From: an uncultured Calditrichaceae bacterium
Lineage (GTDB): Bacteria; Calditrichota; Calditrichia; RBG-13-44-9
Length of the DNA: 64,000 bases
Reading direction: 5' to 3'
NCBI GenBank assembly: GCA_964624795.1
Contig: CAZUZS010000009.1
Location: forward strand, 32,361-96,360
Shown: piece by piece, positions 1 through 64,000 of the stretch
How positions within the stretch are numbered: the first letter of the stretch is position 1
How the letters are laid out: each line of letters begins with the position of its first letter
Translations under genes and position numbers: made by a program
Notes under the pieces: model-generated
Seen by the model: only the letters and a program-made list of their open reading frames with translations
What the model was told of the DNA's origin: nothing
Database searches by the model: none

Positions 1-272
1 TCCGGGTGATGATGGAATTCCTGCATTTTGCCCATATCCTCATTACCCCGGACACCGCCCTCTCTCATGCCGCCTCGGCGATGGGCACGCCGGTGCTGGA
101 TCTCATCATCGGGGAGAATGAAGCCAAGTGGGCGCCTTACGGCGTCCCACACAAGATGGCGATCTCCGAAGATGCAAAGGACATCAGAGAGTTGCCCGTT
201 GAAAATGTGCTGAGTGGATTTAAAGAGCTATCTGCCGACTTAAGAAATCAAAATAAAGCATCTATGCAGTAG
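1..272 (+). CDS. 3' end of a glycosyltransferase family 9 (ADP-heptose:LPS heptosyltransferase-like) gene; the 5' part lies upstream of the window
   Basis: The ORF is open to the window edge in frame 3 with no plausible start inside. The C-terminal block ...PDTALSHAASAMGTPVLDLIIGENEAKWAPYG resembles the conserved GT9 motif D(S/T)GxMHLAAALGTPxVxLFGPTxPxRWxP. It sits next to msbA-like and PAP2 genes in an LPS context. Confidence 0.55.
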   Translation, partial: RVMMEFLHFAHILITPDTALSHAASAMGTPVLDLIIGENEAKWAPYGVPHKMAISEDAKDIRELPVENVLSGFKELSADLRNQNKASMQ

Positions 273-2178
273 TATTCGTTGAAACATCATCGGTTTTGAA
301 CTGCAGCTCATAAAGTTGCCGATAGCGTTCCGAGCGTTCCAGGAGCTCCCGGTTCGTGCCTTTGTCAATAATCCGCCCATCCTGCATAACCATAATCATA
401 TCGGAATTGACAATGGACGATAGCCGGTGGGCGATGATAAAAACCGTGCGGTCTTTCATCAGGTATTCAATGGCCCCCTGGATCAGCGCCTCGGATTCCG
501 AATCCAGCGAAGAGGTCGCCTCATCAAAAATTAAAATCGGCGGATTCTTCAAGATCGCCCTGGCAATTGAAATACGCTGGCGCTGTCCGCCAGACAACAG
601 CATTCCGCGCTCCCCGATGGTGGTCTCAAAGCCTTCCGGCATTTCGGTTATGAAGTCGTAAGCGTTGGCCATTTTTGCTGCATTTTCGATATCTTCCATC
701 GAATATTTTTCGATCCCATACGCAATGTTGTGGGCTACCGTATCATTAAACAGGATCACTTCCTGGGTGACAATTCCCATCAGGCGCCGAAGGCTGGAAA
801 GAGTGAGATCTCTTATGTCGGTACCATCGATCCGGATTGCGCCTGAGACAACGTCATAAAACCGGGGCAGCAGATTCACCACGGTGGTTTTACCGGCACC
901 GCTGCTGCCGACGAACGCCACTTTCTGATTCTTATGAACTTCGAAATTGACATTCTTAACGACCAACTCTCCCTTTGGAGTATAACGAAAGGAAACGTCT
1001 TCGTAAGTCACCACATTATCAAAGGTTTGCTTAGTCACTGCGTCTTCTTTTTCGACCACATCAAGAGGCTCATCCAGAACATTGAATATTCTTTTACCCG
1101 AAGCCAGGGCGATCTGGGCATTATTGTTCAACTCTCCCAAACTTTTCAGCGGCTCCAGCACCGCAAACAGTATGATGAGAAAGCGCATAAAATCTTCGGA
1201 AGTCAGCGATTTTCCCTGGTAAACCAGGATGCCGCCGTAGAAAATAACACCTGCCATTATCCATACGCCCAGTGTTTCGGAAAGCGGGCTGGACAATCGT
1301 TGCATCCGTACCTGCTTAACAACCGCCCGGAAATGATCCAGCGAAAATTTGCGAAACTTTTTATTCTCATAATCTTCCATCGAGAATGCTTTGACCACCT
1401 TTATTCCCGAAATGGTTTCCTGCAACACCGAGGTAATATCGGCGATTTTTTCCTGCACACGATGGCTGCGGCGCCGCAGGCTGCTACCGATTTTCCTTAT
1501 CAAAGCACCGGTCAGCGGAAGAATTGTAATAGCAATGAGCGTCAATTTCCAGTTTATACTGAACAGGATTGCAAGGTAGATGAGGATCATGACGGGATCA
1601 CGAATAATTTTTGTAAAACCCCGGTTCACCGCCACATTTACCGAGTTTATATCGTTGGTAATATTCGAGATCAGGTCACCTGTTTTATGTTTATGGAAAA
1701 AGTTCATGGACTGGTTGATGATTCTTTCGTAAAGCTGCTCGCGCAAATCTCTTACGACCCGTTGCTCCACCCACGTCATTGTATAAAATTCCGTGAACGC
1801 AAAAAAATTCTTCAGCAGGAAGGCCAGGATAATAAACATGCAGAGCCATTTCAGGGTCGTAATTGGCTCTCCCTTCGGGATTACCGATTGAATGTGTTCT
1901 TTCATCCAGCTATTTAAATCGAGAACACTTACATCGGTGTCGCGCGATGCGGTGGTAGTGTTTGCCGGCTGCACCTGTTGCTGCGGTGCTTTCTCAAACA
2001 TTACCGAAACAACCGGGGCGATCAACCACACCGAAAGTGTGCTGGAAATGACAAAGCCAAAGCTACAGATCACCACAATGGTTATTTGTTTGACATACGG
2101 CTTGAGATATGAAAGAATTCGAAGATATAAAGACAGGCTCTTTTGTGACAACTTTTTAGACATCCTTTTGCTCAACAA
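262..2178 (-). CDS. msbA: ABC exporter half-transporter (fused permease and ATPase), MsbA/lipid A flippase-like
   Basis: 638 aa. A hydrophobic 6-TM N-terminal half is followed by a nucleotide-binding domain with Walker A GSSGAGKTT, ABC signature LSGGQRQRISIARA, Walker B ILIFDEATSSLD and H-loop IIAHRL. Confidence 0.8.
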   Translation of the reverse strand: MLSKRMSKKLSQKSLSLYLRILSYLKPYVKQITIVVICSFGFVISSTLSVWLIAPVVSVMFEKAPQQQVQPANTTTASRDTDVSVLDLNSWMKEHIQSVIPKGEPITTLKWLCMFIILAFLLKNFFAFTEFYTMTWVEQRVVRDLREQLYERIINQSMNFFHKHKTGDLISNITNDINSVNVAVNRGFTKIIRDPVMILIYLAILFSINWKLTLIAITILPLTGALIRKIGSSLRRRSHRVQEKIADITSVLQETISGIKVVKAFSMEDYENKKFRKFSLDHFRAVVKQVRMQRLSSPLSETLGVWIMAGVIFYGGILVYQGKSLTSEDFMRFLIILFAVLEPLKSLGELNNNAQIALASGKRIFNVLDEPLDVVEKEDAVTKQTFDNVVTYEDVSFRYTPKGELVVKNVNFEVHKNQKVAFVGSSGAGKTTVVNLLPRFYDVVSGAIRIDGTDIRDLTLSSLRRLMGIVTQEVILFNDTVAHNIAYGIEKYSMEDIENAAKMANAYDFITEMPEGFETTIGERGMLLSGGQRQRISIARAILKNPPILIFDEATSSLDSESEALIQGAIEYLMKDRTVFIIAHRLSSIVNSDMIMVMQDGRIIDKGTNRELLERSERYRQLYELQFKTDDVSTNTTA

Positions 2179-2442
2179 GCATTGGATTCCGGTTCAATTA
2201 CAGCTTTCACAATCCCGTAATCCGAATACCTATTCAAAAACAGTTTATTTTTTTAGAACGCAGTACCTCATTAATCCTTAATAAACGTGGCATTGTACAA
2301 AAAAAACACAAAGAACACAACAACATTAGTTTTGCAGATAAAAACCGCAGCTATATTGAGTTCCAATAAAATTACATCGGTGAACCGGGGCACCGGTTGC
2401 TTTTATTCATATTTTATGTGTATTTTGCTGGAGAAATTATTT

Positions 2443-3357
2443 ATGAACTCTGACATAGGTATAATTCCACTAAAACAGGCATGTGAGGGAAATTTGAACA
2501 AATCATCACTTCCACGGCTCCCCCCCTTTTTTTTATGTTTGATTTATTTATTTTATTCAGAACCAATTTTCCCCCAGGTGAATTCGGCAGCAATGCAGGA
2601 AGCGGTTCATCAAGAACACCTATCTATTTTAGTGGAGGATTTAAGCCATTTTCTGAAAACTGGATTAGGAATTGCTGAAGCTCCGTTCGAATTCAACGCC
2701 TCCAATTGGCGAAGTGCCGGCTTGGCTGTTGGGTCAACCGCTCTGCTCTTTGCTGCCGACAAGACTGTCAGGAAGACGGCGCTTTCCAATCAAAACGATT
2801 TCAATGATCACCTGTTCTATTTCGACCATTTTTATGGGGATGTGTACGAATTGGGCTTCACGGTCGCTCTATATGGCGCCGGCTATGTAAGCGGCAGAAA
2901 GAACATACGAATGATGGGACTTCACTCCATTGAAGCGTTTCTGTACGCAGGCGCGATTTCCAGCGTATTTAAAGTTATTGCAGGGCGGCGGCGGCCTTAC
3001 GCGGGTGACCGCAACCTCGTATTCGAACCATTCAATTTCGAGAATGTCTACAATTCACTTCCAAGCGGGCACGCTACCGCCGCGTTCGCGGTATCCACCA
3101 TCATGGCAAAATCGGTTGACAACACACGCTGGGATATTTTCTGGTACGGGATTGCCGCCATGACCGGCGCTTCCCGCATCTATCACAACCAGCACTGGGT
3201 TTCGGATGTTTTCTTAGGATCGGTTCTGGGATACAGCGTGGCAAGCTATATCATGAACAGAGAGCAGGATTCATCAGAAAAACATTCCGCGGTCAGTAAA
3301 TTCACCATTTCTCCATATTTTGCAATTGGCAGCGCCGGAATACGAATGAGATTTTAA
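2443..3357 (+). CDS. PAP2-superfamily membrane phosphatase (possible lipid A / undecaprenyl-PP phosphatase)
   Basis: The three PAP2 signature motifs are present in order: KVIAGRRRPY (KxxxxxxRP), PSGHA, and SRIYHNQHWVSD (SRxxxxxHxxxD). There are several hydrophobic segments. The start is uncertain: the open frame begins at 2287, and in-frame ATGs occur at 2443 and 2593. Confidence 0.65.
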   Translation: MNSDIGIIPLKQACEGNLNKSSLPRLPPFFLCLIYLFYSEPIFPQVNSAAMQEAVHQEHLSILVEDLSHFLKTGLGIAEAPFEFNASNWRSAGLAVGSTALLFAADKTVRKTALSNQNDFNDHLFYFDHFYGDVYELGFTVALYGAGYVSGRKNIRMMGLHSIEAFLYAGAISSVFKVIAGRRRPYAGDRNLVFEPFNFENVYNSLPSGHATAAFAVSTIMAKSVDNTRWDIFWYGIAAMTGASRIYHNQHWVSDVFLGSVLGYSVASYIMNREQDSSEKHSAVSKFTISPYFAIGSAGIRMRF

Positions 3358-3772
3358 AGCGGGTAACATGCCGTCCCCTAAGGAACTGTGCTTCGTAGGT
3401 GCTTGCTTATGCTTTGGAATTTCCCTCTCTCCAAGACTCGGTTTTGTAAACATTTCTTATCTCACTAAAAATTCATAGTTATCCAGAACAAGCCAATCCA
3501 AGTCCTGTAAGGACGAAATACCTATAGAATTCCGGATCACCTCAAAATCATAAAGTCCCATCGGGACGAAATGTATCAGTAGATGCCAATGGCAATCCGA
3601 ACGCGATCGAAAATCGGGCAAGCGGTGTTTCGATACGCCTTTCGCAGGGCTCCGGCCCACTCAACACCCGCCCGTTCCACCAATTTCACGACGACGCAGA
3701 AAAAATAAACCGTTGCAAAAAAACGTGCAAGGCAATTACTTTATATTGATAAACTTGTAAGGAGAAAAGTCG

Positions 3773-5851
3773 ATGCACAAACGGACATTCGCACTTTTGA
3801 TAGCTGTTCCGATTCTGGCAATTTGGATTTCATTATCCATATTCTTATCATGTACAAAACAGCAGGCAGAGGGAGAAATGAAGATAGGTGTAAGCAATGC
3901 ACTCCAACAGCAAACAATTGCGGCCATGACCAAAAAGTTTGGCGATGGCGAACGGCAACGGATTGAGACAGGCATTGCGCAGGTCGCGGCTCGCTGGCAA
4001 ACAAAAGACGGCAGTGAACAGGAATTCCGGGATTTTTGCCTGAAATACTACTTTGCCGATCCCGCCGAACGGGATGTGCTGTTCTCGCGTTTCCAGCGCA
4101 ATTTGGAATCGCTCTACGGAAATCTCCACCGCATTTCGCGGGATTTCAACTGGGCACTGCAGGTGGATGACGGCCTGGTTCACCCGGTGGACTATCTTTT
4201 CGCCAATTACAATGCATTTTCCCACACCAGCGACGATCTTTTCAAGACCAAACTGGCGTTTACGGTACTGCTCAATTTTCCTCTTCAAACCCTGGAAGAC
4301 AAAAATGCACAGGGAATGAGCTGGAGCCGTGAGAAATGGGCGGAAACGCGTCTTGCGGAAATCTTTTCCGACCGGGTGCCGGCAGAGATTGCGCAAAAAC
4401 GCTCCGAGGCTTATGTGGCCGCGGATGACTATATCAACAACTACAACATTTACATGCACAATCTGGTGGACGATAAAGGCGAGCGGCTGTTTCCGGATGG
4501 CTTGAAACTCATCAGCCACTGGGGATTGCGAGACGAATTGAAGGGCCAATATGCTAACCCGGACGGCCTGCCTCGCCAAAAGATGATTGCACAGGTGATG
4601 GAACGGATCATCAGGCAGAAAATTCCGCAGGTGGTTATCAACAATGAAAAATATGATTGGAATCCATTCACCAATACGGTTTACGAGGCCGGGACGACCA
4701 AAACGGTGCAGGTGAGTGCAGAATCCGAGACCCGCTACCAACACATCTGGGACATTTACCAGGCGGAGCGGCTGATCGATCCCTACTTCCCGCAGGCGCC
4801 CTCGCTGGTGGACCGCCGTTTCAAGATTAGCCGCGAACTGCCAGAGAGCGATGTGGAGGCGCTGCTCAAGGAAATCCTTACCGCGCCGGTGCTGAAAGAT
4901 ATGGCGGCACTCATCCAAAAACGGTTGGACCGTCCGCTGCAGCCGTTCGATATCTGGTACAACGGGTTTAAAGCGCGCTCCGATTTCGATGAGGCAAAAC
5001 TGGACCGGATTGTGGGCAATAAATATCCCACTGTCAAAGCATTCCAGCAAGATGTACCAAATATTTTGCAGAGCCTGGGATTCACCGCGCAAAAAGCGCG
5101 ATTCCTGGCCGATCACATTCAGGTTGACCCTTCGCGCGGTGCGGGGCATGCATCCGGCGCAGAAATGCGGGAGGACCAGGCGCACCTGCGAACCCGAATT
5201 CCGAAGGGCGGCATGAAATACAAAGGATTCAATATTGCCATTCACGAGATGGGACATAATGTGGAACAGGTATTTTCACTGAATGAAATGGACTACTATA
5301 CACTAAACGGCGTACCCAATACCGCTTTTACCGAGGCATTCGCGTTTGTTTTCCAGTCCCGTGATCTGGATGTTTTGGGTATAAAAGGCAGCCTGCGCGA
5401 AAAGGATGACCTGCGGGCACTGGATGATATGTGGAACACCTTTGAGATTTCCGGGGTGGCGCTCACCGATATGTATATCTGGCGATGGATGTATGCGCAT
5501 CCGGAGGCCAATCCGCAGCAACTGCACCAGGCAATGCTGGAAACCGCCAAACAGGTATGGAACGATTATTTTGCGCAGGTTCTCGGCCAGAGGGATCAGG
5601 ATTTACTGGCAATTTATTCCCACATTGTGGACGGCGCCATGTATACCCCGGATTATCCGATGGGATTCATTATTTCCTTCCAGATTGAACAGTATTTGAA
5701 AAGCCACCAGTTGGCAACCGAGATGGAAAGAATGTGCCGATTGGGACGCCTCTCGCCGCAAGTGTGGATGCAGCAGGCGGTGGGCGAAAAAGTATCTGCG
5801 AAACCACTTATTGAGGCCGCCAACCGGGCAGCCAAAAGCATGGGTAGTTGA
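3773..5851 (+). CDS. Lipoprotein zinc metallopeptidase (gluzincin, HEMGH...EA; M2/M3-like)
   Basis: An AAGGAG ribosome-binding site lies 8 nt upstream of the ATG. The N-terminus MHKRTFALLIAVPILAIWISLSIFLSC is a signal peptide with a lipobox-like Cys. HEMGH is followed 23 aa later by TEAFAFV, the gluzincin third-ligand Glu, which resembles the ACE/M2 HEMGH...EAIGD arrangement. 692 aa. Confidence 0.7.
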   Translation: MHKRTFALLIAVPILAIWISLSIFLSCTKQQAEGEMKIGVSNALQQQTIAAMTKKFGDGERQRIETGIAQVAARWQTKDGSEQEFRDFCLKYYFADPAERDVLFSRFQRNLESLYGNLHRISRDFNWALQVDDGLVHPVDYLFANYNAFSHTSDDLFKTKLAFTVLLNFPLQTLEDKNAQGMSWSREKWAETRLAEIFSDRVPAEIAQKRSEAYVAADDYINNYNIYMHNLVDDKGERLFPDGLKLISHWGLRDELKGQYANPDGLPRQKMIAQVMERIIRQKIPQVVINNEKYDWNPFTNTVYEAGTTKTVQVSAESETRYQHIWDIYQAERLIDPYFPQAPSLVDRRFKISRELPESDVEALLKEILTAPVLKDMAALIQKRLDRPLQPFDIWYNGFKARSDFDEAKLDRIVGNKYPTVKAFQQDVPNILQSLGFTAQKARFLADHIQVDPSRGAGHASGAEMREDQAHLRTRIPKGGMKYKGFNIAIHEMGHNVEQVFSLNEMDYYTLNGVPNTAFTEAFAFVFQSRDLDVLGIKGSLREKDDLRALDDMWNTFEISGVALTDMYIWRWMYAHPEANPQQLHQAMLETAKQVWNDYFAQVLGQRDQDLLAIYSHIVDGAMYTPDYPMGFIISFQIEQYLKSHQLATEMERMCRLGRLSPQVWMQQAVGEKVSAKPLIEAANRAAKSMGS

Positions 5852-5861
5852 TTCTATCTCA

Positions 5862-5900
5862 GTAGGGAGTCCACCTGCAATTTGGATTCCCGACAGTAAT
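5862..5900. terminator. Possible bidirectional hairpin between convergent genes
   Basis: GGGAGTCC-(11 nt loop)-GGATTCCC forms an 8-bp stem with one G:U pair, followed by ...GTAATTTTTT. It lies between the stop at 5851 (+) and the stop at 5904 (-). Confidence 0.3.
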
Positions 5901-5903
5901 TTT

Positions 5904-7349
5904 TTATCGAATCAATGCCATTCGGTTGGTAATAGCAGCATCTCCGGCTTCCATCCGGTAAAAATAGATGCCGGAAGGTACTGCGATTTCATTTGCATCC
6001 GTGCCATTCCATATCACTGAATGCGAACCGGCGTATTCAAAATCACTCACCAGTATTTTTACTTCCTGCCCCAAAAGGCTGAATACTTTCACTGTTACAT
6101 CCGCGGCTTTCGGCAGGGAATAACGTATTTCGGTCTGCGGATTGAACGGATTGGGGAAATTTTGTTCGAGCCTAAATCCCTGCGGGAGTGACTTTTTCCC
6201 GGATTTTATCGCCGTCATAAAAAAGAACGGAAAAGTCTTCGCCAGCGGCCCGCCATAAGCACCCATATCGTTCCTCAGACCGCCAAGCGAAGGTCGCAAG
6301 GCAAAACCCGGATTTGCAGAATCTTCTGGATCGTTATAAATGGCAGCCGTATCGCCAGAGTCAACGCATGGCGAGCCGGGCGTAAGGTAGTAGTTGGAAT
6401 CGGCGAATGCCGGATTGAGATCGATATTCCCGTCACCATTAAAACCGCCTTCAATATCACAATAGCTGAAATTAACGGCGCCCCCAATCCTGGCAATGGG
6501 ATCGCCATTGCTCTGGGAATTTCCCCAGATGATATTATTCCGCCCTTCCACCGCTGTCGACCACACCATCATCGCCCCGCCGCGACCACCATAGGCGCCT
6601 GTTCCGATGGACGAGTTTCCCACAATCGTGTTGTTCTCGATGATCTTCGGCGCCGGGCCGTTGCTGTAAACCCAGATGCCGGAACCGCCATAATCCTCAC
6701 CACCGCTATTATTGATAATCACATTATTTTTGATGATACCGCCCGAAAAATTAAGAACAATTGCCGCGCCATATCGTCCCCGGTTGGACATAATCACATT
6801 GTTAAAAATCCGGGGATTGCCGTCGCCGCAGCGAATGGCGCCACCGCCAGCGCTGGTGACCCCGCTCCGGTTTATCGCCTCGTTATTCATAATCAGGTTG
6901 TTTTTTATGGTAGGAGAGGCTAACTCGATCAGTATGCCGCCGCCTTCCCGGTAGAATCCGCCAATGTGAATATCCGGCCAGCGGGTGCCGGTGCCGCCGG
7001 TCAGGGTAAATCCTTCCAGGACTGCGCTGGAATCTTCACCGGATATGAACAATACACAACTGGCGGTGTCGGGATATGCCGGTGTGCTGCCATTTATTAC
7101 AGTGGCGGTGATGTGCAATGCATCATGATCCACCGCAAACCAACTGGCGACGACCATATTTTTCCCCCGGAAATTGATGTTCTCCGGGTAACTTCCATCG
7201 GCGACAAGAACGGTGTCGCCGTCCACGGCCTGGTTAATCGCTTCCTGAATTGTCCGGAAATCGGCCGGAACCTGGATTGTGGAAGCAGATGACATACTAA
7301 ATATATTCAGAGCAAACAACACGATGATACTTGCAATTCTATTCAACAT
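5904..7349 (-). CDS. Secreted right-handed beta-helix (pectate-lyase-fold) protein with a T9SS C-terminal sorting domain
   Basis: The N-terminal signal peptide is MLNRIASIIVLFALNIFSMSSAS. Repeated beta-helix rungs include NNVIMSNRG, NNVIINNSGG, NNTIVGNSS and NNIIWGNSQ. The C-terminal ~85 aa, LEQNFPNPFNPQTEIRYSL...GIYFYRMEAG, is a type-A T9SS C-terminal domain. Confidence 0.8.
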   Translation of the reverse strand: MLNRIASIIVLFALNIFSMSSASTIQVPADFRTIQEAINQAVDGDTVLVADGSYPENINFRGKNMVVASWFAVDHDALHITATVINGSTPAYPDTASCVLFISGEDSSAVLEGFTLTGGTGTRWPDIHIGGFYREGGGILIELASPTIKNNLIMNNEAINRSGVTSAGGGAIRCGDGNPRIFNNVIMSNRGRYGAAIVLNFSGGIIKNNVIINNSGGEDYGGSGIWVYSNGPAPKIIENNTIVGNSSIGTGAYGGRGGAMMVWSTAVEGRNNIIWGNSQSNGDPIARIGGAVNFSYCDIEGGFNGDGNIDLNPAFADSNYYLTPGSPCVDSGDTAAIYNDPEDSANPGFALRPSLGGLRNDMGAYGGPLAKTFPFFFMTAIKSGKKSLPQGFRLEQNFPNPFNPQTEIRYSLPKAADVTVKVFSLLGQEVKILVSDFEYAGSHSVIWNGTDANEIAVPSGIYFYRMEAGDAAITNRMALIR

Positions 7350-7532
7350 GACGCCTCCTGTATTGATAATATGGTAATTGAAAAAATTATATTGCCCTGA
7401 AGGGCTCGCCAGTTCTTATCCCTAAATATTCGCGGTTATGGATGACCGGCTAACCTTGACTAAACAGAAAAAACAATAAAATGAAGTGTTCGGTGTGGGT
7501 CGGTAAAAGCCTTCCGTAACACCGAAAAGGCA

Positions 7533-8441
7533 TTAATTGTTAAAATTGAATATTTCCCTGAATTCAGGATCGTCCAGCATCGCTGTAAGCGAGTGAACAA
7601 AATCGGGCGGAGTTTGGAATGGATGATCCCGGAAGAGTTGACGGTGTTTGGATTCGAAGAAATTGTCTGCCTGACGATATTTTTCCCCAACCACCTGTCC
7701 AATCTTGTGGACGTAGTTTTTGCTGAACAGCAGCCGTTCGGGAACCACCACGCCTTCGTCGATAAGCGCCCTGGTCTTTTTGGTGCAATGGCAGGGATTG
7801 ATTTTTTTAACAAGACCGCATTTGTGATCCATAAAATTGCGTATATCCTGGCGGGCACGGGACAATTTCTTGCGGAAATTAACGCGACTCACTTTGAGTA
7901 TCTCCGCTCCGATTTTATCAGTAACATTCAGAACTTCCCCAAGAATAAAAATCAGCCGCTGCTCACGGTCAAGGCAGAGCAGCATTCCGAACATGCAGCC
8001 GATTTTTGTTTCCTCGACAACCAAACTGACATCAACCGGCAAACTCGCCCGGTCCGGAATTTCCATGTCGGCGGTGTCATCAATGCTTCTTCCATATTGC
8101 GAAAAGGAACGGTAAAATTTCTCGTATTTTCGGGTTTTCATATTGATTACGTGGTTGGCGGTAATGCGGTAAACCCAGGTTCGAAAACTGCTTCTCTTTT
8201 TGAATGTTGATAGCTTAGTGATGACCTTGATCAGGATTTCCTGGGTCACATCCTTCGCATCCTGCGGATTCCAGACCATTCGCAACGCGATATTGTAAAT
8301 CCAGGCCTGGTGTCGATAAATAAGCTCCTCCAGTGCTTTGCGGCTGCCTTGCACAGCCCTATCCACTAATATTTCATCGCTGGAATCGGTGAGATATTTT
8401 TCGGCAAACGGATTTATTATTTCACTGCTTTGGATTCTCAT
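7533..8441 (-). CDS. ECF-type sigma-70 family sigma factor with a ~95-aa Cys/His-containing C-terminal extension
   Basis: Region 2 (YRHQAWIYNIALRMVWNPQDAKDVTQEILIKV...FRTWVYRITANHVIN) and region 4 (REQRLIFILGEVLNVTDKIGAEILKVSRVNFRKKLSRARQDI) are both present. The extra C-terminal domain begins FMDHKCGLVKKINPCHCTKK. Confidence 0.8.
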   Translation of the reverse strand: MRIQSSEIINPFAEKYLTDSSDEILVDRAVQGSRKALEELIYRHQAWIYNIALRMVWNPQDAKDVTQEILIKVITKLSTFKKRSSFRTWVYRITANHVINMKTRKYEKFYRSFSQYGRSIDDTADMEIPDRASLPVDVSLVVEETKIGCMFGMLLCLDREQRLIFILGEVLNVTDKIGAEILKVSRVNFRKKLSRARQDIRNFMDHKCGLVKKINPCHCTKKTRALIDEGVVVPERLLFSKNYVHKIGQVVGEKYRQADNFFESKHRQLFRDHPFQTPPDFVHSLTAMLDDPEFREIFNFNN

Positions 8442-8920
8442 TTTATGCTGCCCATGCGCTTTGGGTTGAAGATCAACTGTTTCCAGGTCTACTCGTCTGC
8501 ACTAAGATACCGCATATTTTCATAAAAAGTTTAGTTTCGCTATTATCTTAGACAGTAGTAAACCGGGAGTGTGACAACATTAAACCACGTTTCAGCAGAC
8601 AGGAGATCTTGCAGTTTCCGGTTCTCCAACTGATGGTTGAACAAATTACCGGGAAGCCAGAATCGAAACCAGCTTCATGCAGCGTAAACTTCAGGCTGAA
8701 CAGCCTGCTTATCCACAGACCAATTCAGCGTTTGAGCACTTCCAGCCGTGAACCCATGGAATAGAGATTTGAAGCACAAGGCAGAAACCTTCACCAAAAG
8801 CAGTAGTTTTAATGTTCTGGTATTTGACATGCAGTGCAATAAGAGATTATCGCTTGAGTTGCCTGTCAAGATTTGGTAGATTTAATGTCTTTATTTTTCT
8901 ACAAACGGAGGACAGTGGAA

Positions 8921-10321
8921 ATGACAATTGCGCCAAAGAATATGGCAGTTATGGTCGGCGGAGGACCCGCCCCTGGTATCAACAGCGTCATTAGCGCGGC
9001 GACTATTCGCGCTATCCTGGAAGGTGTGGAAGTTATTGGAATCCAGGATGGTTTCAAATGGATAATGCGTGGCGATATTTCGCACACAAAACGGCTTACA
9101 ATCGAGAATGTCAGCCGCATCCATTTTCGCGGTGGTTCCTACATTGGAATTGCGCGCGACAATCCAACAAAAGATAAAAAGTATCTCGAAAATGTTGTTA
9201 CATCTTTGCTCCGGCTGAATGTGGACAAGCTGATTACGATTGGCGGAGATGATACCGCTTATAGCGCCATGAGGGTGGACGAATTGGCAGCCGAACGCAT
9301 CAGGGTGGTTCATGTGCCAAAAACTATCGATAACGATCTGGATTTGCCGCATGGCTTGTGCACCTTCGGTTTCCAGACCGCCCGTCACCTGGGAGTGAAC
9401 ATCGTCAAGAACCTGATGGTGGATGCGCAAACCACCTCCCGCTGGTATTTTGTAGTCTCCATGGGGCGTAAAGCGGGTCACCTGGCAATGGGAATCGGGA
9501 AAGCGGCAGGTGCCACGCTCTCGCTTATTCCGGAGGAATTCCCGGAGCCCCGAATCCGGTTGAGCAAACTCGTGGACATCCTGGTTGGCGCCATCATCAA
9601 ACGGCTCAGTTACGGCCGCCCGGATGGCATTGTTGTCATGGCGGAAGGGCTTGTGGAGCGCCTCGATCCGCAGGATCTGGAGGTTCTCCTGAACATCGAG
9701 CGCGATGCGCACAACAACATCCGGCTTGCTGAGGTCAATTTCGGCGAAATCCTGAAATACCATGTGCAGGAGGAGCTGAAAAAGTTCGGAATTAAAACAA
9801 CCATTGTGGCAAAAAATATCGGCTACGAACTGCGCTGCGCGGATCCTATTCCGTTTGATATGGAATACACCCGCGACCTTGGCTATTGCGCCGCACAATT
9901 TCTCCTGGATGGCGGAAATGAAGCCATGATTTCCATTCAGGAAGGTCGGTTTGTGCCGATGTATTTTACCGATATGCTGGATCCACAAACAAATCGCACC
10001 AAAGTCCGAATGGTAGATACCAATTCCGAATACTACCAGATTGCGCGTCGCTACATGCTACGACTCACCAAAGAGGATTTTGAGGATCCTCATGAGTTGG
10101 CGAAATACGCAGCCACTGCCGGGATCAGCCTGGATGATTTTAAGAAACGTTTTTACTACATCGCCGAATCCGATGTGTGGACCATGCCGGATTTGAACCC
10201 GGCGAAATTTCCGAAAAACAACAAAAAGACGGTCGCGGAATTAAAGGAACCTATTCCGGTGGGTGCAGAACAAGCAGAACCGGAAGAAAAGGGCAAACCG
10301 AAAAATAACAACAAAAAATAG
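8921..10321 (+). CDS. pfp: 6-phosphofructokinase, probably pyrophosphate-dependent (Pfp-type)
   Basis: GGAGG lies 8 nt before the ATG at 8921. Motifs are MAVMVGGGPAPGINSVI, TIGGDDTAYSA (GGDD, with Asp where ATP-PFKs have Gly) and PKTIDNDL. There is a Lys-rich C-terminal tail, ...EEKGKPKNNNKK. Confidence 0.85.
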   Translation: MTIAPKNMAVMVGGGPAPGINSVISAATIRAILEGVEVIGIQDGFKWIMRGDISHTKRLTIENVSRIHFRGGSYIGIARDNPTKDKKYLENVVTSLLRLNVDKLITIGGDDTAYSAMRVDELAAERIRVVHVPKTIDNDLDLPHGLCTFGFQTARHLGVNIVKNLMVDAQTTSRWYFVVSMGRKAGHLAMGIGKAAGATLSLIPEEFPEPRIRLSKLVDILVGAIIKRLSYGRPDGIVVMAEGLVERLDPQDLEVLLNIERDAHNNIRLAEVNFGEILKYHVQEELKKFGIKTTIVAKNIGYELRCADPIPFDMEYTRDLGYCAAQFLLDGGNEAMISIQEGRFVPMYFTDMLDPQTNRTKVRMVDTNSEYYQIARRYMLRLTKEDFEDPHELAKYAATAGISLDDFKKRFYYIAESDVWTMPDLNPAKFPKNNKKTVAELKEPIPVGAEQAEPEEKGKPKNNNKK

Positions 10322-10325
10322 TTTA

Positions 10326-10349
10326 CCGGACAGCAACCGGATTGTCCGG
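10326..10349 (+). terminator. Hairpin just after the pfk stop codon
   Basis: CCGGACA-(10 nt loop)-TGTCCGG is a perfect 7-bp stem followed by TATTTT. Confidence 0.45.
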
Positions 10350-10365
10350 TATTTTGCAATTCTTT

Positions 10366-10396
10366 AAAAGGGGCGATCGACGAATCGCCCTTTTTT
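10366..10396. terminator. Intrinsic, likely bidirectional terminator between convergent pfk and the lpt operon
   Basis: AAAAG-GGGCGAT-cgacga-ATCGCCC-TTTTTT is a perfect 7-bp GC-rich stem with a 6-nt loop. A T-tract follows on the + strand and an A-tract on the - strand. Confidence 0.7.
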
Positions 10397-10471
10397 ATGG
10401 GATTGTGGATTCTTTGGATTTTGATGGATTATCTTCTGAATGGAAGGCTCCGCCACCAATCCGTGCTGGAT

Positions 10472-11221
10472 TTACCGGTAAAGCCGGAATTTATCCCCCA
10501 AATACAATTTTCGTGCTTCGGGATCGTTGGCCAGGGCCTCGCTGTCGCCCTGTTTGAGAATTCGCCCCTCGAACAATAGATAAGCATGATCGGTGATGGA
10601 AAGCGTTTCGTGCACATTGTGGTCGGTAATCAGCACCCCGATATTCTTTGCTTTCAGGTTTATCACAATATTCTGAATATCCTGAACGGCAATCGGGTCC
10701 ACCCCGGCAAATGGTTCATCCAAGAGAATGAACTTGGGATCGGTCACCAGGGTGCGGGCGATTTCCGTGCGCCGTCGTTCTCCGCCGGAGAGATTGTATC
10801 CTTTATTTGCAGCGATGTGCGAAATTCCTAATTCGTCCATTAGCCTGGCCGCCCGGTTCTTGCGTTCGGCGCGTGAAAATCCCAAAACTTCCAGAATGGC
10901 AAGCAGATTATCCTCGACTGTGAGCTTTCTAAAAATGGAGGCTTCTTGCGGCAGGTAAGAGATTCCTCTCCGGGCACGTTTGTACATCGGCAGGCGTGTG
11001 ATATCGTCGTCATTCAGGAATATTTTCCCGGCATCCGGGCGGATAAGCCCGGTTATCATGTAGAAAGATGTGGTTTTGCCCGCCCCGTTCGGGCCCAGCA
11101 ATCCCACAATCTCCCCCTGCCTGACCCGCAGGCTGACTTCATCTACAACCCGGCGCTTGCCATAAATTTTGACCAGGTCTCTGGTATGTAAAACAGCTTG
11201 TTCCAGATTGCCGTCCGTCAT
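10472..11221 (-). CDS. lptB: LPS export ABC transporter ATP-binding protein LptB
   Basis: 249 aa. Walker [25 protein letters not shown] and Walker [12 protein letters not shown] are present. It has the LptB-typical length and lies downstream of lptC/lptA-like genes. Confidence 0.9.
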
Positions 11222-11230
11222 GCTTTCAGT

Positions 11231-12367
11231 TCACTCCTGCAAAATCGGCCCTTTGTAGTCCTCGGGGTAATAAATGCCTTGCGACCCGCCAATCACAGCA
11301 ATACTGTCTAATTCATTATTCACGAAGAATGCTTTGATGGTATCCGCGGACGCAACGTTTATTCCACGGTTTTCCTGCTTCTCCTTCAGATAGTAGCGGC
11401 TGCGGGCATTTGAAATGGCCCGTATTTCACGCAATTTGCGGTTTGAAATATACATTACGATTTCACGGCCCTCCAACCGATTTTCCTTTTCAGTTGCCGA
11501 ATCCACCACCGAAATGGCTTCCGCACCGCCCTCTACCCTGATGCGATCGATTTGTCTTTCGTGCAAAATCAACTGCATCTGCTTTCCAAACAGCTCGCTG
11601 TTTTCCTGGGTTGCATGAGGCTGGCCCTCCAGATAAATGATATCCTCATCGAGCTGGTAAATCGCCGAATCGCAGGTGGCGTGCAGCGTTGCCTGATAAA
11701 TCCGTACCGAGTCCCTGGCCACCGCCCTGCGCGGCTCACCAAAATAATAATCCATTTTGTCGGAAAAAATATTTAGCGTATCGGTGGAACTGCTGTCGAC
11801 TCGCCAGAAGTGGGCGTTTTTTTCCACATAACTGTATTTTTCATCGGGGAGATACTCGCCCTCACGCCCGGTTATGGAAACCCGGTTTGGCGCATCATGT
11901 AAATAAAGGTGACCACTGGCCCGGATCTGATCGGTGCCGTAGTGGTACTCCAGGTAATCCGACCGCAGCCGCTGGCCTGGTCTTGAAACAAGCACATTCC
12001 CTTCCGAAACAGCAATTTTGGTTTTTTCGTGATATGTGATCTGGTTTGCCCAAAGGGTATCTTTGCCGCGAATGAGTTTGACATCGTCAAAAAGTGTAAT
12101 TTTATCCTCATCGCGATCGTACACGGCTCGATTACAGAAAAGCTGCAAACTGTCCTGACGCGCCTCAACATGGCCTTCAAGGACTTTCAGAGGTTTGCCG
12201 TCCTCAATAATGCCGCGGGAGACATCGGCGTGGAGAAGCTCCAGACGCGAGGCTCTTCTGGCGGCGCCGCTGTCCTGCAGCAAAGCACCCGTGGCGGCCG
12301 TTGCAGCCACCAAAAAAATAATGAAACTGTAAATCCCGGTTGGGGTGGAGTGAGGGGTATCCGTCAT
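11231..12367 (-). CDS. lptA: OstA/LptA-family periplasmic LPS transport protein (unusually long, 378 aa)
   Basis: It has an N-terminal signal/TM segment. An OstA-like beta-jellyroll segment reads LQLFCNRAVYDRDEDKITLFDDVKLIRGKDTLWANQITYHEKTKIAVSEGNVLV. It sits between lptC and lptB with a 4-bp overlap with lptC. Confidence 0.65.
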   Translation of the reverse strand: MTDTPHSTPTGIYSFIIFLVAATAATGALLQDSGAARRASRLELLHADVSRGIIEDGKPLKVLEGHVEARQDSLQLFCNRAVYDRDEDKITLFDDVKLIRGKDTLWANQITYHEKTKIAVSEGNVLVSRPGQRLRSDYLEYHYGTDQIRASGHLYLHDAPNRVSITGREGEYLPDEKYSYVEKNAHFWRVDSSSTDTLNIFSDKMDYYFGEPRRAVARDSVRIYQATLHATCDSAIYQLDEDIIYLEGQPHATQENSELFGKQMQLILHERQIDRIRVEGGAEAISVVDSATEKENRLEGREIVMYISNRKLREIRAISNARSRYYLKEKQENRGINVASADTIKAFFVNNELDSIAVIGGSQGIYYPEDYKGPILQE

Positions 12368-12927
12368 TTTTGCATTGGAATTTTTCGGCGTGAATAACCC
12401 CGTGCATTTCGGATTTCATAATTCTTTAGATCCGGATCGGATACAAAGGAGTCGCCAATAATGGTGTCCTCGCTGGTGGTAAAACGCACCGGAACATCGC
12501 TAACGATTTTCTGGCGCTGGTTGTCCCAACTCAACTGATCGGATTGCAGAATAATTCCACTGTCGGAAACTACCACCACATGCCCCATGGCCTTCAGGTC
12601 ATTGGTTTCGCTGTAAACAACGCCGCTGTCAGCGGTAAGCACCGAATTATGCTTTCCTTCCCTGTCGTAGAAATCCACATGAATGCTGTCTTTCAGATCG
12701 GCAATCTTCTTTTCGGAGTAAACGGCGATATATCCCGCCCAAACATTGGCAATCCGCCGCCCCTCGTTAGTAATCGAAATTTTTGATTTCCAGAGTTCCT
12801 GGTCCGGGTAAGTACTCTTATTTGGGGTATTGGTCGGCTGATCTTCCTCAAGCTTGCTGCACCCGAAGAGAAGTGAGAGCAAAATCAGCAATACAATTAA
12901 TATTCTATTCTTCATTCTTTTATTCAT
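12364..12927 (-). CDS. lptC: LPS export system protein LptC
   Basis: 187 aa with an N-terminal membrane anchor MNKRMKNRILIVLLILLSLLFGC. The LptC-like beta-jellyroll is VWAGYIAVYSEKK...VHVDFYDREGKHNSVLTADSGVVYSETNDLKAMGHVVV. It lies immediately upstream of lptA/lptB. Confidence 0.7.
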   Translation of the reverse strand: MNKRMKNRILIVLLILLSLLFGCSKLEEDQPTNTPNKSTYPDQELWKSKISITNEGRRIANVWAGYIAVYSEKKIADLKDSIHVDFYDREGKHNSVLTADSGVVYSETNDLKAMGHVVVVSDSGIILQSDQLSWDNQRQKIVSDVPVRFTTSEDTIIGDSFVSDPDLKNYEIRNARGYSRRKIPMQK

Positions 12928-13046
12928 CGGCTGCTTTTTTTATAAATGAATCCGGATAAATTTTACATTAAGCAATTTATAGCGAAATTCCCAGGAATAG
13001 TTTCAGCAAAAAAAGAAAAGTCATCAACTACGCCTGGCCTGCCGGT

Positions 13047-14030
13047 TCAGGCGATGCCGGCCCGCATGATGTCGTGAAGGTGAATGACGCCCACAAGTCT
13101 GTCTTGCTCGTCAACTACCGGCATCGCGATAATCCGGAATTCCTCCATTTTTTTATATGCCGTGTACGCCAGGGTATTGAGCGGAATTGTCTTCGGATTT
13201 TGATTCATGACTTCCGATACGGGAATATTGAAAAAATGCTCGGTGCGTTCCACCAACCGGTTCAGATCCCCGGTAGTAATCACACCCAGTATGCGTGTTG
13301 CATCGTCAACAACCATGCAGATGCCCCTTTTGGACGCCATTTGCAAAACAGCCTCTTTCATTTTTGCATCGCTGGAAACATACGGCAGCAGGTTCCCGGA
13401 TTCCATGATATCATCAACTTTTAGCAACAATCTTTTGCCCAGGCTGCCGGCCGGATGCAGAAAGGCAAAATCTTCGCGGCCAAAATGCCTCTTTTCCAAC
13501 AGCGCGATGGCCAGTGCGTCTCCCAAAACCGCCATTGCAGTGGTGCTGGAGGTTGGCGCTAAATCGTGCGGACAGGCCTCCTCCCGCACACCCAGGTTTA
13601 AAACCACATCGCTGTGTTTGGCAAGAACGGAATCAAGGTTCGATGTGATGGAAATAATCGGCACCCCTAATTTCCGGAATACCGGCAGCAGATAATTTAA
13701 TTCATCTGTGTTGCCGCTTTTTGACAGGCAGATAACAACATCATCTTTGTGCATGATACCGAGATCGCCGTGAATACCCTCGGAGGCGTGCAGGAAGTAC
13801 GAGGCTGTGCCGGTAGATGCCAGGGTAGCGGCAATCTTGCGCCCAATTGCCCCCGACTTCCCCAGCCCGGTCACAATCACCCGACCGGTACGGGTAAGAA
13901 TCAATTCTACCGCCTTTTTGAAATTACCATTGATCGAGGCTCTCAGTTTCTTCAGTGCTTCCACTTCCTGATCCACGACCCGGTAAGCAATATCCATAAT
14001 TTCATTATCGTTTTCGATTTCCATAATCAA
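13047..14030 (-). CDS. kdsD: Arabinose-5-phosphate isomerase (SIS domain plus tandem CBS), KdsD/GutQ family
   Basis: The SIS motif is GRVIVTGLGKSGAIGRKIAATLASTGT. A C-terminal CBS pair is present. It is adjacent to kdsC and kdsA. Confidence 0.9.
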   Translation of the reverse strand: MIMEIENDNEIMDIAYRVVDQEVEALKKLRASINGNFKKAVELILTRTGRVIVTGLGKSGAIGRKIAATLASTGTASYFLHASEGIHGDLGIMHKDDVVICLSKSGNTDELNYLLPVFRKLGVPIISITSNLDSVLAKHSDVVLNLGVREEACPHDLAPTSSTTAMAVLGDALAIALLEKRHFGREDFAFLHPAGSLGKRLLLKVDDIMESGNLLPYVSSDAKMKEAVLQMASKRGICMVVDDATRILGVITTGDLNRLVERTEHFFNIPVSEVMNQNPKTIPLNTLAYTAYKKMEEFRIIAMPVVDEQDRLVGVIHLHDIMRAGIA

Positions 14031-14154
14031 AACCTTCCGGGAAATTCCGGCATTTCATTTTTCAGCGCGCCCGACGGCGCATTCAGGAAAAGACTTCAAT
14101 AGCCTGGCTAAGCATTTATGATATCCTGGCCTTCCGGCCATGACCAGGGGTTGG

Positions 14155-14703
14155 CTACTCCCAGATTTTCCGCACAGCGGTTTCCATCGAACCCTGCGCG
14201 TCCAAAATTAGTTCGATCACTTCGCGTACTGCGCCCCGTCCGCCCGGCCTGCGGGTGATATAATGCGCAGCTTCTTTTGTGGGCGCGGTGGCGTTGCGAA
14301 CCGCCACTGCCAATCCGACTTCGCGCAGGACGGGAATATCCGGCAGGTCGTCCCCAATAAAGCAGAAATTTTCGGAAGCCAGTTTAAGCTTTTCCTTCAA
14401 TTCGACAAAGGCAGGCAGTTTCTTATCCTGCCCCAGGTAAAGATAATCCATCCTGATCTCCGTGGCACGTTTCCGGATAGTCCCACTTTCACGGGCAGAG
14501 ATAATTCCTGTCTTAAGACCGGCTGCTTTTGCCAATTTTATACCCTGTCCATCGTGCGCATCAAAATGTTTTATCTCCAACCCGTTGCTATCATAGACGA
14601 TCATGCCCATTGTCATCACGCCGTCTACATCCATCAGAACGACTTTAATCTTTCTTGCGCGTTCCACTATTTCCGCAGTTACTCTTCCATTCATCATTGG
14701 CAA
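14155..14703 (-). CDS. kdsC: 3-deoxy-D-manno-octulosonate 8-phosphate phosphatase (HAD), KdsC
   Basis: The HAD motif I is VVLMDVDGVMT and the C-terminal motif is FIGDDLPDIPVLREVGLAVAV. ~180 aa. Confidence 0.85.
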   Translation of the reverse strand: MPMMNGRVTAEIVERARKIKVVLMDVDGVMTMGMIVYDSNGLEIKHFDAHDGQGIKLAKAAGLKTGIISARESGTIRKRATEIRMDYLYLGQDKKLPAFVELKEKLKLASENFCFIGDDLPDIPVLREVGLAVAVRNATAPTKEAAHYITRRPGGRGAVREVIELILDAQGSMETAVRKIWE

Positions 14704-14726
14704 CTCAACTCTTCCGTTTTCCCTGG

Positions 14727-15569
14727 TCAGTTTTTGATCATATTTCCATTTAGGGGCGTGTGTACCATTTCATACACCGCCAGCAGTTTTTCGACGACTT
14801 CCCGAAATTTGGCAAGGGGGAGCTGCGAGGCAGCATCGCTCAGCGCCTTCGTCGGGTCGGGATGCACCTCCATGAAAATCGCGCTTACCGCACCGGTTGC
14901 CAGCGCTGCCCGGGCCAGCGGCAATATGAACTGCGGTTGGCCGCCGCTCTGATTTCCCATTCCACCAGGCAACTGTACGCTGTGGGTTGCATCGTACACC
15001 ACCGGATACCCGGTCTGCTGCATGATGACCAGGCCGCGCATGTCAACAACCAGGTTGCGGTAACCAAAAGTCGTTCCCCGCTCGGTGAGAAGGATATGGG
15101 AATTTCCCGTGCTTTCCACCTTCTCAGCCGCTTTTGCCATATCCTCGGGAGCCAGAAACTGCCCCTTCTTGATGTTTACTACCTTTCCGGTTCTTCCTGC
15201 GGCAACCAGCAGATCGGTCTGGCGGCAGAGAAAGGCCGGTATCTGCAGCACATCGGCCACTTCAGCTACTATCGGGACTTCCAGCTCGTTATGGACATCC
15301 GTCAGCAGTGGCAGCCCGGTTTCTTCTTTCATTATTTTGAATATTCGCAGCGCATCCGCAAAATCCAGCCCTTCAAAACCGCTGAGAGCCGTTCTGTTCG
15401 CTTTGCGAAAAGATGATTTGAAGATGAGCTGAAGCGGCAGATCTTCTGTTTCCTGTTTTAGCCTGGCGGCGGTTTCCAGGATCAGTTTTTCACTCTCCGC
15501 CACACAGGGACCGGCAATTATCGTCAGCATTTCACCGGCGCCGATTTTAAGTTTATCTAATTTAACCAT
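14727..15569 (-). CDS. kdsA: 2-dehydro-3-deoxyphosphooctonate aldolase (Kdo8P synthase)
   Basis: LTIIAGPCVAESEKL is present, with the DAHP/KDO8P synthase fold pattern. 280 aa. Confidence 0.9.
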   Translation of the reverse strand: MVKLDKLKIGAGEMLTIIAGPCVAESEKLILETAARLKQETEDLPLQLIFKSSFRKANRTALSGFEGLDFADALRIFKIMKEETGLPLLTDVHNELEVPIVAEVADVLQIPAFLCRQTDLLVAAGRTGKVVNIKKGQFLAPEDMAKAAEKVESTGNSHILLTERGTTFGYRNLVVDMRGLVIMQQTGYPVVYDATHSVQLPGGMGNQSGGQPQFILPLARAALATGAVSAIFMEVHPDPTKALSDAASQLPLAKFREVVEKLLAVYEMVHTPLNGNMIKN

Positions 15570-15718
15570 AAGAATTTATATCCAAATTTTTTGGCAGCTT
15601 TCCGATTCTTTTTTCTCGATAGGAATTGTGCCGACGCTCAGATTCGTGTCGATAAAGTTTGCAGCTCATATATGCAGCACCAATTCAGGCAGTATTTTCA
15701 TTAAATCGGTTTTGGACC

Positions 15719-16093
15719 TTATTCTTTGCCTTCGCGCAAAATTCGCTCCCTTACCGTTTCCTGAGTCAATCGCTGTTCCTGGTAATCCTGGTACCAATTT
15801 GCGAGGTCCTGCTCCGTCCACTTTTTTGGCAACAGAAATTTTAGGATGTCTCCGGTTGGTGGTAAGAAATCATTTGCGAACTCACACCATCTTAACTCAT
15901 TCTCGCACAAAACACAGAAATATGCTTTTTCCGATCCTTCTGTTTCCAGCACTGTACCGCCGGAGCTGCAAAAGTCGCAGATATGGTCACTGAAAACATA
16001 GCGCATGCCATCCGGAAGAGCAAAAACATCTTCCGCCGGATTCACGCTGACAAAGTCAATCTCCGAAAAATCTTTGATCTCATAAACTGCCAC
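15719..16093 (-). CDS. Small hypothetical protein with a CxxC...CxxC zinc-ribbon-like motif
   Basis: 124 aa. CDFCSSGG and CVLCENE are 17 aa apart. It is wedged between pyrG (27 bp upstream) and kdsA inside the same-strand operon. Confidence 0.5.
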   Translation of the reverse strand: MAVYEIKDFSEIDFVSVNPAEDVFALPDGMRYVFSDHICDFCSSGGTVLETEGSEKAYFCVLCENELRWCEFANDFLPPTGDILKFLLPKKWTEQDLANWYQDYQEQRLTQETVRERILREGKE

Positions 16094-16120
16094 TATAACT
16101 ATCCTTCTCTCGCTTCCTTA

Positions 16121-18492
<2,372 letters not shown>

Positions 18493-18734
18493 CAGGCAAA
18501 TCCCCCGGCAAGGGCACAGCATTTTCTTGTGTTCGGGCAATTATACCAAGCCATTTCCACACGGTCGATATCCATTTGCCGCCTATATCTTTTCAGATTT
18601 TTCAAAATTTCGATCTTCATAAATATTACGACCACCCGCGTTAATTTTATGAATCGCTCGGAATTCCGCCGCGTCCTCTGCCAAACCAATATGTTTAACC
18701 GCCTTCCGCACAGTGAAAGCAGATGTGTGGATTC

Positions 18735-19172
18735 TTATTGAAATTCCTTTTTAAAAAACAGGAATATCCCCGAACGGGGATTGAGTGCCTTATTCTCTGC
18801 CTCACAACGGATAAACCAGTTCTTCTTCAATTGAAGATCCAACCGTGCAGTAAACGATTGACGGCTAAGGGTAATTGGCTGCTCATATTGCAGGTGAACA
18901 CGATTATTATAAAAGTCTCTCCAATATCGCAGATTCCTTCGGGAAATATCGAATTCACCGATCTCATCCAGGTAAGCCTTAATGCTCTCCCGATAATACC
19001 CGGTTAGCACAGAATCCAGCTTTTGAACCCGGTATGTAAGATTTTGGCCGGCCGATACAAACGGTTTCATAGAGACCTGTGCCGGGCTAAAATAAAGAAA
19101 TACCATAATAAAAACAACCGCGAAAACAGATGACCGCTTCCACAAAACAACCGACATTTGAAGTTTTTTCAA
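18735..19172 (-). CDS. Hypothetical signal-anchored/secreted protein
   Basis: 145 aa with the hydrophobic N-terminus VFAVVFIMVFLYF. It sits between the Omp85 gene and kdsB on the same strand. Confidence 0.4.
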   Translation of the reverse strand: MKKLQMSVVLWKRSSVFAVVFIMVFLYFSPAQVSMKPFVSAGQNLTYRVQKLDSVLTGYYRESIKAYLDEIGEFDISRRNLRYWRDFYNNRVHLQYEQPITLSRQSFTARLDLQLKKNWFIRCEAENKALNPRSGIFLFFKKEFQ

Positions 19173-19196
19173 AATGAAAATCCTCGAGCCAAAAAG

Positions 19197-20733
19197 TTAA
19201 AAGTGCTGCCCGTATCCGAAATGAATCCATCCCGGATTCTGAACGGTAAACTGGTTAATTTTGAAGCCGAGATCCAAAGCGAAAAGATTTCCCCTCCAGC
19301 GGTAGCGCAGCCCCGGGCCTGCGCTAAACACTAATTTGTTAAGCTTAATCTCCTGAATATCATTACATAATTGTCCACTGTCCAGGAAGAGGATCAGTTG
19401 CCAGCGGCTTGTTAGCCAGCGTCTGATCTCCATCGAATTATAAAGCATCACCAATCCGCCGGTAAACTTTCCTTCGTTATTGCGGGGACCCAAACGGTTG
19501 TTCCGGTAGCCGCGGAGATTGTGCGAACCACCCAGGAGAAAGCGCTGATAATCCGGCACCTGGTCTGTTTCAGCAAATCCTTCCAGCCAGCCGCCCTGTG
19601 AATGGAGCGCCAAAACGGTTTTCGCCCCCAAGGGAAAATAAAAAGTGGAACCCATTGTTATTCGGTGGAAATTATTGCTGCCGCCCAAAAATCCGCCGTT
19701 GTATTGGTACATCATCTCCGCTCTGACGCCGCGAGCCGGATTCAGCATGGAATGCACATTATTGTATGACAGTCGCCACCGCAGTTGCCGGTTTTGATCT
19801 ACCCTGTCCCGAATGGCGCTGTTATTCACCACAGTGTTCGTCACCTTGTACAACCATACCCGGTCGAATGCGACACCAAAACCGGCGCTCAGATTTTCCA
19901 TCAACATAAGACGCCAGGTGCTTTCCAGTGACATCTTTCGGAAACTAAACGACACATAAGTCGGGTGGTCTGTTTCGAACCCCAGGTCGTTGGACCACTG
20001 CAAGTTTTTCCAAATGAAAATGGGGTCCAGGTAATTCAGGTGCAACCGGTAATGCTTCAGGAAAAGGTGAGAGGTATAGAAGAAGGATACAAAACCATCC
20101 ATACGGATCATTTCACCAGCCCGGCGGAAATGGCGGTGACCGAATTCAGATATGAATTTAACGCCGTCCTCAGTGTCCAACCCAAAGCCACTCCCCAGGA
20201 AATATGGTTTTCGTTCTTTCACCACGAGCTGCAAATTGACCCGTTTACTGCTCATATCAAAACCTTCCACCGAAAACATGACAGAGTCAAACATGGCAGT
20301 GCCATTGAGCTGTTCCTGGAATTCAAGGATTGTGGATCGGGAAAGCGGCCTTTCCTTGTCAACCTGCAAATACTTCCTGATGAATTCGGGCCGGTTATAT
20401 TGCAGACCAATGATATCTATTTTGCCGAGATAAAAGCGATCATCTTCCCGGATTGTAAAAACGGCTGAATCGGCTCCGTTCGAAATGTGGACCAACCGGG
20501 AATCAACCTCGGCCAGCAGGAATCCTTTATCCTCATAAAAATTAAGCAGGATTTCCTGCGCCCTCGACACGTCTGCCGGCTTGGCTGTCGAAAAAGTCAG
20601 AAAGAGAATTTCCCGGGTTAGCTGGTTGTTACTGAAGGTCTTATTTCCAACAAACTTTATGTTGTATTGTGCTTCAACCTTGCCCAAACTGAGAAAGATC
20701 AACAGAATAACAGCAATTAATAAATTTTTCATC
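19197..20733 (-). CDS. Omp85-family outer membrane protein (POTRA plus surface-antigen beta-barrel; BamA/TamA-like)
   Basis: Signal peptide MKNLLIAVILLIFLSLGKVEA. The POTRA-like segment is YNIKFVGNKTFSNNQLTREIL...GFLLAEVD. A C-terminal barrel ends in the aromatic residue ...HFGYGQHF. Confidence 0.8.
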
Positions 20734-21155
20734 GGGCTTAAATTTATCATTTTAGCTTTCTTATTGCAAGCCGGGGAGAAGAATTCCGCTTCACGATAAT
20801 CCTCCAAAAATGGCAGAGATTGCACATTCGAATTTTCCATAACCTGTAGATTCTGTAATGAAATTGTAGCGAGTTGGTTTCACCCATGCCAAGATTCTTT
20901 CTCTTGGCTTCCAATAAATGCTTAGTTTCAGGTGACACGTAACGTTACAGGAGAAAATGCCTTACTTACTTAGTATTTTCAGGATGCGAGAAAATAGAGT
21001 CAAGCTGGAACCAAAATTCAACTTGGCATGTTCATTCCAACCGGGAGGCGGCAGGTTGAACAATTTTCAGTGATTCCAGGTATCAGGACAAATGTTTCTT
21101 TGGTGGACAAAAATTAGAAGCAAATATCATTTACGCCAAAAACAGGTTATGTATT

Positions 21156-22034
21156 ATGCAACCTAATGAAATAGCCGATCAAACAAAATCGTTTAAAATA
21201 GATCCGGCAACAACTGTCGGGGCAGTGTCACTTGCAGTTTCGGATATCACCAAAATGTCCGGATTTTACCAGGCTGTTATCGGGTTGAGCATCCTCAACC
21301 AGTCGCAAACCTCGGCCATTTTGGGGGTGGGCAGGACGCCGCTTGTCCGGCTGGTATCCCGGGCCGGCGGGAAACGATATTCACGCACAACGGGCCTGTT
21401 CCATCTGGCGCTGCTGCTTCCGGGACGACCTGATTTGGGAAATTGGCTGCGGCACCTGACAGAGAGAAAATATCCGTTGGATGGCGCGGGAGACCATCTG
21501 GTAAGCGAGGCGTTGTATTTAACTGACCCGGAAGGAAACGGCATTGAGGTCTACTGTGACCGAGCGCGGGAAACCTGGCAGTTTGACGAAAATGGCATTA
21601 AGATGGATACCCTGGCGGTGGACCGCGAATCGCTGCTCGCGGAGGTTTCCGATACTCCATTTTTAGGGATGCCCTCCGGCGCCGCATTGGGCCACATTCA
21701 TTTGAAAGTGGGCGATCTTCAGGAAACAATGGCGTTTTACCAAGACATCCTGGGTTTCGATCTCATGACCACCTTGCCCGGCGCTGCCTTCTTTTCTGCC
21801 GGTGGCTATCATCATAGAATCGGGGCAAATATTTGGCAATCCAGGGGAGCCGCACCGCCGCCACTTGATGCGCTGGGATTGGTCAGTTTCGAAATCCTTT
21901 TGCCGGACAAAGGAGCAGCGCAAAACATACTGAATCGGGTGGAAGAATCCAATTTGCCAATAGATAAGTCCGGTGAAAATCTTTCCGTGCAGGATCCGGC
22001 AGGAAACCGGATCGAATTTAAAATCACCGGGTAG
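21156..22034 (+). CDS. Two-domain VOC (glyoxalase / extradiol-dioxygenase fold) family protein
   Basis: Two babbb modules are present, each with a conserved His: HLALLLPG and HIHLKVGDLQETMAFYQDILGF, plus GGYHHRIG. 292 aa. Confidence 0.7.
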   Translation: MQPNEIADQTKSFKIDPATTVGAVSLAVSDITKMSGFYQAVIGLSILNQSQTSAILGVGRTPLVRLVSRAGGKRYSRTTGLFHLALLLPGRPDLGNWLRHLTERKYPLDGAGDHLVSEALYLTDPEGNGIEVYCDRARETWQFDENGIKMDTLAVDRESLLAEVSDTPFLGMPSGAALGHIHLKVGDLQETMAFYQDILGFDLMTTLPGAAFFSAGGYHHRIGANIWQSRGAAPPPLDALGLVSFEILLPDKGAAQNILNRVEESNLPIDKSGENLSVQDPAGNRIEFKITG

Positions 22035-22234
22035 TCTGGAGCGCCGCATTTATCCATAGTATTGCTAAATTGAAATGCCAATGCCGTGAGGATTTTCTTT
22101 AAAAACACTCAATATCATTCGTATATTCCGCTGTAATAATTCTTTCTAAAGCAAATCGCGTTTTGATTCGCTTTTGCGAGAATATTCTGCTTGTTGGTAA
22201 ATCACCTAATTCATAAAAAAAGGGAGCGTATATA

Positions 22235-23047
22235 ATGAAGGCCACCCGGATCTTAATGACATTTCTCCTAATTACCGGTTTCACCATCATCTCATGCAGC
22301 ACTGTCCCACTGACCAATCGGAAGCAACTTTCGCTGATCCCCAGCTCCTCCATGCTGTCCATGAGCTTTGAGCAGTACGACCAGTTCCTTAAATCCAACA
22401 AACTCAGCACAAACCAGCAACAAACCGAAATGGTGAAGACGGTTGGTCACAAAATACAGGGAGCAGTTGAGAAATATATGAAGGACAATAATCTGTCAGA
22501 CCGTCTGAATGGCTACAATTGGGAGTTCAACCTGGTTGAGAGTAATGAAGTAAACGCCTGGTGTATGCCCGGCGGAAAGGTCGTTGTTTATACAGGCATT
22601 TTGCCCATCACTCAAAATGCTGGTGGATTGGCAGTTGTTATGGGACACGAAATCGCCCATGCTGTCGCGCGGCATGGCGATGAAAGAATGAGCCAGGCGC
22701 TTCTCACACAATTGGGCGGGGTAGCGCTTTCGGTAGCTTTAAAGGACCAGCCTGAAAAGACCCAGCAGCTCTGGATGGCGGCATTTGGGGCTGGTACCCA
22801 GGTTGGGGTTCTGCTGCCCTATAGCCGTCTCCAGGAAAGCGAAGCAGACCATCTCGGCCTGATTTTCATGTCAATGGCAGGTTACGATCCGCATATCGCG
22901 GTCGATTTTTGGGGAAGAATGGCAAAGATGAACCAAGGCCAGAAGCCGCCTGAATTCCTCAGCACCCACCCTTCCGATCAATCCCGGATTGAAAAGATCA
23001 AATCGGAACTACCCGAAGCAATGAAGTATTACCAGGCTTCACGCTAA
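22235..23047 (+). CDS. M48-family zinc metallopeptidase lipoprotein (YcaL/LoiP/BepA-like)
   Basis: The lipoprotein signal is MKATRILMTFLLITGFTIISC. HEIAHAVARH (HExxH) and a downstream E in SEADHLGL are present. A GGGAG ribosome-binding site is present. Confidence 0.85.
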   Translation: MKATRILMTFLLITGFTIISCSTVPLTNRKQLSLIPSSSMLSMSFEQYDQFLKSNKLSTNQQQTEMVKTVGHKIQGAVEKYMKDNNLSDRLNGYNWEFNLVESNEVNAWCMPGGKVVVYTGILPITQNAGGLAVVMGHEIAHAVARHGDERMSQALLTQLGGVALSVALKDQPEKTQQLWMAAFGAGTQVGVLLPYSRLQESEADHLGLIFMSMAGYDPHIAVDFWGRMAKMNQGQKPPEFLSTHPSDQSRIEKIKSELPEAMKYYQASR

Positions 23048-23060
23048 ATTTGAACAGTAT

Positions 23061-23522
23061 ATGCTTAGTCGTATTAGCACAAATATAATTGATTTGACTG
23101 CTTTTCTGGTTGCGAACGCTGCGAACTTAGCACTTGTTATCATATTTCTGTCAAGAACCCGGGGCATGACCCGCCTTGAATTTTACATGGGAATTCTGAT
23201 AATCACGCTGGCAATTCCGCTTGTATTTGTCGCGGTGTACAATCTAATCGGGAATAGAGAATGGTGGAGAATCATACTTCCCCTGCCCTTGATCCTGTTT
23301 TGTATCGTTGAATTACTGCTCGATTACATCCTGCAAATACAATTCAGGGATACCCCTTTATTGTGGCCTTACATTATTCCGCTCTATTTGGGCCAACTGG
23401 GAATGATCGGTTATTCATTTTTGATAAGAAGGATTTATGGCTTCATCACGCTGGGGACATATTTCATGACCTTGTTCGCCTCATGGTATTCATTTTCGCA
23501 GGCCAGTCATAGTGAAATATAA
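23061..23522 (+). CDS. Hypothetical integral membrane protein (4 predicted TM segments)
   Basis: Four hydrophobic helices. It starts 14 bp after the M48 gene. Confidence 0.45.
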   Translation: MLSRISTNIIDLTAFLVANAANLALVIIFLSRTRGMTRLEFYMGILIITLAIPLVFVAVYNLIGNREWWRIILPLPLILFCIVELLLDYILQIQFRDTPLLWPYIIPLYLGQLGMIGYSFLIRRIYGFITLGTYFMTLFASWYSFSQASHSEI

Positions 23523-23606
23523 GAGGCCCGCTTAGTTGGCAGGAGTCAAGTTCATTATGAAATGGTAAAATTGTTGGAAGTAAAGGTGATAGGTTGCCGG
23601 GACGGC

Positions 23607-24047
23607 TCAACTACTACTGTGTTCCTTACAGCGGCCAAATATCTGCAACTGATGGCTAATCATTTCCATTCCATATTTTTCGCAGATTTCCTTTTGTCGC
23701 CGCTCAATCACGTCATCCGCAAATTCCACCACTTTGCCGCAAACCACGCAAATCAGATGATCGTGATGCGGTAAATTCATGGACAGTTCATAAGTAGCGA
23801 AGCCCTGTCCCATATTTTCTTTTTTTATGATTTCTATCTTGTGCAGCAATTCCAGGGTCCGATAGACCGTGGCGCGAGAGATGTGGTTATGTTTTTCCCT
23901 GATATGTATGAAGAGCTGTTCTGCATCAAAATGAGATGGAAATGAGAAGATCTCTTCCAGGATAATCACCCGTTCCGTGGTAAAACGCAATCCATTTGCT
24001 TTAAGGTATTTCCGCAGTTTCTGCAGAGCATTTTGAAAATCTATCAT
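23607..24047 (-). CDS. fur: Ferric uptake regulator family transcription factor
   Basis: ERVIILEEIF...HISRATVYRTLELL is the winged HTH. HHDHLICVVCGKVVEFADDVIERRQKEI matches the E. coli Fur [28 protein letters not shown] segment almost residue for residue. Confidence 0.85.
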   Translation of the reverse strand: MIDFQNALQKLRKYLKANGLRFTTERVIILEEIFSFPSHFDAEQLFIHIREKHNHISRATVYRTLELLHKIEIIKKENMGQGFATYELSMNLPHHDHLICVVCGKVVEFADDVIERRQKEICEKYGMEMISHQLQIFGRCKEHSSS

Positions 24048-24116
24048 AAACTATCTGGAATGATCTTTAAAATTCAACCATGAAACGCCAGGTTTGGACA
24101 CCGCAGAAAGTAGATT

Positions 24117-25040
24117 TCAATTAAAATTAAGATCGTTAAAATAGAAATCAGTGGGATCGATAGCTTTGCCGTGATAATGGACTTCGTAATGTAAATGCGG
24201 GGCAGTAGAAATTCCAGTGTTGCCAACCTCCCCGATTTTCTCTCCGCGTTTTACAAATTGCCCCCGACGAACATAAATCTTCTGCAAATGTCCGTATTTT
24301 GTTTCAAAGCCGTATTTATGATTAATGGAAATAAAAAGGCCGTATCCGCCGTTCTTGCCGGTAAAATTCACATACCCATCTGCACTTGCCAGGATCGGTG
24401 TCCCACGGTTTGCCGCAAGATCGACTCCATAGTGTGGCATGATTCGCTTAAAAATGGGATGCCGCCTTCTTCCAAATCCATCTGTCAATCTGCCGTTTGG
24501 CACCGGTTTAATCGCCGGCAGGAACCGCAACGAATCGTCCTTGCGTTCCATGGTAGAAATGAGTTTTTTATAGCTGTCTACTTCGAGCTTAATTTCTCGT
24601 TCCAGCCGGGCAAGCACACTCTGATTATCGACAATCGTAGATTTTAAATGCAAATCTTCTAATTCCGGACCAGAAAAATGCGTAATATCCGATCCACCTA
24701 TACCCACCTGCCTTACATCGGAATCGATAAGCGGAATGTCCAGCCGGGCTCGCACTTTGTCATCCAACTCCTCCACCTGGTTCAACTGGTCCCTAATAAA
24801 CGTAATTTTGTCGCTCATGAATTTGAGCTGTTCTTCTAAAACTGAATTTTTTTTCTGCAATTGCGAAATTTTTGAATTATGATTTAGCTTGATCACGAGG
24901 TCGGAAGACACTTTCAAAGCTACAACGATTAACAAAGTAACGATGAGAATGCTGAAAATTACCTTTGGGAGGGAAATTGTGATTTGCTTAATTTTTGACG
25001 TGCCGGGGTTGACAAATACAAAACGAGAATTTTTAGTCAT
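24117..25040 (-). CDS. M23 (LytM-domain) peptidoglycan endopeptidase with an N-terminal coiled coil (EnvC/NlpD-like)
   Basis: A TM anchor is followed by a coiled coil. The LytM motifs are HYGVDLAANRGTPILASADGYV and GNTGISTAPHLHYEV. The alternative upstream start at 25082 is less likely. Confidence 0.8.
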   Translation of the reverse strand: MTKNSRFVFVNPGTSKIKQITISLPKVIFSILIVTLLIVVALKVSSDLVIKLNHNSKISQLQKKNSVLEEQLKFMSDKITFIRDQLNQVEELDDKVRARLDIPLIDSDVRQVGIGGSDITHFSGPELEDLHLKSTIVDNQSVLARLEREIKLEVDSYKKLISTMERKDDSLRFLPAIKPVPNGRLTDGFGRRRHPIFKRIMPHYGVDLAANRGTPILASADGYVNFTGKNGGYGLFISINHKYGFETKYGHLQKIYVRRGQFVKRGEKIGEVGNTGISTAPHLHYEVHYHGKAIDPTDFYFNDLNFN

Positions 25041-25555
25041 AGCCTGATTCCTTTTCTGCGAATTTCCACCTCTAACTTTCATAAAATAATCATTTATGTG
25101 ATTTTTGTCAATACCTAAAAAACAAAGAATTTAATTTTATTTCCGGATTCTCTACAAAAGAAGAAGAATATGGGACTTGTTTTATCGGATTTTAATATTT
25201 CTGAGGCGATTGTAAAGGAAAAAACTGCCATTATCAACTCCCTCTCCGTCACTTTTATGACATTTGCCTCAAAAAAATGCAAATGTTATTCCACCCCTTC
25301 TATATTATCGGCCTGGAAGCGCGAATCCTTCGTCAACTAATTAAAAAACAATTTCTTGAATTATTGATTCCCATCAAATCGACTTAAAATACAGACGAAA
25401 ACAAGAGGTTCAAAACCGCCACAATCCGGCTCCTTTGATCAAAACAGCTGAACCCGGCCAAAATCAAGCCAACGCCCGAATTTCGGGGGGACAATGTAAA
25501 GAAAAATGGGGAATTAACAAAGCAAGAAATTTTTTGGGATAAAGGTGGCTTCTTG

Positions 25556-28027
25556 TCATGTCGCAATGTGATCAAGATCCACAACATAGTCGCAGTAATC
25601 GATGTATTTGGGATTTGAAGCGCATACAATAACCTGGTGATTCTTTTTCAAATCGCGTAGCGTGGCAAAAATTCGCTCAGTGCGCGACGGGTCAAACTGA
25701 ACAAATGCATCGTCCACGATAAATGGGAATGGGATTTGGGGTGAAAGTAACTCGGATAGAACGAGGCGGTAAGCGAAGAATAGTTGGTCGTGGGTTCCGC
25801 TGCTCAACTGGTTCAACTGGATCGGTCTTCCTTTATATCCCAATTGAATTCTGAAATCCGGGTCCAGGTTGACCTGGAAATTCATGGGACTTATCATCCT
25901 TTCGAGGTGCTTTTGGATTCCGCTATTGATTGCCTGGAGATGCGCATTCCTGAATTCCTGCACCGAGGAACGAAGGGTATCGAGAGCCAGGACCAGAGCA
26001 TCCCGCCTGATTCCCAGATACGCGACTGCCTTCTCTAAATCTTCTTTTTCTTCCTTAAGCTGCTCCGGATTGTAGCTGACAGTGGTTGTTTGCTGTGCCT
26101 GGGCACGGTAGGTCGCAATTTGGCTATCCAATTCATTTTTCTCATTGAAAGCGTTATTAATATCATTTTCTATTTTATCAATAAGCACTTCCGGTTCATT
26201 TTTCTCCAGTAATTTTTCCAAACGAGGCAATTCGGCGATGAGTTGATCCCGGGAGTACTCCAGGTTAGAAATTTGCTGCATCAACTTTTCCTTCAACTCC
26301 AATAAGCTCTCGTGGGAAGGCAATGCCGCCAACTGCTGCGCGTAGGCCTCGAGTTGGCTACAATTCTTTTGATATTGTGCAATTTCTTCCATAAGAACGG
26401 AGCCATTCTTTTTGACCAGTTTCTCGAGATTTTCAGCATATTGGCAATATTGAGGATCGTCCACTATCGCCTTCAGATCCTCTCGGAGGCTATTCATCAA
26501 TAGCGCAACATCTTCCTGTCGCTTTCGGTTCGTCACGAATTTCCGGTATTCCAGCATAGTATGTTCGAGATTGTCGCCTATATAATCTTTGATCGAATTA
26601 AAATTCAGATTTCTGCTTTCCTGAAACTGTTTTAAGATTATATGGGAATTTCTCCACTCCTGTCGCGCATTTTTCAGTTTTTTGCGAACCGGAAAAACCT
26701 CTACGGAAAAAACAATAATCGTAGCAAATAAAAAGAGAACCGAACCCGCCCAGCCTAAAATGGAGAGGGGACTGATAAAATACGTTGCAAGCCCCGAGGA
26801 AATAAATATGATTAACAAAGTCAAATCCAAAAAGAGCCGCCCCCTGAATCTCTTGCTCAGGGAATCGGTAACATTTCCCTTCTCCTTCTCTTCATCTTGG
26901 TAGTGAGGAATCTTGCTATCCATTTTACGGATTTCTTCAACGATATAAAGGAAATTCTGCGGCGCATCAGAAAAATCTGGAACATCTTTTAACTCCTCCT
27001 GTAAGCCGCTTATCTCGGATTCTAAAGTGGACAAACGAGATTCAATCTCCAATTTTCGCTTTCTCAAAGGCAGGAATGCGCTGCTCTCTCTCTGAAGCTC
27101 GGAAGGATCGTAGGCAGCCAGATGCGGATATGAGTTGCTGTTTTGCACCTGCAGCACCTCCTTTTTGTGCATAATGCTTTCAACCTGTTCCAGCCGGGCA
27201 AGGATTTCCGTTTTTTTTGATTGCAGCTGATTCTTGCTGTCGCGAATCTGCTTCATTTTTCGCAATTCCACCAGCAGCCGCTGTAAAGATGGTATTTGCA
27301 CCTCACGTTTTTTTCGCCTGGATTCTGCCTCCAACAGATTCTGCTGAATTTCCCGTTGAGAATTGAAATATGAAGATTCGTCTTCAATCCTGATCTCCAA
27401 CTCCTGAATCGACTTGTTCTTTTTCTCCAAAAGCTGGTCGGTTCGTGGGCCACCATATTTTTGCCAGGGCAGGCGATCCCGGGTAAGGCGATAATATTCG
27501 TCTTCCAGGGCGCCCAGAACATCTTCGTAATCCGTTTCCCGCGTACCGGTAATCAGCTGTCGCAGTCCTGCATCCACATCAACCCGCACCTGGTGCTCGT
27601 GAATTACCGATGTCGCCATCAGAATATCTCTTGGCGGAAGGGGAAAAATCTGGCGGAAAGCCTCAAAGTATATCCGGTCAAATTTTTCGGATGGCAGATG
27701 GTAATCTTTGAAGAGAATCCGTTCCGAGTTCCCCAATTCCGAAATACGTACAAAATTCTTATCCAGATCTCTATCGATCAGGAACTGTTTTTTGTCCTGC
27801 TCAAAAAATAGTCGAACGCGGTAATCTTCCTCATTTTCCCAGGAACGGTAAAGCTTTTTCTCGGTTGGCTTCAATCCATAAAGCGCCGCAAACAGGGCAC
27901 CGATAATTGTCGATTTCCCGGCTTCGTTTCGTCCAAAGACCAGGCCCAATTCACCAGGCTTAAACTCGAAGTCGACTGGCCGGGAAAAATTACCAAACCC
28001 GGAAATTTCAATTCGTGTGATCTGCAT
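25556..28027 (-). CDS. SbcC/YhaN-like AAA ATPase with long coiled coils and an internal two-helix membrane hairpin
   Basis: The N-terminus is MQITRIEISGFGNF...GRNEAGKST (Walker A). Extensive heptad coiled coils follow. The TM pair is LTLLIIFISSGLATYFI / ILGWAGSVLFLFATIIVFSV. The C-terminus carries the signature LSSGTHDQLFFAYRL and Walker B FIVDDAFVQFD. Confidence 0.75.
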   Translation of the reverse strand: MQITRIEISGFGNFSRPVDFEFKPGELGLVFGRNEAGKSTIIGALFAALYGLKPTEKKLYRSWENEEDYRVRLFFEQDKKQFLIDRDLDKNFVRISELGNSERILFKDYHLPSEKFDRIYFEAFRQIFPLPPRDILMATSVIHEHQVRVDVDAGLRQLITGTRETDYEDVLGALEDEYYRLTRDRLPWQKYGGPRTDQLLEKKNKSIQELEIRIEDESSYFNSQREIQQNLLEAESRRKKREVQIPSLQRLLVELRKMKQIRDSKNQLQSKKTEILARLEQVESIMHKKEVLQVQNSNSYPHLAAYDPSELQRESSAFLPLRKRKLEIESRLSTLESEISGLQEELKDVPDFSDAPQNFLYIVEEIRKMDSKIPHYQDEEKEKGNVTDSLSKRFRGRLFLDLTLLIIFISSGLATYFISPLSILGWAGSVLFLFATIIVFSVEVFPVRKKLKNARQEWRNSHIILKQFQESRNLNFNSIKDYIGDNLEHTMLEYRKFVTNRKRQEDVALLMNSLREDLKAIVDDPQYCQYAENLEKLVKKNGSVLMEEIAQYQKNCSQLEAYAQQLAALPSHESLLELKEKLMQQISNLEYSRDQLIAELPRLEKLLEKNEPEVLIDKIENDINNAFNEKNELDSQIATYRAQAQQTTTVSYNPEQLKEEKEDLEKAVAYLGIRRDALVLALDTLRSSVQEFRNAHLQAINSGIQKHLERMISPMNFQVNLDPDFRIQLGYKGRPIQLNQLSSGTHDQLFFAYRLVLSELLSPQIPFPFIVDDAFVQFDPSRTERIFATLRDLKKNHQVIVCASNPKYIDYCDYVVDLDHIAT

Positions 28028-28183
28028 TTTCCCCTAAACTCGAACGATTTGCTGTAATTTTATCATTTTTGTCCCGGTAGGCAAATTTGCTTTACGGAAA
28101 TACAACCCGGGATGAAAACCTATGGCAAAGTATAGATTTGTATTCTGCTCACACTGGAATAGGATTGCCTTGCTCTGCTGTTC

Positions 28184-29323
28184 TTAATCGATGGTAAAGT
28201 ACCCCATCAGGATTTTCAGTGCTTCCTGAGTCTTGAGTTTCTCCTCGTCATCGTCCGTATTTTGCAGCTTCTCCAACAATTTTCGCACCACCAGGCCCCG
28301 GATCGTATTCTCCTGCTCAATCAACTCCAGTTTTTCCGAGGCTGTGTATCTTGTCCGGTCCTCGACCTGAAAATAGAAGAACCCGGATTCGCAAAGCGCC
28401 TCCAAACGCGAACCGTTCAACAGAAATTCGGTTGGTCCGGTAAGTATCAACCGAAGAATCTCGCGCTGGTTGGCATATTTCTTAACAATCATCTCCGCAA
28501 CGTCTTCAGTGCTACCTAAATTGTGCTGCGAAAAATCAAGTTCGATTGTTCGATAAAATCTCTTCTGGAATTCGACATCGGTGGAACGGACGAATACTTC
28601 ATCTCGGTCGAATTCCACAACCACCACTTTACGGGCCCCCTCATCCCCCCAGCTCAGCGGTTCCAGGCATCCGGGATAGACAATATGCATTCCGTCTGAA
28701 TGATAATGCCGGAAGTTATGATAATGCCCAAGCGCCACATAGTCGAAACCTGTTTTAAACAAAGCCTCGGCGCTCAGAGGAATGTCCTGACTGTGCACCT
28801 GCCATTCCTGATTACCCACCAGTGAACCATGGATCAATGCGATATTTCGCACGTTCTTTTTTGCCGGCTGAAATGAATCAAATGGAGGACGGGAAAGAAA
28901 GCTGTAGGCCAATCCGTATATGTGGAAGATTTCACCCCGGATATCCACTTCGGCGGGTTCCCGGATGTTTGGCGAGAGTAAAAGTGTTACGCCGGGGAAC
29001 CTTTCCCTGCGAAAGACTGATTGGGGAGAAATAATATTATCGTGATTACCGGGCACCAGGAATACCGGAATATCCTTTTCGGCCACGTCGCGGAAAACAG
29101 CTTTCACTTTACCCAGAAGATTTATGTCAGGGAATGGCGAATCAAATAAATCGCCGGCTATCAGGATAGCATCCACCGGCGGGGTTTCTTCCATCGCCTG
29201 GTAAATCAATTGGGTAAAACTCTGGAATAGCTCGTGCGTCCGGATTTCCTGTTTTTCCACAGGGAGATATTTTTGTCGTGCGCCTAAGTGGATATCTGCT
29301 AAATGTAAAAACCGGGCTGCCAT
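28184..29323 (-). CDS. SbcD/Mre11-like calcineurin-fold nuclease (YhaO-like)
   Basis: Motifs in order are FLHLADIHLG, ILIAGDLFD, FLVPGNHD, GHYH and a later H. 379 aa, immediately upstream of the SbcC-like gene. Confidence 0.8.
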   Translation of the reverse strand: MAARFLHLADIHLGARQKYLPVEKQEIRTHELFQSFTQLIYQAMEETPPVDAILIAGDLFDSPFPDINLLGKVKAVFRDVAEKDIPVFLVPGNHDNIISPQSVFRRERFPGVTLLLSPNIREPAEVDIRGEIFHIYGLAYSFLSRPPFDSFQPAKKNVRNIALIHGSLVGNQEWQVHSQDIPLSAEALFKTGFDYVALGHYHNFRHYHSDGMHIVYPGCLEPLSWGDEGARKVVVVEFDRDEVFVRSTDVEFQKRFYRTIELDFSQHNLGSTEDVAEMIVKKYANQREILRLILTGPTEFLLNGSRLEALCESGFFYFQVEDRTRYTASEKLELIEQENTIRGLVVRKLLEKLQNTDDDEEKLKTQEALKILMGYFTID

Positions 29324-29481
29324 TTAGTATTCGATGTAAATTTTATTGTGCGCTCTGAATATCGTTGGATAAATTTTTGCCGCAATGAGGCAAATGAAAT
29401 TTGCCAAAAGAAAAGTAAACAAAATAGTTAACAAAAATATGTGCTGAAATTTTTCGGCAATTAAATGAAAGAGGGGTAAAA

Positions 29482-29871
29482 TTACCTGAATAGCGCCTTT
29501 ATGCTGCCCCACGTGCGGTTGATCCCGGTAACCACCATTACGGGCAAAGATTCGCTATGCTGAGAACTGCCATCCTTATTGACAATTCTCAGTCGATAAT
29601 AGAACAAACTCTTGATCTTTCCCAACTGGTCGTCCACAAAGAGGTACTGAAAACCAGGCCCTTTCGCAGCAACTTCACCAATATCTGAAAATGATCGATT
29701 ATCAATGGACCGCTCGATTACGAACTTATCCACATTGACTTCCTGCGTCGTTTTCCACTGCAGGGAAATTTCGCTGGATCCCGGTTCAGCCTTCCATTCG
29801 GTGAGAATCGCATTGGCGAAGAGCAGAGAAACAAAGCTGAAAATAAGAACAATGTATTTTATTGTTTTCAT
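29482..29871 (-). CDS. Small secreted protein with a fibronectin-III-like beta-sandwich
   Basis: The signal peptide is MKTIKYIVLIFSFVSLLFANA. SLQWKTT...FVIERS...YYRLRIVNKDG has an Fn3-like pattern. The start may be 29895. Confidence 0.45.
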   Translation of the reverse strand: MKTIKYIVLIFSFVSLLFANAILTEWKAEPGSSEISLQWKTTQEVNVDKFVIERSIDNRSFSDIGEVAAKGPGFQYLFVDDQLGKIKSLFYYRLRIVNKDGSSQHSESLPVMVVTGINRTWGSIKALFR

Positions 29872-30063
29872 ATACTGCTGATTCTTTGACAACATAATTT
29901 AACATTTTTTTTCACTAAATCAAGCCCCAAGATTAAAATTATCGGCAGAATGCCTTTCTTATTCAGGTAAACCTTTTATAGCTTCCACATCAGAATGGCG
30001 CTTGCTCAGCTTTACCATCACGGAAGCACGCCGCCAAATCGATATTGGAAACATGCCTCTACG

Positions 30064-32754
30064 TTAAAATCTATAACCAATGGAGAGATAAATCAAATCC
30101 CGTTTGCCGGCCAGATGTCCATAAGCAAACCGTATGGGGCCAAATATAGAATTTACGGCGATGTAACTTCCCCAGCTTGTCAGAAAATCGGATCGGCGAA
30201 TGGGATCTTCCGATGTTTCCCACACTGCTCCAACATCAAAGGTCACACCAAAATACAAATCGAGCGGTTTAAACAGCGGACGCAAATTCTGCCGAACTTC
30301 ATTTCTGAAATGAAGGAATTGACGTCCGAATTTTTCATTCTCATAAAGACCGGGAAAGTCTGTCATCCCACCCAGGGTAAAGAATTCCGAAAAAGGAAGG
30401 GTGAGGTCAGCACTACCACCCTCTGCTTTTGCATGGTAATTCAAATGGTGAAACAGGGGATAATAGCCCTCCAGCCCGATATAGAAACGAGTAAATGCCG
30501 TAGACCCGCCCAAAATTCTCTGGTTTCCGCTTTCCCAGAACCAGCGGTTGTAGATCCCTTTGTCGGGAAAAGGCAATTTATCTCGTTTGTCAACCGTAGA
30601 ACGGATGGTGATGGAGCGAATCCGGTAGCGATCCCGATATGGGAAAAGCTCGCTATTCGAATAAACATTTACATGGTCCCAGCGGAGCTCTGCGGTAATT
30701 GAGCCCAAACGCTCAATCTGCTGACCCAGGATGAATTGCACCCCGCGTTTTATGGTCAAATATTCACCCAACCGCTTGAAGTCCCGGTAGTAACGGTCCT
30801 GCCGATCCCGGTAATAAAGAGACAGCCGGTAGGTTAGCAGCGTATTAAACAAACGCACGCTATAAACCCGGAATTCCGCCTGCCGCTCCAGATCGCCAAT
30901 GAGGCCCGAGAGAGAGGCTTTTATTTCACGACCGAAAAGATTATCTTCGGCGAATTCCATGAACGCATTGCCTTTCCTCTCCAGCGATACATTTCCGCCC
31001 AGGCGCATCAAAAAATACTTCTTTTCTTTCACTTTTATGATCAGTCGGTTTCCGGACGGATTGCGGTTGACATTTAACATCACCCGGTCGAACAGCCCTG
31101 TGCTGTAAATGTTTCGAATCCCCTGTACGGCCATATCTGCTTTGAATATTTCGCCTTTCTTTAATGGAAATTCCCTGAGAATAATGCTGTTCTGCGTAAC
31201 GGAATTTCCCTGAATTTGCAGAGCCTCGACATAGCCTTCGTCGATCCGGATTATTAATCGATGAGTGGACTGGTCGAATTTGACCATGGAGATGCGTGCA
31301 AGGGAGTACCCGGATTTTGTATATAGATCGAGCACTCTGTCCAGCCCGGAAAAGAGCAGATTATAATCAAGTATTTCATGCTCTGATATTTTAAATTGAT
31401 TTTCGAGCAGGGAATCGGGCAGGCTGTGACGGCTTTCAAACTCAACGCCCTCTACTGCCGGATTTTCCTTCAGATGGAATTCCACACGGAAAGCGTGAGG
31501 TTCCCCTTTTAGAAGAGCATATGCATCGCCGAATAAGCCACTATTATAAAACCTATACAAATCATGATAAATATCATACTCGTACAGGCTCCGTCCGCTC
31601 TGTGTCTGCATTCCCTTAATAAGCGTGTCCGATGGCACACTGTCACTTCCAATAACCTCGACAGTATCAATTTTGCCTAAGTAATCATTGCTTCCCCACA
31701 AGCTTCCCTGCCGGATTTGTATCAATTTTTTAATGGAATCGATTTTGCCAAGCGTAGCCAGGTATCCGGCATCGATCAGAGAATCGATTGAACTGAAATC
31801 GGAAGCGCCGTGGTTCCCAACCTGCGGCTGGATGAGTATGTCCGCAAGATTCCTGCTCTCCCGGGTGGGTTCGCGCATCATTATTGTTGTTACCTGGTCT
31901 GCAAGCTGCCACGGTGACTTCATCTGATCCGGTGTCCGCAGCGGCGAAGTAACATCCACCGCAATAGTAATATTGGCACCGTCATTAATCGCCACATCTA
32001 CCGGCAGATTGTCCCGAATGCCGCCGTCTGCCAACCACATGTGGTCGAGCTCTACCGGTGCGAACAGCAGCGGTATGGCGCTGCTGGCGCTGATCGCCTC
32101 CGCCAGATCCCCCTTTTTGAGAACCACCCGTCGTCCACTTATCAAATCCGTTGAGACAGCGCGGAATGGAATGCGCAAGTTATCGAAATTGTTTGCAGCC
32201 TGAAATGTTGCCCGCAGGAGGCGCGAGTAGATAATATCGAACATCCTCTGCCCCTGCGAAATTGCGGATGGAATGTAAGGCACGCCATTATCGAAGCGCA
32301 ATTCCAGTATATGCCGCCGGGGATCAGACTTTTGGGACCAAAAGAGGTTGGTTCGATAAGCTTCATCATTAAACAGGTTTGGCCAATTGATCTCATGAAT
32401 TATTTTTGTCACCGTGGAAACATCATATCCTGCGGCGTAAAATCCGCCGATAAAACTGCCTATGCTGCTGCCCACAATGAGATCTATGGGTATGTCGTTC
32501 TCCTCCAGCGCTCTTAAAACGCCAATATGCGCAAATCCGCGCGCGCCGCCGCCGCTTAAAACTAAAGCCACTTTCAAGGTTTTGGGAGATCGGTAGGTGA
32601 GGTTTTCGAGGGGAAATCTTTCCAGCGAATCCGATTGGAGGGTGATTTTCCGTACCACCGGCGAATCCTGAGCCGAAGCCGAAACACCAACCATTAAAAG
32701 AAAAAGCAATAAAAGGGGGCGTGATATATTTCGCAGAAATTCAGACAACTTCAA
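30064..32754 (-). CDS. Patatin-like phospholipase fused to POTRA plus an Omp85 beta-barrel (PlpD / type Vd-like)
   Basis: A signal peptide is followed by the patatin motifs LSGGGARG, GSSIGS (GxSxG) and DGG. POTRA and an Omp85-like barrel follow, ending in ...LSIGYRF with a terminal aromatic. 896 aa. Confidence 0.85.
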   Translation of the reverse strand: MKLSEFLRNISRPLLLLFLLMVGVSASAQDSPVVRKITLQSDSLERFPLENLTYRSPKTLKVALVLSGGGARGFAHIGVLRALEENDIPIDLIVGSSIGSFIGGFYAAGYDVSTVTKIIHEINWPNLFNDEAYRTNLFWSQKSDPRRHILELRFDNGVPYIPSAISQGQRMFDIIYSRLLRATFQAANNFDNLRIPFRAVSTDLISGRRVVLKKGDLAEAISASSAIPLLFAPVELDHMWLADGGIRDNLPVDVAINDGANITIAVDVTSPLRTPDQMKSPWQLADQVTTIMMREPTRESRNLADILIQPQVGNHGASDFSSIDSLIDAGYLATLGKIDSIKKLIQIRQGSLWGSNDYLGKIDTVEVIGSDSVPSDTLIKGMQTQSGRSLYEYDIYHDLYRFYNSGLFGDAYALLKGEPHAFRVEFHLKENPAVEGVEFESRHSLPDSLLENQFKISEHEILDYNLLFSGLDRVLDLYTKSGYSLARISMVKFDQSTHRLIIRIDEGYVEALQIQGNSVTQNSIILREFPLKKGEIFKADMAVQGIRNIYSTGLFDRVMLNVNRNPSGNRLIIKVKEKKYFLMRLGGNVSLERKGNAFMEFAEDNLFGREIKASLSGLIGDLERQAEFRVYSVRLFNTLLTYRLSLYYRDRQDRYYRDFKRLGEYLTIKRGVQFILGQQIERLGSITAELRWDHVNVYSNSELFPYRDRYRIRSITIRSTVDKRDKLPFPDKGIYNRWFWESGNQRILGGSTAFTRFYIGLEGYYPLFHHLNYHAKAEGGSADLTLPFSEFFTLGGMTDFPGLYENEKFGRQFLHFRNEVRQNLRPLFKPLDLYFGVTFDVGAVWETSEDPIRRSDFLTSWGSYIAVNSIFGPIRFAYGHLAGKRDLIYLSIGYRF

Positions 32755-32953
32755 AGTTTATCCTGTTTTGCAGTCTTCAAATTCAAATTTCATTAAATTT
32801 ACATACTGCATCAGGTTAACCCAACTGCAATTATTCAGATTTCACAACATTGGCACTTGGATGTAGGTAACAATATTACGAATTGGTTCAGCATCTCAAA
32901 ACAATATGATTTTCACAAACAACTAAAATAGCACGATTCGGGAGATACCCATC

Positions 32954-35900
32954 TCATTTGGAAGCGTCCGGTTGACGGGATAATGTTTCAAAATACAATT
33001 TTATCAACTCCCGATACTCGGGTGAATATCCCTCCTGCAAGGCTTCCATCAACTCTTTTCGGAGACGATCCTCTTTTTGCAGCAGTGCCTCACGCAGCTC
33101 CGGCGGCGATTTCACAATCGCTTGCTTTTCCCACTCGGCTTGCCGCTTTTTGGAATATTCCTTTTCACGCACCGACTTCTGTGCATCCAGCAAACGGGAA
33201 AGGATACGCTCCTGCCGTTCAATTACTTTTCTATCCAGATTCTGCGCTTTTAGCTGTTTGATGACCTCATCCATCTCGCCACCCAGCTCTCCCAGCCGAC
33301 CTAACACATCCCGTCGATTCCCGTTTTCATCCGTCATTTTTTGCAGGGACTGCCGCACCATTTCCTGCTGGGCGGCGAGGCGCCCCAAATCATCGGAAGA
33401 AAGCTGCAATCGGCCCTGCTGCCCCTTTTGAAAGAGACTCATGCTTTGTTGATTTATTTGTCCCTGTTGCCCGGACATTTGCTGAAGCTGTTGCATAAAT
33501 TCCTGGAAGCCGGAGGCAGAAGAGGCCTGGGACATCTGGCTCATGGAACTTTGCAGTGAAAGTAATGCCCGGTTAAAACCAGCCATCGCCTCCCGCTGCG
33601 GCCTGGCTGCCTGGCGCCCATTGCGATTTTCAAGCTGTTCCAATGAATTATCCATCTTCGATATGATGTCGGCCATAACCTGGTTTAGCTGCGGCGAAAG
33701 GAAAAAAGTTTTATTCGAAATCTGGACCAGTTGTCCGATAATCCGGCGGGTAGCCTCCTGCAATTGTGATTGCTGCCGGGCGATTTCATTGATCTGGGAA
33801 GATGCCGGACTCAATTTTTCCGACTGCCGGGCCAGATTCTCCTGCTGGAAAGACGTTGAAAGCATGTCTTGCATCGCTTTTTGCATTTCGCCCGCTAATT
33901 CCTGTTTCTGCTGCATGTTCATATTCTGGCTGGCCATGTTCAGCATATTTTGCAGCTTCTGCATTTTGGAGCTGATCTGCTGGCCCGACTGCGAAGCTTG
34001 CTGCTGATTTCCGGAGGACATTTGCTGCTGCATCTGCTCCATCGCCTTTTCAATCTGCTCCTGATCCATGAAAGCCTTGGACTTTTCCAGCATTTCGGAC
34101 AACTGCTGCATCATCTCCTGGTAATCCTTGCGCGTCTGGTCGAGCTTGTCTTTCAGGAATTCAGTTTCTTTTTGCAGATTGTTTTCCTTTGTTTCCAGCC
34201 GGTTCATATCTTCCGGTGAGTTCTCTTTTTCAGCCAACTTTTGATTGACCTGGTCCTGCTCCTTCTTGATTTTATCGGCGAGATTAGCCAGCTCGTCCAT
34301 TTTCTGTTCTAACTGAACCCGTTTCAGTAGTTCGTAGGTTCTTTCAATATTCTTTTGAAACTGCTCCATGGAAAGCTGAAATTTTTCCATGGCTTTTTGC
34401 AGCTCACGGGGATCCGACTTCTCCAACGCCTGCCGCAGTTTTTCCATGGCATCCTTGAGCTCCGGCGATGCCAGGTCTTCCATCATCTTCTGGATTTCAA
34501 AATATTTTTCCACCGTTTCGGGGTTCAACATTTTGTTCTGGTCCAACTGCTTCACCACATCTTCCAGGTCCTTCTGAATTTCAGAAAGCTTGTCCATCGC
34601 CTTTCGCTGTTTTTCAAGCTGTTCCTTAATCTGCTGTTTTCTTTCCCAGTTGATGTCTGTTTCTTTCTTCAGCTCGCGATTGATTTCCTCCAGTTTCTTC
34701 TTCAACTCTTTCGATTCGCTGGAAACATCTTTCATCTTTTCCAATTGATCGTCCTGTTGCTGGTCTGCCTGCGACATGATTTCCAGCAACGATGGCAGCC
34801 GGATAGTAAATTCCGCAGTCTTAAAAGACTTGGGACCACTCACGTTATCGTTATCAAAAACTTCCACATAGTAGCGAATGTAATCATCCGGAACCATGTA
34901 GAAAGACGTCAGGTCCCAGGAATTTTCGCTGAAAGCCTTGCCGTTCTCTATTTTCCTATAAGGAAGTTTCATCCGAAAGCTGCTGCTGTCACCTCCCGAA
35001 CCCTGACGAATGACCTGGCCTTTCAACCAGAGACCGGAAAAACCGTAATCGTCTCGCAGTTCAACAAACAGCGGCATTTTAAGCTCATCACCCAAGTCCA
35101 CATCTGCCCCCGGCTGTTTGATTTCCGCGAACGGATATTCATCGCTGAGCGGGAAGATGCTGTATTCTACAGGATCAGAATTTTCGATGCTGTCCGAATC
35201 GAAAATATGGATTGCATAATTCAGGTTTTTGGATACTTTAAAGGCCCCATTCGCCGTATGTCCTGCAACTTGCAAGGGAAGGCGGGTTGAATCACTGAAA
35301 AGAACAAATGCCCCCGAAAGCTGCTTATCGGCTTCGATATGCAGATTTGCCAGGCTTCCCTTCAGCGTGGTGATCTCGCCATCGTTTGGCGGCAGCAATT
35401 TTGCCGGAAGTTTTGAGTAGGCAGGCGGGACAACCTTCACCTGGAGATTGCGAACCATTGGACGCGCGCGTACCACGACCCGCCCGGCAGGTGAAATTGC
35501 AGGCCTGTTGCGAAACCGCGGCTGGCCAATTTCTCCCAGGAAATAGTAGCCGAAGGAATTTCGCACATGATCCAGCTTGTAGTTGAATTGGCCTCCCGGC
35601 CGTACCTGCAAGCTGATTTTATTCACGTTTTGTTTCGAGTCCGACGGCGTCGTTTTTGCGGTATCTTCTATCACCAGGAAAAGATGCTCGGGAGTAACAC
35701 CTTCAAAATTGCCTTGCAGCACAACGGGATCGTTCCGGAGAACTCCAACATCTCCGGAGAGATTATTGAGCTTCACAGGAAGCGGTTCCTGAAAATTTTT
35801 CCAGGGAAGGACCATCTTTCTCAGGGCAAGCTCCACCGGCACCGGAAAAGCAACATAGACAACCAGAAGCGCCGAGAGGGCGGCCAACATGGGGCGGGTA

Positions 35901-36382
35901 TTTGCCAACAACGATTTGTATTTCACAACTTTCCGGAACGAAAGATGGGAGAAACGCTGGAACAATTGGGAAAGCGCCATATTTTTCAGCCTTGCGGAAC
36001 CACCACTGGCGCGATCCTGGTAGATCTGGATGTAATTCAGCAGCGCATCACGAACAGCAGAATCGGTTTGCCCAATGCGCCCCGCGGTATGAAATATTTC
36101 CACCTGTGACGGCGACGAAATTTCGCGAAGCGAAGGATAAATGCGGGTAAATCCGAATATAAAAAACCAGGCCACCAAACCGGCCGCAAAAATCAGCCGA
36201 AATGGCTCGGACACATTAAACAACAGGTTACTCAGAATAAAAAGCAGGGCAGCCGCCAGCGAAATGGAAAGAAAGTAAATGCTGTTCAGAAGTATTTTCC
36301 GCAGGAAAAATCGCCGGTGAACAGAGATGATGTGTTGATATATCCCGCGATATTTTTCGTTGATGTCCGAATCCATATTCAT
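32954..36382 (-). CDS. Large membrane protein (1142 aa) with an N-terminal double-TM anchor, a beta-rich middle domain and a ~500-aa Q/E/K-rich coiled-coil region (possibly DUF4175-like)
   Basis: The TM helices are ILLNSIYFLSISLAAALLFIL and LIFAAGLVAWFFIFGF, with a third, MLAALSALLVVYVAFPV. A long low-complexity coiled coil runs QMQQQMSSGNQQQASQ...MQQKQELAGEMQKAMQ. The C-terminus ends YSPEYRELIKLYFETLSR. Confidence 0.7.
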   Translation of the reverse strand: MNMDSDINEKYRGIYQHIISVHRRFFLRKILLNSIYFLSISLAAALLFILSNLLFNVSEPFRLIFAAGLVAWFFIFGFTRIYPSLREISSPSQVEIFHTAGRIGQTDSAVRDALLNYIQIYQDRASGGSARLKNMALSQLFQRFSHLSFRKVVKYKSLLANTRPMLAALSALLVVYVAFPVPVELALRKMVLPWKNFQEPLPVKLNNLSGDVGVLRNDPVVLQGNFEGVTPEHLFLVIEDTAKTTPSDSKQNVNKISLQVRPGGQFNYKLDHVRNSFGYYFLGEIGQPRFRNRPAISPAGRVVVRARPMVRNLQVKVVPPAYSKLPAKLLPPNDGEITTLKGSLANLHIEADKQLSGAFVLFSDSTRLPLQVAGHTANGAFKVSKNLNYAIHIFDSDSIENSDPVEYSIFPLSDEYPFAEIKQPGADVDLGDELKMPLFVELRDDYGFSGLWLKGQVIRQGSGGDSSSFRMKLPYRKIENGKAFSENSWDLTSFYMVPDDYIRYYVEVFDNDNVSGPKSFKTAEFTIRLPSLLEIMSQADQQQDDQLEKMKDVSSESKELKKKLEEINRELKKETDINWERKQQIKEQLEKQRKAMDKLSEIQKDLEDVVKQLDQNKMLNPETVEKYFEIQKMMEDLASPELKDAMEKLRQALEKSDPRELQKAMEKFQLSMEQFQKNIERTYELLKRVQLEQKMDELANLADKIKKEQDQVNQKLAEKENSPEDMNRLETKENNLQKETEFLKDKLDQTRKDYQEMMQQLSEMLEKSKAFMDQEQIEKAMEQMQQQMSSGNQQQASQSGQQISSKMQKLQNMLNMASQNMNMQQKQELAGEMQKAMQDMLSTSFQQENLARQSEKLSPASSQINEIARQQSQLQEATRRIIGQLVQISNKTFFLSPQLNQVMADIISKMDNSLEQLENRNGRQAARPQREAMAGFNRALLSLQSSMSQMSQASSASGFQEFMQQLQQMSGQQGQINQQSMSLFQKGQQGRLQLSSDDLGRLAAQQEMVRQSLQKMTDENGNRRDVLGRLGELGGEMDEVIKQLKAQNLDRKVIERQERILSRLLDAQKSVREKEYSKKRQAEWEKQAIVKSPPELREALLQKEDRLRKELMEALQEGYSPEYRELIKLYFETLSRQPDASK

Positions 36383-36476
36383 CGATCTTTAATTTGATAA
36401 TTGTTATTTGCCGGCAGAAAGTGCTGGGCGAATCGCAGAGCGCATAAATTCCCGGCTGCTTTGTTTTAGTTGGTTT

Positions 36477-37139
36477 TCAATGGGTTAATGCCCAAACCAG
36501 GATGTTCGTCCCCATTTTCAACGCGTTCTCCCGGATGTCCGGCGGGTCGCCATGAATATCCGGATCCTCGCAGCCGTCGCTGATATCGGTATTGAATGAG
36601 TAAAACGCCACCATCCGTCCATCGTAAAACAGCGCAAAACCGTGGGGCGGACCGCCATCGTGTTTGTGGATTTTGGGCAGTCCGTTGGGAAACTGGAAAA
36701 CGGTATGGTAGATCGGGTTCGAAAAAGGCAGTTCGACCCAGTCGAGCTTGGGGAAAACCCGTTTCATTTCCCGGCGAAACGATATATTCATGCCGTAATC
36801 ATCATCCGCCCAGAGAAATCCACCATGCGTGAGGAATTTGTGCAAACGGGCGATTTCCTCATCCGAGAATTTGATATTTCCGTGCCCTGCCATGTAAATA
36901 ATCGGGTACTTAAAGAAATCGTTGTCCAAAGGGCTGACGGTTACTTCCCGCTCTGCCGTACGAACATTCGTGTGCTGCCCGGCATAGTTAAACAAATTCA
37001 CAAAAGTGGTACGGTTGCCATACCAATCCCCGCCACCCCCGTACTTGACGCGTGCAATAGTTACCGGCTCCTGGGCAGGGAGAACCGCGGGCAGAATTAT
37101 CGCTCCCAACAGCATTATTATCCCTGGTATTCTTCTCAT
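36477..37139 (-). CDS. DUF4159-like secreted protein (class-I glutamine-amidotransferase-like fold)
   Basis: The signal peptide is MRRIPGIIMLLGAIILPAVLPA. The conserved block is IARVKYGGGGDWYGNRTTFVNL...IIYMAGHGNIKFSDEEIARLHKFLTHGGFLWADD. It sits 94 bp upstream of the coiled-coil membrane protein. Confidence 0.6.
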   Translation of the reverse strand: MRRIPGIIMLLGAIILPAVLPAQEPVTIARVKYGGGGDWYGNRTTFVNLFNYAGQHTNVRTAEREVTVSPLDNDFFKYPIIYMAGHGNIKFSDEEIARLHKFLTHGGFLWADDDYGMNISFRREMKRVFPKLDWVELPFSNPIYHTVFQFPNGLPKIHKHDGGPPHGFALFYDGRMVAFYSFNTDISDGCEDPDIHGDPPDIRENALKMGTNILVWALTH

Positions 37140-37439
37140 CACATTATTCCAAAACATGTTACTGGAAAATATACAAAAAATGCGATCAAAACTCAGCTGC
37201 CAAAAACAGCACTCAATGTTAATATCTCCATGTCTGCAAGTCGATCCGGCAGCGCCCTCTTGCAAAAACCGATCGGCCCGCGTTCAATATCTTCAACTAA
37301 CTGAATAAAAGGGAAACAGTTTCGCACCAATTATCAATTTTGGACAAAACAAAAGGGGAAACTGCACAAAACAGACGCTTTCGGAAGGCATCCGATCTGT
37401 TCGATGCAAAATCCCCTTAAGATTGAAAAACAATTCTAT

Positions 37440-37940
37440 TTAAAAGAACAACCTGCTTGCCACCATAACTACCATGGTTACCGAGCCAATTGCCTTCACG
37501 GTCAGTCCGCCAACCCGCCCAAGAATTGCGCCCAGTGTTGCATGAAGGGCATCTTTGAACGATTTGCCGCGGATAAGCTCGATTCCAAGTGTTCCCACGC
37601 TGACCCCGACAAAACCGCCAAGAATGGCGCCCAGAACGGGGCTGAAGAAAAATCCGCTTATACTGCCCAGAATTCCGCCCACAATGGCAGCGACAACACC
37701 CAATTTAGTGGCGCCATATCTTCGCGCACCGAAAGCGATAATGACATATTCCAACAACTCAACAGCTACTGCAATAATAAGAAGCGTAATCAGGAATGAG
37801 GTTGAAAATCGACTGAAGTCGGTTGCCAAACCGTACCAAATTGTATCCAGAACGACAATAAAATTTCCCGGAATGCTCAGAAAATTAGAAAAAATACTAA
37901 ATCCGAGTATTGCAATAAAAACAATCTCTAATACTTCCAT
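37440..37940 (-). CDS. DUF456-like small membrane protein
   Basis: Gly-rich TM helices are GVVAAIVGGILGSISGFFFSPVLGAILGGFVGVSVG. 166 aa. Confidence 0.5.
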   Translation of the reverse strand: MEVLEIVFIAILGFSIFSNFLSIPGNFIVVLDTIWYGLATDFSRFSTSFLITLLIIAVAVELLEYVIIAFGARRYGATKLGVVAAIVGGILGSISGFFFSPVLGAILGGFVGVSVGTLGIELIRGKSFKDALHATLGAILGRVGGLTVKAIGSVTMVVMVASRLFF

Positions 37941-37978
37941 CTATAAATCCTTATAAATTTACGTCCTTGTTTAACAAG

Positions 37979-38731
37979 TCAATCTGCGAATTGTTGCGCA
38001 AATTTTTTTCTGTTTTTTTGACTATTGAGGCCGATTTGGCTGAGGATGGACCGGACACCGAACCAACCGACTTTGGTGAAGCCGTATGCTTCGGTGTTAA
38101 GAAGCTTGTTGATTTTATATGCACCCAGGTGTGGGTTATCGGCAACAATGTGTTTTATCTTCTCTTCCAACGGACGCATGGAAAGCGGTAATTCTCTGCG
38201 ATGATCTCTTACCTCGGCTGATGCTGAAATTGGCTCGACCTTTCCGTCCGGCGCAGAAGCCGATCTTGGCTTTGGCGGCAGATAGGATTCTTCCTCTTCT
38301 TCAGCCGCGGGACTGGCGCTCTGCACCCCGGCAGACTCTCGTATTACGGTAGCGGCTGCTTCCGGCTTTCGTGCAACTTCCTCAAATTTCATTATTGCAT
38401 CTTCTGTGGCATCGTAAACATCCAGTATATGATGAAATTCAAGCAGTTCAAAAATCTCATACACATCGGGAATCATTCGAACCAGTTTAAGGTCGCCGTT
38501 GTGCTCACGGATGGATTTGATTTCGCTGATAAAAATTCCCCAGCCGGCCGAACTGATGTAATCAACGTTTCCAAGGTCGATGATAATGTTATAACGATTT
38601 TGTTTCAGGAGACTATTTAAGGCGCGTTCAACCTCGGAAGATGTGGTCGTATCAATAAAACCTCCAACCTTTATGATGGAGACCTGATTTTGACTTCCCG
38701 CTACCTCAGTCGATACTTGAATGCCTTCCAT
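37979..38731 (-). CDS. STAS-domain (anti-sigma-factor antagonist-like) protein with a C-terminal HTH-like extension
   Basis: The STAS region is VSIIKVGGFIDTTTSSEVERALNSLL...IIIDLGNVDYISSAGWGIFISE. The C-terminal ~90 aa, IKHIVADNPHLGAYKINKLLNTEAYGFTKVGWFGVRSILSQIGL, resembles the HPxxGPRKI...VSxSTVxRIL HTH of IS481-type transposases. Confidence 0.75.
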   Translation of the reverse strand: MEGIQVSTEVAGSQNQVSIIKVGGFIDTTTSSEVERALNSLLKQNRYNIIIDLGNVDYISSAGWGIFISEIKSIREHNGDLKLVRMIPDVYEIFELLEFHHILDVYDATEDAIMKFEEVARKPEAAATVIRESAGVQSASPAAEEEEESYLPPKPRSASAPDGKVEPISASAEVRDHRRELPLSMRPLEEKIKHIVADNPHLGAYKINKLLNTEAYGFTKVGWFGVRSILSQIGLNSQKNRKKFAQQFAD

Positions 38732-38808
38732 TCCATCTTCTCCGCTTTGATGATTGGATTTGAGACAATATTCATAATAATTCGTCTAATATACAGGTGC
38801 AGCTTATA

Positions 38809-41562
38809 CTAATCAACTTCTCTTTCTTTTTTCTCTGCCTGTTCTGCTACGCTTTCACTATTATCGTCAGCTTCATGATTTTCTGAAGTTGTATCTATAG
38901 GAGTTTGTTTTTCTATTTCCCCATCTTCCGGCGGCTTTTGCTCCCGCCCCGATTCCTGAGCAGGTTCTTCGGCCGGGATTTCAGGCATTGGTTCTGCCGC
39001 CTCCGGGTGTTCTTCGTCCGATCGCCGGCCCTTTACAGTTAGCATTTTTTCCCGCGATTTGATGTTGGCGGCCGGGGTCGCTACGGTGAAGACATTTGGA
39101 ATGCTTTCCTGCTCGTCTGACCGGAAACCGACCATCACTTCGCCATCCAGGGTAAGAAGCGGTGTGCCGGGCGGTTTGAGCCGGCGTTTGCCACCCCGCT
39201 GAATAAACATTTGGCGCTGTTTTTTAGTATTTAATTTAGCCCGTATTAACTCTTCGTATATAGCTCGCGGCGCCAATTCAATATTACCATATTTTTCAGT
39301 GTTTAGCGCCCCGCTGATGCGCTTGGGACCATATTCAGGATGTTCCCTGATAACATCATAAAGCTTTGTTTTTACTTCAATGCTCAAATGGCGAAGACCT
39401 ACGTTGGTATACTCATGGAGCAGTTCCCTAAGCGCAGTTATTCCGCCTTCGACATACATTTTCTTATATTTGTAATATGTTGTCGTCGATACCCCGATTT
39501 GCTGGCAGGCCTGTGCGACAGTTACATCGCTTTGCCCGGCAAGTTCGAACAATTCCTTGAACATGTCTATTTTGACATCAACCGCATCCATATTTTCCTT
39601 AAACGCAACCAGCGTCACATCATCACTCTGCTCATATCCGTTGGTAAAATTGAGAATATCCTCTTTTACATTTTTCACAAAATCGACAACATCCAGGTGC
39701 CCGTTGCGACGAATGGCAGCAAGGAACCGCTCCTCACCATAAAGCTCCCGGCTGGGATTCATTGCTTCGGTGATGCCATCGGTATAGCAGACCAGGATAT
39801 CATCGGGGTGCAGCCGGATGCGATCCGCCTTAATGGTTGTGTCAAATAGTCGAATATCGGGAAGCGTAATTCCAACCGGAAATCCCGGAGGATTCAGGTA
39901 ATAAGTTTCCTTAGTCTTGCCGCGGAAAAGAATCATGGGATTGTGGCCGGCGCTTGAGAAAGCAATCGTCCGCTCCCGGGAATCCAGGATAATATAGAAT
40001 GCCGTGACGAACATGCCTTTGCGAATATCGTCGGTAATGAATGAGTTTACCCGGGCTAACACTTCCGCCGGATTTCTATTGCCGCGCGCTTCCAGCCGCA
40101 GGGCAGTGCGGATCATAGTCATAACCATCGATCCCGGAACGCCTTTACCGGATACGTCCGCGACGCAGATTCCGGTGGTATGCTCGTCCACTTCCACGAA
40201 ATCGAAAAGATCTCCTCCCACTTCCTTGGCTGCCTGGTAGTAAGAAGTGATATCGTAACCAATGACATTCGGAAAGTCATCGGGAAGAAGCATCTGCTGG
40301 ATTTCCTGTGCAACCTGCAGCTCACGCTGCATGCGCTGCTGTTCCATCAGGTTCACCTGGGCTTCGCGGAATTTGCTGGTCATCTCGTTAAATGCTTGCG
40401 CAATCTCGCCCAGCTCATCGCTGCCGTCGATATCAAGTTCATCCTCATCAACCGTGCCGTGCCCAACCTGACGCACCCAGCCGGCCAACTTGTGGAATGG
40501 ATCCATGATAAGGGTGATCAACACAAATGAACCGCTGTATCCCACAACCAGGACAATTAGCAGCAGGAGCAACAGGTTGACCCGGCTATTGAATATTTTA
40601 TGCTCAACAAAATTCCGGTTTATCCAAATGTGGGCATACCCAAGCGGCGGCGTGTCCGCCCCCTGGATGCTGATGGGAGTCACAAAATCGAAAACCACGC
40701 TGTCGGCAGCCAGCGTACGCTGGTAGACCAGCGTTTGACCAATAGAATCGACAAATTGCTCGTTCTCCGTAATTAGCGGCTTACCGTCCAGAATCATGTC
40801 TTCTTTCATGGGATAAGTAGTGCGCGGGCGTTGTCCGGTATCGGTAATTACTACAAGGGAAATCATTTTGGGATTGCTCTCTTTTACGGACTTCGCATTC
40901 TCCGACAAAATGATAAAATCGTCTTTGCTCAACGGTTCCCATGAAATTTTGGACAGGCTCACGCTCTGCGAATACCCGCTCTCGAATATTTCACTGGTCG
41001 TATTTTCCCGGATACGGGAGTTGAAAATAATGAAGGAGACAATTGCCAGAATGGTCATAATCGCGGAAGTAACCAGCGTGAATTTGGTTCGCAGGGTGAG
41101 CGAATCCCAGACCATAAATGGTTTAGTGCGCTCCACCGTTTCCCGCATTTTGGTCAGGCGCAGCTCATTTCCCCGACTGGTTACATTATACTTAATGTCA
41201 TCCATTAGCTTGCGCATCATGAAAATGCCCAAGCCGCCTTTCTTGCCGATGGAGACATATTTATCGAGATCTGGATTCTTTACCTGCCGGGGATCAAAGC
41301 TTTTTCCATGATCGATGATGACGATCGTCAAACTCAGGCTGCGAACAATAGCGCGAATGATGATCTGTCCATTCCGAATATCGCGATATCCGTGTCGGAT
41401 GATATTGGTGCAGGATTCATCGACCACCAGTTTGAAGGAATTGATGACCTTGTGGGTGAAACGGTATTTTCTTCCGATGTGCTCGATGAAATCTCTCACC
41501 TGCCGCAGGTAGGACATCTGCGCCGGAATAATAATCTCTTCTTTTACAACATTTTTAAACAT
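38809..41562 (-). CDS. Multidomain partner-switching protein: N-terminal RsbW/SpoIIAB-like GHKL kinase, 2-TM periplasmic sensor, HAMP, PP2C (SpoIIE) phosphatase and a C-terminal transposase-type HTH
   Basis: The GHKL domain is LVVDESCTNIIRHGY...IVIIDHGKSFDP...KKGGLGIFMMRKL. The TM helices are FTLVTSAIMTILAIVSFIIF and LLLLLLIVLVVGYSGSFVLITLIM. The HAMP segment is LGEIAQAFNEMTSKFREAQ. The PP2C domain is VGGDLFDF...ICVADVSGKGVPGSMVM...SAGHNPMILF...LVCYTDGITEA. The C-terminal segment is IGVSTTTYYKYKKMYVEGGITALREL...VIREHPEYGPKRIS. Confidence 0.85.
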   Translation of the reverse strand: MFKNVVKEEIIIPAQMSYLRQVRDFIEHIGRKYRFTHKVINSFKLVVDESCTNIIRHGYRDIRNGQIIIRAIVRSLSLTIVIIDHGKSFDPRQVKNPDLDKYVSIGKKGGLGIFMMRKLMDDIKYNVTSRGNELRLTKMRETVERTKPFMVWDSLTLRTKFTLVTSAIMTILAIVSFIIFNSRIRENTTSEIFESGYSQSVSLSKISWEPLSKDDFIILSENAKSVKESNPKMISLVVITDTGQRPRTTYPMKEDMILDGKPLITENEQFVDSIGQTLVYQRTLAADSVVFDFVTPISIQGADTPPLGYAHIWINRNFVEHKIFNSRVNLLLLLLIVLVVGYSGSFVLITLIMDPFHKLAGWVRQVGHGTVDEDELDIDGSDELGEIAQAFNEMTSKFREAQVNLMEQQRMQRELQVAQEIQQMLLPDDFPNVIGYDITSYYQAAKEVGGDLFDFVEVDEHTTGICVADVSGKGVPGSMVMTMIRTALRLEARGNRNPAEVLARVNSFITDDIRKGMFVTAFYIILDSRERTIAFSSAGHNPMILFRGKTKETYYLNPPGFPVGITLPDIRLFDTTIKADRIRLHPDDILVCYTDGITEAMNPSRELYGEERFLAAIRRNGHLDVVDFVKNVKEDILNFTNGYEQSDDVTLVAFKENMDAVDVKIDMFKELFELAGQSDVTVAQACQQIGVSTTTYYKYKKMYVEGGITALRELLHEYTNVGLRHLSIEVKTKLYDVIREHPEYGPKRISGALNTEKYGNIELAPRAIYEELIRAKLNTKKQRQMFIQRGGKRRLKPPGTPLLTLDGEVMVGFRSDEQESIPNVFTVATPAANIKSREKMLTVKGRRSDEEHPEAAEPMPEIPAEEPAQESGREQKPPEDGEIEKQTPIDTTSENHEADDNSESVAEQAEKKEREVD

Positions 41563-41622
41563 TTTTTCGCTTTATTTATCAAACATTCCCATTAATATTT
41601 CAAAATCTTCCGGACACTTGTA

Positions 41623-43527
41623 CTACTGTTTCGTCCTTTTGATCCTATCTTCGGCACTTTTTATCGCATCCTGTAATTTCTTGCTGTAAGGATACTTTTT
41701 CTGCAGTTCTTTCCAGATCTCCAGCGCATCCGAGTACCTTCCGGCCAGGAACATATCGACACCCTTAATATACATCCTTGCCGATTCCTGATCCATTTCT
41801 TGTTCAACAACTCCCATTCCTCGCTTGGTTCGCTCAATATATTGTTTCAGTCGCTCATTGGACGGATCCATTTTTAATGCCTCGTCAAACAACTGAAGCG
41901 CCTTCTGGTAATCGCCCAGGTCGTAAAGCTGCAGTGCCTGCTGCACATACTGCTGTATTTTGATGCGATTGGCCAGGGTGCTGATCTCATCCTTCAATTT
42001 CGGATCTTCCGGCGCCAGAACCAACGCCTCACTTAAAATCTGCAGCGCGTCGGAATAGTTGCCCCCCTGGAACTCTTCCCGGCCCTTTGTTACCAGTTTA
42101 CGAACTTCTTCCTCCAGCCGACGGTCGGTCGAAGCAATCGCATCCTTTATTATCGGATCATCCGGCGATCGCTCCAATGCCAGGTTGAATTCGACAAGCG
42201 CATCAGTGAACTGGTTATTCTGGAGATAAACATTACCCTTATCGAAATGCAGTTTCACGAAAGTCCTGTTTTCTTCGGCCATCTCTTTATTAACTGCATT
42301 TTTGATTGCCGCCTGTTGGCGATTCTCAAAATCCTTCTGAATAAGGCGGTCGGTGCTGTCCAGCAAGGCATTTGCCGGCTTATTGAACGGGTCCACCGAA
42401 ACCACGCCCTGGAATTCAGCATAGGCGTCGAAATAGCGATTCTGATCCAGGTATTCCTTTCCCTTTTGGGTATGCTCGGTAATGAAATTTTGCTTTTCCT
42501 GTTCTTTGGTGCGATCCACGAGTTCCTTCTCGCGGCGCTTTCTCGCTTCTTCGGCGATCAGCAACATTTCTTCACGCGATTTGCCGATATCGAATGTAAT
42601 GGAAAAACGGTGGGTTGGCGGGAATGCGCCGTCGGCATTTATCGATCCGAACGAATAATCGATATGCATGAAAGAATAATTCAAACCCGCACCAAACGCC
42701 AGGTGGCTGTTGTCGAAACCAAGGCGGACGGTTCCCATCTCACGGAATGTGTACTCGGTGCCGGCTAATAAAGCAGCGCTTTCGTTTTTGCTCATGTGAT
42801 AATCAATCGCCACTCTAATCTGGCCGCTTTCTCCTATCTGCAAACCTTTGCTCAATCCTAATGTCATCAAGTATGGCTCGTTTTCAATCACGTTGCCAAG
42901 TTTCAGGTCCGGAGACACCAGGTTTCGGTAGCTCAGACCAAACGACAGGTTTTGCAGCAAATTATTTTCCCACTGTGGCCGGTACATCATCCCGATATCC
43001 AATCCCAGGCCGGTAGCATTGTTATTTATTTCAGTAAACTGCTGGCGCCTGATTTTGGTGGTAATGCCGCCAATCAGGTTGTATGGCAGCTTTTTGCTGT
43101 AAGAAAAATACAGCTCGCTCTCGTCGTACGACATTTGCCCCAGCCGCTCGTTCGTGGTAGTAACCACCGGAATATCACCGGTTCCCAGGCGAGTGTAACC
43201 AAGCCCTACCGTGCCGTAGGTGAGCGTCGGGTATACAATCCCTACAAAATCGTACATGGTTCCCTCAAACACCTGATCATGGAAAAGCGTGAAACTGAGA
43301 CGGGGAATCAACTCCAGCCCGGCAGGATTCCAGAAAACTGCCGTGGGGTCATTCGCTACCGCTACATAGGCACGTCCCAGACCCAGGGCACGCGCACCGA
43401 CACCATAACTTAGGGGCAATGTAGTGCCGTATTCGCCATCCGATTGGGCCGATAAAAGAGCGGGAAGTAATAGGACTCCATACAGACCAACCAGCCATTT
43501 TCCTGCAGATTTCATTATTTTGCGCAT
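41623..43527 (-). CDS. Outer-membrane beta-barrel (FadL/PorV-like N-terminal signature) fused to C-terminal TPR repeats
   Basis: The signal peptide is LVGLYGVLLLPALLSAQ. The signature GVGARALGLGRAYVAVANDPTAVFWNPAGL matches the FadL / PorV (LptO) family start. A ~300-aa barrel ends in an aromatic-rich strand. A ~300-aa helical TPR-like C-terminus contains repeated ...ALQLYDLGDYQKALQLFDEALKMDP. It starts 14 bp after the giant gene's stop. Confidence 0.6.
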   Translation of the reverse strand: MRKIMKSAGKWLVGLYGVLLLPALLSAQSDGEYGTTLPLSYGVGARALGLGRAYVAVANDPTAVFWNPAGLELIPRLSFTLFHDQVFEGTMYDFVGIVYPTLTYGTVGLGYTRLGTGDIPVVTTTNERLGQMSYDESELYFSYSKKLPYNLIGGITTKIRRQQFTEINNNATGLGLDIGMMYRPQWENNLLQNLSFGLSYRNLVSPDLKLGNVIENEPYLMTLGLSKGLQIGESGQIRVAIDYHMSKNESAALLAGTEYTFREMGTVRLGFDNSHLAFGAGLNYSFMHIDYSFGSINADGAFPPTHRFSITFDIGKSREEMLLIAEEARKRREKELVDRTKEQEKQNFITEHTQKGKEYLDQNRYFDAYAEFQGVVSVDPFNKPANALLDSTDRLIQKDFENRQQAAIKNAVNKEMAEENRTFVKLHFDKGNVYLQNNQFTDALVEFNLALERSPDDPIIKDAIASTDRRLEEEVRKLVTKGREEFQGGNYSDALQILSEALVLAPEDPKLKDEISTLANRIKIQQYVQQALQLYDLGDYQKALQLFDEALKMDPSNERLKQYIERTKRGMGVVEQEMDQESARMYIKGVDMFLAGRYSDALEIWKELQKKYPYSKKLQDAIKSAEDRIKRTKQ

Positions 43528-43541
43528 AATATTAACACTGT

Positions 43542-46500
43542 TTATTTGATATATGCTACTTTGGTTTTATAACTTTTTGATTGACCATCACTATACCGGA
43601 TGTTAAGAATTGCAATATAGACCCCATTCAACACCCGGTTGCCGGCATTATTCGTCCCGTTCCAGATCAACCCATTATTGTTGTGACCGTCATAAAGCTG
43701 ACCACCGGTGAAACTTTTCTGCTGCGAATAGACAAGCCCGCCCAGCAGAGTGTAAATCCGGATCTCGGCGGTGCCATTTTTCTCCATCCAAAAAACGAAA
43801 TTGGTGGAAGCCTCATCCATGCCGAAAGGATTTGGATGGTTGCCAAATATCTTGTCCTTGTCACCAGAAATAACCGTCAGCGCATAAGAACCGCCGACGT
43901 CCCCGCCGGAGCTAAAGAGATTGCCCTGCTCATCGACAATCTCGACCGGGTTGTCATGCGACCCGGTAAATGCGCGGATCGACCCAACATGCAGTTTAAA
44001 GCTCTGGTTCGGTGATTGGCGGCTAAGATTAAGCAGGACGACCAAACTGTCTTTAACGCCGGGTATAATATTCAGGTGATTCGTGAACTCAAGTGGAATT
44101 TCGTCGCCGTCCGCAGATGTGACATCATAGGCGGCGAAGACAGTTGGCGCAGAACCCACTTTTTGCAGATTTCTGAGATATGCCCGGTTCACGATCTTGA
44201 CGGAGTCTATCAGTGAGGAAGGGTTTAATACCGGCGATCCATCGAGCTGTTGCACCAGCAGGCTTAAGCTGTCAATGGTCACAGTAGGCACAAACTCCGA
44301 GACTTTCCGGTTATCGAACACCAGCCCGATAAGCGGCACGTCTTCGGTTCCCTGTTGCCGGATAACATTTTCCTGCTGGCTGAACTCCAATGGTATTACT
44401 ACCAGGCGATGAACTTCGGTAGCAATGGAAAGCGTTGCCGAGCTGCTGTCCGGATCAAGCGCCGCCGGTTGGGCAGTGTTAACATCATTCGGGACCTGGA
44501 CAAACTGCGCCCCGATTCCGGTGCTGATGATTTGCCGTGGCGTCCTCAAATCCCAGCTTACCGAATCCGGGTAAGTGAAAGATTTGACCTGCGTTTCGCC
44601 CGATGCCAGGGCGATAGAATCCTGCGGGTTGAGCTGCAGCCGCAACTGGCCCTGCCCGGAGAGTTGTGCATCTCCCTTATTCCTTATCTTTGCCACCACC
44701 GTGAACGACTGATCAAATGAAAGCCGGTGACCTCCGCCGGTATCGGGCCGGCCTTTGATCCGCAGCCGGAGGCTGAGCATAGCCTTTCGTTCCAGCACGA
44801 AATTGCCGGAGGAATCGGAAGCCAGGGCCTGGCCGCTGTTTGCATCCGTGGCGGCAACCGCAACTTGCAGCGGTATCGTGGTCGGACCGTCGATCGTCGC
44901 CGGTGCCTGTATCTGCCAGCTCACCGATGTTCCGGTAAAGGACTTGGTGGAATCCGGAACCTGCATTCCGGTAATTCGCAATACTGCTGATCGCCGCTCG
45001 CTCACCTGGCTGGAAGCCTCGATTTCGGTCTGCACCGTGAACAACTGGCCAGTGCTGATCCTGGGCTGTGTCTGAATCCCTGCTATTCTAAACAGGGCGC
45101 TTTCCTGAATGACTATGGGCGTCTGCACCTGTGTGACGGTGGTAGAGGCCGTTTGATTGGTCAGCGAATCTTTCGGAATCTGGTTGTAAGTAACAGCAAG
45201 CATCGATGCATTCACAATGTTAACAATCTCGTCATAGAGATCGTTAATTTGCTGTTTTATTCGGCCGGCCCCTGCCGCGAAAGCAGAACCTTCCACGGGC
45301 ATACCTTCCATTGGTGTTTGCATGTGCTGTTGTTTTGCCTGAAGGTTCCGCACCCTGGACATGAGCGCATTCACCTGGCTGTTGCTGTCAACCCGTACTG
45401 TCCAGGTTACCGGCTGATCAACAACGAACGGCTTTACCGGATCCTGGTTCACGAGCTGCAACGAACTGCCGGGCGTCAGCCGCAGTGAAGCAGCGCCGGT
45501 AACTCCCGCCTGGCCGGTATTGCGCACTGTCGCCTGGTAGGTAAATGTCTGACCGTAACTTACCGTATCGTCGCGTGCTCCGGCAGGTTCGGTGATTTCA
45601 GCGCTGAGCGCCAATGTCGCCCGCGTGATTGCCCGCAGCCTCACGAAAGCCGTGTCGCGCAGCGTGAGGTTGTTCACCGGCGAAGTCGACTCTGTGATCA
45701 CCCGAATCACCTTGTCTTGCTGTGTTGCAGTTCCGGGTGCCTTCAAATACCATGTGACCGAACTGTCGGACGGGATAAGCTGCTGTTGATTGCTGGTACT
45801 TGTAACCCCCGATGGCAGCGTAAGTGTTGCCAACCGGTTTTCGGTAAACAGCGGATTCAGATTTACCTTCACTTCCAGCGGTATGCTGTCCTGGTTAGTA
45901 GAAACGGTGATGCTGGTGTCATTCACATTACTGAAGAAATGGAACGACTGAATGGAGAAATTGCCCAGATCCAGCACCCGGATTCCGAAGGTGCGGGTGG
46001 AATCGGATTTAAATACCGGCACGGTGGCGTAATTATTCTCATCATAATACAGCGTGTCATTCAAAATCTTGGGTAATGAGATCGTAAAATCGTGTGAACC
46101 GCCGCTGTTCGAACTCTGCAAATTCCACCTCAGGGTGTCTCCAATTCTCATTGAATGAAGCGTATCGCCCTGCGAAAGCGAAAATGCGCTTGCATCATAG
46201 CGGAGGTGAACCGGTATCTTATTTCCAGGCGAAACGCCGGCTGTCCCTGTATTGGTGACAATCGCCGAAATTTCGAATGGCTGATTTAAAGCCAGGGTGT
46301 CGGGGTAATCCAACACATTAACGTGCAGGTTGGCGCGTTCCACGATGCGCATATCGGTGAAGCGCACCAGGCCGGTATCGACGAACGCCGGCTGGCCGGA
46401 ATTGATATCGATAGCTGCATTGATAATTTGCGCTAAGATAGTTTGCCGATCCGGGTAGGCTGTCGCGGATGTGTAAATTGAATTGACAACAGTGCGGTTC

Positions 46501-49500
46501 TCAAAGATCTGCACGGTGTCTTTGCGTTCCGTGGTGGTCTGATTGAAGCTGAATCCGTCGGGCAGCGTGATCTGGACCTCACTCGAGTCGGTGGTTGGCG
46601 CACTGCTGGCATCGCGATGAACGGTCATCTCCAGCTCGAATTTCTGGAGGGTACTTACGGTATGGTCGCCGGCCCCGGCCGGTTGGTTGATTTCGGCAGT
46701 GAGCCAAATTCGCGAACGCGGCTGCACGGTCACCATCTTCTGTTCGATATCTTCCAGCGTTGCCCCGGTATTCGATTCAATTCCTCTCGCGCGGACGGTA
46801 AGCGTGCTCTCCAGAAAATCAATTAGCGCATCCGTTTCATACCCGCCGCTACCGCCTTCCACGGGAGCCGACAAACGATTATTGGTACTCTTTCCGGCAG
46901 TTCTTATTCCTTTAGTCCCCGAACTGGCAATCTTCTGCAAATTTTCCAGAATTTGTTGGGACAAAGTGTCCGGTGCCCGGATTTGCCAACTGGCAGTTTC
47001 CGAACTGCCCGGTCCTAACGGCAGTACTGTTGAACCTTGAATGGAAAATTCGGCCGGCAAATTGATGATTTCTGCCGTGCGCCCGGTGGCATTGACGCTG
47101 CCGCTCAAATTTACAGTAGCCCGAAGAGTGAATAGCTGCCCCGTCGACACCGTGTCCGTATTGGCATTCAGAATCTCCAGGTTTGTGATGGAAATGCTGC
47201 CGGAAGTTGCGACGTTAACCTGAACATTTGCACGGCTGTTCACGCGGTGAACGAGGCTGTCCGGGTAGTTGTTCTCATCATAGGCGGCCGGTTCCACGTC
47301 TTGATCTATGGTCGCGTAGCATTGTGCATTCCCGGTCAAATCTTTGCTCACCAGACTCCATGAGAGCGGAGCCTGCTTGTTCACCAGCGACGCCCATTTC
47401 AGAGAATCCGCCGGGTTAACAAAAGCAAGCCTCGACGTATCGATACGCAGGGCGACCCGCACAGAGTCACCAGGCTCGATATTGGCAGTACCGGTGTTTT
47501 GCAGCAAACCGGTGACCGCAAACGTTTCGCTCTGCGAAACATTGATCTGGGTGCTGTCCAGCGACAGGACCAATGCAGCGCGGTTAACAGTTTTGAGCTG
47601 AATCGTTCCGATTGCGCCCGCAATAACCGCCGGAGCGTTGGTGTTTTCGTCGCTCGCCGCCGATTCCAGCGCTATCCTTATTCTCTCGGGCTGTACGTGC
47701 GCAACAGTATCGGTGAAGATCTCCAGGGAACGGTAATTCAACGAATCGGTTGCTACCTGCAACAGCGAATCTGCTTGAGTATGATCATATTTTCTGAAAT
47801 AATAGCCGCCGGGCAGGGATATTTTCACGGTATTCAAACCAGTGGTACCAGCTTCACCGCCATTTTGAATCCAGGTATGAATTACAAATTTTTGCCAGGT
47901 GCTGACCTCCAGATCGATCGCGCCTTCCGGTTCGGCAACCTCCCACTGCAGCGCCAGCGAAGCACGCGGCTGTACAGTTACAGGAAGTGTCTTTGGCTCC
48001 GACTGAATCCGATCCCCGCTGTGCTCATCGAAAGCAGAGGCTTCCACCGTAATGTTTTCTACCACACCACTCAACAGTTCATTAGGAATGTTCCCACCTT
48101 CCGGCGAGTTGCCGGGCGCGAGGAAATTACCACCGGATTTGCCACTCTTGCCGCTCAAAGCCGATCCCGCTACAGTATCCGGGACCTTAATCACCCACAC
48201 GGCAGAATCTTCAACCAGGTCCTGCTGAGCACTGCCGTTCAGCAAATCAAATCCTGGCGGCAGGGTAATCTGTGCCCGGCGACCAGTATCCGCAACCCCA
48301 AGTGTAAAGGCCACTTTGGCGCGAAGCGTAAATTGCTGGCCGCTCGAAAGCGTGGAGTCCATTGCCCCCTGCGGATGCGTAATGTCCAAGGCAATTGATT
48401 CTATACGTGCCGCAGATACGGTATGAACCGTAACCGAAGCTTGCTGGTTTACAAGTGAAGCGGTGGAGTCAATATTAATATCATTCGGAATTTGGACATA
48501 GTAAACGCTGATGATATCGCCACTCGGCCCCGATGGCGTGGTCGGCGCTAAAATGCTCCAGGTGACCGTATTCGCGGCCTGGGTAAAGAATTGGGTATCG
48601 GGATCAGCGGAATTATAGCCTGCCGACGGCGGCAGGACCAATCGCAATCTGCCACTATTGTCGATGGCAGCCTGCCCTATGTTTTCAACAGTCGCAGAGA
48701 GATCAAATGTTTGCCCTGCCGAAACCGTGTCTTTAGCTTCCACCGAAAGCTGCAGATTTGCAGGAGATTGAACCATAACTACGGCATTGTCATCCAGCGC
48801 CGGAGCAATTTGAACAGCGCCCCCTGTTAGCTGTGAAAATGCGCTGTCCAGTCGGGTGCGAAAGATAGCGGTACCGGATTGTGGTGGCGCAACTGCCGTA
48901 AAGATTATCGTAGTGTCACTTCGCTCCCCAAGGGTGAGGCGGTTAATACTCTGCTGCGGAATATCGTTCAGCAGGAGTTCCACCTTGATGTTTTTCAACG
49001 CTTCCTGCCCGGAATTCTGCAATTGCACACTTATCGGGAAACGTTGGCCATAGTTCACATTGGGAAAGTTGGGCAGCGAGTCGACAGGAACCGAGGTGGC
49101 GAAGATTCGGATTTGACCGGGCCTTAAAACCGTCACAGTTTTCAGAGTGTCCGATAATCGCGAAAATATTTTTTCCGGTGCCACAGAATCCTGGTAAGTC
49201 ACACGCGCCTTAAGGAAAATCCTGCCGGTATCCGCCTGTGCCGTGATCCCTAATGAAATTGGCAGATCCTTCGAATCCTGGCTGCGCAATTGCAGTTGAG
49301 ACAATGTATCCAATCCGGCGACCGACCACTGGCTGCTTACATTTTGTCCGAGTGAGTTGGTAAAGATCAGGTTTATGGAGTTCACTTCCCCGGTGGAAGG
49401 ACCGTCATTTCGGATTGTGATAGTAGCAGGTATGTTGGACTGACCCTGCGACATGAAATCCGGGATACCGGAAATGCTGCTGGCAAGAATCACGGTAGTA

Positions 49501-52500
49501 TCCCGCAGGGTAAATTCTCCGGAAGCAGTGGTATCGAAATTTGTAAATGGATCGCCGGTTTGCAGGGTACCTTCCAGGTGCAATTGCAAATTGTAACTGC
49601 CGGGTTGGAATCCTGCCGGAATCGGCACTTCTTGAAACGATATTGTAGTGTATTTTATGTCAGCTCCGCTCGAATCTTTGCCCGGAAGCACATAATTTGC
49701 CTGCAAATTCGTAGCGAGAATATCCGTTCCCCTGCTCAATGTCAAGACTGTGTTGGCGGCATTAAGCTGCACCGCGGACAAGGCATCGTTGCCAATTCTT
49801 GTTTGGAACATCCGGTTCTGGCCGGCAATTCCAATATTGGGAAGCAGGGAATCGTAAACCAGTTTGGCGCCGGAAATTACCCGGAAAGAGGCTGCCGAAT
49901 CTACTGTCTGATAACTTAGCACGGAAGGCGCAGATGTTTGCACACGACCCTGCACTTTATAGCCTCCAACCGGAACATCAAGCAAAGGGATATCGATCTT
50001 AAACTGTAATGTGACCTGATCTAATTCTTTCAAAACAGTTACTGTGTCCACGCGACGCAAACTGAAAGTAGAATCGTAGAGATCGTTGGTCGTTGTATTT
50101 CGTATGTGCAGCCCGGTCACAGCGGGATCAGGATTAAGTTCCAGCTTCTGCGCGGTGAAATTCCGGACCTGCATTTCAATTGTAATTGCAGTGTCGCCAA
50201 GCACGACCTGACGGTTACCGGACAGGGCCGGAAAATAGACATCCGGGATGGTAATCGCTGCACCCACATCCAGCGGCTGCCCGATCAGATCCCGTGAGTA
50301 GGCTTCTCCGTGCACCACTCCCCGCAGCGACAGCTGAGTGCTGTAGGTACCGTTCTGCAGGCTTAAGCTGACAGGCCTGAATTTCAGAGTGGTTGTATCA
50401 TGCGCATCGATGAATGCCGGACTTTGCAGGGTTGTAGATTGATCCGGGGACGATAGAACCGAAAATTTTGTTGAGTCAGGGATCAATACAATCCTGCTAC
50501 TTCCTGTGTTTCTCACCACCATTCGGAATGTGATATCACTTTGAACTTCCAGATTTGCAGGGTTGAGGCTGCCGGCCACAAAACCAATTTTCGGAGGCGT
50601 CAGAATCTGCACCTGTGCTGCCCCGCTGGCGCTGGAAGTATCCTGCAACGAAAAACCGCTGTTTTGGTCAGTCCCGGAGACAATGGCCCGGTAGGATGCC
50701 AGCGCATCGAAGCCGGGTGATGCCGGGTAATTCAGCGCATAATTGAATTGCATCGAACTGCCGCCGGCCAGGTCGGTCGGGAGCGGTGGCGATAACAGCA
50801 CGGTTTGAATGGGTTCCCCGGTTCCGCCAATCAATATTGAGCCATTATTTATCCTGGCCGTTGCTTCACCATCATTTCTGAGCACGATGCTCAATGAGTC
50901 ATTTTGTTTTCCCCAGTGAGTCGTGTCGCGGTTGGGAACGATGGAAAGGAAAGTAAACACTGCCGGTTCTTCTACGATTACCGTATCGCGAACCACACCG
51001 GCAACCTGCATTGTGCTGTCCACTTTTGGAGCGTGGTAATAGAGCAGCGTTTGCAGAATGTAGTTCCCGGATTCGGCGTTCGTCCTGGGACGGATTCTGA
51101 AATTGACATCCGCCTGATCGCCGGGTTGAATGGTGAGCGGTAGATTGGTTTGCCGCTGCAGATCGAAATTAGCAGTATCGTTCGGATTGCCGTTAATCAA
51201 TATTTTTACCGAATCCAAAACGGCAGCAGCCATCGGCGCGCCGCCGGCCGAATTCCTGATTTGAGTGGAAAGGGTTGCGAAATCCTGCCCTTTGCTCATT
51301 CTTTCCGGCGCCAGTTGAATGCCCTCAACCTGCAGATTGGGCTTCTGTTTTATCACCCAGGGCTGGACGGTCGTGGCGGAATCCACATTCAACGGTATCA
51401 CATTCCCGCCAAAGTTGACTATCCCGGCTAATCGGGCGTCCAGGCTGTCCGGGCCGGCCTGGGCGACGTCCCTGACATCAACCAGGAATTCAAAGAGTTT
51501 TGTTTCATTTGCATTCACCGTTACCGGTGGCACGAACTGGGCATAATAACGGTAGTTGGAATCGCCGGCGTGACGGGAAATCAATGAGAGTGTGTCAACC
51601 CGGAGGGGCTGTCCACCACCGTTCCGTACCCGAACGGTCACAGGTATATTTTTCTGCCCCTGCGTAACCTCCACCTCCGGCGACGTTACAGACAAAATCT
51701 CAGCACCGGCCTCCTGGTAGATGGACCAGCTATGCAAGCTGTCCGCCGAAACACTCTGGGAAAGCTGGTTCAGCGAATCATGGTATGCGGCAACAGCTCC
51801 AAAAAAATCGGCACCGGTTGCCGTATTGGCGTCGATATCAACACGGAAAACAAACGGTAGTTGCTCGCCGGCGCGAATCCGGGTTGGTATCTGAAGCGGT
51901 GTAATCACGTACGGCCCGATATGGTGGGTCAGGTCCGCAGCGTCGATCTCGGCAGTTGTTTCGCCGGTATTTTCGATTGAGACCTGCACCTCTATGTTAT
52001 TCTGGCCCGCGTAGACCGCGGTTGGTCCGTTGATATCCCGAATCGCCAGCTTCGCCTGGCGGTGTATAGTAACCGGCTGTAAAGTAAGAGCCTGCGAAGC
52101 GTGCGTACTGGCATTCTGATCCGTCCAATAGAATCTCACTGTAATATTATTAAGCGTCCCGGCATAAGTGGTGTCTATAAACGGCACAAGTGAATCACTG
52201 TGCGTTCCTCCGCCATTCAATAAATAGCCGTTCGCATTGGTGTACCCCAACGAGGCAATGGTAATGCTGTCAATGTGTGCCGGAGCGGAATTCCCCCCAT
52301 TTGACAGGGTATAATGAATAGGCAATGTCATATTCTGCGAAATAATACGGGGATAAGTCACCGCCGAGGTATCCAGCGAAACCGGTGAATCCACCCGCAA
52401 CGTGCCAGTGAAATTAAGGGTAGCGCTGTAGTAACCCCCATTTTCCTGATATTGGTCCATTCTCAGGGAAACCGGATAATTTCCTGGCGGGAGATTTATC

Positions 52501-55500
52501 AGCGACTGCGGAAAGACGACCGCCCTCTGCTGACCGCCGGGCACAGAGACAGTATCCGTTATGGAAATACCGAAACCGCCAATAAAAAGTGTGGTCACAT
52601 CGGGAAGAAGATAAATATTTGCCTGCCCCGCATTCCTGATTTGCGCGGTAAATGTGACGTTATTTCCTCTTGTAATCGCCACAGGCGAATAATTGACCGG
52701 CTGCAGCGAGCCTTTTGTAACAATCCGCCACGAATAGGATGTGTCGGCGTTTTGCACTTTCAGAACGTTTCCGCCTACCGTTGCACTGAGTCGGGCATTT
52801 ATTGTCGCCAGGCCGGTCTGGCTGGCAGGATTCACAGAAACGTTGTTAAAAGTCACCACCTGCGGGGATGAATTTGCGGGAAGCGAGAGCGCCGGCGTGA
52901 TTACCAGATTTGCAAAGGTGCCCTGTGAAAATTTCAGGGCTACCGTGTCTACCACCGCTGGCACCCCACCGTTATTTCTTAATTTTACCCGCACGGAAAT
53001 GCCGCTTTGTCCCAGGCTGACCGAATCGTAATCGCTGCTGACGGAAAGAATTCGCAATTGCGGACCGGGGATGACCTCAAAAGTGTCTAACGCGGAAACA
53101 CCAGCCGTTGCATTGCGCGATTGCTGCAAATCGATTTCAGTTCCGGAAGCCTGCGCGCCGACAGTTACTGTTCCCGTCTGGGCGGTACTAAGCAGAGAAA
53201 ACGTAAAACTGGCGGCCACGCTGTTTCCACCGGCAACCGTGTCGCCCAATGCGCTGTGCAAGGTTTGGGCAAATCCTAAGGAAGGATTGAAGCCCAGGAT
53301 GACATTGTCTATTGTAACCGGCATCTGTCCCGAATTCCGGATATAAACAGTGGCTGCCACATCCTGTTGGCCGATAAATACGGTGGGTTCGGCAACCACC
53401 ACACTGTCTATGAATAACGCTCCGGGCTGGCGAACGGTGAGCACGGCCGGTGTGGCGGACGAATCGGGACCAACTGGGCGCCCGTCATTGCGGTCGGTTC
53501 CCGAAAGCAGGAAGTTGATTGGATAGGAACCTATATTGGAAGCAGCATTGCCACGATATACAAAACTGGATGAATCGCCGCCATTGATTATCGCCGGTAG
53601 TCCCACCGGTGAAAGTCGTGTCAGGTTATTGACTCCGGTGCCTGACAGGCTGGATAAGGTGAGATTTAATCCCGCCTGGCCTGTATTTCTCGCTGTGAAA
53701 GCGAGCGTCAAACCAGTCTTGCCGGCGCTCACTGTGTCGGGCGTTACTGTCAGCTTATGAACATTTATAACTGCCGGCTCCTGAATAATGAGCGAATCCC
53801 TGACCACCGCCAAGCTGTCGGAATAACTCTGAGAAGAGTTCAGATCAATGTAACCGATCTTGGCATCCAGGTGTATTGTACCGGGAACGGTCGAATCTGG
53901 GATCTGGATATTAACTGTGTAATTCTTAGTGGAATTACCACCAATCACATCGGGTAAGGTAGAAACCAGTGACTGGCCCAGAGTATCCGGCGAAAACTTC
54001 AGTTGCAGCTTTTGCAGGCTGATGCTGGCCTGGCCACTATTCGTAATACTTACATTGGCGAGAATATTGCCCTGATGTCCCTGGTTCACATACAGCTCAT
54101 TCACACTCACCGAATTAATGCGCACCAGCGCCTGGTTGAACGACTGGATCAGGAGCGAACCCTTTTCTGTTAACGGGTAATCGTAGGATTTGCCGTTTAG
54201 TGAATCGCTGTAAGTCAGGCTTCCTTTTATGGGGTCTTCACCCAGGGCAGCAGAGGAATTAATTGTAATCGTATATTGAAGTGTTTCCGGAGCCGCCGGG
54301 GAAACGGTTCGGGGAAGCAAGGGCGTCGTATTAATCGTATGGTTGTTCAGAAATTGCAATGCAGCCGCCGAAATCGTCCCCGCAACCTCGCCGGTGTTGG
54401 TAACGACCATTGAAATCTGAACACCGGACTGGCCCTGGCTTACCACTTGCGGAGTCGCAAATATGGTGTCGATCTGCAAACTTGCCCGAGGCAACACCTG
54501 CAGCGCTGCGCCGCTATCCGGGTAAGCACGATTATAAACCGTGCCGGTGTTGCTGTCACTGTAATCCAGGGAGGCAAAAATACTGTCGGTTCCCGGCGGG
54601 TATGAGGACGGTATTGAAATAAAATAATCAAATTGTTGCGAACCGCCCCGCGCAATGGTAACCGGGAACGCCGGGGCACTGGAATTATCAATAAAGTAAT
54701 TAAATTGCTGCGGCCCTTGTAAAACAATATCGGAGAGATTTTGGACTTGCACCGGCGCATTCAGTGGGCCGGGATTGTACACCTCAAACAAAACCCGCAG
54801 ACTGTCCTGGTCCTGCGAGGCGGTGGAGGGAGTTATCGAAAGATGGCGAACGACAACATTGCCGGGTATATTATCGATATTGATGACTGCTGCATTCGTG
54901 TCTACTGTCGCCGTAAACGGAACGCCGTATTCTTCACCCGCCAAAACGACAAAAATTTGCCGGGTGGAAAGGCGAGCCGGGCTGATTACCGGACCCTTTT
55001 GGAAATTCAGAGTCTGGCTGTTTCCGGCAGTGATTGTCTGGCTGGTTTTCAAATAGAATGTGTCGGCATCAAATGTCAGGAATGTTGAGGCAGGAGTGAG
55101 CACGACATTTGTCTGGCCGGCATTGCTCAGTTGGATGGAAAGTTCCGCCGAATCGCCACTGGTAACGCGGGAAGGCAACGGTCCGCTTACATAATGTATC
55201 CTGGCGGCCTGAATAACCTGAAAAGTTGATGGAGAAATCGCACCGGAGGCAGAAATAATAGATCCGGAGCCAACCACTTCTCCCTGGAATTTTCCATCCA
55301 GAACGTATTCGCCTAATGCAAAATCGCCCGGCACCGTCCACCAATAATCGATTGTGTTCGTCCCGGGATTAACTAATGAGTCCGCTATGCTTGCTTTTGA
55401 AAACATGGCTGCAAGTGGCGGCTCACCGGCACGGCTCACCAGCGGCGTAGTCTGGGAATCGTCCACTCTTATAGGCACGCTACCTTGATTATTTATGGAC

Positions 55501-58500
55501 ATCCGCACACGCAATGTATCGCCCCGTTTCACCTGTCCGGAAGCAGGCGAGATCACATTCACCGAGGCGATCTCAATTGAAGCCACGCTGAATGCATTTG
55601 CCTCGGTAAAGAATGATCCGTTCATGAGTGAGTCGGTACCGGCGCCTCTCAATACAATATCCGGTTCATAGGAAGCAACCAGGAACATAGAGTCCAATAC
55701 ATCCGGACCAAAGGTAATTGGAGTAATAATCCCGGCTGTCCGGTCGGTTTGCAAACCAGCTTTATAAATATGTGTGCCGTCTGAAAAAGTGATATAACTA
55801 TTCTGGTTGCTGGTATCCAACTGAACCTGTATCGGGCCGGGATTACTGATCGATACCGAAAATGAGAATGTCTCCCCTAAGGCAGCGCTTGCCGGCGTAA
55901 GCGAACCTATAACGTACGACAAGCGATAGATCTTTATCAAAACCGTATCGATACCGGCAATGTAAGTCCGGATCAAGGTAGAATCCCTGGTATCATCAAT
56001 CTCCACCGAGTTCAGGATATCGCCGCTTGAATTGGAAACTGAAGAACCGGATGCCAGCACCGCCTTGGAAGGCTGCACGACTTCCGATTTTACCGTCCGG
56101 TTTGGAACAGGATTTCCGTAGAGGTCCGCCACTTTCACAACAAAAGGAACCGAGCCGTGGGGCGGCGCTGAAACGCCATTTGCGGGAATGCCCCGCAAAC
56201 TCACAATCGACAGGTTTTGCGCAGCAGCCGGGTTCGCGACAGCCTGCAGGGTATCGGAAACTATTTTCAGGGAATTTTGGAGCCTTGCCAGCAAATAGTA
56301 GGTTTGGGCAATTGAATCCGGTGTCCAGACAGTCTGGGCAATTCCCTGGCTGTTGGTTACTACCGTTTCGGCGGAAACCGTCCCGCCATTCAGCGGCTCA
56401 AAAATCAGCGTTGAATCTGCTAACGGGTTGTTGAAGCGATCCAGTAGCTTTACCTGTACCGGAATCGGCAGCGGTTGCTTTACTGTTCCGGTCTGGTTGT
56501 TTCCCGCCACAATGGCAATGGAAGCCGCTGTATCAGGGATAACTGCTTCGCCGGCAAAAATGAGGGGAGAACCGCTGGCGTTCGAAAATGAAGTGACTTC
56601 ATATCTTCCCAGTTTATTGCCCAATACCAGCCGCGTCTCTGCAACTCCGGATGGATTGGTCATGGTCTGATATGAGGTTAAGCTTTGCCCGGAAGCACCG
56701 TCGGGGTACTGGGTGATGACAAAGCTGACATCCGCATTGTTTGCCGGATTATTCAGTGAATCGGTTATTCGCACCTGAAATGGAAGGAGTGTTTCCCCAA
56801 TCCTGCCCGTCATGAGGGTGTCATTCAGATTCACATAATTCATAAAACGGGACGACTGCGCCTGGGGATAAGCAGTGAAATAGATGGTATCGGGTGTAGT
56901 AGGCGAATTCTTTACATAAGCCGCTATAGTATCCGGTGAAAGATCGTTGTGAAGCGTCCAGAAAATTTGCGCGATCCCCAACGAGTTTGTTACCGAATAG
57001 GCGCCGGAAACAGACCCGCCTTTTTTGGGCAGCCAGCCAATGCTGTCCCCCGGAACCGGGTTGCCATAGTTATCGTGAACCTCGACCCGGATGGGCAGTG
57101 CAAGACTCTGGCCCGCCACACCGTTCTGGGCATCGGTCTCGGCTATCTTAAACAGGGAATCCGGCACTCCTGCCACGACACGGATGTCGGACGTAACATC
57201 TACCTTACTGGCAGTGTCGCTGATCGCCCGGATGAAAGCCGTGCCAACAGTGCGCCCGCCAAATATTGTTGAATCGGCATGAATGGGATTTAGCACACCA
57301 ATATTATCACCAACAATGCTCCATGTGGAAGGCGTTCGGCCGCGCAGATTCCCCCAGCGGTCGTATCCCGCCGAAAACCACCTGCGCGACGCTCCGGCTG
57401 AAACCGTATCGGAAAGAACTGCTGCGCCTGTTGAATCTTCGATGACAATCGAAGCCAGCGCGCCGTTTGTAACAGTAATTGTTGTGGTGGTATCATTAAT
57501 TAGCGTGGCAGATACCGTTCGAATTTTTCCTGTGCCGGTACTTTGCGGGCTGAAGGTAATATATGAAGCCGGACCTGCCGGAACGCCGACCAGACTTCCC
57601 CCTGCGACCGAGACGGTGTCCCACGGTACAGGCTGATCGCCCAGGTAATTATTTCTTGCATCATAATGCGCAGCGTAAAGTTCAATTGCATCATCGGTTG
57701 TGATGCTGACCGGCGCCATTGCATTGTATGGCGAACCGCCGCCGTTGCCCTGGTCACGGATTACAATATGATGCGCCGCTCCCTTCTTCACGGTGACCAA
57801 CCCGGAAATATCGCTCATTAAATTGAACACAATATCAATGGTGCCGGAGCCAATCTGATCACCGATAAACGTGATCCTGTTGGCGGTTGCCACGGAATCT
57901 TCACCGGGAAGATGAATGAATTTCCCGAGACTACCTGGCGTAATTGACCAGTCCGCGGAAACCAGTCCGGTGAAGTTGCCGGCACCATCATAGCCCGATG
58001 CATACAGCCGAACCGTATCGCCGGCGAGCATCGTTCGGCTAGTCAATTCATTCGTTCCCAAGGAATCGGTGGTTATCAGCACATACGCTGTGTCTCCGTC
58101 CTGAACCGTGATGGTTCCGGTTGAGTCTCCCTTTATCAGGGGATTGGCAGAGAGTACTTTTATATATCCACTCCGGCCGCTAATTGTGGGGGAAAAAGTA
58201 AAATGAGATGCCGGGAGGTCTGTGGATGCGGGAACCAGAGAGCCAGTGGTGCTCCATAATGCGGAGGTGATATCGGCAATGTAATTTCCATAAACATCAA
58301 ATCCTGCGGCGTACATGCTCAGCGTGGAATCGGTCGTCAAATAATCGAACACACTGCCGCTGTACGAGATGCCGCTGCTGTCCGGACCGCTCATGATATT
58401 CAATGAATCAAGCGCACCGGCCACGATCGTAAAGGGAGCCGATATAGCACTCTTTCCAAAACTGTCCGCGATACGGAATGTGAGATTGCGCTGCTTCTTG

Positions 58501-61500
58501 GTGACGACGGCTGCAAATACCGCATTCCCCGAAGCAAGATTTTTTGTTGCCGGCGGGGTGATATTGACACCAGGCGCCGTGCTGTTCAATGTTACCTGGC
58601 GGCTGGAAGTTGTTGCCGCGTTGTTATAAACGTCGAATCCATTAACTACAATATTGAAGCTCTCGCCGGCGGTATGGTGATATGGCGTTATGGAACTGTT
58701 ATCCACTATAGTATAATAGGATATGCTGTCCGGCTTCAGGACAAACGAGAAATCCAGCGATGTCAACGCTCCGAAGCGGACTTGTATGGTGTCGCTGCCG
58801 AAACCGGTGGAGGTAGAAAGGCGATAAGCGGCAGATGCCTGCCCGTTACTTTGGGTAACGGAGAAAACGGAATCCAGCCCTCCACTGACAAAAGATCCGT
58901 TTCCCGTCGAAGTTCTCTTAAACAATATCGATGAATCGGGGATTGCATTTCCGAATTCGTCCTGCAGTTCGGCAGTAATTGTCACGGTATGCCCAACGAT
59001 GCCGGTATTCGTGAGGGCCGAAACAGGAACCAGGGAAAGATTTGTGGTCGGATTAACTGTGATGATCCCGCTCTGGCCGGTAACGAAAGCATTTGTCGCT
59101 TTTTCCGCTTTTACCCGGAAGCTGCCTGCAATTGTGTCTTTTACGGTGATCGTCACAGTCGATTCATTAAGAAAAGGTACAGTCGGTGGCGGTGAAAAGG
59201 TGGCGCTGGTCGATCCCACTGCGCTGAATATCACATCGTCGCTGTTAATTACACCATTGCCGTAGTTGTCCCGCGCCGTCACGGTGAAAGTCAGGCTGTC
59301 CCCGGCAGACATGCTTTGAGTTGTAGCAGGATCAAATTCATAATAGCTTACCGCCGCCGGTAACACCGCCACACTGAATGTCTGTGCAGTCAGTGCACCA
59401 AAACTGACCTCTACCATTCCCGGACTTAGCTCAATGTCTGTCCCCAGGATGTATTCGACCTCGCCTATGCCGCTAACGTTGGTTACCGCCGTTCCGCTGC
59501 TCAGGCTGCCGCCGCCGCTCAAAATGGTGAAACTCAGCGTCGAATCGCTGAGCCCATTTCCATACTGGTCCAGCAATTGCGCCCGAAGCGTTCGGGTCGT
59601 TCCTACTACCCCGCTGCTATCCGGTGTTAACTTTACGATCTCAAATGCCGCAGCCGGATTCACCGTGATCAGCCCGCTCTGACCGGTCACGCCGCTCGCT
59701 CCCTGTTTGCGACCCACGATCGTGAAACTGTCCGCGACCGTGTCCTTTACTGCAACAGTTACCGTTGAAGCCCCATCAAACGAAAGCGTACTTCTTGGCG
59801 AAAAATATGCCGTGGATAAGCCCGATGCTGTAAATATTATGGAATCATTGCTTACCACACCATTGCCGTAATTATCCCGTGCCGTCACGGTGAAGGTCAG
59901 GCTGTCCCCGGCAGACATGCTTTGAGCCGTAATGGGTAAAAAATCATAGTAACTCACTACCGCGGGCGATAACGTCACGCTGAATGTCTGTGCAGTCAGT
60001 GCACCAAAACTGACCTCTACCATTCCCGGACTTAGCTCAATGTCTGTCCCCAGGATGTATTCGACCTCGCCTATGCCGCTAACGTTGGTTACCGCCGTTC
60101 CGCTGCTCAGGCTGCCGCCGCCGCTCAAAATGGTGAAACTCAGCGTCGAATCGCTGAGCCCATTTCCATACTGGTCCAGCAATTGCGCCCGAAGAGTCCG
60201 GGTAGTTCCCACTACCCCGCTGCTATCCGGTGTTAACTTTACGATCTCAAATGCCGCAGCCGGACTCACCGTGATCAGCCCGCTCTGCCCCGTTACCCCG
60301 CTGACTCCCGACTTCTGCGCTTTTAAACTGAAACTCTCTGCCACCGTGTCCTTCACTGTTACAATAACAGCCGATGAGCCGCCAAAATTCAGCGTGGAGC
60401 CTGACGGAAATGTTGCTCCCGTTGCCCCAACCGGTGTGAACACGACATCATCACTATTGATTACTGCATTGCCATAATTGTCCCGCGCTGTTACCGTGAA
60501 AGTCAGGGTGTCTCCGGCAGACACATTTTGATCGGTATTGGGTAAAAAATCATAATAACTTACCGTGCTTCCCAAAACCTGTACCGACCAGCCGACGTCG
60601 GTGCTCACCTGGTTCGCTGTGGAATCCAATCGTGCATCGTAGCGCGATTGGTAATTCCCCGTGCCCAGTGCGGAGGGCATGGTTTGCATGAAATTTATCA
60701 CCAGTGAATCTTTTACATCGAAAGGGGAAGTCTGCACAAAAATGGAATCTGTCCCCGGATCGTAGTTCCAGGTGGCAAAACCCGGCCTGGCTGGCGCAGT
60801 TGTGGTATTCTGAATGGGTGCACTGTAATTGTTTATTTTTATGCCGGTCACTATCGGTGTGCTCGCTGCAAAAGGATTGGCAATGGCAAGCCGGTCCATT
60901 TTCCCAAGCGATGAGGTGTCGCCCGCAACATCAATATTGTCTATCCGGTAGGTCAACGACTGAAAATTGGTGCCGGCCGCCACCGAAGCAGGAGATATGG
61001 CAGCATCTGCCAGGTTCCCTAAATGCTTCGGATGAAACAGGATGGCGGAGCTCGGTGCAATAGCGCCCTGAGTGTTATAACTGTAGAGCAAGCCGGCGTT
61101 ACCCGACTGAACACCTATGGTCGCCGAGCCGCCGGAAGTACTATCGCTGGGTATTGTCGATAAAGAATGGTATTGAAATTTAATCAGGTTGGTTCTTTCG
61201 TAAAGAACGATTTCAAAAGTAATGATACCGGTGCTCGGTGCAGCCGGCCACTGTTCAAACTGATGCCATTCGACAACTACCTGCCGGTTGGGACTTTCAC
61301 CCACCTTGCGAAAATAGACATTTCCCGGAATATGCGTATCCAGGTCGTCCCAATAGGCAGCCAGCATGGTTGCCGGGCCGGAAACGTAGGGTATGGAATC
61401 ATTCTGTGGATGGGAGCCCGCAGGATCGGTGAAACTGGCGAATCCATTACTGGAGACCCAAATCGTGGAATAGGATGTGCCGTAGAAGGTGAAGGGAAAA

Positions 61501-61721
61501 GGCAAAGAAATAGATGCAACGGCGTCAAGATTGCCAGGACCATAAGTGAAAATCGCGGTGGTATCGGTGACATCGATCCAATCGTATGTAGCCGTTGTAC
61601 TGGAAGGTGTTTTGGTATCGGTCCACATATATCCATAAGTGTCTTTTCCGCCCTGATTGGCAAACACTCCGGAAATAAATAAAAATAATATGCTAATTAC
61701 GCGTAGTAACCGTTTCGTCAT
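43542..61721 (-). CDS. Giant (~6060 aa) T9SS-secreted surface adhesin made of tandem Ig-like (Big_1/invasin-type) and CARDB/DUF11-like domains
   Basis: The signal peptide MTKRLLRVISILFLFISGVFA starts at the ATG at 61721. The uninterrupted ORF extends to 61820. Big_1-like repeats include LTFTVTARDNYGNAV. Dozens of ~100-aa repeats carry (V/I)xNxGxxxA motifs (VRNTGQAGL, ITNSGQASI, IENTGETTA). The C-terminal ~85 aa, HPNPFGMDE...GVYIAILNIRYSDG, is a T9SS sorting domain. Confidence 0.9.
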   Translation of the reverse strand: MTKRLLRVISILFLFISGVFANQGGKDTYGYMWTDTKTPSSTTATYDWIDVTDTTAIFTYGPGNLDAVASISLPFPFTFYGTSYSTIWVSSNGFASFTDPAGSHPQNDSIPYVSGPATMLAAYWDDLDTHIPGNVYFRKVGESPNRQVVVEWHQFEQWPAAPSTGIITFEIVLYERTNLIKFQYHSLSTIPSDSTSGGSATIGVQSGNAGLLYSYNTQGAIAPSSAILFHPKHLGNLADAAISPASVAAGTNFQSLTYRIDNIDVAGDTSSLGKMDRLAIANPFAASTPIVTGIKINNYSAPIQNTTTAPARPGFATWNYDPGTDSIFVQTSPFDVKDSLVINFMQTMPSALGTGNYQSRYDARLDSTANQVSTDVGWSVQVLGSTVSYYDFLPNTDQNVSAGDTLTFTVTARDNYGNAVINSDDVVFTPVGATGATFPSGSTLNFGGSSAVIVTVKDTVAESFSLKAQKSGVSGVTGQSGLITVSPAAAFEIVKLTPDSSGVVGTTRTLRAQLLDQYGNGLSDSTLSFTILSGGGSLSSGTAVTNVSGIGEVEYILGTDIELSPGMVEVSFGALTAQTFSVTLSPAVVSYYDFLPITAQSMSAGDSLTFTVTARDNYGNGVVSNDSIIFTASGLSTAYFSPRSTLSFDGASTVTVAVKDTVADSFTIVGRKQGASGVTGQSGLITVNPAAAFEIVKLTPDSSGVVGTTRTLRAQLLDQYGNGLSDSTLSFTILSGGGSLSSGTAVTNVSGIGEVEYILGTDIELSPGMVEVSFGALTAQTFSVAVLPAAVSYYEFDPATTQSMSAGDSLTFTVTARDNYGNGVINSDDVIFSAVGSTSATFSPPPTVPFLNESTVTITVKDTIAGSFRVKAEKATNAFVTGQSGIITVNPTTNLSLVPVSALTNTGIVGHTVTITAELQDEFGNAIPDSSILFKRTSTGNGSFVSGGLDSVFSVTQSNGQASAAYRLSTSTGFGSDTIQVRFGALTSLDFSFVLKPDSISYYTIVDNSSITPYHHTAGESFNIVVNGFDVYNNAATTSSRQVTLNSTAPGVNITPPATKNLASGNAVFAAVVTKKQRNLTFRIADSFGKSAISAPFTIVAGALDSLNIMSGPDSSGISYSGSVFDYLTTDSTLSMYAAGFDVYGNYIADITSALWSTTGSLVPASTDLPASHFTFSPTISGRSGYIKVLSANPLIKGDSTGTITVQDGDTAYVLITTDSLGTNELTSRTMLAGDTVRLYASGYDGAGNFTGLVSADWSITPGSLGKFIHLPGEDSVATANRITFIGDQIGSGTIDIVFNLMSDISGLVTVKKGAAHHIVIRDQGNGGGSPYNAMAPVSITTDDAIELYAAHYDARNNYLGDQPVPWDTVSVAGGSLVGVPAGPASYITFSPQSTGTGKIRTVSATLINDTTTTITVTNGALASIVIEDSTGAAVLSDTVSAGASRRWFSAGYDRWGNLRGRTPSTWSIVGDNIGVLNPIHADSTIFGGRTVGTAFIRAISDTASKVDVTSDIRVVAGVPDSLFKIAETDAQNGVAGQSLALPIRVEVHDNYGNPVPGDSIGWLPKKGGSVSGAYSVTNSLGIAQIFWTLHNDLSPDTIAAYVKNSPTTPDTIYFTAYPQAQSSRFMNYVNLNDTLMTGRIGETLLPFQVRITDSLNNPANNADVSFVITQYPDGASGQSLTSYQTMTNPSGVAETRLVLGNKLGRYEVTSFSNASGSPLIFAGEAVIPDTAASIAIVAGNNQTGTVKQPLPIPVQVKLLDRFNNPLADSTLIFEPLNGGTVSAETVVTNSQGIAQTVWTPDSIAQTYYLLARLQNSLKIVSDTLQAVANPAAAQNLSIVSLRGIPANGVSAPPHGSVPFVVKVADLYGNPVPNRTVKSEVVQPSKAVLASGSSVSNSSGDILNSVEIDDTRDSTLIRTYIAGIDTVLIKIYRLSYVIGSLTPASAALGETFSFSVSISNPGPIQVQLDTSNQNSYITFSDGTHIYKAGLQTDRTAGIITPITFGPDVLDSMFLVASYEPDIVLRGAGTDSLMNGSFFTEANAFSVASIEIASVNVISPASGQVKRGDTLRVRMSINNQGSVPIRVDDSQTTPLVSRAGEPPLAAMFSKASIADSLVNPGTNTIDYWWTVPGDFALGEYVLDGKFQGEVVGSGSIISASGAISPSTFQVIQAARIHYVSGPLPSRVTSGDSAELSIQLSNAGQTNVVLTPASTFLTFDADTFYLKTSQTITAGNSQTLNFQKGPVISPARLSTRQIFVVLAGEEYGVPFTATVDTNAAVINIDNIPGNVVVRHLSITPSTASQDQDSLRVLFEVYNPGPLNAPVQVQNLSDIVLQGPQQFNYFIDNSSAPAFPVTIARGGSQQFDYFISIPSSYPPGTDSIFASLDYSDSNTGTVYNRAYPDSGAALQVLPRASLQIDTIFATPQVVSQGQSGVQISMVVTNTGEVAGTISAAALQFLNNHTINTTPLLPRTVSPAAPETLQYTITINSSAALGEDPIKGSLTYSDSLNGKSYDYPLTEKGSLLIQSFNQALVRINSVSVNELYVNQGHQGNILANVSITNSGQASISLQKLQLKFSPDTLGQSLVSTLPDVIGGNSTKNYTVNIQIPDSTVPGTIHLDAKIGYIDLNSSQSYSDSLAVVRDSLIIQEPAVINVHKLTVTPDTVSAGKTGLTLAFTARNTGQAGLNLTLSSLSGTGVNNLTRLSPVGLPAIINGGDSSSFVYRGNAASNIGSYPINFLLSGTDRNDGRPVGPDSSATPAVLTVRQPGALFIDSVVVAEPTVFIGQQDVAATVYIRNSGQMPVTIDNVILGFNPSLGFAQTLHSALGDTVAGGNSVAASFTFSLLSTAQTGTVTVGAQASGTEIDLQQSRNATAGVSALDTFEVIPGPQLRILSVSSDYDSVSLGQSGISVRVKLRNNGGVPAVVDTVALKFSQGTFANLVITPALSLPANSSPQVVTFNNVSVNPASQTGLATINARLSATVGGNVLKVQNADTSYSWRIVTKGSLQPVNYSPVAITRGNNVTFTAQIRNAGQANIYLLPDVTTLFIGGFGISITDTVSVPGGQQRAVVFPQSLINLPPGNYPVSLRMDQYQENGGYYSATLNFTGTLRVDSPVSLDTSAVTYPRIISQNMTLPIHYTLSNGGNSAPAHIDSITIASLGYTNANGYLLNGGGTHSDSLVPFIDTTYAGTLNNITVRFYWTDQNASTHASQALTLQPVTIHRQAKLAIRDINGPTAVYAGQNNIEVQVSIENTGETTAEIDAADLTHHIGPYVITPLQIPTRIRAGEQLPFVFRVDIDANTATGADFFGAVAAYHDSLNQLSQSVSADSLHSWSIYQEAGAEILSVTSPEVEVTQGQKNIPVTVRVRNGGGQPLRVDTLSLISRHAGDSNYRYYAQFVPPVTVNANETKLFEFLVDVRDVAQAGPDSLDARLAGIVNFGGNVIPLNVDSATTVQPWVIKQKPNLQVEGIQLAPERMSKGQDFATLSTQIRNSAGGAPMAAAVLDSVKILINGNPNDTANFDLQRQTNLPLTIQPGDQADVNFRIRPRTNAESGNYILQTLLYYHAPKVDSTMQVAGVVRDTVIVEEPAVFTFLSIVPNRDTTHWGKQNDSLSIVLRNDGEATARINNGSILIGGTGEPIQTVLLSPPLPTDLAGGSSMQFNYALNYPASPGFDALASYRAIVSGTDQNSGFSLQDTSSASGAAQVQILTPPKIGFVAGSLNPANLEVQSDITFRMVVRNTGSSRIVLIPDSTKFSVLSSPDQSTTLQSPAFIDAHDTTTLKFRPVSLSLQNGTYSTQLSLRGVVHGEAYSRDLIGQPLDVGAAITIPDVYFPALSGNRQVVLGDTAITIEMQVRNFTAQKLELNPDPAVTGLHIRNTTTNDLYDSTFSLRRVDTVTVLKELDQVTLQFKIDIPLLDVPVGGYKVQGRVQTSAPSVLSYQTVDSAASFRVISGAKLVYDSLLPNIGIAGQNRMFQTRIGNDALSAVQLNAANTVLTLSRGTDILATNLQANYVLPGKDSSGADIKYTTISFQEVPIPAGFQPGSYNLQLHLEGTLQTGDPFTNFDTTASGEFTLRDTTVILASSISGIPDFMSQGQSNIPATITIRNDGPSTGEVNSINLIFTNSLGQNVSSQWSVAGLDTLSQLQLRSQDSKDLPISLGITAQADTGRIFLKARVTYQDSVAPEKIFSRLSDTLKTVTVLRPGQIRIFATSVPVDSLPNFPNVNYGQRFPISVQLQNSGQEALKNIKVELLLNDIPQQSINRLTLGERSDTTIIFTAVAPPQSGTAIFRTRLDSAFSQLTGGAVQIAPALDDNAVVMVQSPANLQLSVEAKDTVSAGQTFDLSATVENIGQAAIDNSGRLRLVLPPSAGYNSADPDTQFFTQAANTVTWSILAPTTPSGPSGDIISVYYVQIPNDINIDSTASLVNQQASVTVHTVSAARIESIALDITHPQGAMDSTLSSGQQFTLRAKVAFTLGVADTGRRAQITLPPGFDLLNGSAQQDLVEDSAVWVIKVPDTVAGSALSGKSGKSGGNFLAPGNSPEGGNIPNELLSGVVENITVEASAFDEHSGDRIQSEPKTLPVTVQPRASLALQWEVAEPEGAIDLEVSTWQKFVIHTWIQNGGEAGTTGLNTVKISLPGGYYFRKYDHTQADSLLQVATDSLNYRSLEIFTDTVAHVQPERIRIALESAASDENTNAPAVIAGAIGTIQLKTVNRAALVLSLDSTQINVSQSETFAVTGLLQNTGTANIEPGDSVRVALRIDTSRLAFVNPADSLKWASLVNKQAPLSWSLVSKDLTGNAQCYATIDQDVEPAAYDENNYPDSLVHRVNSRANVQVNVATSGSISITNLEILNANTDTVSTGQLFTLRATVNLSGSVNATGRTAEIINLPAEFSIQGSTVLPLGPGSSETASWQIRAPDTLSQQILENLQKIASSGTKGIRTAGKSTNNRLSAPVEGGSGGYETDALIDFLESTLTVRARGIESNTGATLEDIEQKMVTVQPRSRIWLTAEINQPAGAGDHTVSTLQKFELEMTVHRDASSAPTTDSSEVQITLPDGFSFNQTTTERKDTVQIFENRTVVNSIYTSATAYPDRQTILAQIINAAIDINSGQPAFVDTGLVRFTDMRIVERANLHVNVLDYPDTLALNQPFEISAIVTNTGTAGVSPGNKIPVHLRYDASAFSLSQGDTLHSMRIGDTLRWNLQSSNSGGSHDFTISLPKILNDTLYYDENNYATVPVFKSDSTRTFGIRVLDLGNFSIQSFHFFSNVNDTSITVSTNQDSIPLEVKVNLNPLFTENRLATLTLPSGVTSTSNQQQLIPSDSSVTWYLKAPGTATQQDKVIRVITESTSPVNNLTLRDTAFVRLRAITRATLALSAEITEPAGARDDTVSYGQTFTYQATVRNTGQAGVTGAASLRLTPGSSLQLVNQDPVKPFVVDQPVTWTVRVDSNSQVNALMSRVRNLQAKQQHMQTPMEGMPVEGSAFAAGAGRIKQQINDLYDEIVNIVNASMLAVTYNQIPKDSLTNQTASTTVTQVQTPIVIQESALFRIAGIQTQPRISTGQLFTVQTEIEASSQVSERRSAVLRITGMQVPDSTKSFTGTSVSWQIQAPATIDGPTTIPLQVAVAATDANSGQALASDSSGNFVLERKAMLSLRLRIKGRPDTGGGHRLSFDQSFTVVAKIRNKGDAQLSGQGQLRLQLNPQDSIALASGETQVKSFTYPDSVSWDLRTPRQIISTGIGAQFVQVPNDVNTAQPAALDPDSSSATLSIATEVHRLVVIPLEFSQQENVIRQQGTEDVPLIGLVFDNRKVSEFVPTVTIDSLSLLVQQLDGSPVLNPSSLIDSVKIVNRAYLRNLQKVGSAPTVFAAYDVTSADGDEIPLEFTNHLNIIPGVKDSLVVLLNLSRQSPNQSFKLHVGSIRAFTGSHDNPVEIVDEQGNLFSSGGDVGGSYALTVISGDKDKIFGNHPNPFGMDEASTNFVFWMEKNGTAEIRIYTLLGGLVYSQQKSFTGGQLYDGHNNNGLIWNGTNNAGNRVLNGVYIAILNIRYSDGQSKSYKTKVAYIK
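59349..60560. repeat. Intragenic tandem repeat of two 606-bp units (202 aa each), with a third diverged unit continuing to ~58740
   Basis: DNA at 59372-59700 is near-identical to 59978-60306, an offset of 606 bp. The two protein units are 100% identical over ~107 aa (GVTGQSGLITV...FGALTAQTFSV) but only about 60% identical in their first halves. Confidence 0.8.
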
Positions 61722-61743
61722 AATTGCTTCCTGTACTCTTTGA

Positions 61744-62238
61744 TTAACGGTTGGAAATAGAAGGTATGATGCCTGAAGCGAACACCTGGTCTGATACTTT
61801 ATTGCCATCGGAGCCGGCAACGATTTCTTTAAAATTTACCTGGTTTTTAACCAGTGGTGTTTTCAAGATATTTCCAACACACTTTATGTGCAATTCATCG
61901 CTGCTTTTTAAAAGATTTTCTTCAAAAAACAACATGATGCCTTCAGGCACCTTCTGCCAGGCAACAACCGAATCCCTGACAGGTTCCGAAAAGCTGTTTT
62001 GAAGCCAGACCTGTTTTTTATTTATTTCGAGAGAAACCGGTATGAGTACGATTTCCTTTGGCATCTCCACAAGTATACCATTTGCAGGGGCAATATTCAA
62101 ATTCAGCGTCAGATCGCATTCCCAATCGGAGGTCGTCTGCGGGATCGGATCTATCCGAACTCCAACCTCTGCCTGTTGGGCATAAATTCCCGTGATTAAA
62201 AACAAAATCATTATGAGACTTAATGATTTTAGATGCAT
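61744..62238 (-). CDS. Small secreted hypothetical protein immediately upstream of the giant adhesin gene
   Basis: The signal peptide is MHLKSLSLIMILFLITGIYAQQ. 164 aa. The stop lies 22 bp before the adhesin ATG. Confidence 0.5.
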   Translation of the reverse strand: MHLKSLSLIMILFLITGIYAQQAEVGVRIDPIPQTTSDWECDLTLNLNIAPANGILVEMPKEIVLIPVSLEINKKQVWLQNSFSEPVRDSVVAWQKVPEGIMLFFEENLLKSSDELHIKCVGNILKTPLVKNQVNFKEIVAGSDGNKVSDQVFASGIIPSISNR

Positions 62239-62347
62239 TTGAAATTCTCCTCCACGTAGTCCCGCTCAAAATATTTGAGAACCACAGGAATGAGTGTGAC
62301 ACCTATCACAGTAACAAATTTCCTGTTGTATTATTTGCGCTAACTTC

Positions 62348-63499
62348 CTATTTGACAACAGCCTTAATGAGCGTCAAAAACTCCCGGCCATCGTTTTCCA
62401 CCAAACGCAAATTTTTACGGGCTTTGGTAAATTTGGGGTTTATTTTTGTAGCTTCTTTGAAATTATCCAAGCCTCTTAGAAAGTAATCCCTGCACAGCAT
62501 TAAATGAATTAATGCCAGGTAATTCCACATATCCGGAAAATTCGGATTTGCACTCAACGTGCCCGATATTTTTTCGTCGAAATAGCGCAAAGTATCGTAA
62601 TCCAATCGGTCGGGCAGATAGCGAAGCCAAAGATAGAATTCGTAACCGATGTTTTCCGGTGTCAATGTATTAAAGAATAGTTTATTCCGGTAATCATAAA
62701 TGAGGGACTGGATTTTGCCATAATTCTTGGCAGCAAGTGCTTGTTGAACCTGTGAAACCAGAAGTTGGTCTTCCTCAGTGCCGATTTTTATAATCCGTTC
62801 CAGCACCATGCCCAGGAAGTCGAGATTCTTTTGGACCTCCTCCAGTTTATTTTCCATTTTCAGCAGGTTCAACCTTTTTTGGATGGCGGAGATCAAATTA
62901 TAGAACGCTTCCTTATAATTTGGATTGAGTTTGATAGCTTGACGGAAATGGTTTAGGGCTGGAATATAACTTTTTTGTTCCATGGTAATCAAACCCAGCA
63001 AATTATAGAGGTCGGGATATTTTATATCCTCCCTCAGAACAGTTTCCAGGATCTGCATAGCATGTTGATAACGTTTCTGAAAAAAATAACATCGGCCCAG
63101 CGTGATGTAGGAGCTGTAAAAATTCGGGTCTATATCGATGGCTTTCCGAAGATGCTTTTCAGATTTATCATATAGATGAAGCGATAAAAATATGGCGCCC
63201 AGACGGTGGTGCGAAATACTGTGTTGCTGGGAATCCAAAATTTCCGAAAGATCAAAAAGGGTTTCCAGCCCGGAAATTACACTGTGGTGGAACTGGTCCA
63301 CGATTCCGCGCATGCGCAGTTCCACGCCGCCCTCCGCGCTGTCATCACGCCGTTCGTATTTTGAATATTCCGAGAAGAGCAAGCGCCCCTGCTCGAAAAC
63401 TTCGGTGCGGATATAACCGTCTTCAATATTTGTAGCCGTTTGAATATGAAACTGACGGCCTTTTACCGATATGTTTTGATTTAAACCGATGTCCGCCAT
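62348..63499 (-). CDS. TPR-repeat protein with a ~90-aa non-TPR N-terminal domain
   Basis: Multiple TPR motifs are present, for example AIDIDPNFYSSYITLGRCYFFQKRYQHAMQILETVL and ALNHFRQAIKLNPNYKEAFYNL. The N-terminus reads MADIGLNQNISVKGRQFHIQTA... and is beta-rich. Confidence 0.7.
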   Translation of the reverse strand: MADIGLNQNISVKGRQFHIQTATNIEDGYIRTEVFEQGRLLFSEYSKYERRDDSAEGGVELRMRGIVDQFHHSVISGLETLFDLSEILDSQQHSISHHRLGAIFLSLHLYDKSEKHLRKAIDIDPNFYSSYITLGRCYFFQKRYQHAMQILETVLREDIKYPDLYNLLGLITMEQKSYIPALNHFRQAIKLNPNYKEAFYNLISAIQKRLNLLKMENKLEEVQKNLDFLGMVLERIIKIGTEEDQLLVSQVQQALAAKNYGKIQSLIYDYRNKLFFNTLTPENIGYEFYLWLRYLPDRLDYDTLRYFDEKISGTLSANPNFPDMWNYLALIHLMLCRDYFLRGLDNFKEATKINPKFTKARKNLRLVENDGREFLTLIKAVVK

Positions 63500-63817
63500 A
63501 GGTTTTCAAATTTAGGCCAAATATCATAGATTATCAATATCATTTTAACTTAAATGCATATCAACAAAACCACCAAATATCTTTAAAACCAGCCTATTAT
63601 CTTTTATAGATAGCTGGTTGGATCATAGAGTGGAAACAAAATATTTTTTCCCAAAGGAATGAGTCCCAACATGTGCTTTTTAAAGATTAAAAACCTGGAA
63701 ATATTTGGGAGAGACAAAATGCTGACGAGTGAAATTCATTCAATTCAGGCAGTGATGGAGAGACAAAAGTATTCAAATGGGAATGAAAGCTCCCACTACC
63801 CTGTCACTTTGCAGTAT

Positions 63818-64000
63818 TCAGTGGGCTGTCTTTGCAGCCTCTTTGGTAGCTGCATTCCGGATTTGCAGCGCTTTTTCAAGTTTGCCTCGCGCCCGCTTGC
63901 GAACATCTTTATCCAGGCTGAGATGCAGCGCTTCGTCGGAAAACCGCAGCGCTTCCGCTTGATTATTCCGCTGCAATTCGATTTCCGCCATACTCACCAG
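63818..64000 (-). CDS. 3' end of a minus-strand gene (TPR/helical protein), open to the window edge
   Basis: The reverse-strand translation from the window end is LVSMAEIELQRNNQAEALRFSDEALHLSLDKDVRKRARGKLEKALQIRNAATKEAAKTAH*. It has a helical-repeat character. The + strand 61-aa ORF at 63777 is its shadow. Confidence 0.35.
   Translation of the reverse strand: MVSMAEIELQRNNQAEALRFSDEALHLSLDKDVRKRARGKLEKALQIRNAATKEAAKTAH

What the first reader, a model, noticed from the sequence alone, without database searches (positions are those of the whole stretch)
32954..37139. DUF4159-like secreted protein paired with a 1142-aa double-TM, Q-rich coiled-coil membrane protein
The DUF4159-like block (ARVKYGGGGDWYGN...MAGHG...) normally occurs in BatA/MoxR-vWA aerotolerance-type neighbourhoods. 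Here it sits 94 bp upstream of an enormous protein with an N-terminal double-TM anchor, a beta-rich domain and ~500 aa of glutamine/glutamate/lysine-rich coiled coil (QMQQQMSSGNQQQASQSGQQISSKMQKLQNMLNMASQNMNMQQKQ). No MoxR ATPase or vWA genes are visible in the window. The pair may form a membrane-spanning scaffold of unknown function; the large protein is possibly the poorly characterised DUF4175 type.
Basis: partly seen in the sequence, partly recalled or inferred. Interest (0 to 1): 0.55.

Follow-up and report, generated by a model that had tools for sequence, protein, structure and literature searches.

The report
Conserved DUF4159–DUF4175 periplasmic gene pair
Two adjacent genes of a Calditrichia bacterium encode a small, very conserved secreted protein and a 1142-residue membrane-anchored protein; the pair recurs in several bacterial phyla and probably forms a cell-envelope complex, but both belong to catalogued families of unknown function, so the finding is real and only moderately new.

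Summary
On the minus strand, 36477-37139 encodes a 220-aa signal-peptide protein that matches Pfam DUF4159 over its full length (204 bits). After a 94-bp gap, 32954-36382 encodes an intact 1142-aa protein that matches Pfam DUF4175 (46.6 bits, cutoff 27.3). The large protein has three N-terminal transmembrane helices rather than two. These are followed by three tandem beta-sandwich domains and about 600 aa of Q/E/K-rich helices, all predicted to be periplasmic. No MoxR, DUF58, vWA or BatA gene lies in the 64 kb.

The pair is a conserved cassette. In 68 of 74 assessable genomes (Calditrichota, Eisenbacteria, Gemmatimonadales and others) a homologue of the large protein directly follows DUF4159, and none of those 68 loci has MoxR nearby. 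Relatives of both proteins do sit in MoxR–DUF58–BatA clusters elsewhere (Auribacterota, Gemmatirosa).

DUF4159 has a glutamine-amidotransferase-like fold (PDB 4I66) without a catalytic cysteine. It carries an invariant acidic/histidine cluster and evolves about half as fast as its partner.

Best reading: a two-subunit, inner-membrane-anchored periplasmic envelope module related to Bat/MoxR-type systems. Its biochemical function is untested. It is a new member of known but uncharacterised families, of moderate interest.

The parts
36477..37139 (-). DUF4159 gene: 220 aa, secreted or periplasmic, glutamine-amidotransferase-like (flavodoxin-like) fold
   Evidence: Pfam PF13709 204.3 bits, full length. 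AF2 pLDDT 89.9. Foldseek top hit is PDB 4I66 (Hoch_4089), TM 0.75/0.82, followed by weak GATase1-like hits. 65-82% identity within Calditrichota and 47-57% in other phyla.
37074..37139 (-). Signal peptide of DUF4159 (aa 1-22, MRRIPGIIMLLGAIILPAVLPA/QE). It has no cysteine, so it is not a lipoprotein signal.
   Evidence: Hydrophobic segment at aa 4-22. 33 of 34 aligned homologues have an N-terminal hydrophobic stretch. The cleavage site is inferred from the sequence.
36383..36476 (.). 94-bp intergenic spacer between the two genes, with no terminator-like hairpin on the coding strand
   Evidence: In other genomes the first residue of the large protein that aligns to the profile lies mostly 3-350 bp after the DUF4159 match, which fits co-transcription.
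32954..36382 (-). Large DUF4175-family protein, 1142 aa, intact
   Evidence: Pfam PF13779 46.6 bits against a cutoff of 27.3. Full-length homologues. AF2 mean pLDDT 75.7.
36140..36274 (-). TM1-TM2 hairpin (aa 37-81)
   Evidence: Kyte-Doolittle peaks of 2.29 and 1.99. AF2 helices 34-54 and 59-80.
35891..36139 (-). Predicted cytoplasmic loop (aa 82-164), K/R-rich, with a conserved patch around aa 100-130 (G..S...DAL.N..QI......S..L)
   Evidence: About 13 K/R residues in the loop (sequence). Conservation across 148 representatives at 24-41% identity. AF2 confidence is low here.
35834..35890 (-). TM3 (aa 165-183), which places the rest of the protein in the periplasm
   Evidence: Kyte-Doolittle peak of 2.25. 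129 of 149 family representatives have three TM-like segments in the first 260 aa, and 144 of 149 have none after that.
34790..35797 (-). Three tandem beta-sandwich (Ig/MG-like) domains, aa ~196-531. The third carries the family-invariant D414, P417, P424, D444-D445, G447 and D510-N511.
   Evidence: AF2 pLDDT 84-93. Foldseek against PDB gives only generic multi-Ig/MG-domain matches such as complement C3/C5 and GhpA. Invariant columns.
32978..34789 (-). Q/E/K-rich helical region (aa 532-1135), modelled as 18 helices. The most conserved segment is aa 1056-1080 (RQERILSRLLDAQKS...R), plus the C-terminal Y1119/Y1123/I1127/Y1130 motif.
   Evidence: Composition, AF2 secondary structure, conservation. 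Evidence for internal repeats is weak: hhalign 85-89% probability between segments.
37140..37439 (.). 300-bp intergenic region upstream of DUF4159, a possible site for the cassette's own promoter
   Evidence: Sequence only. No Rfam family matches. The sigma-70 consensus scan is uninformative for this lineage. Not tested further.

Best explanation
The two genes form a conserved two-gene cassette that most likely builds an inner-membrane-anchored periplasmic complex involved in cell-envelope maintenance. It is a stripped-down, MoxR-free relative of the Bat/MoxR-type envelope gene clusters.

Shown here:
(1) Both genes are intact and belong to Pfam DUF4159 and DUF4175.
(2) They are adjacent on the same strand in 68 of 74 assessable genomes across Calditrichota, Eisenbacteria, Gemmatimonadales and unclassified lineages, with different flanking genes.
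(3) DUF4159 carries a signal peptide.
(4) The large protein has three N-terminal TM helices. With the positive-inside rule, these put about 960 residues (three Ig-like domains, then a long helical region) in the periplasm, the same compartment as DUF4159.
(5) DUF4159 has the class-I glutamine-amidotransferase-like fold of PDB 4I66 but no conserved cysteine.

Inferred:
(a) DUF4159 docks on the large protein.
(b) The invariant residues of DUF4159 form one polar pocket that binds a divalent metal or a conserved envelope ligand. These are D38/W39/Y40 after strand 1, H86 at the strand end where amidotransferases carry the nucleophile, D112-D113 after the next strand, K156/H158/H160, and D185/D188/E191/H196 after the last strand. 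All sit at the C-terminal edge of the sheet.
(c) The large protein acts as a membrane-anchored stalk: three Ig-like domains of about 4 nm each, plus helical bundles with helices up to 63 residues. That is long enough to reach across the periplasm towards the peptidoglycan or outer membrane.
(d) The output is envelope integrity or remodelling, by analogy with phenotypes and regulation reported for alphaproteobacterial TIGR02302/DUF4175 genes.
For: - Family assignment.
- Intactness and family size.
- Conserved adjacency: one search found 585 related loci and kept 80. In one search, 68 of 74 have the large protein directly downstream, and MoxR/DUF58/BatA lie within 8 kb in only one locus, which lacks the large protein.
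- Different flanks: in Calditrichota the order is giant adhesin, PorV-TPR, RsbW/SpoIIE, STAS, DUF456, the pair, then patatin-Omp85. In Eisenbacteria-like lineages it is SecD, SecF, the pair, a TPR protein, then a ~425-aa protein.
- Topology: and (129 of 149 representatives have three TM-like segments).
- Structure.
- Conservation: DUF4159 is 51-82% identical where the partner's beta domains are 22-70%. Motifs are invariant, and D112, D113, D185 and E191 persist even in the divergent MoxR-linked fusion form.
- Link to MoxR systems: L068 has TPR, MoxR, DUF58, BatA_N-vWA, a GATase1-like protein, then DUF4159. L087 has DUF4159, MoxR, DUF58, BatA_N-vWA, then a 1268-aa protein scoring 155 bits against the large-protein profile.
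- Envelope role of relatives: RSP_0730 (TIGR02302) is directly activated by the CenKR envelope regulon (PMC9275681). A TIGR02302 mutant of Azorhizobium overproduces exopolysaccharide (title only). Mutation of the RL3499-RL3502 operon causes envelope and morphology defects (title only). That RL3501/RL3502 are the DUF4159/DUF4175 proteins is my recollection and was not verified.
Against: - No physical interaction was tested or modelled.
- The spatial clustering of the DUF4159 invariant residues is deduced from their position relative to predicted strands, not from coordinates.
- DUF4159 occurs without the large protein in Bacteroidota, Riflebacteria and Auribacterota, so its activity does not strictly need this partner.
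- The envelope-integrity role is borrowed from distant alphaproteobacterial relatives, which the window protein does not match at NCBIfam level.
- The relative domain arrangement in the large-protein model is uncertain (pTM 0.46), so its reach is an estimate.
- Whether MoxR, DUF58 and BatA are encoded elsewhere in this genome could not be checked.
Confidence: 0.5

Rival explanations
1. The pair is not autonomous. It is the periplasmic output arm of a complete MoxR-DUF58-BatA (vWA) system encoded elsewhere in the same genome, and it works only with that ATPase machinery.
For: Close homologues of DUF4159 (49% identity, L068) and a relative of the large protein (L087) lie inside MoxR-DUF58-BatA clusters. 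The large protein has a conserved cytoplasmic loop (aa ~100-130) that could contact cytoplasmic partners.
Against: Only one of the 80 loci, L068, has MoxR, DUF58 or BatA within 8 kb, and it lacks the large protein, so none of the 68 loci carrying the pair has them. None is in the 64-kb window. A strict functional dependence usually leaves at least occasional linkage within a lineage.
Confidence: 0.25
2. DUF4159 is primarily a periplasmic enzyme, a metal-dependent hydrolase or amidase acting on an envelope polymer or lipid. The large protein is only a lineage-specific tether or regulator.
For: DUF4159 is unusually conserved (65-82% within the phylum, about 50% across phyla) and evolves about half as fast as its partner. 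It has invariant His/Asp/Glu residues at strand ends of an alpha/beta fold. It occurs as an orphan next to lgt and porQ in Bacteroidota and on a Corynebacterium plasmid.
Against: No DUF4159 member has a demonstrated activity. The amidotransferase Cys-His-Glu triad is absent. The closest weak fold matches include non-catalytic modules such as the GH42 middle domain and the IFT52 GIFT domain. H86 is replaced by Asp or Glu in 4I66 and in the fused form, which suits metal or ligand binding as well as catalysis.
Confidence: 0.2
3. The adjacency is inherited synteny without a functional link, and the large protein is a generic coiled-coil or low-complexity membrane protein, for example SMC/Rad50-like or a division protein like AdvA.
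For: Weak NCBIfam hits of some relatives to SMC/Rad50 models. One relative is labelled SbcC-like by JGI. A. baumannii AdvA has a reported DUF4175 hit (PMC7481262).
Against: The pair persists across phyla while its flanks change, with short gaps on the same strand. The SMC/Rad50 hits have E values of 1e-3 to 1e-5 and show only coiled-coil similarity, with no ATPase-domain match in the window protein. The predicted topology is periplasmic. Invariant positions lie in the beta domains and the C-terminus, not in low-complexity sequence.
Confidence: 0.05

Closest known systems
Pfam DUF4159 (PF13709); structural representative PDB 4I66 (Hoch_4089, Haliangium ochraceum)
   Same: Full-length profile match at 204 bits. 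Same fold: Foldseek E=4e-13, TM 0.75/0.82. Pfam places the family in the class-I glutaminase clan on structural grounds (PMC4702930).
   Different: Only 19% identity to 4I66. The window protein is the standalone, signal-peptide form with its own invariant set (GGGDWYGN, AGHGN, GLPKxHxHD). 4I66 has Asp in place of H86 and DSA in place of DDD.
Pfam DUF4175 (PF13779) and the alphaproteobacterial TIGR02302 family (for example RSP_0730 of R. sphaeroides and the A. caulinodans gene of Sato et al. 2016)
   Same: Match above the Pfam cutoff, and 35 of 39 relatives also match. From my recollection of the TIGR02302 description, not checked here, that family shares the general architecture of N-terminal TM helices followed by a long extracytoplasmic region with Gln-rich low-complexity helices. 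It also has an envelope-related regulation or phenotype.
   Different: The match covers only profile positions 184-584 of 825. Neither the window protein nor any of the 39 relatives hits TIGR02302 in NCBIfam. This subfamily is about 1100-1190 aa long and is conserved end to end.
Bat / MoxR-type envelope operons: Bacteroides BatI, Borrelia bb0170-0176, Leptospira bat, Rhizobium RL3499-RL3502
   Same: Homologues of both window proteins occur in MoxR-DUF58-BatA clusters (L068, L087). The BatA-type protein BB0173 is an inner-membrane protein with its globular domain in the periplasm (PMC5700661), which is the same compartment logic. TPR proteins accompany the pair in Eisenbacteria-like genomes, as BatC and BatE do in Bat operons.
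   Different: The defining MoxR AAA+ ATPase, DUF58 and vWA/BatA genes are absent from the window and from all 68 loci that carry the pair. The N-terminus of the large protein is not a BatA_N domain.
Non-catalytic GATase1-like modules: GH42 middle domain, ThuA-like proteins, IFT52/GldG GIFT domain
   Same: Weak fold resemblance (Foldseek E 0.01-0.09). No cysteine nucleophile.
   Different: The similarity is marginal, and DUF4159 has a distinct invariant His/Asp/Glu set.

Membership tests
Pfam DUF4159 (PF13709) | Profile HMM score above the gathering threshold over the whole domain | tested here: met
   204.3 bits against 25.9; aa 27-218 map to profile positions 1-202 of 202
Pfam DUF4159 (PF13709) | Fold of the solved representative, 4I66 | tested here: met
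   The AF2 model (pLDDT 89.9) superposes on 4I66 with TM 0.75/0.82 and rmsd 2.7 Å
Pfam DUF4175 (PF13779) | Profile HMM score above the gathering threshold | tested here: met
   46.6 bits against 27.3, but only profile positions 184-584 of 825 are aligned. 35 of 39 diverse relatives also match, best E=2.5e-34.
TIGR02302 (alphaproteobacterial DUF4175 equivalog) | NCBIfam model match | tested here: not met
   No hit at E<=0.01 for the window protein or for any of the 39 relatives
TIGR02226 / BatA_N (PF07584) N-terminal double-transmembrane domain | Profile match at the N-terminal TM hairpin | tested here: not met
   aa 1-190 scanned alone at E<=10 gave no BatA hit, and NCBIfam gave none. The true BatA_N proteins in L068 and L087 are detected by the same tool.
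Bat / MoxR-type envelope operon | MoxR (AAA_3) ATPase, DUF58 and a vWA/BatA protein encoded in the same cluster | tested here: not met
   None in 64 kb: Pfam scans of all ORFs and six-frame tblastn. None within 8 kb in the 68 loci that carry the pair.
Bat / MoxR-type envelope operon | MoxR, DUF58 and BatA present elsewhere in the same genome | not testable with these tools
   Only the window is available.
Catalytic class-I glutamine amidotransferase | Conserved Cys nucleophile of the Cys-His-Glu triad | tested here: not met
   The only cysteine, C190, is Leu or Trp in other-phylum homologues. The strand-end 'elbow' position holds H86, or Asp/Glu in distant members. The elbow assignment is inferred from the AF2 secondary structure, not from a superposition.
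   AF2 gives 18 helices of 12-63 residues with short loops and pTM 0.46. No dedicated coiled-coil predictor was available.
SMC / Rad50 / SbcC | N- and C-terminal ABC-type ATPase head domains | tested here: not met
   No ATPase-domain hit in Pfam or NCBIfam for the window protein. A few relatives show only weak coiled-coil-level hits.

The most novel reading that the evidence does not exclude
The cassette is an autonomous, ATPase-independent envelope device found mainly in relatives of the FCB superphylum. A highly conserved metal-binding periplasmic subunit with a GATase-like fold is held on a three-TM, three-Ig, helical-rod stalk. The stalk spans the periplasm and measures or tethers the distance between the inner membrane and the wall or outer membrane, or delivers the small subunit to the outer layers. 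This would be a periplasm-spanning system of a kind not yet described, and would also give a first function to DUF4159 and DUF4175.
Probability: 0.2. Interest if true: 0.65.

Novelty: new member of a known kind. Interest (0 to 1): 0.38.

Why it matters
DUF4159 and DUF4175 are large, widespread families: more than 585 genome loci for this DUF4159 type and 4755 clusters (50% identity) for the large protein at E<=1e-30. In the paper library searched, neither family had been characterised biochemically. The tight pairing of the two outside any MoxR operon separates them from the ATPase/vWA core of Bat-type systems. It also yields a simple two-protein hypothesis, a secreted ligand- or metal-binding subunit on a membrane-anchored periplasmic stalk, that interaction modelling and genetics can test. 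If confirmed, it would help explain the long-unresolved function of Bat/MoxR envelope clusters. As it stands, this is a well-supported annotation refinement, not a surprise.

Tried and rejected
- The weak Pfam 'Intein_splicing' hit on the large protein (19 bits against a cutoff of 35.8) was rejected as sub-threshold noise.
- The SMC/Rad50/SbcC resemblance is coiled-coil composition only.
- A profile search of PDB sequences with the large-protein family found only designed helical proteins and occludin at E>0.005.
- Foldseek against PDB with the large-protein model found only generic tandem Ig/MG domains.
- tblastn against the plasmid collection gave one stray Corynebacterium DUF4159 and the unannotated Gemmatirosa chromid for DUF4159. 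It gave nothing for the window's large protein and only a self-hit for the Gemmatirosa protein.
- The third homologue search, run with a broad alignment, added only eight marginal hits, most of them long proteins with only partial coverage.
- Attempts to extend the window through exact-protein look-ups of edge genes failed, and the exact large protein was found only on a 7.4-kb metagenome contig. MoxR elsewhere in this genome therefore stays unchecked.
- The internal-repeat test of the helical region gave only moderate hhalign probabilities of 85-89%.
- Rfam and tRNA scans of the window found nothing.
- The sigma-70 promoter and terminator scan was uninformative.
- The key Rhizobium paper (PMC3133104) is not held.

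Full report
**Observation.** Both genes lie on the minus strand.
- Gene A (36477-37139) encodes 220 aa from the ATG at 37139 and contains the quoted IARVKYGGGGDWYGN and MAGHG blocks.
- Gene B (32954-36382) encodes 1142 aa and contains the quoted Q-rich stretch. The gap between the two is exactly 94 bp.
- Pfam assigns gene A to DUF4159 over the whole profile (E=1.8e-60, 204.3 bits). It assigns gene B to DUF4175 (E=1.7e-12, 46.6 bits, cutoff 27.3, aa 311-766 on profile positions 184-584 of 825). NCBIfam has no model for either.
- Gene B is not a product of sequencing errors. Twenty-seven Calditrichia homologues of 1131-1145 aa align end to end at 48-64% identity. A profile of them finds 4755 clusters (50% identity) at E<=1e-30 among 1.84 billion representatives, and the 150 best are almost all about 1100-1190 aa and matched over their full length.
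- Names attached to the homologues place the window in a Calditrichia (Calditrichota) bacterium.

**Absence of MoxR/vWA.** Every sizeable ORF in the window was scanned with Pfam. None carries AAA_3, DUF58, VWA or BatA. A six-frame tblastn of the window with MoxR, DUF58, BatA_N-vWA and GATase1-like proteins taken from locus L068 found nothing at E<=0.01.

**Anatomy of the large protein.**
- Hydropathy shows three TM-like helices (37-55, 61-81, 165-183), not a simple double anchor.
- The N-terminus (six K/R residues) and the 82-164 loop (about 13 K/R) are positively charged. By the positive-inside rule the N-terminus and that loop are cytoplasmic, and residues 184-1142 are periplasmic. This is an inference.
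- The pattern is a family trait. 129 of 149 representatives have three TM-like segments in the first 260 residues, and 144 of 149 have none afterwards.
- AlphaFold2 with a 27-sequence alignment (mean pLDDT 75.7, pTM 0.46) gives three tandem beta-sandwich domains between about 200 and 530 (pLDDT 84-93). These are followed by 18 helices of 12-63 residues separated by short loops. The helical part therefore looks like helical bundles, not one continuous coiled coil.
- Foldseek against PDB returned only generic multi-Ig/MG-domain proteins such as complement C3/C5, A2ML1 and GhpA fragments. A sequence-profile search of PDB found nothing meaningful.
- Across 148 representatives at 24-41% identity, conservation concentrates in three places. 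The first is a patch in the cytoplasmic loop (aa ~100-130). The second is the third beta-sandwich (D414, P417, P424, D444-D445, G447, D500, D510-N511, G516-P517), an Asp-rich set that might bind calcium; this is speculation. The third is the C-terminus (aa 1056-1080, RQxRILSRLLDAQxS...R, plus Y1119/Y1123/Y1130).
- The N-terminus is not a BatA_N/TIGR02226 domain. No hit appeared even at E<=10 when aa 1-190 were scanned alone.
- 35 of 39 diverse relatives match Pfam DUF4175. None matches TIGR02302.

**Anatomy of DUF4159.**
- The protein starts with a signal-peptide-like segment that has no cysteine, as do 33 of 34 aligned homologues.
- The AF2 model is confident (pLDDT 89.9, pTM 0.85). Its only strong structural match is PDB 4I66, the uncharacterised Hoch_4089 (E=4e-13, TM 0.75/0.82). 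Weak matches follow to class-I glutamine-amidotransferase-like modules: the GH42 middle domain, ThuA-like proteins, the GMP synthase GATase domain and the IFT52 GIFT domain. This agrees with Pfam's placement of DUF4159 in the glutaminase-I clan on structural grounds (PMC4702930).
- Conservation is striking. Identity is 65-82% among Calditrichota-type sequences and 47-57% in Eisenbacteria, Gemmatimonadales, Bacteroidota, Riflebacteria and Auribacterota. The invariant blocks are GGGDWYGN (35-42), AGHGN (84-88), GGFLWADDD (106-114), RRE (122-124), FPNGLPKxHKH (150-160), NTDISDGCE (183-191) and H196.
- In the model, these blocks directly follow strands 28-31, 80-86, 108-115 and 175-182. That is the C-terminal edge of the sheet, where alpha/beta folds usually place their active or binding sites. 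H86 sits at the strand end where amidotransferases carry the nucleophilic cysteine. Both points are inferences, because no coordinates were inspected.
- The single cysteine, C190, is not conserved across phyla. D112, D113, D185 and E191 persist even in the divergent fused form, and residue 86 is His, Asp or Glu in different subfamilies. A divalent-metal or polar-ligand pocket is therefore more likely than amidotransferase chemistry.

**The pair is a cassette.** A scan of 185,579 species genomes with DUF4159 motifs found at least 585 related loci, and the best 80 were kept.
- Six-frame profile searches show that 74 loci have sequence downstream of DUF4159. In 68 of these a homologue of the large protein follows on the same strand. 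The first residue of the large protein that aligns to the profile lies mostly 3-350 bp beyond the DUF4159 match.
- The six exceptions are four Bacteroidota loci, one Riflebacteria locus and one Auribacterota locus.
- The flanks differ between phyla. In Calditrichota, a long syntenic block surrounds the pair: giant adhesin, PorV-family/TPR protein, RsbW-HAMP-PP2C-HTH protein, STAS, DUF456, the pair, then patatin-POTRA-Omp85. In Eisenbacteria-like genomes the order is SecD, SecF, the pair, a ~600-aa TPR protein, then a ~425-aa secreted protein.
- The mature DUF4159 is 51-82% identical to the window protein, while the partner's beta domains are 22-70% identical in the same loci. The small subunit therefore evolves about half as fast. 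The two identities are correlated (r=0.87 over the 51 loci with long alignments for both), as shared descent would predict.

**Relation to MoxR/Bat systems.** MoxR, DUF58, BatA or GATase1-like genes lie within 8 kb of DUF4159 in only one of the 80 loci, L068 (Auribacterota).
- There a 49%-identical standalone DUF4159 closes a TPR, MoxR (AAA_3), DUF58, BatA_N-vWA, GATase1-like operon, and no large protein follows.
- On the Gemmatirosa kalamazoonensis 1.1-Mb replicon (L087), a C-terminal DUF4159 domain is followed by MoxR, DUF58, BatA_N-vWA and a 1268-aa protein. That protein scores 155 bits against the N-terminal 520 positions of the large-protein profile and 26 bits on DUF4175.
The arrangement in the window, which is the commonest among the 80 closest loci kept from the scan, is MoxR-free in cis.

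**Literature.** The held library contains almost nothing on either DUF.
- DUF4175 is mentioned for the N-terminal region of the A. baumannii division protein AdvA (PMC7481262).
- The alphaproteobacterial TIGR02302 protein RSP_0730 is a non-essential, TM-containing member of the CenKR cell-envelope regulon, and CenR directly activates it (PMC9275681).
- A TIGR02302 deletion in Azorhizobium overproduces exopolysaccharide and fails in infection (title only).
- Mutation of the Rhizobium RL3499-RL3502 MoxR operon causes morphology and envelope defects (title only). That paper is not held, and the domain content of RL3501/RL3502 is my recollection.
- The BatA-type protein BB0173 of Borrelia is an inner-membrane protein with its globular domain in the periplasm (PMC5700661).

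**Interpretation.** The best-supported reading is a two-subunit, inner-membrane-anchored periplasmic module for envelope maintenance.
- Its proposed parts are a secreted, highly constrained GATase-fold subunit with a polar or metal pocket, and a three-TM stalk protein. The stalk's three Ig-like domains and long helical region could reach across much of the periplasm.
- Shown: family membership, intactness, conserved adjacency across phyla, matching predicted compartment, folds, and the absence of MoxR in cis.
- Inferred: the physical complex, the ligand pocket, the reach of the stalk, and the envelope role.
- Rivals are dependence on a MoxR system encoded elsewhere, DUF4159 as an enzyme with the large protein as an accessory tether, and mere synteny.

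**Novelty and score.** Both proteins fall into catalogued families of unknown function, and databases already name relatives 'DUF4159 domain-containing protein' and 'DUF4175 family protein'. This is a new member of a known kind. What is new is that the two form a tight MoxR-free cassette with a very conserved small subunit. That is a useful and testable lead, but a specialist would not find it startling. Interest is 0.38.

Noticed in passing
window 43542-61820 (-): One uninterrupted ORF of 6092 aa (TTG start; a plausible ATG start lies slightly downstream at MTKRLL...). It has Big_1, CARDB-like and NIDO-like hits in the end segments that were scanned. Calditrichota relatives have equivalents of about 4660-5420 aa at the same position, followed by a PorV-family gene. 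It looks like a giant surface adhesin, possibly a type IX secretion substrate.
   Followed up: partly
window 41623-43527 (-): A PorV/PorQ-family outer-membrane beta-barrel (NCBIfam PorV_fam 128.7 bits, cutoff 90) fused to a C-terminal TPR region of about 300 aa. The fusion is conserved in Calditrichota loci.
   Followed up: partly
window 38809-41562 and 37979-38731 (-): A single 917-aa protein combines an RsbW-like anti-sigma kinase domain, TM/HAMP, a PP2C (SpoIIE) phosphatase and a C-terminal HTH. A STAS anti-sigma antagonist with a long C-terminal extension follows it. This is an unusual fused partner-switching module, and in Calditrichota it is syntenic with the DUF4159 pair.
   Followed up: no
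window 30064-32754 (-): An 896-aa patatin phospholipase, POTRA and Omp85 fusion (PlpD-like), directly downstream of the large DUF4175 protein. It holds that position in most Calditrichota loci.
   Followed up: no
window 25556-28027 and 28184-29323 (-): An SbcC-like ATPase (AAA_27/SMC_N) that seems to carry hydrophobic, TM-like segments mid-protein, next to an SbcD-like metallophosphoesterase. A membrane-associated SbcCD-like pair would be unusual.
   Followed up: no
L066 7108-10371 (uncultured Bacteroidota); similar in L054 and L046: In Bacteroidota MAGs an orphan DUF4159 sits between lgt (prolipoprotein diacylglyceryl transferase) and a CcmC-like gene that is followed by T9SS porQ (234 bits, cutoff 220). 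A PorV/PorQ-family gene also lies four genes from DUF4159 in the window. This may be a recurrent link to the outer membrane or type IX secretion, or it may be coincidence.
   Followed up: partly
L086 9992-10609 (Corynebacterium crudilactis plasmid pCRULAC1): A standalone DUF4159 gene (40% identity) sits among IS26-flanked aminoglycoside and sulfonamide resistance genes, next to a dihydrofolate reductase, on a Gram-positive plasmid. This is an odd context for a protein that is otherwise periplasmic.
   Followed up: no
P0122: A DUF4159 protein 66% identical to the window's is labelled 'Candidatus Thorarchaeota archaeon' in NCBI. This is probably a misbinned bacterial contig.
   Followed up: no
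window 3773-5851 (+): A 692-aa ORF with no Pfam hit at E<=1e-4, overlapped by a 469-aa antisense ORF. Not examined further.
   Followed up: no
L060 12066-15187 and L002 13348-16618: In Eisenbacteria-like genomes the large protein's stop overlaps the start of a ~565-615-aa TPR protein, which is followed by a ~425-519-aa secreted protein with no Pfam or NCBIfam match. These may be extra subunits of the cassette in those lineages, and they are absent from the window.
   Followed up: partly

What the first reader, a model, noticed from the sequence alone, without database searches (positions are those of the whole stretch)
37979..39250. STAS antagonist and the kinase/phosphatase both end in a domain resembling the N-terminal HTH of IS481-type transposases
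The C-terminus of the 917-aa protein (...VAQACQQIGVSTTTYYKYKKMYVEGGITALREL...KLYDVIREHPEYGPKRISGALNTEKYGNIELAPRAIYEELIRAKLN) aligns by eye with the IS481/integrase-type transposase N-terminus, in the blocks GVSxSTLYRWxxRYxEGGLxAL and EHPxWGPRKIxxxLxxxGIxVSxSTVxRIL. The STAS protein's C-terminus (IKHIVADNPHLGAYKINKLLNTEAYGFTKVGWFGVRSILSQIGL) matches the second of these HTH units. No DDE catalytic domain follows in either case. This suggests domesticated transposase DNA-binding domains used as output or dimerisation modules of a signalling system, rather than IS remnants. Two adjacent genes carrying the same exapted domain points to a shared target, either DNA or each other.
Basis: seen in the sequence. 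Interest (0 to 1): 0.75.

Follow-up and report, generated by a model that had tools for sequence, protein, structure and literature searches.

The report
Signalling pair carrying transposase-type DNA-binding domains
Two neighbouring bacterial signalling genes, a membrane sensor that both adds and removes a phosphate and the small protein it modifies, each carry a long-conserved DNA-binding-type domain of the kind normally found at the front of jumping-gene enzymes, which suggests this switch acts on DNA directly instead of through a sigma factor.

Summary
The 917-aa protein (38809-41562, minus strand) reads RsbW-type kinase, membrane sensor, HAMP, PP2C phosphatase, HTH1 (res 672-715), HTH2 (722-790), a near-invariant motif KPPGTPLLTLDG, then an acidic tail. 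Its HTH module matches the N-terminus of IS481-family transposases (NCBIfam E 2e-10; profile-profile E 1.7e-12). The adjacent 250-aa protein is STAS, a variable linker, and one HTH2 copy (res 185-245). That copy is homologous to the enzyme's HTH2 (hhalign E 2.2e-13).

These are not IS relics. I found no DDE domain, no terminal repeats and no other copy in the window. Both fusions sit in the same operon position in Calditrichota and neighbouring lineages: 78 of 80 loci carry the enzyme HTH module, and 59 of 74 carry an adjacent STAS-HTH2 gene. dN/dS of the HTH units (0.01-0.06) equals that of the catalytic domains.

Related lineages fuse kinase, PP2C, HTH1, HTH2 and three STAS domains into one chain.

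Function is inferred. Most likely the HTH units give enzyme and substrate a shared DNA target, so STAS phosphorylation at Ser61 is read out without a sigma factor. Direct HTH2-HTH2 docking is the main rival.

This is a new variant of partner-switching systems.

The parts
38809..41562 (-). 917-aa bifunctional membrane sensor. Order: RsbW-type Ser kinase, TM, extracytoplasmic region, TM, HAMP, PP2C, HTH1, HTH2, PGTP motif, acidic tail.
   Evidence: ORF. Pfam and NCBIfam hits. Orthologues at 53-100% identity across Calditrichota. The two TM segments (about res 156-182 and 325-352) are read from hydrophobic stretches in the sequence, not from a predictor.
41149..41529 (-). HATPase_c_2 (RsbW/SpoIIAB-like serine kinase) domain, res 12-138
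   Evidence: Pfam PF13581, 97.2 bits against a cutoff of 27.4. E49, N53, H57 and the GGLG box are invariant in 18 orthologues.
40372..40521 (-). HAMP domain, res 348-397
   Evidence: Pfam PF00672, 36.9 bits against a cutoff of 25.
39598..40185 (-). SpoIIE/PP2C serine phosphatase domain, res 460-655
   Evidence: Pfam PF07228, 173.5 bits against a cutoff of 25. The Asp-rich motifs GGDLxDF, ADVSGKG, YTDG and DD(I/V)T are invariant or nearly so.
39418..39549 (-). HTH1, res 672-715. First unit (HTH_23/28/29 type) of the transposase-like bipartite module. Recognition helix is S-T-T-T-Y-Y-K-Y-K.
   Evidence: AF2 pLDDT is 87-89 for this block.
39193..39399 (-). HTH2, res 722-790. Second unit (HTH_32/HTH_21 type) plus a basic helix.
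   Evidence: AF2 pLDDT is 82-95. dN/dS of HTH1-2 is 0.01-0.05.
39142..39201 (-). Near-invariant motif RGGKRRLKPPGTPLLTLDG, res 788-807. Function unexplained.
   Evidence: Invariant columns. Present in 77 of 80 loci. dN/dS is 0.00-0.03. pLDDT is below 50 in the isolated module.
38812..39117 (-). Variable, acidic, low-complexity C-terminal tail, res 816-917
   Evidence: Poorly conserved and variable in length in A1. dN/dS is 0.15-0.18.
37979..38731 (-). 250-aa STAS - linker - HTH2 protein, the substrate and probable output of the switch
38396..38692 (-). STAS domain, res 14-112. The predicted phospho-acceptor Ser61 is encoded at 38549-38551.
   Evidence: Pfam STAS scores 65.2 bits against a cutoff of 22.6. 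TIGR00377 scores 67.8 against 53.45. Ser61 aligns with the phospho-Ser of SpoIIAA, RsbV and TM1442 and is invariant.
38180..38377 (-). Variable linker, res 119-184
   Evidence: Unalignable and variable in length in A2. dN/dS is 0.13-0.33.
37997..38179 (-). C-terminal HTH2 copy, res 185-245. Keeps the IS481-like recognition helix G-V-R-S-I and a basic C-terminal helix.
41623..43527 (-). Context: PorV/PorQ-family outer-membrane barrel fused to TPR repeats, immediately upstream in the same operon
   Evidence: NF033709 scores 128.7 bits against a cutoff of 90. TPR hits. Present upstream in 62 of 63 loci with enough flank.
43542..61820 (-). Context: giant 6092-aa repetitive surface protein with a T9SS C-terminal-domain-like end
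   Evidence: ORF. Weak PorU/PorZ C-terminal matches. A relative lies upstream in 45 of 57 loci.
32954..37940 (-). Context: downstream conserved genes DUF456 (37440-37940), DUF4159 (36477-37265) and DUF4175 (32954-36382)
   Evidence: Pfam hits. Synteny.

Best explanation
Shown by the tests run here: this is a chromosomal, vertically inherited partner-switching pair of Calditrichota.
- The 917-aa membrane protein combines an RsbW-type serine kinase and a PP2C phosphatase behind a transmembrane sensor and a HAMP domain.
- Its predicted substrate is Ser61 of the adjacent STAS protein.
- Both proteins carry an anciently exapted DNA-binding module of the type found at the N-terminus of IS481/IS3-family transposases. 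The enzyme has the full bipartite module (HTH1 + HTH2).
- The STAS protein has one HTH2 unit that is a duplicate of the enzyme's HTH2.
- No catalytic transposase part remains.

Inferred mechanism:
- The HTH units are nucleic-acid (DNA) binding and co-localisation modules that put enzyme and substrate on the same target.
- The envelope signal sensed by the membrane protein then sets the phosphorylation state of STAS-HTH2.
- That state is read out directly at DNA. The likely effect is on transcription of the conserved envelope operon: giant surface protein, PorV-like protein, DUF4159 and DUF4175.
- This replaces the classical sequestration of a sigma factor.
For: Architecture and homology:
- The IS481 model matches residues 671-784 at E 2e-10.
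- The module profile aligns with a profile of real IS481-family transposases at E 1.7e-12.
- The STAS tail aligns with the enzyme's HTH2 at E 2.2e-13. Its match to the transposase HTH2 is far weaker, E 0.026. This indicates one capture followed by an intra-system duplication.

A working switch is plausible:
- Ser61 aligns with the phospho-Ser of SpoIIAA, RsbV and TM1442 and is invariant.
- Kinase and PP2C motifs are invariant.

Exaptation:
- There is no rve domain, no IRs, no second copy and no transposase in the window.
- 78 of 80 related loci carry HTH1+HTH2 in the enzyme. 59 of 74 have the STAS-HTH2 gene directly downstream.
- dN/dS of the HTH units is 0.01-0.06. Catalytic domains give 0.01-0.05. 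Linkers and the acidic tail give 0.13-0.33.

Shared target:
- In Krumholzibacteriota-type relatives, one HTH1-HTH2 module sits between the PP2C domain and three fused STAS domains, and no further HTH2 was detected after them. The STAS part needs its own HTH2 only when it is a separate protein.

DNA-binding plausibility:
- HTH1 keeps the transposase-like recognition helix (S-x-S-T-Y-Y-K-Y-K against S-R-D-S-F-Y-R-F-K). The STAS tail keeps G-V-R-S-I.
- The HTH2 cores carry net charge +3.3 and +4.5. The segments that follow carry +7.3 and +4.3.

No sigma factor lies in the conserved operon.
Against: - No DNA target was found. The short intergenic regions inside the operon show only ribosome-binding sites and start codons as conserved words. 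The operon promoter lies outside the loci I could compare.
- The enzyme's HTH2 has Y-E-E where transposases and the STAS tail have V-R-S in the recognition helix. This fits a protein-contact role at least as well as DNA contact.
- Structure searches gave only generic HTH similarity, with no significant Foldseek hit.
- A single HTH2 (RED-like) unit on STAS may bind DNA weakly on its own.
- In 11 of 74 loci no STAS gene is adjacent.
- Kinase, phosphatase and DNA-binding activities are all untested.
Confidence: 0.55

Rival explanations
1. Docking model. The HTH2 units no longer bind DNA. They bind each other, or the STAS tail binds the enzyme's HTH1-HTH2 or KPPGTPLLTLDG region. This tethers the STAS substrate to its cognate kinase/phosphatase and gives specificity among many paralogous partner-switching modules.
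For: - The two HTH2 units are each other's closest relatives.
- The enzyme's HTH2 recognition helix has become Y-E-E, while the tail keeps a basic V-R-S helix plus a basic C-terminal helix. The surfaces could be complementary.
- When STAS domains are covalently fused to the enzyme, no separate STAS-tail HTH2 was detected.
- Docking interactions are known to set the substrate specificity of PPM phosphatases for STAS proteins (PMC11418112, abstract seen).
Against: - In the covalent fusions the enzyme keeps HTH1-HTH2 although tethering is no longer needed, so the module must do something else as well.
- HTH1 keeps a transposase-like recognition helix.
- Both units are net basic.
- STAS-HTH2-coiled coil-HTH2 proteins exist.
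- Complex prediction could not be run.
Confidence: 0.3
2. Shared ancestry without domestication. The module belongs to an old cellular family of tandem HTH domains that transposases also use, so 'transposase-derived' has the direction wrong.
For: Among the best 150 of 621 profile hits, none of the 20 Pfam-scanned carries an rve/DDE domain. The closest non-PP2C relatives scanned are tandem (HTH1-HTH2)x2 modules, most of them fused to GT2 glycosyltransferases, two of them from Patescibacteria.
Against: - The best curated-family match of the whole module is the IS481 transposase model, followed by IS3, IS630 and ISNCY transposase models.
- The matching Pfam families (HTH_23/28/29/32/21, HTH_Tnp_1, LZ_Tnp_IS481) are, to my knowledge, defined mainly on transposases.
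- No phylogeny was made. The domains are too short for a robust one.
Confidence: 0.15
3. Decayed IS insertions. An IS481-type element inserted at the 3' ends of both genes and decayed, creating chimeric ORFs with no function for the HTH parts.
For: The resemblance to transposase N-termini is real.
Against: - Same architecture and same position in 78 of 80 loci spanning Calditrichota and beyond.
- dN/dS is 0.01-0.06.
- No IRs, no DDE remnant, and no IS anywhere in the window.
Confidence: 0.02
4. Chance or generic HTH resemblance. The C-termini are ordinary HTH regulators with no specific link to transposases.
For: Structure searches return only generic HTH folds such as NarL, ArgR, PerR and FapR. 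Foldseek finds nothing at E <= 0.001. Individual Pfam HTH hits are mostly below the gathering thresholds.
Against: - The whole two-unit arrangement, including the linker, aligns with IS481 transposases over ~95-110 residues at E 1e-10 to 1e-12.
- The only tblastn hit in 72,556 plasmids is an annotated IS481 family transposase.
Confidence: 0.05

Closest known systems
Bacillus partner-switching modules (RsbU/RsbV/RsbW; SpoIIE/SpoIIAA/SpoIIAB)
   Same: - STAS antagonist with the conserved phospho-Ser (Ser61 here, aligned to SpoIIAA, RsbV and TM1442).
- GHKL serine kinase of the HATPase_c_2 type.
- PP2C/SpoIIE phosphatase.
   Different: - Kinase and phosphatase are one membrane protein with a HAMP domain.
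- NCBIfam RsbW and SpoIIAB equivalog cutoffs are not reached (76.9 against 145; 41.7 against 135).
- No sigma factor lies in the conserved operon.
- Both partners carry transposase-type HTH domains, which the Bacillus proteins lack.
Vibrio fischeri SypE-SypA and Pseudomonas HsbR-HsbA (bifunctional kinase/PP2C proteins with a STAS output)
   Same: - An RsbW-like kinase and a PP2C phosphatase in a single polypeptide act on an adjacent single STAS protein.
- The output concerns the cell surface or biofilm, not only a sigma factor (PMC3610818, PMC4517449, PMC6482189, PMC5085249; abstracts seen).
- Here too the operon encodes surface and envelope proteins.
   Different: - SypE and HsbR are cytoplasmic and controlled by a receiver (REC) domain. 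This protein has two TM segments, an extracytoplasmic region and a HAMP domain, and no REC hit.
- SypA and HsbA are STAS-only proteins. Here STAS carries an HTH2 tail and the enzyme carries HTH1-HTH2.
- The review of STAS-only proteins I searched mentions no HTH or DNA-binding fusions (PMC8256260).
N-terminal DNA-binding region of IS481-family (and IS3/IS630) transposases
   Same: Same order and spacing of two HTH units (HTH_23/28 type, then HTH_32/21 type). Profile-profile E is 1.7e-12. The NCBIfam IS481 model is matched at positions 5-114.
   Different: - No rve/DDE domain, no terminal inverted repeats, single copy, fixed genomic position.
- The NCBIfam score is 40.7 against a cutoff of 224, so this is not a transposase.
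Paired-type (PAI/RED) bipartite DNA-binding domains of Tc1/mariner transposases and Pax transcription factors
   Same: - Two tethered HTH units.
- In eukaryotes this is a textbook case of a transposase DNA-binding module reused by cellular regulators (own knowledge).
- Pax, the Sleeping Beauty RED subdomain, TnsB and POU appear among the top, non-significant, Foldseek matches.
   Different: The structural matches are not significant (E >= 0.07). The host here is a bacterial kinase/phosphatase and a STAS protein, not a stand-alone transcription factor.
ToxR/CadC-type membrane-anchored DNA-binding regulators
   Same: If the enzyme's HTH module binds DNA, a single membrane protein would couple an extracytoplasmic signal to DNA without a diffusible intermediate (own knowledge of ToxR/CadC).
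   Different: A functional analogy only. The DNA-binding fold differs (OmpR-type winged helix there), and those proteins have no kinase, phosphatase or STAS chemistry.

Membership tests
Partner-switching system (RsbW/RsbV/RsbU type) | STAS antagonist with a conserved phosphorylatable serine | tested here: met
   Pfam STAS scores 65.2 against 22.6. TIGR00377 scores 67.8 against 53.45. Ser61 aligns with the phospho-Ser of SpoIIAA, RsbV and TM1442 and is invariant in 19 orthologues.
Partner-switching system (RsbW/RsbV/RsbU type) | GHKL-type serine kinase (HATPase_c_2) | tested here: met
   PF13581 scores 97.2 bits against a cutoff of 27.4. N-box and G-box residues are invariant. Activity was not tested.
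Partner-switching system (RsbW/RsbV/RsbU type) | PP2C (SpoIIE-family) phosphatase | tested here: met
   PF07228 scores 173.5 bits against a cutoff of 25. Metal-binding Asp motifs are conserved.
Partner-switching system (RsbW/RsbV/RsbU type) | A sigma factor sequestered by the kinase as the output | tested here: inconclusive
   No sigma factor lies in the conserved operon. The only Sigma70_r2 ORF in the window is about 30 kb away at 7533-8441. Binding cannot be tested here.
RsbW / SpoIIAB orthologue (NCBIfam equivalogs) | Score at or above the curated equivalog cutoff | tested here: not met
   NF003144 scores 76.9 against 145. TIGR01924 scores 66 against 155. TIGR01925 scores 41.7 against 135.
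SypE/HsbR-type bifunctional regulator | Kinase and PP2C in one polypeptide next to a STAS gene | tested here: met
   The adjacency is conserved in 63 of 74 loci.
SypE/HsbR-type bifunctional regulator | Receiver (REC) domain controlling the kinase/phosphatase balance | tested here: not met
   No Response_reg hit. TM segments and a HAMP domain are present instead.
IS481-family insertion sequence / transposase | N-terminal bipartite HTH region | tested here: met
   NF033577 is matched at positions 5-114, E 2e-10. hhalign against a profile of 14 IS481-family transposases gives E 1.7e-12.
IS481-family insertion sequence / transposase | DDE (rve) catalytic domain | tested here: not met
   No rve hit in either protein. 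The sequence after HTH2 is a short motif plus an acidic low-complexity tail. The motif does not align with the first strand of the transposase catalytic core. The NF033577 score of 40.7 is far below the cutoff of 224.
IS481-family insertion sequence / transposase | Terminal inverted repeats; multicopy or variable genomic location | tested here: not met
   Only short, imperfect inverted repeats inside coding sequence. No further copy in the window. Fixed syntenic position in 80 loci.
Pfam HTH_21 / HTH_32 (second HTH unit) | Score at or above the Pfam gathering threshold | tested here: not met
   The window STAS tail scores 17.1 against 28.1 for HTH_21. The enzyme segment scores 21.0 against 33.7 for HTH_32. 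31 of 40 orthologous tails match HTH_21 at E <= 1, best 2.9e-5. One orthologue (P0239) has a precomputed PF13276 hit.
Pfam HTH_23 (first HTH unit) | Score at or above the Pfam gathering threshold | tested here: met
   The isolated C-terminal segment scores 24.9 against a cutoff of 24.6, which is marginal. The full protein scores 21.8, below the cutoff. Many orthologues have precomputed PF13384, PF13518 or PF13551 hits.
Helix-turn-helix DNA-binding domain (fold level) | Helical HTH fold | tested here: met
Helix-turn-helix DNA-binding domain (fold level) | Actual binding to DNA | not testable with these tools
   Indirect evidence only: a transposase-like recognition helix in HTH1 and in the STAS tail, and net positive charge. 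No conserved DNA motif was found in the operon's internal intergenic regions.

The most novel reading that the evidence does not exclude
This is a sigma-factor-free partner switch whose output is DNA binding. The membrane-anchored kinase/phosphatase and its STAS substrate would assemble a composite transposase-like (paired-type) DNA-binding complex from the enzyme's HTH1-HTH2 and the substrate's HTH2. The phosphorylation state of Ser61 would control that assembly. An envelope signal would thereby be coupled directly to transcription, or to membrane tethering, of the locus encoding the giant T9SS-type surface protein. This would be a new output mode for STAS/PP2C signalling, and a bacterial counterpart of the reuse of transposase DNA-binding modules by eukaryotic Pax-type regulators.
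Probability: 0.2. Interest if true: 0.8.

Novelty: new variant of a known kind. Interest (0 to 1): 0.55.

Why it matters
Partner-switching systems are among the most widespread bacterial signalling devices. For the many that do not control a sigma factor (SypE/SypA, HsbR/HsbA and others), the question of what the STAS protein actually does is still largely open.

Here a whole phylum, including the cultivated Caldithrix abyssi, carries a version in which both the STAS protein and its kinase/phosphatase have a conserved DNA-binding-type domain. The output is therefore written into the sequence and can be tested directly with EMSA or DAP-seq, Ser61 mutants and interaction assays.

It is also a clean, old and selectively maintained prokaryotic example of a transposase-type DNA-binding module reused by host signalling proteins. 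Natural 'Rosetta-stone' fusions (kinase, PP2C, HTH and three STAS domains in one chain) tie the parts together.

Finally, it links this switch to a conserved operon for a giant surface protein and a PorV-like outer-membrane protein, which suggests what the switch regulates.

Tried and rejected
- **Complex prediction.** I built a concatenated-chain AlphaFold model (enzyme C-terminal module + STAS protein, paired alignment of 31 loci) to look for an HTH2-HTH2 or motif-STAS interface.
- **KPPGTPLLTLDG as a DDE relic.** I tested whether the motif is a remnant of the first beta-strand ('PG...D') of the IS481 DDE core. hhalign of the motif profile against the transposase profile gave E 0.15 at the wrong position, so the idea has no support.
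- **Conserved DNA motif.** I searched the three short intergenic regions inside the operon across 54-73 loci. The only over-represented words were the RBS (AGGAGG) and the start codons with the first codons of the genes.
- **Foldseek against PDB.** Nothing reached E <= 0.001 for either the 169-aa module or the 74-aa tail. The lists are merely enriched in bipartite or transposase HTH domains. The afdb50 library was unavailable.
- **PDB sequence search.** The module profile gave only a weak TetR-like hit (3o60, E 0.017), which is uninformative.
- **Inverted repeats around 36000-43000.** Only short, imperfect pairs inside coding sequence.
- **Plasmid tblastn.** The module gave one weak hit (E 0.8). 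It was useful only as a source of a bona fide IS481 transposase.
- **Donor IS.** Looking for a donor in the present genome was rejected as uninformative, because the capture predates the phylum.
- **Literature.** Searches found no description of STAS-HTH or PP2C-HTH(transposase-type) proteins.

Full report
**What is there.**

The finding concerns two adjacent minus-strand genes.

The 917-aa product of 38809-41562 has the following parts:
- an N-terminal HATPase_c_2 serine-kinase domain (res 12-138);
- two hydrophobic segments flanking an extracytoplasmic region;
- a HAMP domain (348-397);
- a SpoIIE/PP2C phosphatase domain (460-655), all three domains well above the Pfam thresholds.

The 250-aa product of 37979-38731 is an anti-sigma-antagonist-type STAS protein (Pfam STAS, TIGR00377). 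Its Ser61 aligns with the phosphorylated serine of SpoIIAA, RsbV and TM1442.

Together these are the parts of a partner-switching module, with kinase and phosphatase in one membrane protein.

**The observation.**

Residues 671-784 of the large protein match positions 5-114 of the NCBIfam IS481-family transposase model (E 2e-10). Weaker matches go to IS3, IS630 and ISNCY transposase models. The same stretch gives sub- or near-threshold Pfam hits to HTH_29, HTH_23, HTH_32, HTH_Tnp_1 and HTH_28.

To test this against real transposases I proceeded as follows:
- I fetched the only plasmid tblastn hit, an annotated IS481 family transposase of Eleftheria terrae.
- I collected 13 relatives of it.
- I compared profiles. 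The signalling module aligns with transposase residues 22-116 at 97.7% probability, E 1.7e-12 (98.2% in global mode).

The STAS protein's last ~60 residues align with the second HTH unit of the large protein. BLASTP gives E 4e-7. hhalign gives 98% probability, E 2.2e-13. The tail also matches Pfam HTH_21 in 31 of 40 orthologues.

Against the transposase profile, the tail aligns in the right register but only at E 0.026. The tail is therefore much closer to the enzyme's HTH2 than to any transposase. This points to one capture followed by duplication within the system.

- The stated range misses HTH1 (39418-39549) and most of HTH2 (39193-39399).
- The large protein continues after HTH2 with a near-invariant motif and an acidic tail.

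**Relic or exaptation.**

Everything points to exaptation.
- Neither protein has an rve/DDE hit.
- The neighbourhood and the rest of the window contain no transposase. They look like core chromosome: Lpt/Kds LPS genes, CTP synthase, ABC transporters.
- There are no meaningful inverted repeats.
- HMMs of the two HTH units find no other copy in the six-frame translation of the window.

Homologues of both proteins come from Calditrichota genomes and metagenomes, including Caldithrix abyssi. All 120 listed STAS homologues carry the tail.

In 80 loci from species-representative genomes:
- 78 enzymes have HTH1+HTH2 and 77 have the motif;
- 63 of 74 loci with enough downstream sequence have an adjacent STAS gene, 59 of them with a detectable HTH2 tail.

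Nei-Gojobori dN/dS on three close pairs gave:

| Region | dN/dS |
|---|---|
| HTH1-2 | 0.01-0.05 |
| STAS tail | 0.02-0.06 |
| Kinase and PP2C domains | 0.01-0.05 |
| Sensor region | 0.05-0.24 |
| Linker and acidic tail | 0.13-0.33 |

These values are. dS is saturated in two of the pairs. The least diverged pair, with dS ~0.2-0.3, gives 0.05 for HTH1-2 and 0.02 for the STAS tail.

**Wider family.**

A full HMMER scan of 1.84 billion representative proteins with the module profile gave 621 hits at E <= 1e-3. I classified the best 150 with local HMMs of each domain and with Pfam. The classes are:
- the Calditrichota-type architecture;
- the same architecture without the motif;
- single polypeptides with kinase, HAMP, PP2C, HTH1, HTH2 and three STAS domains, one of them from Krumholzibacteriota (P0298, P0303);
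- STAS-HTH2-coiled coil-HTH2 proteins (P0363, P0380);
- stand-alone HTH2 proteins;
- GT2 glycosyltransferases with two tandem HTH1-HTH2 modules at the N-terminus, the two looked up being from Patescibacteria.

None of the 20 proteins scanned with Pfam had a DDE domain. The label 'transposase-type' is therefore secure, but 'transposase-derived' is an inference from where these HTH families mostly occur.

**Structure.**

AlphaFold2 models the enzyme's module with pLDDT 82-95 over HTH1 and HTH2. The motif scores below 50. The STAS tail scores pLDDT 93 as a four-helix unit.

**How it probably works.**

Shown:
- The domain parts are present.
- The phospho-acceptor serine is conserved.
- The HTH units are homologous to each other and to the transposase N-terminus.
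- The HTH units are conserved across lineages and under purifying selection.
- The operon context is conserved.

Inferred:
- The membrane protein senses an envelope signal and sets the phosphorylation state of Ser61.
- The HTH units bring enzyme and substrate to a common target.

I favour DNA as that target for four reasons.
- HTH1 and the STAS tail keep transposase-like recognition helices (S-x-S-T-Y-Y-K-Y-K; G-V-R-S-I).
- Both HTH2 cores and the segments after them are basic.
- The fused variants keep HTH1-HTH2 even though tethering is then unnecessary.
- The operon has no sigma factor.

The main rival is direct HTH2-HTH2 (or tail-motif) docking.
- It is supported by the Y-E-E substitution in the enzyme's HTH2 recognition helix.
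- It is supported by no further HTH2 being detected after the fused STAS domains.
- Docking is also known to matter for PPM-STAS specificity (PMC11418112).

I could not discriminate between the two. The only intergenic regions available show just RBS and start-codon words.

**Context.**

The pair sits in a strikingly conserved operon, in this order:
- a giant 6092-aa repetitive protein with a T9SS C-terminal-domain-like end;
- a PorV/PorQ-family barrel fused to TPR repeats (NF033709, above cutoff);
- the enzyme;
- the STAS-HTH2 protein;
- DUF456;
- DUF4159;
- DUF4175;
- a patatin-POTRA-Omp85 protein.

It suggests that the switch controls production or assembly of a surface structure. That would resemble SypE/SypA and HsbR/HsbA, which control biofilm-related outputs (PMC3610818, PMC4517449, PMC6482189, PMC5085249).

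**Comparison and novelty.**

The system works like a SypE/HsbR-type bifunctional partner switch, but it is not a member of those families. It has no REC domain, and the RsbW/SpoIIAB equivalog cutoffs are not met. It is not an IS481 element, because it has no DDE domain, no IRs and no mobility.

I found no paper describing STAS-HTH or kinase/PP2C-HTH(transposase-type) proteins. The general idea that hosts co-opt HTH domains from mobile elements is established (PMC8987985).

I rate it a new variant of a known kind. It is of moderate to good interest because it makes the output of a sigma-independent partner switch directly testable.

Noticed in passing
window 39142-39201 (minus strand; res 788-807 of the 917-aa protein): The motif RGGKRRLKPPGTPLLTLDG right after HTH2 is the most conserved stretch of the C-terminal half. 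It is present in 77 of 80 loci with dN/dS 0.00-0.03. It is unstructured in the isolated model, and it is absent where three STAS domains are fused after HTH2. Its function is unknown. A DDE-strand relic origin was tested and found no support.
   Followed up: partly
window 30064-61820 (minus strand): A conserved operon surrounds the pair. In order: giant 6092-aa surface protein with a T9SS-CTD-like end; PorV/PorQ-family barrel fused to TPR; kinase/PP2C-HTH; STAS-HTH2; DUF456; DUF4159; DUF4175; patatin-POTRA-Omp85. The same order is found in most of 80 loci from Calditrichota and neighbouring lineages.
   Followed up: partly
P0298 (1511 aa), P0303 (1438 aa; Krumholzibacteriota MDZ7860209.1); also fragments P0297, P0299, P0301, P0305, P0306: Natural 'Rosetta-stone' fusions carry kinase, HAMP, PP2C, HTH1, HTH2 and three STAS domains in one polypeptide. 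They have no KPPGTPLLTLDG motif and no additional HTH2 after the STAS domains.
   Followed up: partly
P0363 (383 aa), P0380 (386 aa): STAS proteins with two HTH2 units separated by a highly charged coiled coil. This is another way of attaching this HTH to a STAS domain.
   Followed up: no
P0337, P0348 (Patescibacteria); P0340, P0355, P0361, P0367, P0371, P0383 (taxon not looked up): The closest non-PP2C relatives of the module are GT2 glycosyltransferases with two tandem transposase-type HTH1-HTH2 modules at the N-terminus and no DDE domain. This looks like a second, unrelated reuse of the same module.
   Followed up: partly
window 38396-38692 (STAS domain); alignment A2: The STAS domain is almost invariant across proteins that are only 56-72% identical overall, while the linker is unalignable. 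This implies unusually strong constraints, probably from several binding partners.
   Followed up: no
window 39232-39276 versus 38024-38068 (third helices of the two HTH2 units): The STAS tail keeps the IS481-like recognition helix G-V-R-S-I. The enzyme's HTH2 has I-Y-E-E-L at the same place (Y769 and E771 invariant). The two copies have diverged in the helix that would contact DNA.
   Followed up: partly
P0100, P0110, P0115, P0120 and other 1100-1300-aa orthologues (alignment A1, columns ~1240-1400): Longer Calditrichia orthologues have an additional conserved helical domain after the acidic linker. The window's protein lacks it. P0095 and P0096 instead have HTH1 duplicated.
   Followed up: no
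L057-L067, L069, L073, L074, L077 (MAGs labelled Bacteroidota or 'bacterium'): In this lineage the enzyme keeps HTH1, HTH2 and the motif, and the PorV-TPR gene lies upstream. No STAS gene follows, so the partner, if any, is encoded elsewhere.
   Followed up: partly
window 7533-8441 (minus strand) and 10472-18540: An ORF with a Sigma70_r2 domain lies ~30 kb from the pair. An LPS/KDO cluster (LptB/A/C-like, KdsD, KdsC, KdsA, CTP synthase, KdsB) occupies 10.4-18.5 kb. The window is core chromosome with no mobile elements.
   Followed up: no

What the first reader, a model, noticed from the sequence alone, without database searches (positions are those of the whole stretch)
38809..41562. Single 917-aa polypeptide fusing an RsbW-type serine kinase, a membrane sensor, HAMP and a PP2C phosphatase
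In canonical partner-switching modules (RsbT/RsbU/RsbV/RsbW, SpoIIAB/SpoIIE/SpoIIAA) the anti-sigma GHKL kinase and the PP2C phosphatase are separate proteins acting antagonistically on a STAS antagonist. Here the opposing kinase and phosphatase activities on a STAS substrate, which is encoded 77 bp downstream, appear to sit in one chain. That chain contains a GHKL kinase domain at the N-terminus, a 2-TM periplasmic sensor with HAMP in the middle, and a SpoIIE-type PP2C further on. This would make the phosphorylation state of the STAS partner a direct function of the periplasmic signal. The GHKL-first domain order is also unusual.
Basis: partly seen in the sequence, partly recalled or inferred. 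Interest (0 to 1): 0.8.

Follow-up and report, generated by a model that had tools for sequence, protein, structure and literature searches.

The report
Membrane receptor fusing STAS kinase and phosphatase
A real, conserved 917-residue membrane protein of Calditrichota carries both the kinase and the phosphatase that act on a neighbouring STAS switch protein; such fusions are already known (SypE of Vibrio fischeri), but this version is a transmembrane receptor and always sits beside a giant surface protein and its outer-membrane partner.

Summary
ORF 38809..41562(-) encodes 917 aa: RsbW-type GHKL kinase (12-138), TM1, a PDC/Cache-like periplasmic domain (183-328), TM2, HAMP, a coiled linker and a SpoIIE-type PP2C. 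A STAS gene lies 77 bp downstream, and its S61 aligns with the phospho-serine of RsbV and SpoIIAA. It is not an assembly artefact: more than 120 full-length homolog clusters and 70 genomic loci share the architecture, including cultured Caldithrix abyssi, and all catalytic motifs are invariant.

The novelty claim is overstated. SypE has the same kinase, input domain, PP2C order and acts on the STAS protein SypA. Rv1364c also fuses both enzymes, and a Prevotella relative has the reverse order.

- A basic, transposase-like HTH module follows the PP2C, and its second half recurs at the C-terminus of the STAS protein (hhalign 97.5%).
- No sigma-factor gene is linked.
- The pair belongs to a four-gene cassette (giant Ig-repeat protein with a T9SS-like C-terminus, PorV/PorQ-TPR barrel, fusion, STAS). 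The PorV/PorQ-TPR gene lies directly upstream in 48 of 50 loci across Calditrichota, KSB1-like lineages and FCPU426.

Verdict: an uncharacterised new variant of a known kind, moderately interesting.

The parts
38809..41562 (-). Whole gene for the 917-aa kinase / sensor / HAMP / PP2C / HTH fusion protein (called KP917 here)
   Evidence: ORF; domain hits; full-length homologs
41149..41529 (-). N-terminal RsbW-type GHKL serine kinase domain (residues 12-138). N-box E49/N53, G1 D84-x-G86 and G2 G109-G-L-G112 are all invariant.
   Evidence: PF13581 E 9.4e-28. Aligns to B. subtilis RsbW 6M36 at E 7e-18 with the motifs matched. Foldseek TM 0.88-0.91 to RsbW. Invariance.
41017..41085 (-). Transmembrane helix 1 (about residues 160-182)
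   Evidence: Hydropathy peak of 2.4; AF2 helix 157-212
40579..41016 (-). Periplasmic sensor domain (residues 183-328) with a PDC / single-Cache-like fold. Poorly conserved: 23% identity across the family.
   Evidence: The AF2 model has pLDDT about 90 and shows a long helix, short helices and a six-strand sheet. The FCPU426 ortholog gives a weak sCache_3_2 hit. DcuS-type hit at E 1.3e-5. Conservation.
40507..40578 (-). Transmembrane helix 2 (about residues 329-352)
   Evidence: Hydropathy peak of 2.7; AF2 helix 316-367
40372..40521 (-). HAMP domain (residues 348-397)
   Evidence: PF00672 E 4.5e-9, 36.9 bits against a cutoff of 25
40288..40371 (-). Conserved helical linker between HAMP and PP2C (residues 398-425). 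The wider 398-459 stretch is 71% conserved.
   Evidence: Analogy to linker-mediated control of RsbU-type phosphatases (PMC12143880).
39592..40287 (-). SpoIIE/RsbU-type PP2C phosphatase domain (residues about 426-657). The acidic and Gly motifs D451, D469, G472-K-G474, H540, D595-G596 and D647-D648 are invariant.
   Evidence: PF07228 E 6.1e-51. PDB alignments to RssB, Rv1364c, SiaA and SpoIIE. Foldseek. Invariance.
39409..39588 (-). First helix-turn-helix sub-module (residues 659-718), HTH_23/28/29-like. Absent from some distant family members.
   Evidence: Pfam E 9e-5 to 2e-4, below the gathering scores. IS481 transposase N-terminus at E 2e-10 over residues 671-784. AF2 pLDDT 80-86. Absence in L055 and L066.
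39181..39408 (-). Second, basic HTH_32-like sub-module (residues 719-794). Present in all family members and homologous to the C-terminus of the STAS protein.
   Evidence: BLASTP E 2e-6. hhalign probability 97.5%, E 6.9e-12. Mean net charge +8.3. Presence in distant members.
39142..39177 (-). Invariant short motif KPPGTPLLTLDG (residues 796-807), function unknown
   Evidence: Invariant in 43 sequences. Present in Calditrichota and KSB1 and, in variant form, in one long paralog; absent from FCPU426 and the L030 group.
38812..39141 (-). Acidic, disordered, poorly conserved C-terminal tail (residues 808-917). In other lineages it is replaced by longer tails ending in TPR repeats.
   Evidence: pLDDT about 30; net charge -17; composition; TPR tails
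37979..38731 (-). Gene for the 250-aa STAS partner protein. It comprises a STAS domain (1-117), a variable Pro/Ala-rich linker (118-178) and a basic C-terminal module (179-250).
38549..38551 (-). Codon for S61, the predicted phospho-acceptor (second Ser of DYISSAGWG)
   Evidence: Aligns with the serine of the conserved D-S motif in TM1442 (1SBO), SpoIIAA (1TH8) and RsbV (6M36). That this serine is the phospho-acceptor is established knowledge for RsbV and SpoIIAA. The motif is invariant in 55 orthologs. Codon checked.
37982..38197 (-). C-terminal basic HTH_32-like module of the STAS protein (residues 179-250)
   Evidence: Homology to KP917 residues 719-794. Conserved in Calditrichota and the L030 group but absent from the 120-aa FCPU426 STAS proteins. 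Mean charge +8.5.
41623..43527 (-). Upstream gene: PorV/PorQ-family outer-membrane beta-barrel (residues 39-314) fused to C-terminal TPR repeats. It lies 60 bp before KP917.
   Evidence: NF033709 at 128.7 bits against a cutoff of 90; TPR hits. Directly upstream of the KP gene in 48 of 50 loci. Orthologs in FCPU426, the L030 group and KSB1 also pass the cutoff.
43542..61820 (-). Giant (about 6060-6092 aa) Big_1/CARDB-repeat surface protein with a T9SS-type C-terminal domain. First gene of the conserved cassette; the likely true start is the ATG at 61721.
   Evidence: C-terminus resembles the PorU/PorZ C-termini. CHU_C E 2.6e-5, below the gathering score. Conserved position.

Best explanation
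KP917 is a transmembrane, probably dimeric, bifunctional regulator of a STAS switch protein. It works like a receptor-type counterpart of SypE.

Its N-terminal RsbW-like kinase domain phosphorylates S61 of the STAS protein encoded 77 bp downstream, and its C-terminal SpoIIE-type PP2C removes that phosphate. Both catalytic domains face the cytoplasm and flank a 2-TM, PDC/Cache-like periplasmic sensor. A signal sensed in the periplasm passes through TM2, HAMP and the conserved helical linker to switch the phosphatase, and possibly through TM1 to affect the kinase. This sets the ratio of unphosphorylated (active) to phosphorylated (inactive) STAS.

No sigma-factor gene is linked. The pair is almost always preceded by a giant T9SS-type surface protein and a PorV/PorQ-TPR outer-membrane protein. 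The module therefore most likely reports on, or regulates, that cell-surface apparatus rather than a general stress sigma factor.

The basic HTH_32-like module is shared by enzyme and substrate. It probably anchors both to a common polyanionic partner, with DNA the most likely candidate, or to each other. The STAS domain would then work on a flexible roughly 60-residue leash.

Shown: the domain identities, the intact motifs, the membrane topology pattern, the homology of the shared module, and the synteny. Inferred: the enzymatic activities, the direction of signalling, the nature of the signal and the output.
For: - Domain calls pass the curated thresholds.
- The kinase aligns with crystallised RsbW and SpoIIAB with the N, G1 and G2 boxes conserved. 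The PP2C aligns with RssB, Rv1364c, SiaA and SpoIIE with the acidic motifs conserved.
- These residues are invariant or nearly so in 57 sequences spanning Calditrichota, KSB1-like lineages and FCPU426, while the periplasmic domain is only 23% conserved, as expected of a sensor.
- Structural matches include Rv1364c PP2C+RsbW (3KE6), SiaA-PP2C and RsbW in complex with RsbV.
- STAS S61 aligns to the serine of the conserved D-S motif in three solved antagonists, and DYISSAGWG is invariant in 55 orthologs.
- A STAS gene lies within 30-290 bp downstream in nearly all cassette loci, and only its ribosome-binding site is conserved in the spacer.
- Two TM helices flank a confidently modelled PDC-like domain.
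- The SypE precedent shows that an N-terminal kinase, a central input domain and a C-terminal PP2C can control a STAS protein with a non-sigma output.
- HAMP- and linker-mediated control of RsbU-type phosphatases is described in PMC12143880.
- The cassette is conserved in 48 of 50 loci.
- The shared module is supported and is basic, about +8 in both proteins.
Against: - No biochemical data exist for any family member.
- The output is unknown. A sigma factor encoded elsewhere could still be the target, because the kinase domain is most similar to the anti-sigma factor RsbW.
- The KSB1 loci L037-L040 and the long paralogs lack an adjacent STAS gene, so the pairing is not universal.
- FCPU426 STAS proteins lack the C-terminal module although the enzyme keeps it. 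A simple module-to-module docking model therefore cannot be general.
- The T9SS C-terminal domain call for the window's giant protein is below threshold.
- Gene order alone does not prove a functional link with the PorV-TPR and giant genes.
- The AF2 model is a monomer, with low confidence in the HAMP and linker region.
Confidence: 0.6

Rival explanations
1. It is a canonical partner switch tethered to the membrane. The N-terminal domain is a true anti-sigma factor that holds a sigma factor, encoded elsewhere in the genome, at the inner membrane. Dephosphorylated STAS displaces that sigma factor. The cassette neighbours are merely part of its regulon, or are unrelated.
For: The best NCBIfam and PDB matches of the N-terminal domain are RsbW and SpoIIAB, which are both kinases and anti-sigma factors. 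In Chlamydia, RsbW acts with a transmembrane RsbU although the genes are not all adjacent (abstracts).
Against: None of the roughly 70 loci has a sigma-factor gene in the cassette. The only sigma-like gene in the window lies 30 kb away. SypE/SypA and SiaABC show that RsbW-like kinases often act without a sigma target. The very tight linkage to the PorV-TPR and giant genes across phyla is not explained.
Confidence: 0.2
2. It is a membrane-anchored transcription factor system. The bipartite transposase-like HTH of KP917 and the HTH_32-like module of the STAS protein bind DNA directly. Phosphorylation of the STAS domain then controls DNA binding or co-regulation of the cassette promoter, so that a STAS-HTH protein itself is the output.
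For: There is HMM similarity to IS481, IS630 and IS3 transposase DNA-binding regions (E 2e-10; Pfam HTH families). The modules are confidently helical and strongly basic in both proteins. The top, non-significant structural matches are bipartite DNA-binding domains: TnsB, Mu and Tc3 transposases, and Pax6.
Against: The Pfam scores are below the gathering thresholds and the structural matches are not significant. No conserved operator-like sequence was found in the KP-STAS spacer. FCPU426 STAS proteins lack the module. Related tandem HTH modules are also fused to membrane glycosyltransferases, where a DNA-binding role is not obvious. This rival overlaps with the best explanation, because it concerns only the output step.
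Confidence: 0.2
3. The N-terminal GHKL domain is a degenerate pseudokinase that only docks the STAS protein. The protein would then be functionally just a sensor phosphatase of the Chlamydia RsbU or SiaA type, with the real kinase encoded elsewhere.
For: The TM2-HAMP-PP2C half matches SiaA (NF038263, E 7e-21; 6K4E). SiaA works with a separate kinase, SiaB (my own knowledge).
Against: The N-box Glu/Asn, the G1 DxG and the G2 GGLG are invariant across lineages that share only 37-46% identity overall. They align exactly with the ATP-binding motifs of RsbW and SpoIIAB. The domain is as conserved as the PP2C (64% against 68%).
Confidence: 0.07
4. The fusion is an artefact: a frameshift, a chimeric assembly or a wrong start codon that joins separate kinase and phosphatase genes.
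For: None found.
Against: There is a single uninterrupted ORF. A protein 100% identical is recorded from NCBI (P0001), and more than 120 clusters of full-length homologs come from independent NCBI, JGI, ENA and Logan assemblies. The same gene is present in the finished Caldithrix abyssi chromosome. The N-terminus is invariant.
Confidence: 0.01

Closest known systems
SypE / SypA of Vibrio fischeri
   Same: One polypeptide carries an N-terminal RsbW-like (HPK-like) serine kinase, a central signal-input domain and a C-terminal PP2C serine phosphatase. Its substrate is a STAS protein encoded in the same locus. The locus concerns cell-surface or biofilm functions and no sigma factor is involved. 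A conserved Asn in the kinase N-box is required (N52 in SypE, N53 here) (PMC3610818; PMC8256260).
   Different: SypE's central domain is a cytoplasmic receiver (REC) fed by a phosphorelay. Here the central part is TM1, a periplasmic PDC/Cache-like domain, TM2 and HAMP, so the protein is itself the receptor. KP917 adds a C-terminal bipartite HTH and a tail, and its STAS partner carries a linker plus an HTH_32-like module, whereas SypA is STAS-only. Sequence-level orthology to SypE was not tested because no SypE sequence was available in the tools.
Rv1364c of Mycobacterium tuberculosis (PDB 3KE6)
   Same: It fuses an RsbU-type PP2C and an RsbW-type kinase in one chain, and it is the top structural match of the model (Foldseek E 1.3e-11; sequence E 7e-10).
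   Different: Its order is PAS, PP2C, kinase, STAS, with the kinase after the phosphatase and the substrate domain fused as well. It is cytoplasmic, with no TM segments, HAMP or HTH.
Transmembrane sensor phosphatases: Chlamydia RsbU, P. aeruginosa SiaA, HAMP-PP2C proteins
   Same: They share the layout of a periplasmic sensor, TM, HAMP and a SpoIIE/RsbU-type PP2C acting on a STAS-like partner. The SiaA model matches residues 318-655 (E 6.8e-21), and 6K4E is the second-ranked structural match. HAMP-PP2C is listed as a common architecture in PMC12143880.
   Different: In those systems the opposing kinase (RsbW, SiaB) is a separate protein. Here it is fused ahead of TM1.
Prevotella-type dCache_1-HAMP-SpoIIE-HATPase_c_2 proteins (loci L072/L073)
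   Same: They are membrane sensor, HAMP, PP2C and RsbW-like kinase in one chain, followed 31 bp later by a 100-aa STAS gene.
   Different: The kinase is C-terminal, so the order is reversed. The sensor is a double Cache domain, there is no HTH module, and there is no PorV/giant-protein cassette. Identity to KP917 is only about 28%.
OsaC of Streptomyces coelicolor
   Same: It is a multidomain regulator combining an RsbW-like kinase domain, PAS/GAF sensors and a PP2C. The kinase-first order is from my own recollection of Fernandez-Martinez et al. 2009. The papers read here confirm only the PAS/GAF and phosphatase parts and its role in SigB control.
   Different: It is cytoplasmic, acts on the SigB pathway, and has no TM segments, HAMP or HTH.

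Membership tests
Partner-switching module (RsbU/RsbV/RsbW, SpoIIE/SpoIIAA/SpoIIAB type) | GHKL (HATPase_c_2) serine kinase with intact N, G1 and G2 ATP-binding boxes | tested here: met
   PF13581 at 97.2 bits against a cutoff of 27.4. Alignment to RsbW 6M36 at E 7e-18 with E49/N53, D84xG86 and G109GLG112 matched. Invariant in 43-57 sequences.
Partner-switching module (RsbU/RsbV/RsbW, SpoIIE/SpoIIAA/SpoIIAB type) | PPM/PP2C phosphatase of the SpoIIE/RsbU subfamily with conserved metal-binding aspartates | tested here: met
   PF07228 at 173.5 bits against a cutoff of 25. D451, D469, D595 and D647/D648 are invariant. Alignments to RssB, Rv1364c, SiaA and SpoIIE.
Partner-switching module (RsbU/RsbV/RsbW, SpoIIE/SpoIIAA/SpoIIAB type) | STAS antagonist with a conserved phosphorylatable Ser, encoded next to the kinase | tested here: met
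   PF01740 at 65.2 bits and TIGR00377 at 67.8 bits against a cutoff of 53.45. S61 aligns to the serine of the conserved D-S motif in 1SBO, 1TH8 and 6M36. Invariant in 55 orthologs. The gene lies 77 bp downstream.
Partner-switching module (RsbU/RsbV/RsbW, SpoIIE/SpoIIAA/SpoIIAB type) | A cognate sigma factor encoded in the same operon and bound by the kinase | tested here: not met
   No sigma gene is present in the cassette in the window or in related loci. The only Sigma70_r2 protein in the window is at 7533..8441, 30 kb away. Binding to a distal sigma factor cannot be tested here.
Partner-switching module (RsbU/RsbV/RsbW, SpoIIE/SpoIIAA/SpoIIAB type) | Demonstrated phosphorylation and dephosphorylation of the STAS serine | not testable with these tools
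   This requires biochemistry.
SypE-like bifunctional kinase/phosphatase regulators | N-terminal RsbW-like kinase and C-terminal PP2C in one chain, with an input domain between them | tested here: met
   Domain order 12-138 / 160-397 / 426-657. SypE's architecture is described in PMC3610818.
SypE-like bifunctional kinase/phosphatase regulators | The central input domain is a response-regulator receiver (REC) | tested here: not met
   There is no Response_reg hit. The central region is TM, a PDC-like domain, TM and HAMP.
SypE-like bifunctional kinase/phosphatase regulators | Sequence orthology to SypE | not tested
Single-Cache / PDC extracytoplasmic sensor domains | A long N-terminal helix followed by an alpha/beta PDC core between two TM helices, with a profile match to a Cache family | tested here: inconclusive
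   The AF2 secondary-structure pattern and pLDDT of about 90 fit. Only weak profile hits were found: sCache_3_2 at E 3e-5 in an FCPU426 ortholog, below the gathering score, and a DcuS-family hit at E 1.3e-5. The isolated domain was not fold-searched.
Transposase-type (IS481/IS630/IS3) bipartite HTH DNA-binding domain | Profile match to the HTH_23/28/29 and HTH_32 families | tested here: inconclusive
   The window protein scores 16-23 bits, below the gathering scores of 24.6-33.7. The IS481 model matches residues 671-784 at E 2e-10. Many orthologs carry precomputed PF13384, PF13518 and PF13551 hits. Fold searches gave only generic HTH matches. DNA binding cannot be tested here.
T9SS PorV/PorQ family (upstream neighbour) | NCBIfam NF033709 above the curated cutoff | tested here: met
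   128.7 bits against a cutoff of 90 in the window. Orthologs L046, L030 and L039 score 94.1, 114.4 and 132.4. The equivalog models for PorV and PorQ proper are not reached, so this is a paralog with an added TPR region.
T9SS cargo (giant neighbour) | A C-terminal sorting domain (Por_Secre_tail or CHU_C) above the gathering score | tested here: inconclusive
   In the window, CHU_C scores 24.7 bits against a gathering score of 27 (E 2.6e-5). In L046, FlgD_ig scores 32 bits, above the gathering score, and Por_Secre_tail has E 2.8e-4. There is similarity to the PorU and PorZ C-termini.

The most novel reading that the evidence does not exclude
The four-gene cassette (giant T9SS-type surface protein, PorV/PorQ-TPR barrel, transmembrane kinase/phosphatase, STAS protein) is an ancient, self-contained surface-sensing device of Calditrichota, KSB1 and FCPU426. 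In this reading the periplasmic Cache-like domain monitors the state of the giant protein or of its PorV-TPR anchor. The output would not be a sigma factor but a STAS protein whose own transposase-derived basic HTH module binds DNA. Partner switching would then be wired directly to a DNA-binding STAS protein, with the enzyme carrying the same module so that it sits at the same site.
Probability: 0.15. Interest if true: 0.75.

Novelty: new variant of a known kind. Interest (0 to 1): 0.5.

Why it matters
Partner-switching modules are among the most widespread bacterial signalling devices. Two things are poorly understood for most of them: how the kinase and phosphatase activities are balanced against each other, and what the non-sigma outputs are. 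The target of SypA, for example, is still unknown.

This family places the sensor, the kinase and the phosphatase in one membrane protein. The signal-to-phosphorylation relationship could therefore be reconstituted with only two proteins.

The family is conserved across several little-studied phylum-level lineages and is present in the cultivable Caldithrix abyssi. Its strict association with a giant surface protein and a PorV/PorQ-TPR outer-membrane protein gives a concrete, testable candidate for what such a module senses or controls. The HTH-like module shared by enzyme and substrate is a feature I did not find described for partner-switching systems, and it could reveal a new tethering or output mechanism.

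None of this overturns current understanding. It extends a known design.

Tried and rejected
- Frameshift or assembly artefact: rejected by full-length homologs from many independent assemblies and a finished genome.
- Linked sigma factor: all ORFs of at least 150 aa in the window were scanned. Only a distant ECF-like gene was found, at 7533..8441.
- Promoter and terminator scan of 36-44 kb: counts were no higher than in shuffled sequence, so it says nothing about operon structure.
- Conserved operator in the KP-STAS spacer: the alignment of 16 loci shows only the Shine-Dalgarno sequence conserved.
- PDB sequence search with the HTH region: no hits even at E of 10.
- Literature searches for this architecture, for a STAS or partner-switching link to T9SS, and in the C. 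abyssi genome paper: nothing describes this family.
- The look-up of encoding contigs with the exact window protein: not on record, so the source contig name was not recovered. Taxonomy is inferred from homologs to be Calditrichia/Calditrichaceae.

Full report

Yes. The minus strand carries one uninterrupted ORF at 38809..41562 (ATG start, 917 aa). A second ORF at 37979..38731 (250 aa) starts 77 bp after its stop codon.

Pfam places three domains on the large protein, all well above the curated cutoffs:
- HATPase_c_2 at residues 12-138 (E 9.4e-28)
- HAMP at 348-397 (E 4.5e-9)
- SpoIIE at 460-655 (E 6.1e-51)

NCBIfam's best hit for the N-terminus is the anti-sigma-B factor RsbW (E 1e-21), and for residues 318-655 it is the sensor phosphatase SiaA (E 7e-21). 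Hydropathy gives two membrane segments, at about 160-182 and 329-352. The 250-aa protein is a STAS/anti-sigma-factor antagonist (PF01740 E 5e-18; TIGR00377 above its cutoff) and contains DYISSAGWG.

A protein search found more than 120 clusters of full-length homologs (53-100% identity) with the same three domains, from NCBI, JGI, ENA and Logan assemblies. A scan of one genome per species returned 76 loci, about 70 of which have the same layout. The finished chromosome of the cultured Caldithrix abyssi encodes a 1201-aa ortholog. Homologs are named Calditrichia, Calditrichaceae or Caldithrix, so the window is from a Calditrichota genome. The exact contig could not be traced.

**2. Anatomy**

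*Kinase.* Residues 9-126 align to crystallised B. subtilis RsbW (6M36) at E 7e-18. The N-box (VDESCTNIIRHGY against VSEACTNAVQHAY), G1 (IDHGKSFD against ADEGDSFD) and G2 (GGLGIFMM against GGLGLYLM) are all matched, and SpoIIAB aligns likewise. In a 57-sequence alignment spanning all lineages, and in a 43-sequence alignment of database proteins, E49, N53, D84, G86 and G109-G112 are invariant.

*Phosphatase.* The motifs GGD(451), D469-V-S-G-K-G, G-H540, T-D595-G and D647-D648 are invariant. They align with the corresponding motifs in RssB, Rv1364c, SiaA and SpoIIE.

*Structure.* An AlphaFold2 model built with a 43-sequence alignment has mean pLDDT 72. By Foldseek its best match is 3KE6, the fused RsbU and RsbW domains of Rv1364c. 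Next come SiaA-PP2C, RssB, RsbX and SpoIIE. The kinase domain matches RsbW in the RsbV/RsbW complex with TM 0.88-0.91.

*Sensor.* Residues 183-328 are modelled at pLDDT of about 90. A long helix continues from TM1, followed by short helices and a six-strand sheet that leads into TM2. This is the PDC/single-Cache pattern. Supporting profile hits are weak: sCache_3_2 in an FCPU426 ortholog and a DcuS-type hit. The domain is the least conserved part of the protein (23% against 64-71% for the kinase, HAMP, linker and PP2C), which is typical of ligand-binding domains. Because HAMP directly follows TM2 and the N-terminus has no signal peptide, both catalytic domains should be cytoplasmic and the 183-328 loop periplasmic. 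That topology is an inference.

*STAS.* In HMMER alignments to solved structures, the query VDYISSAGWG pairs with VSYMDSAGLG (TM1442), LTFMDSSGLG (SpoIIAA) and VSYMDSTGLG (RsbV). S61 therefore occupies the position of the serine in the conserved D-S motif, which is the established phospho-acceptor of RsbV and SpoIIAA (established knowledge of those families). The motif is identical in all 55 orthologs extracted.

**3.

(a) *A C-terminal HTH region.* After the PP2C come two helical sub-modules, at 659-718 and 719-794 (pLDDT 80-91). They resemble the bipartite HTH_23/28/29 plus HTH_32 DNA-binding region of IS481, IS630 and IS3 transposases. The IS481 model matches at E 2e-10, although the Pfam scores fall below the gathering thresholds. 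An invariant motif KPPGTPLLTLDG (796-807) follows, then an acidic disordered tail.

(b) *A three-part STAS protein.* It has a very conserved STAS domain (1-117), a variable Pro/Ala-rich linker, and a conserved C-terminal module (179-250). That module is homologous to KP917 residues 719-794 (BLASTP E 2e-6; hhalign 97.5%, E 6.9e-12). Both copies are strongly basic, with means of +8.3 and +8.5, whereas the STAS domain is acidic at -9.

The module is rare. A search of 1.84 billion representative proteins found 355 hits. The strong ones sit at about positions 650-820 of KP-like proteins, or are fragments. Of the weaker ones that I scanned, most are membrane family-2 glycosyltransferases with tandem N-terminal HTH modules. 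Every family member examined keeps the second sub-module. FCPU426 STAS proteins (120 aa) lack it. Fold searches of the isolated module gave only generic or non-significant HTH matches.

(c) *The genomic context.* The gene 60 bp upstream (41623..43527) is a PorV/PorQ-family outer-membrane barrel (128.7 bits against a cutoff of 90) fused to TPR repeats. Just upstream of that (43542..61820) is a protein of about 6,000 aa made of Big_1 and CARDB repeats. Its last 95 or so residues resemble the C-termini of PorU and PorZ, and they hit the CHU_C T9SS signal domain just below threshold.

The order giant protein, PorV-TPR, KP, STAS holds widely. Among loci with enough flanking sequence, the PorV-TPR gene is directly upstream in 20 of 20 Calditrichota loci, 14 of 14 mid-distance loci and 14 of 16 distant loci (FCPU426 and others). 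This is so even where the PorV-TPR proteins share only 23-30% identity. The distant orthologs pass the PorV/PorQ cutoff independently, and the neighbouring genes there are also giants. The two exceptions are long TPR-tailed paralogs.

STAS follows KP in 26 of 26 Calditrichota loci and in most others, but not in the four KSB1 loci or beside the paralogs. The downstream genes (DUF456, DUF4159, DUF4175, patatin-Omp85) are syntenic only within Calditrichota.

No sigma-factor gene occurs in the cassette. The only one in the window is 30 kb away.

**4. Most likely mechanism**

The evidence best supports a transmembrane, bifunctional STAS kinase/phosphatase. The RsbW-like domain phosphorylates S61 and the PP2C reverses it. 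The periplasmic PDC-like domain, acting through TM2, HAMP and the conserved linker, sets the phosphatase activity. Control of RsbU-type phosphatases through N-terminal sensor domains and crossing helical linkers is described as general, with HAMP among the listed input domains (PMC12143880). Whether the kinase is constitutive or reciprocally regulated through TM1 is unknown.

By analogy with SypA, unphosphorylated STAS would be the active form. The output is unresolved. Conserved linkage points to the giant surface protein and its PorV-TPR partner as the thing sensed or controlled. The shared basic module suggests that both proteins are anchored to DNA or to another polyanionic partner. A distal sigma factor cannot be excluded.

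The steps that are shown are the domain identities, motif integrity, homology and synteny. The steps that are inferred are the activities, the topology, the signal and the output.

**5. Comparison with known systems**

The closest functional analogue is SypE. [quoted passage not shown] It requires kinase residue N52, and its output lies downstream of transcription and has no known sigma factor (PMC3610818; PMC3999984; PMC8256260). KP917 has the same order, but the receiver is replaced by a 2-TM sensor plus HAMP.

Three other comparisons are relevant:
- Rv1364c fuses the two enzymes in the opposite order and adds a STAS domain.
- Chlamydia RsbU, SiaA and the HAMP-PP2C proteins share the receptor-phosphatase half but have separate kinases.
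- Prevotella proteins (L072/L073) show the reversed membrane-bound fusion dCache-HAMP-PP2C-kinase, with a STAS gene 31 bp downstream.

Both the fusion and the kinase-first order therefore have precedents. What is new here is the combination of features. The kinase sits ahead of TM1, so the two enzymes flank the membrane sensor. A transposase-like HTH module is present on both enzyme and substrate. The cassette is conserved. Literature searches found no description of this family or of a link between partner switching and T9SS-type surface proteins. Database names are automatic, for example "serine phosphatase RsbU / anti-sigma regulatory factor".

**6. Verdict**

The feature is a genuine, ancient and uncharacterised variant of a known design, the SypE-like bifunctional partner-switching regulator, and not a new category. 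Interest is moderate at 0.5. A specialist would not be startled by the fusion itself. The receptor format, the shared HTH-like module, the strict association with a giant surface protein and its PorV/PorQ-TPR partner, and the presence of the system in cultivable Caldithrix abyssi together make it a good, tractable system for studying non-sigma partner switching.

Noticed in passing
window 43542..61820 (-): A giant ORF of about 6,060-6,092 aa; the likely true start is the ATG at 61721, which gives a signal peptide MTKRLLRVISILFLFISGVFA. It is built of Big_1 and CARDB/DUF11-like repeats, with internal near-identical repeats of several hundred residues visible in the translation. It ends in a T9SS-like C-terminal domain (CHU_C, E 2.6e-5, just below the gathering score). 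C. abyssi has a 4,710-aa counterpart.
   Followed up: partly
window 41623..43527 (-); L046 8265-9926; L030 7609-9723; L039 7921-9888: A PorV/PorQ-family outer-membrane barrel is fused to a C-terminal TPR region of about 300 aa. This paralog family is conserved next to the giant protein across Calditrichota, KSB1-like lineages and FCPU426. I did not find such a PorV-TPR fusion described in the papers searched.
   Followed up: partly
proteins P0310, P0331, P0340, P0361, P0373, P0375, P0339, P0350: The nearest non-orthologous relatives of the HTH module are proteins with two tandem transposase-type HTH modules at the N-terminus, fused to processive family-2 glycosyltransferases (500-1,730 aa). 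This suggests that such HTH modules are fused recurrently to envelope or polysaccharide machinery. Their taxonomy and context were not examined.
   Followed up: no
window 39142..39177 (-), KP917 residues 796-807: The short motif KPPGTPLLTLDG directly after the HTH region is invariant in 43 sequences. It is also present in KSB1 orthologs (PGTPMLTLDG) and in a long paralog (PGTPQLSLNG), but absent from FCPU426 and the L030 group. No function is known.
   Followed up: partly
loci L053, L055, L056, L057, L065: These are long paralogs (1,250-1,990 aa) of the kinase-sensor-HAMP-PP2C protein, with very long acidic linkers and C-terminal TPR repeats. They lie outside the PorV/giant cassette and have no adjacent STAS gene. 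One genome (JBHHXT01) carries both a cassette copy (L034) and such a paralog (L055).
   Followed up: partly
loci L072 and L073 (Prevotella MAGs): The reverse-order fusion dCache_1-HAMP-SpoIIE-HATPase_c_2 (778 aa) is followed 31 bp later by a 100-aa STAS gene with motif EYISSSGLR. This shows that membrane-bound kinase/phosphatase fusions also exist in Bacteroidota.
   Followed up: partly
window 30064..32754 (-): An 896-aa protein combines a patatin-like phospholipase, POTRA repeats and an Omp85 barrel. From my own knowledge this is the architecture of type Vd secretion proteins such as PlpD. It is syntenic with the cassette within Calditrichota only.
   Followed up: no
window 32954..37940 (-): Three membrane-associated genes directly follow the STAS gene with short gaps: DUF456 (37440..37940), DUF4159 (36477..37265) and a 1,142-aa DUF4175-like coiled-coil protein (32954..36382). 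They are conserved in this order in Calditrichota, including C. abyssi, but not in the other lineages.
   Followed up: partly
window 61744..62238 (-) and 62348..63499 (-): A small 164-aa protein with a signal peptide and no family match ends just before the giant gene. It is preceded by a 383-aa TPR protein. Both may belong to the same transcription unit. Conservation could not be checked because the fetched loci do not reach that far upstream.
   Followed up: no
window 5904..8441 (-): A 481-aa protein with a clear T9SS C-terminal sorting domain (FlgD_ig, Por_Secre_tail) lies next to a 302-aa ECF-like sigma factor (Sigma70_r2). This shows that the organism has T9SS-type cargo. No link to the finding is evident.
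   Followed up: no
window 10472..18540 (-): A housekeeping LPS cluster: an LptB-like ABC ATPase, LptA/LptC-like proteins, a KdsD-like SIS-CBS protein, a KdsC-like phosphatase, KdsA (DAHP_synth_1), CTP synthase and KdsB (CTP_transf_3).
   Followed up: no
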